Position numbers and translations under genes: made by a program
Shown: positions 1 through 37,789 of the stretch, one piece after another
How positions within the stretch are numbered: the stretch's first letter is position 1
Layout: every line of letters starts with the position of its first letter
Assembly (NCBI GenBank): GCA_011364925.1
Contig: RDOA01000036.1
Span: 1 to 37,789, forward strand
Source: Promethearchaeota archaeon
Lineage (GTDB): Archaea; Asgardarchaeota; Lokiarchaeia; Sigyniarchaeales; SOKP01
Length of the DNA: 37,789 nucleotides
Direction of reading: 5' to 3'
Notes under the pieces: generated by a model
The model's database searches: none
What the model saw: only the letters and a program-made list of their open reading frames with translations
What the model was told of the DNA's origin: nothing

Positions 1-363
1 TCTCATAGGGCATTTTTCGACGCATGAGCCACAATTAATGCATGCATCTTCTTTCACATACCGGGCATGAGATAAAACCTTCACTGAGAAGTTACCAGCA
101 ATTCCCTCAACCTTTTGAACCTCTGATAATGTATGGAGTGTAATATTTGGATGTCGAGAACATTCTGCAAGTTTAGGTGCTAAAATACATATAGAACAAT
201 CGTTTGTCGGGAATGTTTTATCGAGCTGAGCCATTCTTCCACCGATACACGCATTTTTCTCAATCAATTCAACTTTTATTCCTCTTTCGGCTAAATCAAG
301 TGACGCTTGGATACCTGCTATACCTGCTCCAATAACCATAACACTTTTAAAATTTTCAACCAA
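1..363 (-). CDS. hdrA: Heterodisulfide reductase subunit A-like flavoprotein, N-terminal part (runs off window edge)
   Basis: Manual translation from TTG at 363 (GGTGA SD at 370-374): MVENFKSVMVIGAGIAGIQASLDLAERG...IGGRMAQLDKTFPTNDCSICILAPK...CINCGSCVEKCP. Shows the FAD-binding GxGxxG, the HdrA signature LDKTFPTxDC and a ferredoxin CxxCxxCxxxCP motif. Absent from the ORF track because it is truncated. Confidence 0.93.
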   Translation of the reverse strand, partial: MVENFKSVMVIGAGIAGIQASLDLAERGIKVELIEKNACIGGRMAQLDKTFPTNDCSICILAPKLAECSRHPNITLHTLSEVQKVEGIAGNFSVKVLSHARYVKEDACINCGSCVEKCPMR

Positions 364-846
364 ATGATTTCACCAAATGTATTTAGAAAATGCCAATGGT
401 TTAGACTGTTGAAATTTTCATTTTAATTCTAACTAATTTACATGTTCCATTAATAATTTAATTAATCGATTTAATTAGAATTTTAATACTATTTATGATA
501 AGTTTCTTTAAAAGTATTTCTCTTTATGACGAAATATATAACTTTAATAAATGAAAAAAGAAAAAATCTTTATTTTTTGATCAAGATTTCGATAAAAATC
601 GTTTAAAAAAGAATAAATTTTTATATGTTTTTTGGTAATTTAATAATTAGGCTTCACTTCCCTTGAAACAATAATGACATTTTCGTTAATTTTATATTAC
701 TAATTTATTGGTAACCGCAGATGAGACTTAGAATAATGGAAGGTGGAGTATACCACGATAAATTTTTAAGTTGATCAACAATTATAGGTTAATTAATATT
801 AATTATTTATTGCCGCGTGGATGAAAAAAATACAAGAGAGATGTGA

Positions 847-1968
847 GTGTTAAAAACTATGACTGAAAACGAAGTTAAACCTAAATCATTTTTAGATCTT
901 ATAAAAGAAGTACACGAAAAAGGTATTTGTGGAGAATGTGGAGGATGCGTGAGTTTTTGTTCAGCTGCTGATATAGGTGCTATTGATATCTCTTCGAGTG
1001 GTTTACCTTATTATTCAAATGAAGATAATTGTCTTCATTGCGGGATATGCTACTTAATATGTCCCGAAATTCATGAGTTAGACGCAGAATTAAATGCAAA
1101 ATATAATTTCAAACCCCCTATAGGGAATTGGTCAAAAATAGCCACAGCACACGCAATCGATCCTCAAATTCAAAAATTAGCTACAGATGGGGGAGTAGTA
1201 ACTGCAATATTAATTGCCATGCTCGAAAACAACTTAATTGATGCGGCAATTGTATCGAAAAAAATAGGACCGTTTCAAAGAACTCCATTTTTTGCCAAAA
1301 GCAAACAGGATATATTAGATGCAATCGGTACTAATTATAATGTTGAAGGTCCTGTATCGGAGTTAGGGAAATATAATACTTTCGTGCCGACCATTACAGA
1401 ATTAAAAAATGTGGTTAGTTCTGACAAATTCAAAATCGCCGTGGTCGGTGTTCCTTGTCAAATTCATTCTATTCGAAAAATGCAAGAATTAAAAATAATT
1501 CCTGCTCATGTAGTTGAATACACTTTGGGACTGTTTTGTTACGAGAATTTTAAATTTGATGAGGCTGCGCGGGCGAGAATTGAGGAAAGGTTTAATTTCT
1601 CCTTTAATGATATTATTAAGATGAATATAAAGGAGAATGTAATTATAAATCTTAAAGATCGAGAAGATCCTTTGATCATAGAATTCTCTGAATTGCAGGA
1701 TATTATGAGAAATGCTTGTAGAGTATGTGAAAACTTTACAAATTATTATGCTGATATTTCTTTTGGCGGTATAGCTTCAAAACAAGGATTTACAACATCT
1801 CTTATAAGAACACCTGCAGGAGAAAAGATTTATAATCTTGCTTTAAATAAAGGGTATATTTCTGAGCCAGGGGATTCTAATACATCTGTTGAAAAATCAA
1901 AAATGATGGCTCAAATTATTAGCTTTAGCAAAAGGAAAGCAAAAAGAGCAGAAGAATTTCAATCTTAA
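847..1968 (+). CDS. frhB: Coenzyme F420 hydrogenase/dehydrogenase beta subunit (FrhB/FdhB family) with N-terminal 2x[4Fe-4S] ferredoxin
   Basis: CGECGGCVSFC and CLHCGICYLICP ferredoxin motifs, plus DGGVVTA, VGVPCQ, LGLFC, ACRVC and ADISFG FrhB motifs. The real start is probably the ATG at 859. Confidence 0.85.
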   Translation: MLKTMTENEVKPKSFLDLIKEVHEKGICGECGGCVSFCSAADIGAIDISSSGLPYYSNEDNCLHCGICYLICPEIHELDAELNAKYNFKPPIGNWSKIATAHAIDPQIQKLATDGGVVTAILIAMLENNLIDAAIVSKKIGPFQRTPFFAKSKQDILDAIGTNYNVEGPVSELGKYNTFVPTITELKNVVSSDKFKIAVVGVPCQIHSIRKMQELKIIPAHVVEYTLGLFCYENFKFDEAARARIEERFNFSFNDIIKMNIKENVIINLKDREDPLIIEFSELQDIMRNACRVCENFTNYYADISFGGIASKQGFTTSLIRTPAGEKIYNLALNKGYISEPGDSNTSVEKSKMMAQIISFSKRKAKRAEEFQS

Positions 1969-2316
1969 AATTATGGTTCGTATTTCCTATTAAATTCATA
2001 TTTTTATTTGGGAAGATGCTCAAAATTTTTTCTAATATTCCCATGAACATACGGTAGACAGAAGATAAAAAGATATATAAAGTCCTAATTTTATTACTTA
2101 ATTGCCATTTAGGAACAAGTTTGTAAGGTTTTAGGTTTCATTTAAGACGATAGAGAGAACGATTAGCTTTTAAAATTGAGATATAATCAATATTATCTGT
2201 ATATTAATTCCAAATAAAAACCAATTTAAGTTAATAATCAAATAAGAATCAATTGCAATTACATTCCAACGATAGCTTTACATGGAATAAAAAGATTAAA
2301 GAACGAGCGTCTCATT

Positions 2317-2997
2317 ATGAAAATTACAGTTTCGGGCCCAACTCAGAGTGGGAAGTCAAGTTTCATTAAGTATTTTGACGAAAAAGCTCTGAATGTAGAA
2401 GCTAAAGCCAGAGATAATAAGTTTTACACAGTTGGAATGGATTTAGGTAGTGTAAAATTAAATGGATTTGATGTCTTCCTATTTGGAACTCCTGGTTTGT
2501 TAAGGTTTAATGTAATGAGAGATGTAGTAGTTCGTGGGGCAGATGGTCTTATTTTCATATTCGATGCAGCTCATCCGGAAAAAGATGAGGATGCAATCAT
2601 TATCCTGAACGCTCTTAGAAAGGCGATAGGACTTGATACTCCTATTGTGTACTTAGCCAATAAACAAGATATAGCTGGAGCACGCCATACTGAAGTTGTC
2701 AGGACTCAAAACTACTTACGCGATGATGCCGTGGTTTTCCCAACCAGTACTAAAACTGGGGAGAACTTAGATGAAGCGTTAAAATATCTTGTGAATCAAA
2801 TTTACGACCACTATTCTTCCCTTATTAAAGTGCTCCGTGCATACGAAACTGACATAGATGGGTTACAAGAAAAACTCAATAAGAATCCTGTTGAAATGAG
2901 AGATTTATTGAATAACCTTGAAATAAAACGATTTATTGAAGTTGACAGGATAAACAAAACATATAAAGTAAAACATGGCTTAAAACTCCTAATATGA
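2317..2997 (+). CDS. MglA/CvnD-like small GTPase with C-terminal winged-helix domain
   Basis: G1 GPTQSGKS, switch-I TVGMDLG, G3 LFGTPG, G4 NKQD, G5 TSTKTG. The C-terminal ~60 aa has a helix-helix-helix-beta-hairpin pattern (...LLNNLEIKRFIEVDRINKTYKV). Confidence 0.8.
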   Translation: MKITVSGPTQSGKSSFIKYFDEKALNVEAKARDNKFYTVGMDLGSVKLNGFDVFLFGTPGLLRFNVMRDVVVRGADGLIFIFDAAHPEKDEDAIIILNALRKAIGLDTPIVYLANKQDIAGARHTEVVRTQNYLRDDAVVFPTSTKTGENLDEALKYLVNQIYDHYSSLIKVLRAYETDIDGLQEKLNKNPVEMRDLLNNLEIKRFIEVDRINKTYKVKHGLKLLI

Positions 2998-3111
2998 ATT
3001 AATTATAATTAGCAAATCCTCCTCTTATTCTATAAAATACAAATCCTACTTGTTTTTATAATTAGAATTAGATGGATCATTAAAAAAATGCAATTTACCT
3101 TTTAGATTAAA

Positions 3112-3399
3112 ATGATATTAAAACTAAAAATAAAGTCAAATAGTAAAACAAATAAAACACAGCTCTATGTTTGGATCGAAAAAAACAAAGAATTTGAAGA
3201 TGATGCACAACAACTCATTCAATTTTTTAAGGATCAAATTCAAGTGAAAATTAAACTGGGACTACACACTTACTACAAGATTACCTCGGACAATCCTGCG
3301 ATAATGTTATCCCTCCTTACTGCAGTGCAAGAATTAATTCCAGATATTTATTTCAGCACAAATCAAAATCTTGACTTAGAAGAGGTTCCACAAATTTAA
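3112..3399 (+). CDS. Hypothetical protein (95 aa)
   Basis: ATG-start ORF with a protein-like alpha/beta pattern; no recognised motif. Confidence 0.6.
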   Translation: MILKLKIKSNSKTNKTQLYVWIEKNKEFEDDAQQLIQFFKDQIQVKIKLGLHTYYKITSDNPAIMLSLLTAVQELIPDIYFSTNQNLDLEEVPQI

Positions 3400-3480
3400 A
3401 CCTTTTAATTTAAGGAACTACTAATAGGTTTTTTTATTTTGTTAAGACTAACTTAATTTTATAAAGCATAATCATAAATA

Positions 3481-3554
3481 TGGGAGAGGGGGGATTCGAA
3501 CCCCCGACCACCTGGTCCCAAACCAGGAATCATACCAAGCTAGACCACCCTCCC
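3481..3554 (-). tRNA. tRNA-Pro (anticodon UGG), intronless, CCA not encoded
   Basis: Reverse complement GGGAGGGTGGTCTAGCTTGGTATGATTCCTGGTTTGGGACCAGGTGGTCGGGGGTTCGAATCCCCCCTCTCCCA. Acceptor stem GGGAGGG/CTCTCCC, anticodon arm CCTGG-TT-TGG-GA-CCAGG, T-loop GTTCGAATC. Confidence 0.97.
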
Positions 3555-3755
3555 TTTAAAATTGAGCAGATGTTTGATAGCCTATGTGATAATAAGGTAA
3601 TAAAAAATCATAAAAAGACAACAATAAGGATACAAATCTTTTTTCGATTTTTAATTTTTTTATTTCTTTATCCCGTTTAGTAGTAGATTTTGTTAAATCT
3701 AATAAATTAGGCATTATTTAACATCTTTAGATAAGCCCTCAAATTTCGCTTTAAA

Positions 3756-4325
3756 ATGACGAAGACAATTTATTTGCAGAAAATTGGAGAGATCGATTCT
3801 GGTATAGTAATAATTCTTAAAAAGAATTTGAAATGGTTCTTTAAAAACTATAACACTAAAATTGTCATCCTTCCAGATCAATTACCTCTATTAGATTCAG
3901 AGTATGATCCAAGAAGGAGACAGTATGATGCGCTAAAAATTAAAAATCGGTTAACTTCTCAAGCTATAAAAAATAAATTTTGGCGCATTTTAGGAGTACT
4001 GGATGTTGATATCTTCTCAAAATATTTGAACTTTATATTTGGGATCGCCGATCTGAAGAAAACTAAGTCTTTGGGAAGTGCCTTAATCTCGGTTACTCGT
4101 TTAAGAGAAACTTTTTATAGAAAGCCTGAAAATACGGCTCAATTCGAACAGAGAATACTCAAAGAAGCTATTCACGAGCTTGGTCACACATTTGGTTTAG
4201 AACATTGCGAGAACTTTTGTGTAATGCAATTTTCTAATTCTTTAGAAGATGCTGATAATAAACCGCACAATTTATGCGAAACATGTCTGAAAAAGTTAGA
4301 AAATTACTTGAATTATGAGTTCTAA
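3756..4325 (+). CDS. amzA: Archaemetzincin (peptidase M54 zinc metalloprotease)
   Basis: HELGHTFGLEHC...CVMQFS...LCETC, i.e. HExxHxxGxxH plus the Cys4 site; also YDPRRRQY and NFIFG. Confidence 0.92.
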   Translation: MTKTIYLQKIGEIDSGIVIILKKNLKWFFKNYNTKIVILPDQLPLLDSEYDPRRRQYDALKIKNRLTSQAIKNKFWRILGVLDVDIFSKYLNFIFGIADLKKTKSLGSALISVTRLRETFYRKPENTAQFEQRILKEAIHELGHTFGLEHCENFCVMQFSNSLEDADNKPHNLCETCLKKLENYLNYEF

Positions 4326-5332
4326 CCTAAACTGTTTTTTTCAATGAATTTAAGATATAACCGTTCACTAATACTCAAGATCTCTTTATTATGTCTTACG
4401 AGATCTCTTAAATCATCGGGAATGTTTCCTAATCCAAAATAAGCTCCAGCTAAACTCCCCCCGATAGCGCCAACCGTATCGCTATCACCACCTGCAGTTG
4501 CTAGTTGAACGATGCAATCTTCAAACGAGTTAAGGTTTTTTAAAAAGATAAATATGGCACAAGCAACGGTACTCAATGTATATGGATGAACAAACGCTTT
4601 TCCTAAATATTCTTCTAAAAAGTAGGGAGCTTTTACACCTACTTGAGAAAACTTAATTAATCCCGCTTCAATCGAAATTTCGAGGCTCTCTTTAACTCGA
4701 TTTAAAATCTCGATAAATTCTTCCCATATTTTTTCCTGCGAGTGTGAAATTGACGCAATTATTGTGGCAAAGAACTCTTCAATTGAGAAACCAGTATCTA
4801 TGGATTTATCTAATAAGAAAGCTATAGCTCTCGCTATCACAATAGCACCCGCTGCTGCTGCTGGGTGAGAATGAGTAATTATACTTGACTTTAAAGCAAC
4901 ATTTATCAGTTTTTTTATTTCTTTACAAAAAAATAGTCCAATAGGAGAGACTCTCATGGCTGTACCATTACCACCTGAGTTTGATGCTGCTTTTTGCCAC
5001 GGAATTCCATACTTTAACTTTTGAATAGAGGAAATACACCCAAAACCAGGACCAATAGGTGGATCATCGAGCCATTTAACATACTCCCTGATAAAATAAT
5101 TTTCATTAAATCCAGAGCCTTGAATGAGAGCTTCCGCAGTGTGCAGTGTTAATTGAGTGTCATCAGTGTAAGTTCTGAATAATTTTCGTTTGTTTTTGAC
5201 AAATTCTTTAAAATCATCAAATTGTGAATAAATTATTTCCCTAATTACGCCCTCAAACGGATGACCTAAGGTATCTCCAATGCTTACTCCTAAGAGAGTA
5301 CCAGAAAACTTATCTAAATAATCAATTTTCAT
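4322..5332 (-). CDS. ADP-ribosylglycohydrolase (DraG/ARH family)
   Basis: GDTLG, YTDDTQ, GNGTAMR, THSHP and GGDSDTVGAIGG motifs. Confidence 0.92.
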   Translation of the reverse strand: MKIDYLDKFSGTLLGVSIGDTLGHPFEGVIREIIYSQFDDFKEFVKNKRKLFRTYTDDTQLTLHTAEALIQGSGFNENYFIREYVKWLDDPPIGPGFGCISSIQKLKYGIPWQKAASNSGGNGTAMRVSPIGLFFCKEIKKLINVALKSSIITHSHPAAAAGAIVIARAIAFLLDKSIDTGFSIEEFFATIIASISHSQEKIWEEFIEILNRVKESLEISIEAGLIKFSQVGVKAPYFLEEYLGKAFVHPYTLSTVACAIFIFLKNLNSFEDCIVQLATAGGDSDTVGAIGGSLAGAYFGLGNIPDDLRDLVRHNKEILSISERLYLKFIEKNSLG

Positions 5333-5545
5333 ATTTTTACAGAAATTTCTACCAAAATCATAATTAGCTTTGTATTTAATCTTTGTTAATAAACAAGAAT
5401 CTTAGTGCTCAAAAGGGAATGAATTTAGTTATGATTCCTTTAGCAATAATGCTTATAAGTGTATTATTCTACAATATACTTTAATCAGATTTTATTGTTT
5501 ACAGTTACACTATAAATAATATATTACAAATCTAAAAGTTGAGAG

Positions 5546-6448
5546 TTGATGAAAAAACTAGATAAATTACAAAATGTTATTACAGCGATGATTACACCAT
5601 TTGATGAGAATTTGGTAATAGATGAGCAAAAATATAGAGAATTTATAAGATTTCAGATAGACAATGGCTGTCAACCGCTAACTATGGGTACTACGGGTGA
5701 ATCTGCGACGTTATCTCATGCAGAACACCACGACGCGATGAATATCGCTATTGATGAGGGGAAGAAGAGTGGAAAAGATCCCTTCATTTTAGCTGGTGCT
5801 GGAAGCAATTCGACAAAAGAATCTATTTCACTTTGTCAATACGCCGAAGAAGCTGGAGCAGATGGATGCTTAGTAGTCGTTCCGTATTATAACAAACCGA
5901 TGCAACATTCATTAATCGATCATTTTTCAGCTGTAGCAGATTCAGTTTCTCTTCCGATTATTATTTACAATGTTCCCAGTAGAACGGGGCGTAATATGGA
6001 ACCTGAAACCCTATCGAAATTAGCGTACAAAAAAGATAACATTGTTGGGGTTAAATGTGCGAGTGGAGACATTGATCAGATTACCAGAATTATTAAAACT
6101 ACTCCTGACGATTTTATAATTCTTAGTGGAGATGATGGTTTGACCTATCATATTATGGCTCTTGGTGGTAAAGGAGTTATAAGTGTAGCTTCTAACATTA
6201 TACCGGCTAAACTAGTAGAATTCACAAGCACTATGCTTAATGGAAATTGGGAAAAAGCTAGGAAAATGCAATTTGAATTATACGATCTCTTCAAAGTATT
6301 ATTCATTGAAACAAATCCTTCACCCGTGAAGTTTTGTGCTGAAGTAATGGGTCTCATGAATAAAAGGATGAGATTACCCTTAACTCCACCTCTAGAGGAA
6401 AACCAAGAAAAAATTAGGAAAGTGTTAAAAACTCTTAACTTAATCTAG
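5546..6448 (+). CDS. dapA: 4-hydroxy-tetrahydrodipicolinate synthase
   Basis: ITPF, GTTGES, PYYNKP, YNVPSRTG, the catalytic Lys in GVKCAS, SGDD, ETNPSPVK. Confidence 0.96.
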   Translation: MMKKLDKLQNVITAMITPFDENLVIDEQKYREFIRFQIDNGCQPLTMGTTGESATLSHAEHHDAMNIAIDEGKKSGKDPFILAGAGSNSTKESISLCQYAEEAGADGCLVVVPYYNKPMQHSLIDHFSAVADSVSLPIIIYNVPSRTGRNMEPETLSKLAYKKDNIVGVKCASGDIDQITRIIKTTPDDFIILSGDDGLTYHIMALGGKGVISVASNIIPAKLVEFTSTMLNGNWEKARKMQFELYDLFKVLFIETNPSPVKFCAEVMGLMNKRMRLPLTPPLEENQEKIRKVLKTLNLI

Positions 6449-6474
6449 CTTCTTATCATAATCGAGGGATTTAG

Positions 6475-7296
6475 ATGATAAAATTACTAATCCTAGGTCC
6501 AACAGGAACAACAGGAAGAATTATTTCCTCATTGGCTATAGAAGACGACGAAATAGAGGTCGTAGCTGCGTGTGATGTAACACAAATAGGTGAAGAATTA
6601 GGAGCCGTCTTAGCTGTTAACGATCCTAATAACATTCAAATCAACGATGTGAAAAATCTTCAAGAAATCATTAACAAAACTAAACCAGAAGTGGCTGTAG
6701 ATTTTACAACAGCAAAAGCAACTGAGAAAAATAGTATAATCTGTGTGGAAAATGGAATACGGTGCGTAATTGGGACAACTGCTTTGTCAAAAGAATTTTT
6801 AAATCAATTGAAAGACCTTGTAAAAAAGTATAACGCTCCAGCAATTATCTCTCCAAATATGGCTGCAGGCGTGAATGTCTTATTTAAAGTTTCCGAAATT
6901 CTAGCAAATTACTTAAACGAGTGGGATATTGAGATAATAGAGGCACACCATCATAGAAAAGTTGATGCTCCTAGTGGCACCGCTTTAAAAATTGGAGAAG
7001 TTATAAGTAATTCTATAGGATCTAACTTAAATGAAATCGCTAAATATGGAAGAGAAAAAGGTCCGAATAAACGATTAGTTGGAGCTAAAAATGAAATAGG
7101 TATCCATTCGATCAGAGGTGGTGATATTGTTGGTGATCATACTGTATTATTCGCTGGGCCAGGAGAACGAATAGAATTAAAACATCAGGCTCATAGCAGG
7201 ATGTGCTTCGCAGTAGGAGCTATTAAAGCAATTAAATTTATTGTCAAAGCGAAGGAAATAAAAATTTACACTACTAATGAAGTGCTAGGTCTGTAA
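6475..7296 (+). CDS. dapB: 4-hydroxy-tetrahydrodipicolinate reductase
   Basis: DFT, VIGTT, EAHHHRKVDAPSGTA, IRGGDIVGDH; directly downstream of dapA. Confidence 0.96.
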   Translation: MIKLLILGPTGTTGRIISSLAIEDDEIEVVAACDVTQIGEELGAVLAVNDPNNIQINDVKNLQEIINKTKPEVAVDFTTAKATEKNSIICVENGIRCVIGTTALSKEFLNQLKDLVKKYNAPAIISPNMAAGVNVLFKVSEILANYLNEWDIEIIEAHHHRKVDAPSGTALKIGEVISNSIGSNLNEIAKYGREKGPNKRLVGAKNEIGIHSIRGGDIVGDHTVLFAGPGERIELKHQAHSRMCFAVGAIKAIKFIVKAKEIKIYTTNEVLGL

Positions 7297-7320
7297 AATA
7301 AAGAGAGATAAAATTATAAA

Positions 7321-7390
7321 TTAATCAGAGCAGATCAGTATTATCATCAATCTAAGTTGTTTAGATTTCATTACACCAACTCTTCATCGA
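7321..7390 (-). ncRNA. Candidate box C/D sRNA
   Basis: Minus strand reads TCGATGA (C-like), 12 nt, ATGA (D'-like), stem AATCTAA/TTAGATT, TGATGA (C'), 15 nt, CTGA (D). Confidence 0.45.
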
Positions 7391-7487
7391 AACTACGTAA
7401 AGGGTATCCAATCCTTACGCAGCTCATATTTATAATTCTATCTCGTAATAAATAATATTATTTATGTTTAAATTTTTTTTACTTTTG

Positions 7488-8801
7488 CTACTTTAAATGT
7501 TCTGGAACTTTTTGAGCGTTTATTAGATCTTCTAATGTTTCTGCGTGCCTAATTTCATAAATTGAATTTTCATTAATTAGAATTTCAGCAGGTCTAGGTC
7601 TTGAATTGTATGGACTACTCATTACATATCCGTACGCTCCCGTGTCAAGAATGGCAAGATTATCTTTTTCTTTCAATTCTTTTAATTTTCGTTCTTTTCC
7701 AAGAACATCTCCAGATTCACATATAGGGCCCACAATATCATATTCAAATTCATTTCCTTTTTCTTTTAAATCGCAAGGGATTATATGATGATAACTGTTG
7801 TATAAAACGGGGCGAATTAGAGTATTGAATCCTGCATCGATTCCTGCAAAAAGCTTAAATCCATTGTTCTTTATTGTATTTATCTGTGTTAATAAAATTG
7901 TTGATTCTGCTACCAAAAATCGTCCAGGTTCAATCTTAATAGTAATATTACTTCGACCTCCCTTACTCAATAATTCGACAAAAGGTTCAACTACATATTT
8001 CTCATAATCGCTTAAATCTAGTGGTTCCTCATCTGGGCGATATGGAATCCCTAAACCACCACCAAAATCAATGAATTCAAACTCAATATCAAGTGTTTCA
8101 ATCAATTTCTTAACAATACTTATGTATTTTTCAACTGGGTTTGCGAAATCGAGCGCGTTGATTATGCCCGACCCAATGTGTTGATGAATACCAAACCTCT
8201 TAAAACCTGATTCTTTTGCTTTTCTGTAAGCTTCTACTGCCTGTTCTTCTAGTATCCCGAATTTAATGTCTTTGCCTGCTGTAACTGTGTGTTTATGGTG
8301 TCCCGCTCCAAATTCTGGATTAATTCTGAACGAGATGGTTTCTTTCTCCTTCCCTAGTCTATCATAAACTAATACCAGCCGTTTCAGTTGGCTAACACTG
8401 TCTAAATTGACCAGTATATTATTTTTAACGGCGAAAGTAAAGTCCTCGTCAGTAAACATATTCCCCGTATAAATTATCTTATCTGAAGATATGCCTGCTT
8501 TCAAACAAATGTAAATTTCTCCCCTTGATGTGCAATCAAAAGATGCTCCCTCTGAATTTAGAATTTTAAGAAGAGAGAGATTCGAATTTGCTTTTACCGC
8601 GTAATGTATATCGTTCTTCATATATACTCGACTTAAAAGCTCTTTCAAACTTCTATATCTTTCGCGAATAATTTGTTCGTTAGTTACATAAATCGGTGTT
8701 CCGTAAGTTTTAATAAGGTTCAGAGTACTCTGACCTGCGAAATATAATACCTTATCTTTATATTCTAATCCTTTTCTTTTTAACCAATCAGCATAATTCA
8801 T
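7488..8801 (-). CDS. lysA: Diaminopimelate decarboxylase
   Basis: YGTPIYV, YAVKAN (PLP lysine), RINP, KFGI, HIGS, GGGLG, EPGR, GPICESGD, GAYG, YNSRP. Confidence 0.96.
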   Translation of the reverse strand: MNYADWLKRKGLEYKDKVLYFAGQSTLNLIKTYGTPIYVTNEQIIRERYRSLKELLSRVYMKNDIHYAVKANSNLSLLKILNSEGASFDCTSRGEIYICLKAGISSDKIIYTGNMFTDEDFTFAVKNNILVNLDSVSQLKRLVLVYDRLGKEKETISFRINPEFGAGHHKHTVTAGKDIKFGILEEQAVEAYRKAKESGFKRFGIHQHIGSGIINALDFANPVEKYISIVKKLIETLDIEFEFIDFGGGLGIPYRPDEEPLDLSDYEKYVVEPFVELLSKGGRSNITIKIEPGRFLVAESTILLTQINTIKNNGFKLFAGIDAGFNTLIRPVLYNSYHHIIPCDLKEKGNEFEYDIVGPICESGDVLGKERKLKELKEKDNLAILDTGAYGYVMSSPYNSRPRPAEILINENSIYEIRHAETLEDLINAQKVPEHLK

Positions 8802-8828
8802 AGTTAATTACCTTAGTTATTTTAAAAA

Positions 8829-9725
8829 TTAAAATTCAATAGCGTCAATTACACCATCAAATACTTTTACGGCAGGACCTTCCATAAAAACGGATTCTCC
8901 TTTATAAGTAATTATTAGATCACCACCGTCATTATGGACTGTTACTGGAGTTTTTTCATTAAACAATCCTATAATCGTACCCGCAACTACGGCTGCGCAG
9001 GTGCCGGTTCCACACGAATTTGTTACTCCAACCCCCCTTTCAAATACTCTTAGCGACGCCTCATTTTTAGACAATACTTTTACGAATTCTACATTAGTCT
9101 TTTTTGGAAAAAGCTTGTTAGACTCGATTGCAGCCCCATATTTGTTTAAATCATCGTCATTAATGATTTCCTTGGTAAAAATAATAGCGTGAGGATTTCC
9201 CATAGAAACGGCAGTAAAATTGAAAATCTTATCAAATGCCACTATAGATTCATTAACACACTGGTTCACTGGATCTTCTAACTCAACGGGAATGCTTTCA
9301 CAATCCAAGATCGGTGTGCCCATATTAATTGTTACGGTTTTAACTTTATCGTTTAAAAGAGTGAGTTTAGCAATTAATATGCCTTTAAGAGTTTCGATTT
9401 CGATCTCATCTTTCTTATATATACCGTTTTCATAAAGATATTTGGCAAAACATCGAATTCCATTACCACACATCTCGCTTTCAGTACCATCGGGATTAAA
9501 CATTCTCATTCTTACTTCTGTTATTTTAGAACGACAAACGAACAAAACCCCATCAGCTCCAATAGAAAAATGAGGTTTACATAGAATTTTAGCCAAATCT
9601 GATTTTTTATCGTCAAGGATTCCATATTTAAGATTGTTAATTATTATATAATCATTACCCAGACCATGATACTTACCAAACTCTAAATTTTGTATTGTAA
9701 TTTTTTCCATCTTCAACAAACTCAC
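8829..9725 (-). CDS. dapF: Diaminopimelate epimerase
   Basis: KYHGLGNDY, GADG, EMCGNGIRC, SMGNPH, NVEF, ERGVGVTNSCGTG. Confidence 0.96.
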   Translation of the reverse strand: MSLLKMEKITIQNLEFGKYHGLGNDYIIINNLKYGILDDKKSDLAKILCKPHFSIGADGVLFVCRSKITEVRMRMFNPDGTESEMCGNGIRCFAKYLYENGIYKKDEIEIETLKGILIAKLTLLNDKVKTVTINMGTPILDCESIPVELEDPVNQCVNESIVAFDKIFNFTAVSMGNPHAIIFTKEIINDDDLNKYGAAIESNKLFPKKTNVEFVKVLSKNEASLRVFERGVGVTNSCGTGTCAAVVAGTIIGLFNEKTPVTVHNDGGDLIITYKGESVFMEGPAVKVFDGVIDAIEF

Positions 9726-9810
9726 ATAATATTATAATTTTTAAATTTCAACAAACCTTAATTTTGTTTTAACGTTATATCAAACTTAAAATTAATACCT
9801 AATCAGAATT

Positions 9811-10326
9811 ATGAAACGAACCTACCTTGCGATTACACTTCTTACTTTAATGGCTTTAATTCCAACTGCAAGTGTTTTTGGATTTGAGCACATTGATAAT
9901 ATAAATGATGGCATCTCCGTTTATTTCTTAGTTCAACTTGATGTTGGTGAAAACATAGAAATCAATGTAACTCACGATGGTCACGGTAATTTTACCCTCT
10001 TTCTTTATGACACTCGTCCTACTGAATCCTTTATTAATATCGATAAAAGTCTCAATCCCGCTATCTTCGATGTAGCAATAGTTTATAGTATTGATGACGA
10101 TCCATACATCAACTACACCGTATCTGAATCTAAAATCTATTACATCGAACTAATTCTGATTGAAAACGGACCTGATACTTTCTTCTTCTATTGTAATAAA
10201 GATGATTTAACTCGGTATTATCTTCCTATCATTCCAGGGTACCAAATAAATATGTTAATCTTAACAGTTATTCTAACCTCCAGTTTGATTTTTATATTCA
10301 CGAAAAAATTCAAAAAGATGCAGTAA
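9811..10326 (+). CDS. Secreted/surface protein with Loki-CTERM/PGF-CTERM-like anchor
   Basis: N-terminal signal peptide, a beta-rich domain, and C-terminal IPGY followed by a hydrophobic helix and TKKFKK. Confidence 0.7.
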   Translation: MKRTYLAITLLTLMALIPTASVFGFEHIDNINDGISVYFLVQLDVGENIEINVTHDGHGNFTLFLYDTRPTESFINIDKSLNPAIFDVAIVYSIDDDPYINYTVSESKIYYIELILIENGPDTFFFYCNKDDLTRYYLPIIPGYQINMLILTVILTSSLIFIFTKKFKKMQ

Positions 10327-10592
10327 TAATATCAAAATCCTTTTTTATCGTTCTTCTTCATATTTGACGAAATCCGAAGTTAAATATATTTAAGTTATGA
10401 TCGAATTCGTAAACATTATGTTAATCCTCTTTTCTTAACCGACTAAAATTACTCTTTTAGACGATCCTTGATCAATTTCCATCACATAATTTTAAATTCA
10501 ATTCACCAATAGCCTACCTATAGAATTAGTATTATAAAACAAAGTGATACGAAATTTCGTTCGATGAGATTAGTAAGAAATTAGCCCAACTA

Positions 10593-11744
10593 ATGAAAGA
10601 AACAGAGGAAATTGAACTGAAGGATGTTGATTTATTCGCAGAATATCTAGAGTTCCAAATGTTACCTAGCATTATTCAATCTGCAGCTCAAGCCGTTCTA
10701 CCTGGAATTGGAAAGGCAGAATGGACTTCCACCAAGTTTTCTATAGATCTAGAATTTCCCGGGCAGATCGAAACGGTTGAATTTGTCAGATCAAATGGAA
10801 AAAAGGCTATAATTGGCGGAGAAAAAGTTCCTCCATTTTACAACTTTCTAGGGCTGGATAAAAGAAATCCTCACCCGCCTTTAGTTACTTACGATGTTTT
10901 TGACATGGGCTCTAAGATGATGTTGCCTAAACCAATCAAGCAAGAATATGGAGAAGTTCTAGGAGATCCAGCAGAATGGGCAAAATTTGCTGTTAATAAA
11001 TTTGGTGCGCAGAGTATAACTTTCCACTCTTTAGAAATCGATCCAGCGATGGGTGATGCGCCAGTTTCACAATCTGTAAAATATCTAGAGGATATATTGC
11101 AAGCCGTAGATGTTCCCGTTATTATTGGTTGTTCCGGAAATAAAGAAAAGGATGTCGAATTATTTAAAGCTACCGCAGCAGCGACCGAAAGTGAAGTTTT
11201 AATGTTGTCAGCAGCTGATAAAGCGACGTGGGAAGAAGTCATCCCATTAGCTGTTAAATACGATCATAACTGCTTACTTTGGACAAGCTTGGATTTAAAT
11301 AATCAGATAAAAATGAATAAAGACGCGATAGAATTAGGGTTACCACGAAATAGAATTGTTATGGATCCAACATGTGCTACTTTAGGCTATGGTATGGAGT
11401 ATTCCTTTAGCATTTATCAAAGAATGCGTATAGCAGGACTTCTAGGAGAACAAGATTTAGCCTACCCGATCAGCGGTGGAACTACGAACGCATGGGGCGC
11501 ACGCGAAGCATGGATGAGTGAGAAGCAAGCTCCAGAATGGGGTTTAAGAGAATATAGAGGTCCTATTTGGGAAATCATAAATGCGTTAACTTTAAGCTTA
11601 GTAGGTTTAGATCTTGCTATGATGTTTTCTGGAAGAGCAGCTAAGCATGTAAGAGAAATAACGCAACAATTTTTTGGAGAAATTCCCAAACACTTAGAAG
11701 CAAAGGGTTATTACGATTGGGTTTCAGCAAGGATAAAAAGGTAA
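10593..11744 (+). CDS. cdhD: Acetyl-CoA decarbonylase/synthase complex delta subunit (corrinoid Fe-S protein small subunit)
   Basis: IGGEKVPPFY, DVFD, DPAEWAK, AVDVP.IIG.SGN.EKD, IVMDPT.ATLGYG.EY, TNAWGAREAW, RGPIWE. The frame is open upstream to a possible ATT start at 10554. Confidence 0.94.
   Translation: MKETEEIELKDVDLFAEYLEFQMLPSIIQSAAQAVLPGIGKAEWTSTKFSIDLEFPGQIETVEFVRSNGKKAIIGGEKVPPFYNFLGLDKRNPHPPLVTYDVFDMGSKMMLPKPIKQEYGEVLGDPAEWAKFAVNKFGAQSITFHSLEIDPAMGDAPVSQSVKYLEDILQAVDVPVIIGCSGNKEKDVELFKATAAATESEVLMLSAADKATWEEVIPLAVKYDHNCLLWTSLDLNNQIKMNKDAIELGLPRNRIVMDPTCATLGYGMEYSFSIYQRMRIAGLLGEQDLAYPISGGTTNAWGAREAWMSEKQAPEWGLREYRGPIWEIINALTLSLVGLDLAMMFSGRAAKHVREITQQFFGEIPKHLEAKGYYDWVSARIKR
11712..11731 (+). 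repeat. 20-bp perfect direct repeat, copy 1 (TACGATTGGGTTTCAGCAAG)
   Basis: Identical to 22000-22019. Confidence 0.95.
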
Positions 11745-11895
11745 AACAAACAGTTTTTTTTAATTTATTTTAATATTTTATAATATCTTCAAAAATTGAT
11801 CTTTATTATAAAATTTTCAAACTGTTAGATTTTAAATGGATAGTTTACCTTACCTTAATTAATTAAAAGCAAAAAATAGAAGCGATAACCGAAAA

Positions 11896-12843
11896 ATGAA
11901 CGAGTTCAAGATAAACAATTTATTAACTGTGAAGTTTAGATATCCATTAACAGAAATCTATGTCAACGGAAAGTATTTTATGCAGTGTAAAAAATTGGTC
12001 TTAAATTTATCAAGAAATCAATTAAAACAATACGATAGTATTGATTCTATCGACGGAGCTGCTGAAATTTACGATCATTACGTACGTGACCAAGAAATAC
12101 TTAAAGGAGATGGACCACCTGAAGTAGAAATCGACGAAGATTCTTCTTTAATTGACCCGAGAGAAGAATTTTGGGGTCATTGTAGCAATCTACAAGCGTG
12201 GGCTGAACACGACTACGATACAAGATTGCTGAAGGCAGATTTAGCATTTCCATTACTAGAAAAGCTTTCTAAAGTCGGAGACAAACGCGCTCAAGTCAGA
12301 TACAAAGAAGAGATCTTGAAGCGTCTTTCAGGTGGCACTAAGACTGTTGTAGAATTTCTTTTTGTTGAGGGTTATCAAGACGATTTAACTAACGAAGAAC
12401 TGTTATATGGATTACTTGAGCCGAGAGAAGCAGAAATTCTGATGGAAATACAACGAGAACTAAGTGTGATATATATGTTTGTTCCAAGTATCGATCGGAA
12501 CGTAGGACTTCAACATCCCGAAGATCCTTCTATGACTTATGAACAGAAAAGGAGCATCAGAGGGTTCTCGATAGAGGACAAGTGCGTGAAAGGGCTACAA
12601 CTCACGTTCGCTGAATTTCTTCATGTACCAACAGAAATACAAAATTTAAAAAAATTAAAACAAATGAGATTGAAAGGAAATTATTCAGAATTGAACTCAG
12701 ATGAAATCGTAAAAGGTATTCAGAAATTAAATGGACTTGAAGAACTCTTCTTAAGATCTAGCTTGGTACAAAACCTCGAGAAAACGAGTTTAAAAAAAAT
12801 AAAAAAAATAGGAAGAAAAATCTATCCTATAGTTGGAATTTAA
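11896..12843 (+). CDS. Lokiarchaeal-type LRR-associated protein
   Basis: N-terminal domain EFKIN..L......TEIYVNG..F.QC...EEFWGHCSNLQAW.E..YDTRLL...LAFPLL.KL...GD, recalled as an expanded Loki family. The C-terminus has degenerate LRRs (VPTEIQNLKKLKQMRL, IQKLNGLEELFL). Confidence 0.65.
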   Translation: MNEFKINNLLTVKFRYPLTEIYVNGKYFMQCKKLVLNLSRNQLKQYDSIDSIDGAAEIYDHYVRDQEILKGDGPPEVEIDEDSSLIDPREEFWGHCSNLQAWAEHDYDTRLLKADLAFPLLEKLSKVGDKRAQVRYKEEILKRLSGGTKTVVEFLFVEGYQDDLTNEELLYGLLEPREAEILMEIQRELSVIYMFVPSIDRNVGLQHPEDPSMTYEQKRSIRGFSIEDKCVKGLQLTFAEFLHVPTEIQNLKKLKQMRLKGNYSELNSDEIVKGIQKLNGLEELFLRSSLVQNLEKTSLKKIKKIGRKIYPIVGI

Positions 12844-15302
12844 GGATTTATGTTGTAAAACAAATATTTTTTCATTATCAAACGATAGCCCGGAAACAAA
12901 ATCTCCATGCGTTCCATATACTCCTTAATGAATCTGTTAATTTGTGTGATATCACGCTTCGGATTATCGATATAATGGAAGTAGGAATTAATATCGCTAT
13001 TTTGCGCCCTAGTATCAGAGCTCCAAGCCTTAGGATAAATCCAAAGCTTTTGCCATGTTTCACTATCCCCCCTAAAAATGGTAGAATATTTACTAATTAT
13101 CATACTTTGTGAATATATCTCATTTGGTTCAAGGAATCCCTCTCGGTTAAAAGCAAAGATCATCTCACCATCGTTCCATGTTCCTGTAAGCTTCTTTACT
13201 ACAAATGTAAATTTACCAGTATAAAGAAGATTAATGACATGTTGTAGTTTGAATAAGTCATTATCGTTATTTAAATCTATATCTAGATATGTTTCTCCGT
13301 CTGGAAGTAGTTGAAAACTATAGTCCTCAGCATTTCTAAATAGCTCACCACCAGTATTAATATCCCCTCCATCAAAAAGAGGAAAAATTCTAATTTTCTT
13401 ACCGTCTCCTAATACATCAATAAGTCCCGTTAAATATTTACGAATATTATGGCTGTTTTGAAGTAATAGCTTAGCTCTATAAGTACTATATTCATCAGAT
13501 TCAAGCAAAGCACGCTTGCCCCAAGCTACAATCCCATAGTCAACTAGTTCAGACTGTTTAATTTCCAACTTAAATGGTTGTCTAGATTTTGGCATTAGAT
13601 AATTAAATTCCAGAATAAAACTATTTTGTTTTGACTCTGCTTTATCATTGTCCATAAATGATTCTATTTGAAGTCTCAAATATCCAGCGGTCTTAGAGCC
13701 TGCTCTCTCAGATATCAAACCTAGTCGAGCGTGTTCAATTAATTGATTAGCTAACCATTTATTTTTAGTTTTATCCATATAATAATGACCATCGATAATC
13801 TGTGTTTTAATCTTTTTTGCAATAAAATCTAAAGTTCCTGATTGGTCGTTCAAGAAGTTTCTACCCAGAATACTTACATCTGTAGGATTGAGATTATCGA
13901 AGCGGTAGCGTTCATAAGTAGATTCCAAATAAATGCCTATTTCTCTTGATAGACTGCGAATATTCTCTCCACTGAACCCACCAGAGGCTGTTAGAGAGAC
14001 AAGAGGTCCCAATGGAAGACTTAACATGTTGTCGTCAGTTTTAACATTTGCCATATTCTCAATTTCTAGATATAAATGAGATTCTAAGTGAAAAAAGCCA
14101 AATAGAAAAGTAATGGTGCTTATCATATCATTCTTACTAGTATAAGATACTAGCCTTTGAACAGGTCGATCGTATTGGAACGTTGACGGAATTAAACCAA
14201 TCTTAAATAAGAAATCCCTCATGTATTGACGCTCTTCAAGAGGTAAATCTTTAGCTTTACCTCTAGGTTCCAATGAAGGCCTATTCAGAATCTTGATACC
14301 AAAAGAACCAGCATTTCCATAGTAATCAATCATATTGGTGAACATTAACCGAATTGTGAAATGACCGAAGATAACTTTAGCCGACTCGAATATTTCGACA
14401 CCCATCCTAGCTTCTTCGACAGTACATTCTTTCCTGTTCCTTGTAATAGAGGCATCATCAAGTTTGTGGTATTTAGGTTTTCCTAGATTTAATAATTTAT
14501 CTCTCTCTCTGGCGTAAATAGAACCGTCGTTATGGGGATAGCCTGTTATTTTGTCATAAATTAGTTTTAACCATTCTTTGTTTGTTTGCTCGTAATTAAA
14601 CACTAATATTCCAGTTTTTGGATCAACCTTTTTCCAAATCAATGATTGGAGTTCTGCTTCTGTAAATCCTAGTTTCTTAAGAGCCGTGTTAACTTCAGCT
14701 AATCCCGGTCCCAGACTGAATTCCTCGAAATTAGTACCGTGAGGAATACCGTTTAAATAAGATAAAAACTTCATAGCGAGAGTCTGAGTTCGTTGAGTAT
14801 AGAATTGGGTGTAAGGATCGAATAATTCGTAAAATATCCTCATAAAAACCTCTTTGGTAAATTCTTCTCCATAAACAATAGAAGAATCTCTTTTTGCGAA
14901 GGGATCACATATAATTTTACCTGTTTCTTCAGTTGAACTTCGTTTAATTCCGAGATTAAGATGAGACTGGAAGTGTGGTTCAAGTCTTGTCAATTTATAA
15001 TGCAAATTATCGCTTCTTGTAGACGGATCAGTTAAATGAACGAGAGTTCCTAGGCTTAAATGTTCATCACTCTCAGTAAAAGAAAAGACAGTGTAGATAT
15101 CTACATATTCGTTGTTTAAGTAATTCTCGTAATCTCCCCAATACTCGTCGTTTAACCAAAACTCTAATCCCCCAAATTCAATTAAATCAGGATCGAAAAA
15201 TTTGCTTAACAAACAGTTTCCATCTATATATGTAAGCAATGCGTTTCTAATAACTTTCCCCTTTACTAGGATACCGTCAACATACCCTTCAGGCGTTTTC
15301 AC
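12840..15302 (-). CDS. Large hypothetical protein (820 aa), possibly the C-terminal part of a split giant protein
   Basis: Long open frame with a GTG start overlapping the stop of the upstream ORF (GTGA); no recognised motif. Confidence 0.7.
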   Translation of the reverse strand: MKTPEGYVDGILVKGKVIRNALLTYIDGNCLLSKFFDPDLIEFGGLEFWLNDEYWGDYENYLNNEYVDIYTVFSFTESDEHLSLGTLVHLTDPSTRSDNLHYKLTRLEPHFQSHLNLGIKRSSTEETGKIICDPFAKRDSSIVYGEEFTKEVFMRIFYELFDPYTQFYTQRTQTLAMKFLSYLNGIPHGTNFEEFSLGPGLAEVNTALKKLGFTEAELQSLIWKKVDPKTGILVFNYEQTNKEWLKLIYDKITGYPHNDGSIYARERDKLLNLGKPKYHKLDDASITRNRKECTVEEARMGVEIFESAKVIFGHFTIRLMFTNMIDYYGNAGSFGIKILNRPSLEPRGKAKDLPLEERQYMRDFLFKIGLIPSTFQYDRPVQRLVSYTSKNDMISTITFLFGFFHLESHLYLEIENMANVKTDDNMLSLPLGPLVSLTASGGFSGENIRSLSREIGIYLESTYERYRFDNLNPTDVSILGRNFLNDQSGTLDFIAKKIKTQIIDGHYYMDKTKNKWLANQLIEHARLGLISERAGSKTAGYLRLQIESFMDNDKAESKQNSFILEFNYLMPKSRQPFKLEIKQSELVDYGIVAWGKRALLESDEYSTYRAKLLLQNSHNIRKYLTGLIDVLGDGKKIRIFPLFDGGDINTGGELFRNAEDYSFQLLPDGETYLDIDLNNDNDLFKLQHVINLLYTGKFTFVVKKLTGTWNDGEMIFAFNREGFLEPNEIYSQSMIISKYSTIFRGDSETWQKLWIYPKAWSSDTRAQNSDINSYFHYIDNPKRDITQINRFIKEYMERMEILFPGYRLIMKKYLFYNINP

Positions 15303-15940
15303 CTTTTTGTCGCTCCTTCAGAAAGAAAACTAATCGCATATAAAGGATCAAGTTCTGGATACGAAGAAGGATCGTATATATTATTTATTATTGTTCCATC
15401 AACTTCTAAATACAACCAATTATATGAGAAATTTGGTTGGACTAAGATCGAGATACTTCCTCCTGCGTCAAAATTAATATCGGTTGTAGAATCGAGATTC
15501 ACAGCAATAGTATCAGATTCGATATATAAAGGTTGAACAGAAATCCAATCAAAAATTCCGTTCTCTACATCGGATTGACTCACATCTATCGAATAGGACT
15601 GATTAACTGTTCCGAAATCAACAGGAAAGATATTCATACCATAACTTACATCGTATTGCGATCCATTAAACCAGAACTTTGTATAATCAATATTTTGGAT
15701 TTTACAGATAATATAAGACTCGTTATATGCGTTAAAAGTATTGTTTGTTTTCACCGTTCCTTCGTATAAAAAATCAGACAACTGAGGATTATACCACTTA
15801 CATGGTTTTTCGTTAAATTCTCCAACAGGAAGGTTAATAAGAGGTATAAATCCCGAAAAAAGCATAGCAAATACAATTGTAATTGCTACAAATGACTTGC
15901 TATACTTGTTTTTTATAATTCTATTTTTAGTAGTCGTCAT
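15299..15940 (-). CDS. Secreted/membrane-anchored beta-rich protein (possible N-terminal part of a larger surface protein)
   Basis: Basic N-terminus plus hydrophobic stretch (FVAITIVFAMLFSGFIPLI); N-x-S/T sequons NNT, NES, NGS, NQS, NFS; abrupt end. Confidence 0.65.
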   Translation of the reverse strand: MTTTKNRIIKNKYSKSFVAITIVFAMLFSGFIPLINLPVGEFNEKPCKWYNPQLSDFLYEGTVKTNNTFNAYNESYIICKIQNIDYTKFWFNGSQYDVSYGMNIFPVDFGTVNQSYSIDVSQSDVENGIFDWISVQPLYIESDTIAVNLDSTTDINFDAGGSISILVQPNFSYNWLYLEVDGTIINNIYDPSSYPELDPLYAISFLSEGATKR

Positions 15941-16001
15941 AAAGACAATATTTAAATATTCCCATAAAAAGATCGTCCTTAATCATTTAATATAAAAAAA
16001 T

Positions 16002-16028
16002 GTCAATACGGTCAATACAGTCAATATA
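16002..16028 (+). promoter_or_regulatory. Three tandem 9-bp repeats GTCAATACG/GTCAATACA/GTCAATATA, putative RHH operator
   Basis: Read directly in the sequence, ~60 bp upstream of ORF 15940. A similar triplet lies at 19076-19102. Confidence 0.55.
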
Positions 16029-16060
16029 AAATATTGAAAAGTAATTTGGATTAATCTTGT

Positions 16061-16603
16061 TCAAGATCTTTGAACAACGAAAATTGTAATTAAAACAATA
16101 AATGCGATTGTCCAACAAATAACATAGTATTTATAATATTTTGTCATCTCAAACTTTAAACGAATTAATCTTCTTATTCTATATTTCTTAATGAAATATT
16201 CCACATTTTCTGTTCCTAAAACCTTTCTCATGTTCTCAACGATTCTTCTTTTGTTATCCAAGTCCCATCTATCAGGGCAATAAGGAGTTATTTTCAAGAA
16301 TTCCTTATAAATCAATTTGTATATCGCATCAATTTTCTTTTTGAGATCTTCTTTATTAAACGGGTAATTAGGATCAAATATTAGCCTATAATACTCTCGA
16401 ATCGCATATGTAAATCCAACAATAGCTTTTTCGTTTCTCTCTCGCTTTTTTGTTCTAAAAATTGCAGTTATCTTTACTTGTTCAATTTTCTCTAACAATT
16501 GTTTGTAAGCTTCAAGAGAATTTTCCCCTTTTTCTACTCTTTCGATTAATTTTTTAATCCTATTTTTATATTCATCATTTTCTTTATTTTCCAAGTTTTT
16601 CAC
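16061..16603 (-). CDS. Hypothetical tail-anchored membrane protein
   Basis: Lys/Glu-rich helical body with a single C-terminal TM (YYVICWTIAFIVLITIFVV). GAGGTGA precedes an in-frame TTG a few codons in, which is the likely start. Confidence 0.6.
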   Translation of the reverse strand: MKNLENKENDEYKNRIKKLIERVEKGENSLEAYKQLLEKIEQVKITAIFRTKKRERNEKAIVGFTYAIREYYRLIFDPNYPFNKEDLKKKIDAIYKLIYKEFLKITPYCPDRWDLDNKRRIVENMRKVLGTENVEYFIKKYRIRRLIRLKFEMTKYYKYYVICWTIAFIVLITIFVVQRS

Positions 16604-16664
16604 CTCATTCTACTTTCTTTTTGAATTTCAGATTAAAAAATTGAATATACAGACTTGGTTTTAT

Positions 16665-16877
16665 CTATTCCTCATAGATAAATACAAACATAAAATCAAT
16701 TTCCTCTCGGAATTGGTCTTTATCATATGGAGATTTAGGATCACTTCTTAAAAAATTTTTTTCGATACTCTCTGATGTAATTTCTCGTATAAATATCACG
16801 AACTCATGATCTTTATAAACCTTACTAAGAGTTTGAACTATTTGACTTGTAAAAGTTCTAACATTTTTATTTATCAT
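16665..16877 (-). CDS. Small hypothetical protein or gene fragment (70 aa)
   Basis: ATG-start ORF co-oriented with its neighbours; no motif. Confidence 0.35.
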   Translation of the reverse strand: MINKNVRTFTSQIVQTLSKVYKDHEFVIFIREITSESIEKNFLRSDPKSPYDKDQFREEIDFMFVFIYEE

Positions 16878-17187
16878 TATCTAAAATATAATTGATTAAT
16901 ATCTATAGTTGGATTATATTAATATTTTATAAGAAAATATATAAGGTTATACATAAAATCACCCGAAAGCTAACTTATATGGTTAGGCATGAAGCATCTG
17001 TAAAAAAAGGATCCAAAAATTTGAGGATTTTTTTGTAAAAAGCGCATAGAGGAAGTGAAAATTGAAATAGCCAAGAAGTTTTTATTTTCACATTTCTTTT
17101 TTTATTTAATACAATTCTTATTTAAAAAGAAATATTAGTTCTAATTTATTTCAACCAATAAAACATGTATGAAAATATCGAAGAATT

Positions 17188-18549
17188 ATGGCGTTTAAGA
17201 AACTAGGGAAAGATTTAGAATCAATAATGCGGAAGTTACGAGGTTTATCTAAAATTGACAAGGAGGCAATTAACGTAATTATTCATGATTTGCAAAGAGC
17301 TTTATTAAGTGCTGATGTAAAAGTTGAGTTAGTTTTCCAGATGACAGAAAATATCAAAAAAGAAGCTATGAATAATGAATTAAAAAGAGCGAGAAGAAAG
17401 GATTTTGTAATTAAACTTGTTCATGATGAGTTAGTAAAAATAATAGGTGGAAAACCGACTCCAATTCGAATCAAATCTGGTAAGAGTAATATACTATTAC
17501 TTGTTGGAATCCAAGGTTCAGGGAAAACTACGACAATAGGGAAGTTACTGAGGTTCTACAAGAGCAAAGGATATAAGGTGGCCGCAGTTACGGCAGATAC
17601 ATGGCGACCAGGAGCATACGAGCAACTTGAGCAGCTTACGAGCCAAATTGGTGTAAAATGTTATGGAAATCCTAATGAAAAAAATACAATTAAACTTGTG
17701 GTTAGACAAACTAAAAAAGCCATAAATGACAAAAACGATATTATTATAGTCGATACAGCGGGGCGCCATAAGGAAGAAAAGGAACTAATGAAAGAAATGG
17801 AAAAAATTGAGGCTAATTTAAAACCTGACGAAGTGATCTTAGTAATTGACGGCAGTTTGGGGCAACAAGCTTATTCACAAGCAGAAGAGTTTGCTAAAGC
17901 TACTAATATTGGGAGTATTATTGTAACCAAATTAGATGGAACGGCTAAAGGAGGAGGAGCGCTTTCTGCTTGCGCTGCAACTAATCAATCTATAAGATTT
18001 ATAGGAGTTGGCGAAAAATTAGAGGATTTTGAAGAATTTAATCCAACAAGATTTATAGGCACTCTTCTAGGTATTCCTGATATAGGAAGTTTGGTGAATA
18101 GAGTACAAGAAGCTGAAATTAATATAGATCCAGATTCAGTTAAACGCATGATGAAAGGTAAATTTACACTGGACGATCTTTTAACTCAACTGAAAAATAT
18201 CAAGAGAGTTGGAAAAATAAAACAAATCTTCGCAATTATGGGAGGCGGCAATATACCTGAGGTTATAACTAATGATGCTGAAAAAAGCTTAGAGAAATGG
18301 GAAGTTATTTTAAATTCTTTGACTCAAGAAGAAAAGGACGACCCTAAAATTATAAAAAAAACTAGGAAAAGAAGAATTGGTATAGGAAGTGGGACAGACT
18401 ACGCTACAATAAATAGAATGCTCGACCAGTATAACCAAATGAAGAAATATATGAAAAAGGCTTTACAAATGCAACGGATGGGGAGAGGGGGTGGAACAAG
18501 TTTGCCACCAGGTTTTGATAATATATTTAGGGGATTCGATGGATTCTAA
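17188..18549 (+). CDS. srp54: Signal recognition particle protein SRP54 (NG + M domains)
   Basis: [57 protein letters not shown]; M domain KFTLDD...[10 protein letters not shown]. Confidence 0.95.
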
Positions 18550-18730
18550 ACTGATTATTTAGTTTTGATTAGTTTGGTAAATTTCTTATTATTATATTGA
18601 AAATATTTCTGAATATTCCAAGAAGGTTATAGATAATGGACAAGAGCATCTAGATGTGTATAACATGTGCTCAATCATAAGAGAATCTTTCTGTTGTTCT
18701 TCTTCAACTAAAAAAGACATTAATTAGTTA

Positions 18731-19111
18731 TTATTTTTTCTTCTTGTTCAGGAACAAATAACCAAGCGATTTCATCGTCCGGGATAGTCTAATCGCCTTC
18801 ATTATCTTACTCTTATCAAGATTCGCAGGAAGCCGGAGATTTCCTTTATTGAACTTCATTATTTTAATGAATTCAAAAATGCCTTCAACTAAGGCTTTAA
18901 TTTTAAATTCTTGAGGATTATTATCCAATTTGCCTGCAATTAAATTTGCTGAAACAGCGTCTAACATCAATTTTGACACGGGAATTCTTTTTAACCATGC
19001 TAATTCCTCGATTTTATCTTTTGTATCTTCATCTACACGAATCTGAATCCATTTATCTTTTTTCAATTTTTTTTTTGTATTGATTGTATTCAATGTATTG
19101 ACATTTTTCAT
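18731..19111 (-). CDS. Ribbon-helix-helix (CopG/Arc-like) DNA-binding protein
   Basis: KDKWIQIRVDEDTKDKIEELAWLKRIPVSKLMLDAV fits the beta-strand + helix + S..+..A helix RHH pattern. Confidence 0.7.
   Translation of the reverse strand: MKNVNTLNTINTKKKLKKDKWIQIRVDEDTKDKIEELAWLKRIPVSKLMLDAVSANLIAGKLDNNPQEFKIKALVEGIFEFIKIMKFNKGNLRLPANLDKSKIMKAIRLSRTMKSLGYLFLNKKKK
19076..19102 (-). promoter_or_regulatory. Three tandem 9-bp repeats (GTCAATACA/TTGAATACA/ATCAATACA) at the 5' end of the RHH gene
   Basis: Same AAAAATGTCAATAC lead-in and 9-bp period as 16002-16028. Confidence 0.5.
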
Positions 19112-19545
19112 TTGTATAAATCACCCTCAAAAAAATTATTAGATTTAACGTAATTATTTAATAGTGGTTCGGTAGAAACATTTGTTTTATATCCAAAATC
19201 ATTAGCCAATTGTAAAGATAGAAAGCGATCTTTGAATCTTGGAGTATTCTTCTCCCATATTTCCAATGTAAAGTCATCTATACTTGTAATCGTTATCCTA
19301 TATTGAATTTTTTCTTTATATTTCCATAACGCGGAAACTGTTTTTGTCAAGGTAGCTAAATATGGTTTAGTAGTAATTAATACATCGTTTCCAGCCTTAA
19401 ACAATTTCCTTACAACTTTTAAATCACTCCATTCTTTAATTCCCGTTGCTTTCTTCTTTACTCTTTGCCTTACTTCAGTAATTTTTCCTTTTTCACCTCT
19501 ACTTATACCAACTTTCTTCAGTTTAAACCATAAAATAAAAAAAAG
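19108..19545 (-). pseudogene. Internally deleted radical-SAM-like (SPL/DUF5131-like) gene remnant
   Basis: The frame is open upstream of the listed ORF: ...KKKATGIKEWSD joined directly to LKVVRKLFKAGNDVLITTKP...RITITS...WE...P....R...L.....G....VS.EP. The CxxxCxxC region expected after the TGxxEW motif is absent. Confidence 0.5.
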
Positions 19546-19676
19546 TCAAATTGGAGATTCGTTAATTCTTTTTGTTAAACCTATTCCTTCAATGAAAACA
19601 ATATTGGGATTCACTTTCGAGATTCTGAAGTTCCCTGCTTTTTCTTCCCAATAAATATTAGTTTTTATGGGCATAA

Positions 19677-19847
19677 TTATTCAATTTCGCCTCTGTAGGC
19701 GGTTTCAACTATATTTTCATCTCTGATTAGTACAACTCCAACTTTAGGATGAATTTCTTCATCTTCATTCTTACAATTTAATGAGATTTCGATTGCTTTT
19801 TCAATACCTCTAATTATATAATCAGGAATATTGTATTGATTAGTCAT
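19677..19847 (-). pseudogene. Truncated cytidine/RibD-type deaminase N-terminus (56 aa)
   Basis: Manual translation MTNQYNIPDYIIRGIEKAIEISLNCKNEDEEIHPKVGVVLIRDENIVETAYRGEIE*. It has PxVG-hydrophobic and A.RGE, and stops just before the expected HAE zinc motif. Confidence 0.55.
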
Positions 19848-20081
19848 TTCATCTATGAAATTATAATTTTAGACCTTCTTTTTAAATAGTCTTATTTTAA
19901 GTATTGGATTCCAACTAAATAAATTAATATTATTTATTAATTTTTAATTATCTTTGTCGAGAAATCCTCTTCCTTGAGGAAAATGGATTCTAACATTTTT
20001 ATTTTGTATATCATTATAAATAATTGAATTTCCTTTAGACAAATAGAATTTAATTATAATCATTATAATAACGTAATAAAA

Positions 20082-21929
20082 ATGGGATTAGATATTAATA
20101 TCTACAATTTTTTTGATATAATTAAGGAATCTTATAGGTTCATAGACTTTAGAAGCATATTGTATAGAAAAAATAAAGTGTGGATTCGATTTCTAACTAT
20201 ATTGAGATTTTCTAATGAATCAGAAGAAGAAATAAAAAAAAGGTATGAAATACTTAAATTAAGGCGCTATAAAACTGACAATTTAATAATTGATTATCAA
20301 ATTCTCGAAGTTTCTGAATGGGAAGATAAGATTATTAGTATTTACGATGAACTTAATGAAGAGTTCGAAATATATGACTACAACGATTTTAGATACGATT
20401 ATAACAAATATAATAAATTCTTGGAGGATATGTTTAGCGATGTTAAAATCTCTCTGAATACACCCAATAGGAGATTCTTTTTAACTGAAAACGAGCTCAG
20501 TGAAAATAATCTAATTACTTTTAATTTAGGGTTTAATACAAATGAAAAACACTTAAATTTTAGTAATGTTGCGAATAGAGAAATTTTACTTTTAGGAGAT
20601 AATAATATCTATGATGTTATAAATCGTACATTTCAACTTGAGGGTTATGATTCAAACAACAATTTAAACATTTTAATTAATTTCCCGATATATTTCAGAT
20701 TTGTTAATTTACAATTTTCACAGCAGCAGCTAAGTGGAAAAATTATATATCATAAAATATATAAAGGCTCAAAAATCTTTTTCAGAATCTATTCTGAACC
20801 AAGTTTTCGTGAGGAATTTTTTGTAGGTGATAAAAATTTTATCATTGGAGAAGATTCTGAAGAAAATGTTGAGAAAAATAATGGACTAATTGAATGTTCT
20901 TTTAATATTTCTTTTAAAGAATTTGATTGCGATCCTAATTTTAAAATCAGAGTATACTGGAATAAAATTAAAACAAATATACTAGATTACCAGAATTCAT
21001 TCGATACTCCACGATATAATAAATTATTTGAAGAAATGAACTCTGAAATTAAATCTGAAGAAAAAAAATTGACTATTGATGATACCATTCAATTCAATGA
21101 AAATTTTATCGATATTGATTTTTCAGATTATGACCTTACATATTATAAATCATACATCGAATTAATTAACGGGATTGCTATTCATCCCGATTTCTATATG
21201 ATCTTACCACTTTTGTTGAGGACATTATTTGAAAATCTCCTCAAAGATATTTTCGCTCAAAGTCTGCACAATTCTAGTTCCGATCTTTATTATAGAGGAG
21301 GGAATCGACATCATGATTTTTCTAAGTTAATTGCTTTGTTAGATCTTCTCAAGGATAATGAATATGGTCCTTACATAAGTGGAAAAATAACAAAAGAGGT
21401 TATAAACGAATTAGAGGATATTCGTGAAATGGGAAACATAACGGTACATGATATTATACGTAAAACCCCATCAACTTATACTAAAGAAAAAAAGGATAAA
21501 ACAATAATAACTTTAAAACCTCTGCTAGTGGCATATAAGAATCTTAATGGAAAAAATATCCTTGTTAAAAATGAAAGGAAATATCAAATTAAACTTAAGT
21601 TGGGATTAATAAAAAAAGAAGATAAAAAAGATCAAACCAAAAGTAAAAAGAAAAAAAAATCAATAAAAAATAATCAGATTACGGACACCTCAAAAATATC
21701 AAGTCTCATGTCAGAAATAAGAGCTCTAATAACGAGTGATTCCATTGATTCTTTAAATATTCGAAATAAAATGGATGAACTTTTACTCAATTTGAAACCG
21801 TTACTTAACAATAGACAACGTGATGCCCTTGGAAAAATATACATTATCTTTAATCAATTCGTAGAGTCTGGATTTAAAGATTCTGCGCAAATTTTGTTTG
21901 ATGCGATAAATAAGATAATTTTAGGATGA
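20082..21929 (+). CDS. 615-aa protein with putative HEPN (DUF4145-like) domain
   Basis: LLRTLFENLL ... FSKLIALL ... LEDIREMGNITVH matches the R..E / R..GN...H HEPN arrangement. Very AT-rich. Confidence 0.55.
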   Translation: MGLDINIYNFFDIIKESYRFIDFRSILYRKNKVWIRFLTILRFSNESEEEIKKRYEILKLRRYKTDNLIIDYQILEVSEWEDKIISIYDELNEEFEIYDYNDFRYDYNKYNKFLEDMFSDVKISLNTPNRRFFLTENELSENNLITFNLGFNTNEKHLNFSNVANREILLLGDNNIYDVINRTFQLEGYDSNNNLNILINFPIYFRFVNLQFSQQQLSGKIIYHKIYKGSKIFFRIYSEPSFREEFFVGDKNFIIGEDSEENVEKNNGLIECSFNISFKEFDCDPNFKIRVYWNKIKTNILDYQNSFDTPRYNKLFEEMNSEIKSEEKKLTIDDTIQFNENFIDIDFSDYDLTYYKSYIELINGIAIHPDFYMILPLLLRTLFENLLKDIFAQSLHNSSSDLYYRGGNRHHDFSKLIALLDLLKDNEYGPYISGKITKEVINELEDIREMGNITVHDIIRKTPSTYTKEKKDKTIITLKPLLVAYKNLNGKNILVKNERKYQIKLKLGLIKKEDKKDQTKSKKKKKSIKNNQITDTSKISSLMSEIRALITSDSIDSLNIRNKMDELLLNLKPLLNNRQRDALGKIYIIFNQFVESGFKDSAQILFDAINKIILG

Positions 21930-21930
21930 T

Positions 21931-22032
21931 AGACATGTAAAAGATATTACTGCGCAATTCTTTGCAGAAATTCCAAAAGTTATGGAAGATAAAGGATACT
22001 ACGATTGGGTTTCAGCAAGAATCAAAAAATAA
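21931..22032 (+). pseudogene. cdhD: Displaced duplicate of the cdhD 3' end (att-like remnant)
   Basis: Translates RHVKDITAQFFAEIPKVMEDKGYYDWVSARIKK* versus CdhD KHVREITQQFFGEIPKHLEAKGYYDWVSARIKR* (24/33 aa, 76/102 nt by manual count). Confidence 0.92.
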
Positions 22033-22047
22033 ATCTTTTTAAATCAC

Positions 22048-23412
22048 TTATTTTTTCTTTTTTTTCCTTAAATTTAATACAAAAAACAAGGTTACCAATT
22101 CTATACAAGCAAAAGCAATAAGAGAATAAAATTCTGAATCAAGATGAGTCAAGTAGTTAGTCATTAAAGTGATAAATAGTAAAGCCATAAAAACCATACC
22201 TAACAGATTGATGATGGGTTTACTTTGAATAACTTTACGTGATTTAAATGCGGTGTAATTAATTATAAAAAAAACTTGAGCGAAAATTAATCCAGCAATT
22301 CCTGCTATAGCTAATGCTCCACCGGTAATTAAAGATAATACAACGCTAAAAACACCAGTGATGATAATCGAATTATAAGGGACTTTATTCTTGCTTATTT
22401 TTGAAAAAAATCTTGGAAATACTTTATTAAAAGATACCATATATGCTAATCTCGAAGAACCTAGCATAGTTGCATTTAAAGAACTGGAGGTGGAAAGTAA
22501 CGCACCTATAATCATAACAAACATTCCGAGAGGACCCATAAAGTTAGATGCCGCATTTGCTATGGCTATTTCTGCATCGGAACTGCTCCCCCCGACTAAT
22601 CCTGAAACTCCTAGCACTGCTACTGCTGTAAAAGCTACAGCAATATAAATTAACATTGAAATAATTAAAGACCATTTCATCGTTTTCAACCCTCCATTAA
22701 CATCCTTCATTTCATAGGAATGATAGGCTATCAATTGAAATCCAACATAGGAAACTATAATTGAACCACTTCCAATGAAAATATCAGGGAATTTACTAAA
22801 TAATCCAGTATTGAATCCGACATTAGTTAAAAGCGTATTAGGAGTTTTGAGCGAATAATTAAGTCCAAAAATTACAAATAGGATGAGAATCAGTATCTGT
22901 AAGCTCACAATTATGTTCTGGATTCGAGAAGATTCTTTTGCACCCTTTAAGTTGACCAAAGCAAACATAGAAATTATAAAAGCAATAATTATGCTTATAA
23001 CTATAAAGTCATATTTAATATTGAATATGAGTAGAAAATAAATCGAGAAAGTATATGCGTACAGAGCCATAGTACTAATATAACCAAAATAGAGTAGAAT
23101 TCCAATAAACGGTCCTAAAAATGCTAGAGATGTATCACAAAAAACCTGTGAGACACAAGAATATTCTCCGCCGGGATCGCTCCATTTCTTAGTGAGTTTG
23201 GTATAAGAATATACATTGAATAATCCAATACATCCTGTAATCAAGTAAGACATATAAGCATATGGTCCGGTATAGGTAGAAATAGCCCCAATAACGCTGA
23301 AAATACCGCCTCCAATTAATCCTCCAATTCCAATCATTAAACAACTAAATTTACTTAAATGTTTATGAAATAAATGAGCTTCCGTCTTAACTGTTATTTC
23401 TGGCTTTTCCAT
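22048..23412 (-). CDS. APC-superfamily amino acid permease
   Basis: ~12 TMs, TM1 GIGGLIGGGIF, PGGEY, TM6 SYVGFQ, SRLAY...FP.FFSKI....VP. Confidence 0.9.
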   Translation of the reverse strand: MEKPEITVKTEAHLFHKHLSKFSCLMIGIGGLIGGGIFSVIGAISTYTGPYAYMSYLITGCIGLFNVYSYTKLTKKWSDPGGEYSCVSQVFCDTSLAFLGPFIGILLYFGYISTMALYAYTFSIYFLLIFNIKYDFIVISIIIAFIISMFALVNLKGAKESSRIQNIIVSLQILILILFVIFGLNYSLKTPNTLLTNVGFNTGLFSKFPDIFIGSGSIIVSYVGFQLIAYHSYEMKDVNGGLKTMKWSLIISMLIYIAVAFTAVAVLGVSGLVGGSSSDAEIAIANAASNFMGPLGMFVMIIGALLSTSSSLNATMLGSSRLAYMVSFNKVFPRFFSKISKNKVPYNSIIITGVFSVVLSLITGGALAIAGIAGLIFAQVFFIINYTAFKSRKVIQSKPIINLLGMVFMALLFITLMTNYLTHLDSEFYSLIAFACIELVTLFFVLNLRKKKKK

Positions 23413-23736
23413 AATGCTTAACTCTGTAATTCAAAAAATAGCGAAACAAACCTTCGGAAAATATAAATAGAATTAATTAAATCTGACTTAAAAAAATATC
23501 CTTTAAATTCTAAAGATGTATTTAAGCTTTATGGTTTCATGATTTAGATGTACTTAATTTTTCTTAAGGAACTTAAATATAATGGAGAAAAAAGAATGCA
23601 TGGGTGAAAAATTATCTAATATTCCATTAAAAATAGCAGAATTCACCTAGAATTCTATGAAAAAATCAACTTTGAGCACTATAATATCGGTAATAAGGTG
23701 TATCGGCTTAATTGGTTAAAAAAATTAAAAGTTATA

Positions 23737-23967
23737 TTATTTGATTTTCTTTATCCTAATGAAATAGTCTTCCCCTTCAATTTTGAAATCTACAACTGAA
23801 TCTCCATGCGTTTCTATATACCGCTTAATGTTTTCACCAGATTCTCCAAAATCTCCCGATACTTCTAAAATTTCACCAATTTCCATTTCAGCTAATTTCT
23901 TTTTAGTCCGAGCAACTGGTAAAGGGCAAACTAATCCATCAAGCTTTAAATTATATGTTTTACTCAA
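23737..23967 (-). CDS. tusA: TusA/SirA-family sulfur carrier
   Basis: LDGLVCPLPV..TKKKL..M..GEILEV..D. Confidence 0.88.
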   Translation of the reverse strand: MSKTYNLKLDGLVCPLPVARTKKKLAEMEIGEILEVSGDFGESGENIKRYIETHGDSVVDFKIEGEDYFIRIKKIK

Positions 23968-23988
23968 ATTTCATCATCTCATTATAAT

Positions 23989-24348
23989 TTAACTAAATAA
24001 AATATTATCTGCTTGGACGCACATATCTACAAATCCGTTCATGGTTGTAATTTCAATCCCTTCAATCAACTCTTCTGCAGAAACGCCTCTAGCTTTAATA
24101 CAGACCCCACACGCTTTTATTTCCCCACCTTCATCGATAACATCTCTAATCCATTTTTCGACATTATCATAAGTTGAAGGATTTTGACCTTTTTTACCAA
24201 CAAAAACGCCATCTTCAACTAAAAAAATATTGATTTTATGACCTTCCAGTAAGGCAGTATAGGCGAATCTTAACATCGTATAAGGTCTTTCGGAAGAGTA
24301 TGCACCGTTTCCAATTACAATCGTGAAAGTTTTTATCTTCTCTGGCAT
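23989..24348 (-). CDS. dsrE: DsrE/TusD-family sulfurtransferase
   Basis: AYSSER, IFLVEDGV, ACGVCIKARG. Confidence 0.85.
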   Translation of the reverse strand: MPEKIKTFTIVIGNGAYSSERPYTMLRFAYTALLEGHKINIFLVEDGVFVGKKGQNPSTYDNVEKWIRDVIDEGGEIKACGVCIKARGVSAEELIEGIEITTMNGFVDMCVQADNILFS

Positions 24349-24529
24349 GATACATTACTTAAAAATTAACATTAATCTATTAGATAGGTTAGAGAAATAA
24401 TAAGGATTTATTAATTTTTTCGTATAGATTTATTTATATTTTCGATAAATTAATTAATTATTGTAAAGCAATATTTAATTGGAATTACTTGATATTTCTT
24501 CAATATAACCAAATAGCAAAGTAAGAAAA

Positions 24530-25438
24530 ATGAACATTGAATACCTAAGAAACTTCGTCAAATTAGCGAATTACAAAAGTTTCTCAGAATTGGCTCGAGA
24601 TTTGCCCATTTCTCAGAGTACGCTCTCACATCAAATATCTCAGCTTGAGAAAGAATTTGGAGTCATACTAATAAATAGAAGTACAAAGAAATTTGAACTA
24701 ACTGAAGCTGGAGCGATTTTTTTAGAATATACTCGTAAGATCATCGAATTATTCGATACGTGCGTAGAAGAGATATCAAAATATAAAGATGTGAGTTATG
24801 AAGAAATAGTCATCTCGGCCTCGACAACTCCCGGTTCTCATATACTACCTCGAGATATTGCTGATTATCGGGATAAAAATCCAAACGTAACTTTTAAAAT
24901 AAAAATTAATAATTCACAGGAATCAATAGAAAATATTATTAAAAATGTGGCAGACTTTGCCGGTATAGGTAATTTCATTAATTATAATAGAGATGATTTC
25001 GATTTTATTAAAATTGGAGAAGACCAACTCAAGTTTATTTGCTCACCTAAACATAAATTATTAAAAAGTGCGAATAATCTAGTAAGTTTCTCTGAACTAG
25101 TCAAATTTCCTTTTATATGGCGGGAAAAAGGTTCAGGGATGAGAAATGCGTTTGAACAACAGTTTCCAGATTATAAAAGGTTAAAAGTTAAACTCGAGAT
25201 GAATGACAATGATTCTATAATTTCAGCAGTGAGTGAATCAAATTACATTAGCATAATGAGCGAAATTATGGCTAACAAGGCGGAAAAAGCAGGTTTAATA
25301 CGCACGTTGGAGATTAAAGGAGCCCCTGTAATAGTGAAGAGAGATTTGTTTTTCATTAAACTAAAAGGTAAGGAATTAAGCAAAATAAAAGCGGATTTTT
25401 GGGAGTATATAAGCAATAAAACAAAAATACATGAATAA
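24530..25438 (+). CDS. LysR-family transcriptional regulator (CysL-like)
   Basis: HTH SFSELARDLPISQSTLSHQISQLEKEFG..L..R; ASTTPG..ILP; REKGSG.R. Divergent from dsrE-tusA. Confidence 0.92.
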   Translation: MNIEYLRNFVKLANYKSFSELARDLPISQSTLSHQISQLEKEFGVILINRSTKKFELTEAGAIFLEYTRKIIELFDTCVEEISKYKDVSYEEIVISASTTPGSHILPRDIADYRDKNPNVTFKIKINNSQESIENIIKNVADFAGIGNFINYNRDDFDFIKIGEDQLKFICSPKHKLLKSANNLVSFSELVKFPFIWREKGSGMRNAFEQQFPDYKRLKVKLEMNDNDSIISAVSESNYISIMSEIMANKAEKAGLIRTLEIKGAPVIVKRDLFFIKLKGKELSKIKADFWEYISNKTKIHE

Positions 25439-25517
25439 ATTATTACCTTATTCTCCTTAACTAATTGTTCTTTTGTAAGGTAGAAAAAGCTAAAAAAAAG
25501 AGAGAGTTATAGATAAA

Positions 25518-26939
25518 TTATTTAATTAAAGCTCCCGTTTTATCAAAATTCAGAAAATAACTAATTTTTTCTTTAAGAGGATAGAGTCCTTCTTTAAACA
25601 AAGTAATAAGGAAGATTGCAATGAAAAGGATGGATCCTAATCCTGGAGCGAAATTACTTGCTACATCGACTAACGTTGACGAAGGATCGAATGAAAAAAT
25701 AGTAAATATTAAGGAGCCGACTGCAACCAAAATTGAGATAAAAGAAATAACAACTGCCGTCCTTTTACTTATATCTAAATGTAAAGGACCGATATCTAAA
25801 TGAAAGTGTTTAGGTTGAACTATTATTGATAAAATTGAGTGGTTAATAATGTTGTCTTCAAAATCAATATACACGTGTAAATGTCTTCTTTCACCTTCTT
25901 TTTTATCCTTTTTACTACGATTCTTATTTTTTATCGGAAGCACTGAAAAAATCATAACCGGTGGATTTACCGCGTCTTTACTGACCTCTACTTTCCCGTA
26001 TAATGGATGCACTTCAAATCCTTCTCCTTCCACTCTTAAATCTAAAATTGGAGGCTCTTTTTTTGTAGTTTTTATCACAAAAGAAGTTTCAAATATAGTC
26101 TTTCCTTCCTCGTCTATGATTTTCAATTCTTTGTGAGAAAAGTAAACATAAAACAAATAACTCGTTTGCTCCATCATAACAGAATAGTATTGAAGCCCCA
26201 TATTTATTTCGTAAACCCTTTGTTTAGGTTCTTCTACCTTTCCTTCGTCTTTAGGGGGTTCACCGAGTACTCTTTCTTTCTCAACATATTGTAATTCATC
26301 GATAACAGATCTAGCTGGTGCTCCAGCTCCTGGTGGTGGAGGAGGCGCAGAAGGAGCCATTGAAGGTTCTGGCGGTGCCATTTCCTCCTCTTCTTCCATT
26401 AATTTGAACTCACCAAACTTCTCATCTCTCGACATTACCACTTCTTCATCAATAAAAATCCCATTGTCTGAATCCTCCATCTCATAGACACTTTCTTTCT
26501 TTTTCGCTTTTGCTGCTGGTTTTGGAGCTGGTGCCGAACGCTTTGCCTTTTGATTTTTAAACTTCTCCTTTTTTGCTTCCTTTTTTGATGCCTCTCTCTC
26601 TTTCGGTGCTTTTTCTCTTATATCTGCTTTCGGCTCTTTTTTCTCTTCTTGTTGTTCTTTTTGTTTCTTTGATATCAATTTCAATTGTTTTAATTTCGTT
26701 CTCTCTGAAAGAGCTTTAAGGGTTACAAAATCCACAAAAGCAATGTTTTGTCTAGTCAGGTGAGTACCCTCGAGTGAATTGTAAATATCATCCAATATCG
26801 TTGCAATGCGCACAGATTTCTTATAATTACCAATGAACACAAATTCAGGTAAGTATACAGATAAAACTTCTGTTTTTTTATCATAAAAGATTTTGTTTGT
26901 TTCAATTTCAAGTTTTTCTAGAGTTTGTAATGTTTCCAT
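25518..26939 (-). CDS. Hypothetical membrane-anchored protein with Lys-rich, acidic and Pro-rich linkers
   Basis: Low-complexity middle (APAPKPAAK; EEEEEMAPPEPSMAPSAPPPPPG), a beta-rich domain and two C-terminal TMs. Confidence 0.75.
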   Translation of the reverse strand: METLQTLEKLEIETNKIFYDKKTEVLSVYLPEFVFIGNYKKSVRIATILDDIYNSLEGTHLTRQNIAFVDFVTLKALSERTKLKQLKLISKKQKEQQEEKKEPKADIREKAPKEREASKKEAKKEKFKNQKAKRSAPAPKPAAKAKKKESVYEMEDSDNGIFIDEEVVMSRDEKFGEFKLMEEEEEMAPPEPSMAPSAPPPPPGAGAPARSVIDELQYVEKERVLGEPPKDEGKVEEPKQRVYEINMGLQYYSVMMEQTSYLFYVYFSHKELKIIDEEGKTIFETSFVIKTTKKEPPILDLRVEGEGFEVHPLYGKVEVSKDAVNPPVMIFSVLPIKNKNRSKKDKKEGERRHLHVYIDFEDNIINHSILSIIVQPKHFHLDIGPLHLDISKRTAVVISFISILVAVGSLIFTIFSFDPSSTLVDVASNFAPGLGSILFIAIFLITLFKEGLYPLKEKISYFLNFDKTGALIK

Positions 26940-26969
26940 AATACTTTCTCCATGAAAATTCTTTTAAAA

Positions 26970-27980
26970 CTATTGACCTTTAAGGTCTCTTAGGTATGCT
27001 TTAAATTCCAAGACATATTTTTTAATATCTTTTAATTTTTCTATTTTTATATCTTTACCTATCACTTTTTCAATAGCGTCGTTCATCAATTGAAGGTCTT
27101 TATAAGCTTTAAAACTATCATAGATTGCTGTTTCAAAATTAGATGTCCATGGCTTTAACTTCGGATTGGAATCAATTCCTCTTAAGTCCCATTGAACGTC
27201 GCTTTTAACTACTTTGGTTAGGGGTTTTATGCTCAATTCGTCCCAGTTCTTGATGATCCATGGTGCATAGCTATGCAATTTGTCGTAGTCTAATTCTAAA
27301 TCATTTTTCCACTCGAATTGATGATCCCAATTAGCGACAGCTATAAAATTTTCGTTATTAGCATGTTCTCCCGGAAAAAATTTCCAAGAATTTCTGTCTA
27401 TTTTAACGCTTTTAAATGGAGTTCCTTCTCCACTTTGAAAGTAATATCCTATAATACTAGATTCTCCTTTATTAGATAAATTGAAGCGTAAATAAACCTC
27501 GATTTGAGTGATATCAATACTACTATTAAATAATTCTTCTTGAAGTAGTTTGTAAAACACATTTTTTGCTTTGTTTGGATGGCATTTTCCTGAAAACACA
27601 GGATAAAATGTAAAACAATAGAACACATTTTCTCCTTGAATGGGTCCTTTATAGACCTCTACCCAATTTTCTAATGGTTTGATTTGCACTTGAGACCGAA
27701 TAAAATAAAACAGCAAAACCGAATCTACAAGGGCTACAACAACGATTATTATAACGAAAAGAACGATGAAGAAATCTACGATTCTAAAAAAGACCGATAA
27801 AGAAATAAATATGAATAAACCTCCAGTTAGAAAGAAAAAGGTAATAAGCAAGTTTAAAGCCTCATGCTCCTTGTCTTTTTTTGAATATAAAATCGTTGGA
27901 GCATTATCAACTATTACTTCTTTGCTGAAGTCGTTTATGAAAGTTTGAAAATCAACTTTATTCCAATCAGAATTAGACAT
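26970..27980 (-). CDS. Hypothetical membrane protein (two N-terminal TMs)
   Basis: Long ORF with a hydrophobic hairpin near residues 42-94; co-oriented with the preceding gene. Confidence 0.75.
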   Translation of the reverse strand: MSNSDWNKVDFQTFINDFSKEVIVDNAPTILYSKKDKEHEALNLLITFFFLTGGLFIFISLSVFFRIVDFFIVLFVIIIVVVALVDSVLLFYFIRSQVQIKPLENWVEVYKGPIQGENVFYCFTFYPVFSGKCHPNKAKNVFYKLLQEELFNSSIDITQIEVYLRFNLSNKGESSIIGYYFQSGEGTPFKSVKIDRNSWKFFPGEHANNENFIAVANWDHQFEWKNDLELDYDKLHSYAPWIIKNWDELSIKPLTKVVKSDVQWDLRGIDSNPKLKPWTSNFETAIYDSFKAYKDLQLMNDAIEKVIGKDIKIEKLKDIKKYVLEFKAYLRDLKGQ

Positions 27981-28226
27981 TTTTAAGCTAAAAATTTTTC
28001 ATTCATTTAAAGGTAAATTGATATCAATATGGGGTAATTATTTTTATATTTTAGTAGGTATAGAATTACCATCTAAATTAAATACACCAATATAAAAAGA
28101 ACCAAATAAGTTGGAATTATTTTTTATTAAAATATCTGATCTATTTGGAGAACTGGAAAAATTATAAAATCTGGTTACCACTGAATTTTTAATTTTTGTC
28201 CTTCATTAAATCTCTTATACAATCGC

Positions 28227-30554
28227 ATGATAGATTTTGAAGATTTTCTTAAATTTATCAAGTCTCAAGACTTTTATTGCGGTCAAATATATCACATCGA
28301 ATATATTCCAGAAATTAAGCCCCGTTTTGAGAATTTGGATAAACCTTTAAGAAAGAGATTAGAACGATGGTTATATAGTAAAGGAATAAAATTATGGAGA
28401 CATCAAGCTGAAGCTATAAATTCAATCAAGCAAGGTAGTAATACATGTATAGTTACATCCACAGCATCAGGAAAATCTTTATGCTATAACTTACCTGTAT
28501 TAGATTACCTTCTAAACAATGAAAAAGCTACAGCTTTGTACCTTTTTCCGACAAAAGCGTTGGCTAGAGACCAATATGCTCAATTAAAAGAAATTTTAAG
28601 CGATACGAACATTAAAGAAAACCGAATTGGAGTCTACGATGGTGATACGAATTCGGATGAAAAAAGGCGCATTTTAACAAACGCAAATATTATTATCACA
28701 AATCCATATGGTTTACACTATTACTTACCATGGTTTAAGCAGAATTGGCGAAGAATATGTAGCAATCTAAAGTATATCGTTCTTGACGAGATTCACATAT
28801 ATAGAGGCGTCTTTGGGTCCAATTTTGCATTGCTCTTAAGGCGGTTGAAGAGAATACTAGACATCTTTGGAATTAAGCCAGTATGGATACTATCGAGTGC
28901 TACAATTAACAACGCGAAAGATTTCTGCGAGAAATTGATTGGCGAAGACTTTGTTATTGTCGATAAAGACGATTCCCCATCGGGAGCAAAAAACGTGATT
29001 TTATGGGATTTACCATACGATACATCGTCAGGCAAATATAGATCCGCCCATCAAGAAACCAAGAATTTGTTTGTTTCTCATCTAAAATATAAAGATGGGA
29101 TACAGACATTAACATTCACCCTGTCAAGAAAAATGGCTGAGTTACAGGCTATTTGGACTAAAAATGCTCTTCCTATGCTCAAAGATAAAATTAGCAGTTA
29201 CAGAGCAGGGATTAGTAAGAAAAAAAGAAGAGAAATCGAAGAAAAGTTTAAAAACAAAAGTATTATAGGAGTTAGTTCTACCAATGCATTAGAATTGGGA
29301 ATCGATATCGGATCACTTGATGCTACAATTAGTTCTGGTTTTCCTGGTACAATTTCAAGCTTTAAACAACAGATAGGGCGCTCAGGAAGAGGATCTGGTT
29401 TATCAATATCTACTTTTGTTCCTATGCAAAATCCACTAGATTTATTTTATGTCCATAACCATGACCAATTATTTGGTAATATTCAAGAACAAGTTTTTAT
29501 AACGCTAAAAAATAATTACATTTTAAAAAATCACTTATGCTGCGCCGCCAAGGAAATTCCTATAACGATCGATGAATACAAGAAGTTTGGGATTGAAGAT
29601 AAGGAGTTATTTGAAACTTGTGTTAATGAATTAATATCTGAATCGTTATTAATGAAACGGGTGGATAAATACTATTGGAAAGGAGAATTTTTTCCAAATG
29701 AGAAGTATAGCTTGAACGCTCTATCCTCAAAGAGTTATAAAGTCATTCTTCGGCAAAAAGGGAGAAATGAACTTCTAACTGTGGAAGACGAAAGTTATGT
29801 TTTTCGAGATTTGCATCCTGGAGCCGTATATCTTTATGAAACTGAGATATATATGGTCCAAGATTTAGATCTTGACGAAAAAATAGTGTATTTATCTAAA
29901 TCAAACGTAGAATTTTATACACAATCGCTTAAGCATACAGATATTACTCCACTTGAAATTAAATCGCAAGATAATACGGGTCTAAATGATTTAATTGAAA
30001 AATTTTTTGGAAATGTAAAAGTTGAGCACGAATATTATTCTTACAAAGTTATAGACACTTTAACGCAGGAAACCATTTCGAGACATCCACTCGATAATAT
30101 TCCGATCATAGAATTTGAAACTCAATCCGTTTGGTTTGGCATTCCGTTTGAATACCAAAAAGAATTAGAATTGAATGGGTTTGATTTAGGTGGCACCATT
30201 CACGCGGTGGAGCACGCAATGATCGCAATGGCTCCAGCGTTAGCTCAAATATCGAGGTGGGATTTGGGAGGAGTATCAATCGATTTCGATCCAGTTAAGC
30301 AACAACCTATTATTTACATTTATGATGCCTATAGAGGTGGTATTGGTATATCAGAACAATTATTCGCCAATCTAATTGAATTATTGAAATTATCCTTAAA
30401 GTTAATTGAATCTTGTAGTTGTAAAACCGATAATGGGTGCCCTTGTTGCGTAATGAGCCCAAAATGCGGTAATAACAACGAACCACTGGACAAAAACGGG
30501 GCTATTTTCTTACTAAGAAAACTCTTAAATTCAGATCAAATTAATTCAATTTAA
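28227..30554 (+). CDS. Hrq1/YprA(MrfA)-type SF2 DEAH helicase with DUF1998 Zn-binding domain
   Basis: HQ Q-motif, TASGKS, PTKALARDQ, YDGDT, DEIH.YRG.FG, SAT, ALELGIDIG, QQIGRSGR, HAVEH, YDAY.GG.G, CSC...GCPCC..SPKC. Confidence 0.92.
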   Translation: MIDFEDFLKFIKSQDFYCGQIYHIEYIPEIKPRFENLDKPLRKRLERWLYSKGIKLWRHQAEAINSIKQGSNTCIVTSTASGKSLCYNLPVLDYLLNNEKATALYLFPTKALARDQYAQLKEILSDTNIKENRIGVYDGDTNSDEKRRILTNANIIITNPYGLHYYLPWFKQNWRRICSNLKYIVLDEIHIYRGVFGSNFALLLRRLKRILDIFGIKPVWILSSATINNAKDFCEKLIGEDFVIVDKDDSPSGAKNVILWDLPYDTSSGKYRSAHQETKNLFVSHLKYKDGIQTLTFTLSRKMAELQAIWTKNALPMLKDKISSYRAGISKKKRREIEEKFKNKSIIGVSSTNALELGIDIGSLDATISSGFPGTISSFKQQIGRSGRGSGLSISTFVPMQNPLDLFYVHNHDQLFGNIQEQVFITLKNNYILKNHLCCAAKEIPITIDEYKKFGIEDKELFETCVNELISESLLMKRVDKYYWKGEFFPNEKYSLNALSSKSYKVILRQKGRNELLTVEDESYVFRDLHPGAVYLYETEIYMVQDLDLDEKIVYLSKSNVEFYTQSLKHTDITPLEIKSQDNTGLNDLIEKFFGNVKVEHEYYSYKVIDTLTQETISRHPLDNIPIIEFETQSVWFGIPFEYQKELELNGFDLGGTIHAVEHAMIAMAPALAQISRWDLGGVSIDFDPVKQQPIIYIYDAYRGGIGISEQLFANLIELLKLSLKLIESCSCKTDNGCPCCVMSPKCGNNNEPLDKNGAIFLLRKLLNSDQINSI

Positions 30555-32363
30555 TTATTTTAGACTATTTAAACCTAATTGCACTAATTTTTCTTTGCTA
30601 GGTTTCCCGGTATCTAATTCCCAATCGCGAAATTTGTAGAAGAGATTCTTAAGTTTCTCAAAATTAGGCGTTTTGTCTGCAGAGCCTCCACTTTCAAAAG
30701 GTCTTGTCAAAATACTAGGCAATCGATCGTCATTAGGAGTTAAACCCATTTTAATGTTAAAAAGGCGCTTCATATTCGCGATTCTTTCGCCATAGAGCTT
30801 AACTTCATTCAGATCAAATTTAAGACCTACAGTATTTTGAATTAACTCAGCAATTTGAGAAGGTAAAGGATTACAGAAAGAGCACATAATGATTGAACTG
30901 TATAAAGCTCTATAATCCATAATTAAAGAGCATACTTCCGCCATTTCTTCATCGTCTTTATACTTGTCAATGTTTCGAATTCCAATCTCTTCTAATGGAA
31001 CTCCAACTAAGACATAGTAGGCATCTAGTAAATTATGAGATGGTCCTTTTGATCCAATACCATAAGCTAGTGCCATACCGTAATTGGAGCGAAGATCGTG
31101 ATACGTAACCTCTAAACCATTAACAGTAGCGATTTCTTCCTGTGATATATTAAACTTTTTAGCGAGTGCGTTAGAGCCTTCAGCTAAAATTTTCCCTATT
31201 CCCTCCCTATTAACAATTTTTTCTAATATTTGTTCTATGGTTTTAAGATCATTCCATTTAGGAATTAATCCTTCAACCTCATTTGCATTTATACTACCTT
31301 TTTCGAAATGGTGAATAAGACAAGAAATAACCGCCCCGGAACTAATCGTATCTATACCATAATCAAAGCATTTTGTATTAATATGAACAATCCATTCCAG
31401 ATTATCATTTAACATTAGCGTTCCGTAAGACACAAGAGTTTCATATTCCGGACCTTCTATCTCGTCAGTTTTGTATTCCCCCTTCTGAATAGCAACCTTT
31501 CTGCCACAACCAATGACACAGGAATGGCAAAATCTTCTTTTTACTAAGATTGTTTCGGTAATTGTTGCTCCAGAAATCTTTGCAGCACCATCCCATTGAG
31601 GTTGGCTAAAATATTTAATCGGCAATTCACCACTCGTATTGTACATATCCATTGCACCAGCTGTTCCTAATTCTCCCAATACTTGAGAAGCAAACGAGGA
31701 TTTGACGTGATTTCTTGCGGTAATTATTGAAGCTCGCAGTTTTTCTTCATTTGCTACATCCAATTTAATGTTAGCTCCTCTCACAATAATTCCCTTCAAT
31801 TTTTTAGATCCAAAAATAGCTCCCATTCCAGTCCTTCCAGCAGCTCGTTGTTCAGAAACTATATTAGCGTACTTAATAAGATTTTCGCCAGCTTGTCCAA
31901 TACATGCGACTTTAGCACTTTCATCTCCAAAACTTTCCTTCAGTTTTTTAGTTGTATAATATGTTCCTTTTCCCCATAAGAAATCGGCATCTTTAATCTT
32001 TACTACATCATTGTCTATTTCTATATATACTGGATCCTTCGCAGCTCCTGAAATTATGATTCCATCATACCCTGCTTTTTTTATTTCAGCACCAAACCAG
32101 CTCCCACAATTGGATTCTCCCCATATTCCAGTGTACGGAGATTTTGAGCAAACAACCCATCTACCTGTATTCGGAGTAAAAGTTCCATTTAACGGTCCTG
32201 TCATAATCATAATTATATTTTCTGGAGAGAGTGGATCAGTATCTTTACTCAATTTATCGTATAAATAACGACAAGCATAACCGCTCCCTCCCAAGAAGTT
32301 TTTGGCGATTTCCTCTACAATAGGAACAATAGAAATATGCTTTGTCGTTAAGTTTAGATTCAA
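30555..32363 (-). CDS. aor: Aldehyde:ferredoxin oxidoreductase (W/Mo-pterin)
   Basis: FLGG.G, DPLSPEN, KSPYTG, ESNCG, GYDGI, GRTGMGA.FGSKKLK, CHSCVIGC, PEYET, GIDTIS, C.FC, DDRLP. The probable true start is ATA at 32390. Confidence 0.93.
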   Translation of the reverse strand: MNLNLTTKHISIVPIVEEIAKNFLGGSGYACRYLYDKLSKDTDPLSPENIIMIMTGPLNGTFTPNTGRWVVCSKSPYTGIWGESNCGSWFGAEIKKAGYDGIIISGAAKDPVYIEIDNDVVKIKDADFLWGKGTYYTTKKLKESFGDESAKVACIGQAGENLIKYANIVSEQRAAGRTGMGAIFGSKKLKGIIVRGANIKLDVANEEKLRASIITARNHVKSSFASQVLGELGTAGAMDMYNTSGELPIKYFSQPQWDGAAKISGATITETILVKRRFCHSCVIGCGRKVAIQKGEYKTDEIEGPEYETLVSYGTLMLNDNLEWIVHINTKCFDYGIDTISSGAVISCLIHHFEKGSINANEVEGLIPKWNDLKTIEQILEKIVNREGIGKILAEGSNALAKKFNISQEEIATVNGLEVTYHDLRSNYGMALAYGIGSKGPSHNLLDAYYVLVGVPLEEIGIRNIDKYKDDEEMAEVCSLIMDYRALYSSIIMCSFCNPLPSQIAELIQNTVGLKFDLNEVKLYGERIANMKRLFNIKMGLTPNDDRLPSILTRPFESGGSADKTPNFEKLKNLFYKFRDWELDTGKPSKEKLVQLGLNSLK

Positions 32364-32523
32364 TAATTGACCTCTAAAACCACCTAGTATAGTTACTCAC
32401 CATAAGACAAATATTTGATTAATTTAGGTACTAGAACTCAATTTTAATTTATCTTTTTTATCATTGCACTCGATTAATCCAAGGTAACAATTTTTTTTAA
32501 ACTGAGTAAATATTATTCTATCT

Positions 32524-33024
32524 ATGAATAAAGATCTCGATTTAACATGGAGCGATCTTAAATCTCCTACGATGGCTCCCGACGATTATTTAGTAGAATT
32601 CGGAGACAAAATTAAATATAACTATAAAGTCTACGAACCAAAAGAAGAAGTAGTAGAAGGAATTAAAAACTTCTTAAAAAGTAAGAACGAACAGTTAAAA
32701 ATAGCTGCTTTTGGGGCTGATTGGTGTCCAGATTGCCATAAAAATGTACCCCGTATGATTAAATTAATAAAACAAATGAAATCAAAGGATGTTGAACTTC
32801 GTATCTTGTATGGAATTATGATCGATCCTTTACGCAAACCGGGAGAAACTTCATGGCATAAAACAAGATCCCCTCCAGAAGCTGTAAATCCTAAGTTTAA
32901 CCTAATAGCAATTCCCACATTTTACTTCTTCAATAAAGATGGTAAATACTTAGGTCAGATAATAGAGCATCCAAAAGAAACTATCGAAGATGATACTCTC
33001 GAAATTATTAAAAAACACCTCTAA
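32524..33024 (+). CDS. Thioredoxin-family protein
   Basis: ADWCPDC..NVP active site and cis-Pro AIPTF. Confidence 0.85.
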   Translation: MNKDLDLTWSDLKSPTMAPDDYLVEFGDKIKYNYKVYEPKEEVVEGIKNFLKSKNEQLKIAAFGADWCPDCHKNVPRMIKLIKQMKSKDVELRILYGIMIDPLRKPGETSWHKTRSPPEAVNPKFNLIAIPTFYFFNKDGKYLGQIIEHPKETIEDDTLEIIKKHL

Positions 33025-33080
33025 TTATTATTTAAATTATTTAATTTACTCTTTTTATTCTTCAAGAATCAAGATTTATA

Positions 33081-35144
33081 TTGGTAAATCGTTATACTAT
33101 CATCATGTCGAAATTAAATGTTAAAAAAGTGATAATTTTCAAGCATGGAGTTTCTTACTACATCCTCGAAGGTACTGTTAAAGGAACTGACACTTTCGAA
33201 TTAGAGTTTAAAATTGACGAAATGGACGATGTACTAAAATCGCTCTTTGTTCTTGATACCAGTGAAAAAGGATACATTAGCTCGATCTCTTACGACGCGG
33301 CTTTAGACACCTCTCAATTATTAAAATCTATCATGCTGAACATACCTGACAAAGACTCTTTCTCTTCTCTAATTACGCAAATAAAAGGAGCGAATATTAA
33401 CCTTATAATAACGGGGGGAAAAACTATGTCTGGAAAGATCATGGGGATCGAAGAATTTGAGAAATTGAGCAAGGATGAAAAAATTGTTGAGAAACTGCTC
33501 ATACTCCTCCAAGATAACGAGGTCATATCGAAAATTAACTTTAGCGAGATAAAATCCTTTGACATTATGAACGAAGACATCAAAAAGGATTTAAAGTTTT
33601 TTCTCGATACTGTTATCTCAGGGAAGAAAAAAGACGCAAAGAAAATCGTTATAAATTGCGAATCGGGAGGGAATGACGATGTCGAACGAGTCATCTTTGT
33701 TTACTATATTCGAGAAAGTCCGATCTGGAAGACCTCATATCGTTTGATTATGAGTAAAGAGCAAGCGATAGAAGAAAAGTGCTTACTATCTGGTTGGAGT
33801 CTTATTGAAAATACGACTAATCAAGATTGGGAGGATGTTGAGTTATCATTGGTTGCCGGAATGCCCGTGTCTTTTAAATATGAGTTTTACCGACCTATTT
33901 TCATCCAAAGACCCGTTATTCAACCCCCAAAAGTGCTAACCGTTAAACCTACTGAAATAGAAGAGGCAATTGAAATGGAAAAGTATAAAGAATATGCCAT
34001 GGCGGAAATGGAACCGAGTGTTATGAGTAAAAAAGCTAAAGCGGTTCGAAGGGGAGCTCCTTCCCCTGCTCCAAGTGGAGCGTTAGCTTTCGGTTCTACA
34101 GGAGGCATGATGTCAGACGAAGCCTTACTTGATAAAGTAAAATCCCAAACAAAAATTCAAACAAAGGATTTAGGCGAATTATTTGAGTACAACATTTCAA
34201 ATCCTGTATCGATAAAAAGAAAACAGTCGGCATTAGTGCCTATTTTAACCGAATCCATTAAAGCTAGGAGGGTATTACTCTATAACAAAACCGAATACGA
34301 TAAAAATCCTAATGCTTGTCTTGAGATCACAAATAATACCAATCTAACGCTTGAAAGGGGACCCGTCACTATTATATACGACGATAATTTAGCTGGAGAA
34401 GCAATAATTCCCTTCCTTAACAAAGAGGATACTCGTCTATTGAATTACGCCGTTGAACAAGCGGTATTAGTAACTCACGAAGCTAAATCTGAAAGTTTAA
34501 ACGTACACAAAATTACGATTGGGAGTGGCTACTCCTATGAATATTATTACACAAATCAAACGACAACCTATAAAATAAATAATAAAACTAATGAAGAAAA
34601 GGAATTGTATTTAGACCATCCAAAAACCTACGGATACAAATTTATTGAAAAACCAATTGAACCAGAAGAAACACCTAATTTTTGGCGTTTTAAAATTACA
34701 TTAAAACCTAAGGAAGCAATTACATTTAAATTAAAAGAACAACGCGAAGATTATACTAGTTACTATATAAGGAATTGGTCGAAAGGCGACATTTTAAAGA
34801 GAGTGGGATTTTATGTCAAGCAAAAGTTCATTAACGAAAATCTTGAAACTCAACTAAAAGAAATCGCGGAATTAATACAAACACTAAACGATAAAACTAA
34901 CATGAGAGACAAACTATACGAAGAAAGAGACCTTATGTCCGAAGAACAGTCACGATTGAGAGAAAACATAGCCGTGTTAGGAGACGATACCCAATCTATG
35001 GCTTTAAAAGAACGTTACGTGAAAAAATTAAACGATCAAGAAAGTAGATTCGAAAAAATTTCTGCTGAGGTGAAAAAACTCGACAAGGAAATTGATTCAC
35101 TCAATAAATCTATTGAAAACAAAATGAATAAATTGAAAACTTAA
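33081..35144 (+). CDS. DUF4139/DUF4140-like protein with C-terminal coiled coil
   Basis: V.IFKHGV.Y, DDVLKSL, P.WKTSYRL, NTT.QDWEDV.LSLVAG.P, GELFEY, SALVPI; the C-terminus has EQSRLRENI. The likely start is the ATG at 33105. Confidence 0.8.
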   Translation: MVNRYTIIMSKLNVKKVIIFKHGVSYYILEGTVKGTDTFELEFKIDEMDDVLKSLFVLDTSEKGYISSISYDAALDTSQLLKSIMLNIPDKDSFSSLITQIKGANINLIITGGKTMSGKIMGIEEFEKLSKDEKIVEKLLILLQDNEVISKINFSEIKSFDIMNEDIKKDLKFFLDTVISGKKKDAKKIVINCESGGNDDVERVIFVYYIRESPIWKTSYRLIMSKEQAIEEKCLLSGWSLIENTTNQDWEDVELSLVAGMPVSFKYEFYRPIFIQRPVIQPPKVLTVKPTEIEEAIEMEKYKEYAMAEMEPSVMSKKAKAVRRGAPSPAPSGALAFGSTGGMMSDEALLDKVKSQTKIQTKDLGELFEYNISNPVSIKRKQSALVPILTESIKARRVLLYNKTEYDKNPNACLEITNNTNLTLERGPVTIIYDDNLAGEAIIPFLNKEDTRLLNYAVEQAVLVTHEAKSESLNVHKITIGSGYSYEYYYTNQTTTYKINNKTNEEKELYLDHPKTYGYKFIEKPIEPEETPNFWRFKITLKPKEAITFKLKEQREDYTSYYIRNWSKGDILKRVGFYVKQKFINENLETQLKEIAELIQTLNDKTNMRDKLYEERDLMSEEQSRLRENIAVLGDDTQSMALKERYVKKLNDQESRFEKISAEVKKLDKEIDSLNKSIENKMNKLKT

Positions 35145-35267
35145 TAAAAAGCTTTAATAATTCATCTTTTCTTTCTTATTACAACATCATTAGATATCTC
35201 AATGATAAAAAAAAATAAATTCTATCAAAAATAATATCTAATGTTCTAGTTTTGTTAGGTGTGAAAT

Positions 35268-35480
35268 ATGAGTATTGATGAGCTTGAAGATCAAATCGAA
35301 AAACTTATGGATCAAAGAGATAAGCTAGAAGAAAAATGTGATACTTTACCAGAGTGCGAAAAAGATGACGGTTGTGAAACTTGTCAGGTGTATGAAAAGA
35401 TTGCCGCAATTGATGACAAAATTGAAGCTATAGAAGAAAAAATTGAAGGCCTAATGGGCAGTGAAGAAGACGAAGATTAA
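35268..35480 (+). CDS. Small acidic coiled-coil protein with a 4-Cys cluster
   Basis: AGGTGTGA SD-like sequence upstream; heptad helices flank C-x5-C-x5-C-x2-C. Confidence 0.7.
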   Translation: MSIDELEDQIEKLMDQRDKLEEKCDTLPECEKDDGCETCQVYEKIAAIDDKIEAIEEKIEGLMGSEEDED

Positions 35481-35817
35481 TGTTTAAAAGGTTTTTTTTT
35501 TAATTTTCTTTTTACTCTATTATATATCCGTTAATTCCTTAATTGCTAAATTTAACCCATTTTCCAAATTCACATTTGGAGAAAATCCCAATTTGTTTCT
35601 TGCTCTATCAGGTCTCGCGTAAAACTTATTTACATCGTAAGTTCTAGCTTTTTTATATTTTATTTTGCTCTCACTTCCGATTTTTTTAATAATAAGAGTA
35701 TTTTGGGGGATTAATATAGATAATCATTTGAAAAAAAGTTTAAAAAAGATAATCATATTCTCCATTTTGTATTTAATAAAATTATGAATATAAATCAAAA
35801 AAGGTCGTGAAAATAAA

Positions 35818-37113
35818 ATGACTGGTAAAAAGTTTGAAGTCCAAGCCATTAACGACGAGATTCTCGAGAATTTTAACCTTAAAAATCGTTATGCTTTCCT
35901 GAATAATAATTTAATGGCTATTCTCTCAACAGAAGAATTCAATTTTTTAAAAGAAGTCCAGCGATTCTGTATGCGGTTCGAAAAAAAGAACGAAATCACC
36001 CACGGTCCCGAAGAAGATATCTACGAGTGGATCCCCGCTTTTGGTGAGAAAGGTTACATTACGCGCCAGCATTCTTTTGATATGTGTGATGTTCATTACA
36101 ATGAATGGGGTTTAGCTCTAGATTTAATGAGAAACATAGCGCTTGATATGTTCGATCCCCAATTTGCTATGGGAGGCGGAGCTACCGTACTGGCGATTAA
36201 TCCAGTATACGAACACCATGAGAATGTTCCTGCTAGATTAGATGCCCTTAGAGATTTGGTTACTGGAAATTCTCCGGGAGCAATCTTAATCACCGAGCCA
36301 GAAAGAGGATCTGACGCAGTTCATCAATTGACAACATGCACCGAACAGGACGACGGTTCATTTTTACTCAACGGAACTAAGATTTACAATACTAACGCCC
36401 CGAGATCGAAGTGGCTGGTATCCTATGCGACGGCGGAGCAGAATAACGGCAACATGATGGCACAATTCTTGATTAATTCTGAGTGGGGTGGCTTTAATGT
36501 TGAAAGGGTTAATATCCCTTGGGTTCCGAAGCTTTATTTAGGTAAGGAGACTTTTACCGATTTACGAGTACCAAAAGAATATATTCTTGGTGGAGTAGGG
36601 AAAGGTCGTGAACACCTTTTTGAAGGTCTAGTTCCAGAAAGAATCTCTATAGCAATGATGGGCGTTGCCGAAGCTTGGGGTGCTCTTGCTTACGCAGTAA
36701 TCTATGCTAACAATCGTAAGCAATTTAACCAGGAGATTCTCAAATTTCAAGGAGTAGGATTCTTGCTTGCTGATTTGTGGGCAAGAACAACTAACCTAAC
36801 AATTGGCTTATTGAAATTTTGTGAATCATACGATGAAAAATACGAAAAATTCGGTGGCGAGATTCCTAAAAACATCTCTCAAGCCATGGTCGCGTCTGCA
36901 AGTCAATTCAAGTATCAAGCTGCGAAACTCTCAAAAAAGGTGTGTTACGAGTGCGCTAACAACATGGGAGGCGCAGGGTTATGCGATAACACGTTAATGC
37001 ACGATTATCTTAATATTTCGAGAATCCAGGAAATCGTAGGTGGAAGTAGACAGATTCAGCAATATATTATGTCGTTATCGCTACGTACGCTATATAAAAT
37101 GTCCGTGTCATAA
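35818..37113 (+). CDS. Acyl-CoA dehydrogenase
   Basis: ITEPERGSD, LNGTKIYNTN, F.DLRVP, ERI, RKQF.Q.I..FQ, GGAG, EIVGGS..IQ. Confidence 0.93.
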   Translation: MTGKKFEVQAINDEILENFNLKNRYAFLNNNLMAILSTEEFNFLKEVQRFCMRFEKKNEITHGPEEDIYEWIPAFGEKGYITRQHSFDMCDVHYNEWGLALDLMRNIALDMFDPQFAMGGGATVLAINPVYEHHENVPARLDALRDLVTGNSPGAILITEPERGSDAVHQLTTCTEQDDGSFLLNGTKIYNTNAPRSKWLVSYATAEQNNGNMMAQFLINSEWGGFNVERVNIPWVPKLYLGKETFTDLRVPKEYILGGVGKGREHLFEGLVPERISIAMMGVAEAWGALAYAVIYANNRKQFNQEILKFQGVGFLLADLWARTTNLTIGLLKFCESYDEKYEKFGGEIPKNISQAMVASASQFKYQAAKLSKKVCYECANNMGGAGLCDNTLMHDYLNISRIQEIVGGSRQIQQYIMSLSLRTLYKMSVS

Positions 37114-37276
37114 AATTGAATTCATTTTTTTATTTTTATTTTTGGTAAGAAAAAGTTTACACTAAATATTAATAACAAAAACTAAGATAAACAAAATTAA
37201 AAAGAGAATCCATATTTTTCCTAGTAAGAAAATTACTCATATTTCTTCAATAGAAAAAAACAAAAGAGTAGGAAAA

Positions 37277-37789
37277 ATGGAAGAAAATCAAGACAAAGAA
37301 GATAAAAAGAAAACTAGATATATAACCCAAGCAATAAACGACGAGATTTTAGAAAAATTAAGCCTGAAGAATCGATACCAATTTTTAAATACAAATTTAA
37401 TGACCGTTCTTGATCCACCAGAATTTAACTTTCTTAAGAAAGTTCAGAAATTTTGTATGCGGTTCGAAAAAAAGAACGAGATCACCCACGGTCCTGACGA
37501 GGATGTTTACGAGTGGCTTTCTGCTTTTGGTGAGGAAGGTTTAATAACAAGAGCTCATAAGTTTGATATGCTCGATGTTGATTACCCCGAATGGGGGGCT
37601 ACGATGGATTTCATGAGAGCTCTTGCGTTAGAGTTTTTCGATCCACAATTTACAATGGCAGAAGGCGCCACTGTGCTAGCCGTTAATCCTTTAGTTGAGC
37701 ACCACGAAAATGTCCCGATCCGGTTAGAAGTCCTTGAAAAATTCGTGACGGGAAAAACACCCGGAGCTATCTTGATTACAGAACCTGAA
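37277..37789 (+). CDS. Acyl-CoA dehydrogenase paralog, N-terminal part (runs off window edge)
   Basis: Manual translation MEENQDKEDKKKTRYITQAINDEILEKLSLKNRYQF...FCMRFEKKNEITHGP...PGAILITEPE, colinear with 35818-37113. Confidence 0.92.
   Translation, partial: MEENQDKEDKKKTRYITQAINDEILEKLSLKNRYQFLNTNLMTVLDPPEFNFLKKVQKFCMRFEKKNEITHGPDEDVYEWLSAFGEEGLITRAHKFDMLDVDYPEWGATMDFMRALALEFFDPQFTMAEGATVLAVNPLVEHHENVPIRLEVLEKFVTGKTPGAILITEPE

What the first reader, a model, noticed from the sequence alone, without database searches (positions are those of the whole stretch)
11643..22032. ~10-kb island inserted into the Wood-Ljungdahl gene cdhD, with replacement of the protein C-terminus
Seen: the last 34 codons of cdhD (11643-11744) recur in the same orientation at 21931-22032, 1 nt after the stop of the last cargo gene. 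The copy has no indels, an intact stop, 76/102 nt and 24/33 aa identity, 9 synonymous codon changes and a perfect 20-mer. Established: elements that integrate into protein-coding genes (e.g. e14 in E. coli icd) bring a substitute 3' end and displace the native one. Inference: an archaeal integrative element targets cdhD rather than a tRNA, the expressed CdhD is a chimera with an element-supplied tail, and the crossover lies near the shared CATGTAA (11646-11652 / 21934-21940). I know of no described element using an ACDS gene as its att site.
Basis: partly seen in the sequence, partly recalled or inferred. Interest (0 to 1): 0.85.

Follow-up and report, generated by a model that had tools for sequence, protein, structure and literature searches.

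The report
Gene island replaced cdhD's tail
In this Loki-type Asgard archaeon a 10-kb block of foreign DNA entered through the end of a carbon-fixation gene, brought that gene a new end from a related species and left the old end behind; the same scar recurs in relatives and at other genes with no integrase found, so it is a footprint of recombination-driven gene gain, not a new site-specific mobile element.

Summary
Confirmed: the last 33 codons of cdhD recur 10.3 kb downstream (76/102 nt). The insertion is real. An assembled relative (96% identical) and a contig joint in another sequencing run show the empty site, where cdhD ends in the downstream copy and abuts the APC permease. So the orphan is the native tail and the in-gene tail is foreign. 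The site-specific reading is not supported. No recombinase was found in the island. The crossover lies upstream of CATGTAA (probably 11504-11585). Orphan cdhD tails occur in 11 of 85 related loci, sometimes stacked, with unrelated cargo, variable starts (mostly codons 350-371) and no shared arm. Similar end duplicates sit at about ten other genes of this genome. The foreign tail replaces the conserved His-Pro-Val with Ser-Gly-Arg, an allele seen once more, in a distant Loki genome, again followed by the same LRR gene and giant-protein remnant. Best model: donor DNA from a related Lokiarchaeon joined by homologous crossover in cdhD and an illegitimate joint at codon 351. This scan noted the same scar before at other Asgard genes (glyA, lpd, nrdD, leuS).

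The parts
10593..11744 (+). cdhD (ACDS/CFeSP delta subunit), 383 aa, chimeric: host 5' part, foreign 3' part; only full cdhD in the assembly
   Evidence: PF03599 E 7e-54; mosaic against L151
11504..11584 (+). Last block nearly identical to the empty-site relative (78/81 nt); inferred zone of the homologous crossover
   Evidence: inference
11585..11744 (+). Donor-derived end of cdhD (75% identical to the empty-site relative)
   Evidence: 10/43, 11/18 and 25/99 mismatches vs L151, against about 4% in the downstream flank; tree groups it with L148, 99/97
11628..11636 (+). S346-G347-R348 replacing the conserved H-P-V/I motif; donor-lineage allele
   Evidence: 128 of 131 CdhD have HPI/HPV; SG also in P0086/L148; MRHP in solved bacterial structures
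11896..12843 (+). LRR-family gene (Loki multi-paralogue family), convergent partner of the giant gene
   Evidence: same convergent pair at other loci
12840..15302 (-). C-terminal 820 aa of a giant-protein family (homologues up to 13,892 aa); well-folded domain with no structural match
15299..15940 (-). 213-aa ORF with hydrophobic N-terminus, probably the N-terminal remnant of the internally deleted giant gene
   Evidence: inference
15996..16031 (.). Left arm of a 36-nt imperfect inverted repeat (GTCAATAC units)
   Evidence: (I2)
16061..16877 (-). Two small unknown ORFs (180 and 70 aa); the first has a paralogue at the start of contig C76
17188..18549 (+). Second, intact SRP54 from a more distant Lokiarchaeon (xenologue)
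   Evidence: 83-85% aa to three native copies that share 91-93%; GTPase motifs intact
18731..19404 (-). Ribbon-helix-helix gene (starts in the right IR arm, 19073-19108) and a 98-aa fragment matching phrog_13321
20082..21929 (+). 615-aa low-GC ORF with an R-x2-GN-x3-H motif near the C-terminus, HEPN/DUF4145-like (lead only)
   Evidence: Atlas rows under 0.9; GC 0.26
21933..22032 (+). Displaced native cdhD tail (codons 351-383 and stop)
   Evidence: 95/102 nt to the tail of the empty-site relative L151; joint 11627>21933; tree 100/99 with L151
22048..23412 (-). APC permease: host flank, outside the island, directly after cdhD in the empty allele

Best explanation
Integrase-free, homology-anchored insertion with 3'-end displacement. 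DNA from a related Lokiarchaeon, carrying its own cdhD end and the accessory genes behind it, paired with the resident cdhD and crossed over inside the gene (probably at 11504-11585). The far end of the donor was joined illegitimately back to the recipient at codon 351. The gene stayed whole with the donor's tail, the recipient sequence between the two joints was lost, and the native last 33 codons were pushed 10.3 kb downstream. Shown: empty allele, native versus foreign tail, joint at 21933, recurrence with variable starts and cargo. Inferred: crossover position, RadA-type pairing, the end-joining step, and whether the mixed cargo came in one event or several.
For: Empty site with the orphan as native tail. 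Donor tract reaches upstream of the repeat. The SG tail, LRR gene and giant-gene remnant occur together in a distant genome, and A-like tails are enriched before the LRR gene (6 vs 73 loci, p 0.005, kin not independent). Orphans in 11 of 85 distinct loci, 0 of 85 on the opposite strand. Starts at codons 350-371 plus one at about 268, no shared upstream sequence, 0.7-10 kb of unrelated cargo, two loci with stacked orphans. Short end duplicates at other genes: 12 same-strand downstream C-terminal hits vs 3 upstream, and mirrored 5' cases, also in other genomes of the genus. One tyrosine recombinase and no serine recombinase found in the genome. Cargo includes a chromosomal housekeeping xenologue, SRP54.
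Against: Starts cluster just after codon 350 rather than spreading along the gene, which plain HFIR does not predict and needs an added filter (purging of long repeats, or breaks near gene ends). HFIR is experimentally rare in bacteria (PMC5361080). The block 11460-11503 also differs from L151 (8/44), so the crossover position is not certain. The AU test does not reject one clade for tails A, B and L151 (p 0.42, only 117 columns).
Confidence: 0.65

Rival explanations
1. Decayed site-specific integrative element. A giant-gene element with its own copy of the cdhD end integrated by a recombinase, and later deletions removed the integrase and trimmed attR.
For: The giant gene reads towards the target, as in aloposons (PMC8813620). 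An intact homologue of 13,892 aa has primase-like and ParB genes upstream. The SG tail travels with the LRR and giant-gene pair. Four orphans start at codon 350-351.
Against: No recombinase in the island or among scanned cargo. Target bases are deleted at the right joint. No shared arm among orphans. Most cargo at cdhD is unrelated to the giant gene. The LRR and giant-gene pair also sits beside other genes with no end duplication. Other loci carrying the pair keep His-Pro.
Confidence: 0.15
2. WHO-like homing. A nuclease cuts cdhD near the conserved Met-Phe-His-Pro codons (344-349); repair copies a donor tail that resists cutting (the SG allele) plus cargo, and the trimmed old end is joined behind it.
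For: 12 of 13 measured orphans begin at or shortly after codon 350, as FBA1 fragments begin just past the WHO cut (PMC7282813). Loss of a motif kept in 128 of 131 homologues is seen with the same cassette in both known cases. The island is identical in strains whose flanks differ.
Against: No cargo gene is a recognised DNA endonuclease. No nuclease is common to the islands. Orphans of the same 50-170 nt size occur at unrelated genes. Most replacement tails keep His-Pro.
Confidence: 0.12
3. Relic of a longer duplication: single-crossover integration of a circle carrying cdhD, or a whole-gene duplication, later trimmed from the 5' side.
For: One related locus has a longer orphan from about codon 268 with an internal deletion (L096). 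Trimming would explain variable starts.
Against: The orphan is colinear with and 94-96% identical to the empty-site relative from 21933 onward, with no decay. The upstream copy, not the orphan, is the foreign part. No other cdhD remnant in the island.
Confidence: 0.06
4. Misassembly of two strains.
For: Metagenome-assembled genome, 4.2% contamination; a second SRP54 lies inside.
Against: Contigs of other runs span 11531-18699, 18670-22284 and 19782-22563 with 0-1 differences and even depth.
Confidence: 0.02

Closest known systems
Homology-facilitated illegitimate recombination and sequential 3' displacement at T6SS/Rhs loci (Kirchberger et al. 2017, PMC5361080)
   Same: Conserved upstream gene as homology anchor, new DNA added, old 3' end shifted downstream, stacking of orphans, no integrase.
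   Different: Anchor is a single-copy metabolic gene, cargo is arbitrary, host is an Asgard archaeon, and the scar occurs at many genes of the genome.
Prophage e14 in E. coli icd with the icdC pseudogene (PMC13626634)
   Same: Insertion in a protein-coding gene, substitute 3' end, displaced native tail at the far end.
   Different: e14 is an excisable prophage with a fixed att core (integrase from own knowledge). Here no integrase was found, joints vary and target bases are lost.
WHO homing elements at yeast FBA1 (Coughlan et al. 2020, PMC7282813)
   Same: Repeated replacement of a host gene's 3' end by divergent alleles; 3' fragments pile up and start near one position.
   Different: No endonuclease identified, no gene common to all inserts, many target genes.
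Aloposons of Heimdallarchaeum (Wu et al. 2022, PMC8813620)
   Same: Asgard giant-protein gene, target site downstream of the giant gene, partition-type gene upstream in an intact homologue.
   Different: Aloposons have tandem giant genes, integrate at tRNA genes and have a four-gene MinD/ParA module. The window has one deleted giant gene, a protein-coding target and no such module. Homology to Otus/Ephialtes not tested.

Membership tests
Site-specific integrative element with gene-restoring att (e14/icd type) | Displaced native 3' end at the far end, substitute end in the gene | tested here: met
Site-specific integrative element with gene-restoring att (e14/icd type) | Encoded tyrosine or serine recombinase | tested here: not met
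   None in the island; genome has one tyrosine recombinase, on C27, and no serine recombinase hit
Site-specific integrative element with gene-restoring att (e14/icd type) | Conservative crossover at a fixed core, no target loss | tested here: not met
   At least 17 nt of target missing; starts at codons 268-371 without shared arm
Site-specific integrative element with gene-restoring att (e14/icd type) | Excision as a circle | tested here: inconclusive
   No back-joint in contigs of four runs, but contigs drop rare forms
HFIR-type 3' displacement | Homologous crossover at one end | tested here: inconclusive
   In-frame mosaic with an 81-nt near-identical block before the foreign tract; one relative only, 285 nt
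HFIR-type 3' displacement | Illegitimate joint at the other end, variable position, target loss | tested here: met
HFIR-type 3' displacement | Uptake of linear DNA and dependence on RecA/RadA | not testable with these tools
   Needs genetics or transformation
WHO-like homing element | Element-encoded endonuclease | tested here: inconclusive
   No profile hit; no fold match for the 820-aa ORF, best Z 4.7 and 3.9
WHO-like homing element | Allele-specific cleavage with resistant replacement tail | not testable with these tools
   SG allele is suggestive only
Aloposon | Integration at a tRNA gene | tested here: not met
   Only tRNA in the window is at 3481-3554
Aloposon | Tandem giant genes and upstream four-gene module with MinD/ParA | tested here: not met
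   One remnant gene, no ParA-type hit in the island
Aloposon | Homology to Otus/Ephialtes | not tested
   No reference sequence fetched

The most novel reading that the evidence does not exclude
Lokiarchaeia have a dedicated integrase-free gene-capture route in which breaks near gene ends, possibly made by a cargo nuclease of unknown fold, are repaired with a donor's gene end. At cdhD a cut-resistant Ser-Gly allele travels with the LRR and giant-gene cassette, a prokaryotic counterpart of WHO homing that rewrites the end of a Wood-Ljungdahl enzyme.
Probability: 0.15. Interest if true: 0.85.

Novelty: new variant of a known kind. Interest (0 to 1): 0.55.

Why it matters
How Asgard archaea take up genes is an open question, and the described routes are viruses, aloposons and integrase elements. 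This locus gives filled and empty alleles in living populations, an exact right joint and a traceable donor allele, so the integrase-free route can be tested at base resolution. It also shows that the end of a core carbon-fixation protein is swapped between species, even with loss of a motif kept from bacteria to Asgards, and that single-gene trees and duplicate-marker counts (SRP54) in Loki genomes can be misled by such transfers. The paper searches run here found no description of this scar in Asgard archaea, but that library is incomplete.

Tried and rejected
Integrase search by Pfam, PHROGs and PADLOC on the island: nothing. Fold searches of the giant-protein domain, whole and C-terminal half: no match in PDB or the Atlas, which does not exclude a nuclease. 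Atlas feature searches gave only rows under 0.9. SGR as a junction scar or micro-inversion: dropped once the same Ser-Gly allele was found in P0086. A dif-like or other shared palindromic core around ACATGT: not shared by the other orphans. Body-versus-tail identity correlations were uninformative. No RNA holder listed, so expression is untested. No circle joint in contigs, which proves nothing. Run X3 covers both flanks but has little or no cover across most of the island; not counted as evidence. cdhB/cdhC not found in the assembly, but their neighbour gene is missing too, so an assembly gap is likely; cdhA and cdhE are intact. The genome holding L148 could not be searched. No non-Asgard control genome was available for the gene-end scan.
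Full report
Observation. The repeat is as described: 11643-11744 and 21931-22032 share 76/102 nt and 24/33 aa, with 9 synonymous changes, no indel and an intact stop. It is the longest direct repeat between 10500 and 23500, and the genome has one full cdhD. Homologue names point to a Lokiarchaeon (Promethearchaeota) as host.

Empty site. ENA contig L151 is 95.9% identical to the window from 21933 to 33126. It carries a cdhD ending in the His-Pro-Val motif and the downstream-type tail (95/102 nt to the orphan, 76/102 to the in-gene tail), directly followed by the APC permease. In run X2 a contig joins 11627 to 21933 with 17 other bases between, which restore His-Pro-Val-Ala-Ala-Lys; the same run also holds island contigs, one across the right junction (low depth, 30 letters on the short side). 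Run X1 differs from the window at several flank positions but matches 11531-22284 with no difference. So the island is real, shared by distinct strains, probably polymorphic, and the orphan is the native tail. The empty allele cannot be an excision product, because recombination between the two copies would keep Ser-Gly-Arg.

Junctions. On the right, host sequence resumes at 21933 (codon 351), next to the stop of the 615-aa ORF, and at least 17 target bases are absent. On the left, the window matches L151 at 78/81 nt over 11504-11584, then differs at 10/43, 11/18 and 25/99 nt, against about 4% in the downstream flank. The crossover is therefore upstream of CATGTAA, probably near 11585; a further divergent block at 11460-11503 makes this approximate.

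Donor. The window has S346-G347-R348 where 128 of 131 homologues have His-Pro-Ile/Val and solved bacterial structures have Met-Arg-His-Pro. One other protein, P0086, has Ser-Gly and a similar following stretch. Its locus L148, 70-78% identical in DNA, is followed by the same LRR gene (57%) and giant-gene remnant (70%). A tail tree groups the in-gene tail with L148 (99/97) and the orphan with L151 (100/99), though the AU test does not reject holding them together (p 0.42). The tail and the first cargo genes thus came as one piece from another Loki lineage.

Cargo. An LRR-family gene converges on the C-terminal 820 aa of a giant-protein family; homologues reach 13,892 aa and keep the convergent LRR partner at several unrelated loci. 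The domain models at pLDDT 92 and has no structural match. Then come small unknown ORFs, an intact SRP54 xenologue (83-85% to native copies that share 91-93%), a ribbon-helix-helix gene, gene fragments and a low-GC 615-aa ORF with a HEPN-like motif. No recombinase was found. The genome has one tyrosine recombinase, on another contig, and no serine recombinase hit.

Recurrence at cdhD. The cdhD-tusA interval varies from 80 nt to 9 kb in relatives. Orphan tails occur in 11 of 85 distinct loci, counting the window, and in none on the opposite strand. Two loci have two stacked orphans, and genome G034 has one more plus two alternative cassettes forking inside the tail. Starts fall at codons 350-371, once near 268, with no shared upstream sequence and unrelated cargo. 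These loci are kin, so the counts are not independent events.

Not peculiar to cdhD. A scan of 2,798 ORFs of this genome found 12 C-terminal duplicates downstream on the same strand against 3 upstream, and mirrored 5' duplicates. About eight to ten of the 3' cases and three of the 5' cases are short fragments of 50-170 nt; the rest are paralogues. Two tested genes show likely orphans in other genomes of the genus. Earlier notes of this scan report the same scar at glyA, lpd, nrdD, leuS and other genes of other Asgards; they are unchecked leads, not support.

Mechanism. The best fit is a homologous crossover in cdhD with DNA of a related species and an illegitimate joint at the far end, as proposed for T6SS and Rhs displacement arrays (PMC5361080). 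The outcome resembles e14/icdC (PMC13626634) but fails the integrase and fixed-core tests. The clustering of starts just past codon 350 and the Ser-Gly allele leave room for WHO-like homing (PMC7282813), but no nuclease was identified. The giant gene recalls aloposons (PMC8813620) but their defining features are not met.

Verdict. Real insertion, chimeric cdhD, native tail displaced; not an att site of a new integrase element. A new variant of known 3'-end displacement, with unusually complete evidence at one locus. Interest 0.55.

Noticed in passing
window 12840-15302: Conserved C-terminal domain of Loki giant proteins (about 690 aa, pLDDT 92) with no structural match, repeatedly found converging on an LRR gene; candidate effector/immunity pair.
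   Followed up: partly
window 15996-19108: 36-nt imperfect inverted repeats of GTCAATAC units bracket a 3-kb block with the SRP54 xenologue and an RHH gene; a similar repeat array and ORF paralogue lie at the start of contig C76.
   Followed up: partly
window 17188-18549: Second intact SRP54 from another Lokiarchaeon; would count as contamination in marker-gene checks.
   Followed up: partly
L061-L058 (G008:C23:97-52154): Region with primase-like and ParB genes, a 13,892-aa ORF and a convergent LRR gene; no integrase seen in the contig part read.
   Followed up: partly
L032, L033, L031 (G034): Assembly fork inside the cdhD tail: two alleles of the LRR and giant-gene cassette (50% and 68% to the window's) rejoin before another orphan tail.
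   Followed up: partly
genome G000: cdhB and cdhC, with a neighbour gene, are not found in the assembly although 35 of 41 relatives have a strong cdhC hit; cdhA and cdhE are intact.
   Followed up: partly
G000 C91:5544-10390, C73:11803-15381, C27:102568-104825: 5'-end duplicates (start plus upstream DNA) 1.2-2.2 kb upstream of their genes, the mirror image of tail displacement.
   Followed up: partly
L016, L018, L023-L025: The cdhD of G034, G016, G001, G015 and G035 has a short insertion with in-frame stops (near codon 264 in the last three); possible small archaeal intron or break.
   Followed up: no
window 19677-19847: 56-aa fragment resembling the start of a cytidine/RibD-type deaminase (from memory; no profile hit).
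   Followed up: no

Follow-up and report, generated by a model that had tools for sequence, protein, structure and literature searches.

SRP54, whose product directs newly made proteins to the membrane, is treated as a universal, essential, single-copy gene and is used as both a phylogenomic and a completeness marker. Specialised duplicates of targeting and secretion components are known—SecA2/SecY2, chloroplast cpSRP54, and FlhF, all old, conserved subfamilies with defined partners—and we know of no earlier case of a substrate-specialised SRP in archaea. For the insertion side of the story, the familiar examples are e14 and phage 21 of E. coli, which insert in icd and replace the 3' end of that gene. 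SRP54 itself is essential; it binds helix 8 of 7S RNA together with SRP19, recognises signal sequences at the ribosome, and docks on FtsY (PMC2568955). The gene described here, from the window (the whole stretch of 37,789 nucleotides analysed), shares its domain order and GTPase motifs with archaeal SRP54 (arCOG01228, K03106; P. furiosus 3DM5, M. jannaschii 3NDB), and its M domain has the SM-like and R..R...G.G RNA-binding stretch of canonical Lokiarchaeal copies. It differs from canonical archaeal SRP54 in being a second copy, in lying outside the eIF5A/SPOUT locus within a polymorphic insert (the island), and in having replaced groove residues of the finger loop. The specialised duplicates might serve by analogy as a precedent for a second targeting factor with substrates of its own, but the island copy, unlike them, is found in a single species, has no co-occurring partner, and retains ordinary SRP54 architecture.

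The island gene, at positions 17188–18549 (forward strand), is uninterrupted and encodes a protein of 453 aa that comprises N, G, and M domains, bearing out the original prediction of a full-length SRP54 between repeats of cdhD. The protein passes the Pfam cut-offs for PF02881 (SRP54_N, residues 6–82), PF00448 (SRP54 GTPase, 101–294), and PF02978 (SRP_SPB, 325–422), corresponding to the N four-helix bundle, the SRP GTPase, and an M domain at the C-terminus. Its top relative of solved structure is P. furiosus SRP54 (E 1e-122, residues 2–433), and the named homologs recovered by protein search are Lokiarchaeota/Promethearchaeota SRP54. No archaeal model matched in the NCBIfam scan, where the best scores were 392 for the bacterial model TIGR00959 (cut-off 473) and 380 for the eukaryotic model TIGR01425 (cut-off 576); FlhF models scored far lower. 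The GTPase motifs (G1, DARGG-type, DTAGR, TKLD, and the closing loop) are the same as in the canonical copy on contig C16, the RNA-binding region of the M domain (residues 373–428) holds four derived changes in 56 sites, and the NSLT..E and RKRRI..GSG stretches match canonical Lokiarchaeal copies except for A398G. Roughly 43 substitutions are specific to the lineage; they concentrate in the GM linker and the finger loop, with F421Y in addition. An AlphaFold model was of low confidence (pLDDT 59) and was set aside. On every sequence feature examined, the island protein belongs to the SRP54 family. It represents no new system, and its peculiarity is that of a second copy which was probably transferred and has been retained.

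The host genome (3.9 Mb, 100% complete, 4.2% contaminated) carries its housekeeping SRP54 at C16:29267–30643, 86% identical to the island copy in amino acids and 78% in nucleotides. There the gene is bordered by eIF5A, NAD kinase, PIN, FEN1, and CDC48 on one side and by the PF04013 methyltransferase on the other; it is the C16 copy, and not the island copy, that sits in this eIF5A-NAD kinase-FEN1/SPOUT locus. The C16 gene is thus the host's housekeeping copy and the window gene an extra one. A count of SRP components gave two SRP54 genes, one FtsY (C70), and one SRP19 (C11); 7S RNA was not found in the host assembly (G000), probably reflecting an assembly gap, since the gene next to it lies at a contig end (C60). 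Genes on C16 and those flanking the insert in the window are equally distant from the related genome G044 (pS mostly 0.5–0.65), which argues that both contigs derive from one host.

The island is a 10.3-kb insert (11628–21932) that is present in some alleles and absent from others. It supplies a replacement 3' end of cdhD (11628–11744, +), while the displaced original end persists as an orphan copy (21933–22033, +), recognised by repeat comparison and from the empty allele. The two copies of the last 100 nt of cdhD (11646–11745 and 21934–22033) flank the island SRP54 and are 76% identical. In sequencing run X1, a single contig of 7169 nt covers 11531–18699 with 0 differences at an even depth of ~37, and the following contig covers 18670–22284 at a depth of 33. 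Run X2, from a different study, contains identical pieces of the insert together with a contig that joins 11627 directly to 21933, i.e., the empty site; in four relatives (G024, G002, G005, and G010), cdhD is likewise closely followed by TusA/DsrE genes. The insert is therefore real, polymorphic, and no mis-join, given that one X1 contig spans cdhD to SRP54 at even depth. Contamination of the metagenome-assembled genome (4.2%), and doubled counts in G114, G139, G014, and G022 that look like contamination, might be taken to suggest that the second copy is an assembly or binning artefact, or that it is the genome's only SRP54. This is extremely improbable in view of the contig across the junction, the identical pieces in a second study, the single-copy, syntenic genes flanking the insert, the canonical gene on C16, and the lack of any duplicated housekeeping-gene block among the 16 close paralog pairs of the genome. 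The C16 copy and the empty site also dispose of the suggestion that a sole SRP54 might lock the island in place. To the left of cdhD (9666–10415), the letters of the window differ at several positions from the dominant contigs of all runs examined, indicating high local strain variation, and the window may come from a source other than X1.

The replacement end of CdhD begins with S-G-R (11628–11636), where 26 of 26 relatives and the empty allele have H-P-V/I; the insert may thereby alter or impair the small subunit of the corrinoid iron-sulfur protein. Its junction is imprecise—17 nt of the host allele are absent and three conserved codons are replaced. Two traits of integrative elements, an empty site and duplication of the target end, are present, but an integrase of its own and an exact att core were not found at the insert (repeats only 76% identical, imprecise junction): Pfam and NCBIfam searches of the insert ORFs detected no integrase, transposase, or serine recombinase, and the only PF00589 tyrosine recombinase of the genome lies on C27, outside the insert. 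By analogy, e14 and phage 21 in icd look alike in that the target is restored by an incoming, diverged 3' end with the old end orphaned downstream; they would differ in the lack of an integrase here, in the imprecise junction, and in that the orphan ends of other genomes begin at different codons. Such orphan cdhD ends occur in G056, G078, G083, G091, and G105, with unrelated cargo, differing starts, and no integrase seen nearby, and the 3' end of cdhD is thus a recurrent insertion hotspot across the family. Two origins are compatible with the insert: illegitimate recombination anchored by homology, or an old site-specific element that has since lost its ends and integrase to erosion.

Two further observations concern cdhD in relatives. 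Orphan ends are stacked in places, with three copies in G078 (loci L093, L094, and L075 in G056; L155, L156, L157, and L159). Separately, after codon ~263 the gene carries an insert of 32 or 36 nt with an in-frame stop in seven relatives (L057, L056, and L058 in G015, G001, and G057; L049, L051, L155, and L156 in G056, G016, G083, and G078), which is absent from this window. It folds into a hairpin that has two bulges of 3 nt and a central helix of 4 bp. Cuts within the bulges would restore A-T-L-G, so that the insert resembles, from its sequence, an mRNA intron of the bulge-helix-bulge type within a Wood-Ljungdahl gene.

DNA similarity between the island and the canonical SRP54 locus extends past both ends of the ORF, spanning 17079–18725, and stops abruptly. 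Captured upstream DNA occupies 16972–17187 (+). Of this, 17079–17187 corresponds to the intergenic DNA between eIF5A and SRP54 at the canonical locus, with changes at 9 of 67 columns that are normally invariant; the other ~107 nt (16972–17079) match an extension that only G014 and G013 have, upstream of their canonical gene. On the other side, 18565–18725 (+) is a pseudogene stub holding the first ~50 codons of the canonical downstream gene, the PF04013 SPOUT-type methyltransferase, frameshifted by a 1-nt insertion and with a premature stop; its nucleotide identity is 89% to G049, 83% to G044, and 74% to the host's C16 copy. SRP54 thus arrived as a ~1.75-kb chromosomal slice comprising upstream DNA, the gene, and the start of the next gene. 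The claim that the gene has no housekeeping neighbours is accordingly right about the ORFans, fragments, and ribbon-helix-helix (RHH) gene around it, but not about its immediate borders, where canonical intergenic DNA and the methyltransferase stub travel along.

The island copy groups with G044 in trees of both protein (support 100/98; branch 0.15 versus 0.02) and DNA (support 88/95). Its C-terminal tail is of the G044/G049 type, unlike C16, and its synonymous distance is 0.78–0.86 to G024/G044 as against 1.37 to C16. The tree that the original prediction called for thus separates the island copy from the host copy, but the AU test does not reject their grouping (p 0.157), so that the copy may alternatively stem from an old duplication. 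Since tail, stub, and upstream extension match G044/G049/G014 and not C16, the donor was most likely a congener similar to G044. Two other proposals were rejected: recombination of the tail from the lineage of protein P0045 is unnecessary, as the canonical genes of G044 and G049 carry the same tail, and a 70-aa upstream ORF showed no match to the 201-aa gene beside SRP54 in the P0045 lineage, of which it might have been a remnant. At its canonical locus (L077), G049 is itself a mosaic: the body of its SRP54 falls in the G008 clade, whereas the tail and the beginning of the gene downstream share 88% identity with the island copy, a case of between-species recombination at the 3' end of a housekeeping gene. 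An accessory, island-borne status, as first proposed, is supported, and none of the three conditions set for its refutation holds: the copy is not the sole one, its context is not canonical, and its long branch lies nearer to another species than to the host copy.

The remaining cargo was of interest for a further proposal, namely that SRP54 is a standing part of a mobile element, targeting the secreted and tail-anchored proteins encoded at 15299–16603. The gene is indeed island-borne, lies beside an element-type RHH gene, and is divergent from genes whose products have N-terminal and C-terminal hydrophobic segments. The first of these, at 12840–15940 (−), comprise a 213-aa ORF with an N-terminal hydrophobic segment, homologous to the N-terminus of a 3292-aa protein in G018, and an 820-aa ORF homologous to C-terminal parts of longer proteins; judged by this homology, they are probably the two ends of one internally deleted giant secreted protein. 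Converging on the 820-aa ORF is a gene for an LRR-type protein (11896–12843, +), a pairing also seen in G078 and, at cdhD, in G056, which has one SRP54. The 180-aa protein with a C-terminal hydrophobic segment (16061–16603, −) has homologs in G042, G012, and on host contig C76, all without adjacent SRP54. To the right of SRP54 lies a remnant of a virus- or plasmid-like element (18731–19416, −), consisting of the RHH gene (18731–19111) and a radical-SAM (DUF5131-like) fragment, 78% and 72% identical, respectively, in nucleotides to contig L168. On L168, where many small ORFs and a D12 DNA methyltransferase surround them, the two are separated by ~2.8 kb, a stretch deleted between them in the insert. 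A 615-aa ORF at the right edge (20082–21929, +) has a partial homolog in G046, not at cdhD, and no match in Pfam, NCBIfam, or PADLOC; for the insert ORFans, the ESM Atlas, PADLOC, and NCBIfam returned nothing usable. The insert as a whole is a decaying mosaic.

Against such a protein-targeting module, no FtsY, SRP19, or 7S RNA was found in the insert, related neighbours occur elsewhere without SRP54, and the secreted gene appears broken. Moreover, tail-anchored proteins are not typical co-translational substrates of SRP. Nor did a survey of the closest homologs reveal a second association of SRP54 with an element: the nearest protein among 8000 scored candidates was 87% identical, no SRP54 relatives were found in viral contigs, and an exact 26-mer search of metagenome contigs gave no match. 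A candidate family of island-borne copies, the 453-aa homologs with similar tails (P0039, P0045, P0073, and P0084), proved to consist of canonical chromosomal genes. The module is therefore unsupported and largely refuted, and we consider it very improbable.

Apart from SRP54, the giant-protein C-terminal domain with its convergent LRR gene recurs in several genomes (window 11896–15302; L075, L094, and L161); G056 has two variants of the pair at the same site, in a layout that may resemble polymorphic effector/immunity loci. Triple GTCAATAC-like repeats occur at 15996–16031 and 19073–19108 of the window and near position 861 of C76 in G000; one codes for the N-terminus of the RHH protein, one follows the 180-aa gene, and one follows its C76 paralog, making them a possible operator. 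Elsewhere in the window, a tRNA gene (3481–3554, −) overlaps a spurious 66-aa ORF (3480–3680).

Divergence of the island copy was estimated from pairwise and three-taxon distances. The three-taxon dN/dS of its branch is 0.09 (0.06–0.13), where part of the branch may predate capture; some of this low value may hence date from the donor chromosome. A relative-rate test counts 43 amino acid changes in the island copy versus nine in its sister (p 2e-6), i.e., 4–5 times more. The co-captured flanks offer an internal clock when compared with the ORF over columns invariant in nine canonical loci: 16 of 147 flanking columns have changed (11%; 7/80 downstream and 9/67 upstream), as against 33 of 741 in the ORF (4.5%; p 0.005). 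By part, the counts are 20/504 for NG, 10/134 for linker plus finger loop, and 3/103 for the region that binds RNA, with NG and that region together (23/607) differing from the flanks at p 0.001; compared with the downstream stub alone, the ORF differs at p 0.10. Under 5–12% neutral drift by substitutions alone, a stop-free frame has a probability of 0.026–0.001. Only two of the 43 derived changes fall at columns conserved to at least 99%, versus 13 expected if neutral, and their mean BLOSUM score is +0.63 versus −0.24 under neutrality; neither value was reached in any of 1500 simulations. GC>AT changes outnumber AT>GC changes by 26 to 12, the bias that relaxed selection would be expected to leave in an AT-rich genome. 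Taken together, these comparisons indicate purifying but relaxed selection on the island SRP54, with decayed flanks around an intact ORF.

Part of this pattern could also arise if the gene were a silent passenger in early decay, constrained in the donor or soon after capture, no longer expressed, and not yet struck by a disabling mutation. Its surroundings do decay: the stub is frameshifted, the element remnant and the giant gene have suffered deletions, and the upstream block is eroded. The copy itself is found in one species among 370 genomes, an empty allele coexists with it, and erosion of the conserved upstream block means that the promoter may be damaged. On the other hand, the ORF is significantly less decayed than the flanks captured with it, 1362 nt contain no stop or frameshift, and the excess changes avoid the invariant core, whereas canonical sisters have no comparable excess. 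We consider silent decay rather unlikely. A harmful or useless expressed copy would be expected to tolerate or even favour stops, and their absence points instead to positive retention.

The distribution of changes within the protein raises the alternative of a specialised accessory SRP54, in which a remodelled, methionine-poorer groove would accept another class of signals or anchors—for example, those of giant surface proteins—giving two SRP populations that share RNA and receptor. Groove residues of M. jannaschii SRP54 (PMC4468861) were mapped to island numbering through a structure-relative alignment, yielding sixteen sites. Five of these are replaced (M344I, L348F, M350I, L360I, and F421Y), with two methionines lost and all five still hydrophobic; of the six finger-loop groove residues listed for M. 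jannaschii, four are changed. The enrichment has p 0.017 (0.022 when conservation-matched; 0.08 within the M region alone). Across the linker and finger loop (residues 295–372), 17 of 78 positions are changed versus 23 of 294 in NG (p 0.0015), and the variability of this region among canonical proteins does not exceed that of the N domain. Regions and sites were, however, picked after inspection of the data, such that the tests are suggestive, and several groove changes are single G>A or G>T steps. In addition, the linker and finger loop (7.5%) do not exceed the neutral flanks (10.9%; p 0.41), so that positive selection finds no support.

A survey across Asgard archaea bears on the same alternative. 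Two M domains were present in seven of 370 genomes with an M-domain match, of which three hold credible extra copies: the island genome, G150 with a tandem pair, and Ca. Lokiarchaeum ossiferum, whose closed genome is G065. Three of the others look like contamination. The G150 extra is a tandem duplicate (79% aa, dN/dS 0.17) with a rewritten linker and 11 of 16 groove sites changed. That of L. ossiferum (UYP47219.1 / WP_457916865.1; canonical UYP47732.1) is dispersed, 75% identical to the canonical protein, and old, with a dS of 2.8, dN/dS of 0.06, and 5 of 16 groove sites changed. Like the island copy, both are intact, fast-evolving extras with altered grooves and retained GTPase motifs; unlike it, the L. 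ossiferum gene is a dispersed and old copy around which no signs of an island were seen, and the G150 gene is a tandem duplicate with its linker rewritten. All three have long branches, have lost M350 (conserved in 146 of 147 canonical sequences), and have changed A167 and position 421, with methionines in residues 295–428 falling from 10 to 7, 10 to 6, and 15 to 9. Such parallels, and the age and constraint of the L. ossiferum and G150 pairs, favour specialisation, but the changed sites of the island copy coincide with those of the other two no more often than chance would predict (p 0.14, 0.24), and each extra copy is confined to one species, with no conserved accessory SRP54 subfamily found. 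The three copies arose independently, each grouping with its own lineage. Groove enrichment and its recurrence in the two other extras fit specialisation as well as redundancy; for the island copy we consider a specialised role possible but doubtful. RefSeq names UYP47219.1 'signal recognition particle receptor subunit alpha' despite its M domain; the gene lies at L145:9357–10745, or ~4.128–4.130 Mb on the chromosome. No paper discussing this protein or the G150 extra was found, nor any report of extra SRP54 in Asgard archaea in the literature searched, although absence is not proven.

Our preferred reading, which we hold with about even confidence, is that the island gene is a redundant extra SRP54 under relaxed purifying selection, captured from a related Lokiarchaeote. 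A ~1.75-kb slice of that species' SRP54 locus would have been captured beside a mobile-element fragment and come to sit in the mosaic 10.3-kb insert at the 3' end of cdhD, a repeatedly used insertion site. We infer that the protein is still expressed, or was until recently; it would assemble on the host's single 7S RNA with SRP19 and dock on the single FtsY, a partnership proposed because the surfaces concerned are conserved (mechanism as in PMC2568955). It would then vie with the housekeeping SRP54 for a single RNA and a single receptor, as a largely redundant subunit for dosage or back-up that does not particularly serve the island's own genes, while the signal-binding groove, its most tolerant part, would drift fastest, partly by GC-to-AT mutation. 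A broader idea—that Lokiarchaeia repeatedly keep a second SRP54, by transfer or duplication, with the groove retuned and the GTPase and RNA contacts fixed, yielding two SRP populations with different cargo preference—is one we put forward tentatively and think improbable.

In the case of the island, an SRP54 appears to have passed from one species to another and to have persisted there, under selection, as an additional copy. The original prediction that such a paralog would matter for marker phylogenomics seems fair: choosing the wrong copy produces a long branch with an incorrect sister, and contamination scores rise where a second copy is genuine, as in the closed L. ossiferum genome, which holds two SRP54 genes and is scored 10% contaminated. 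Should cargo specificity have shifted in the extra copies, these would be the first substrate-specialised archaeal SRPs known to us, in the lineage nearest eukaryotes; if it has not, the locus is a natural experiment on an essential gene turned redundant, with a neutral clock in its flanks. The main weight of the finding lies in its recurrence and in L. ossiferum being cultured and hence testable.

Other doubled counts were set aside: G114 has a very distant SRP54 on a foreign-looking 9-kb contig, G139 has two contigs in canonical context (89% nt), the G014 extra is on a 506-nt contig, and the G022 count reflects two FtsY genes with the same neighbours, all likely contamination; the G291 extra is a 173-aa piece at a contig end. 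Doubled SRP54 or FtsY thereby also flags likely contaminating contigs in these assemblies, namely L139 (G114 C39), L146/L147 (G022), L141/L142 (G139), and L097 (G014).
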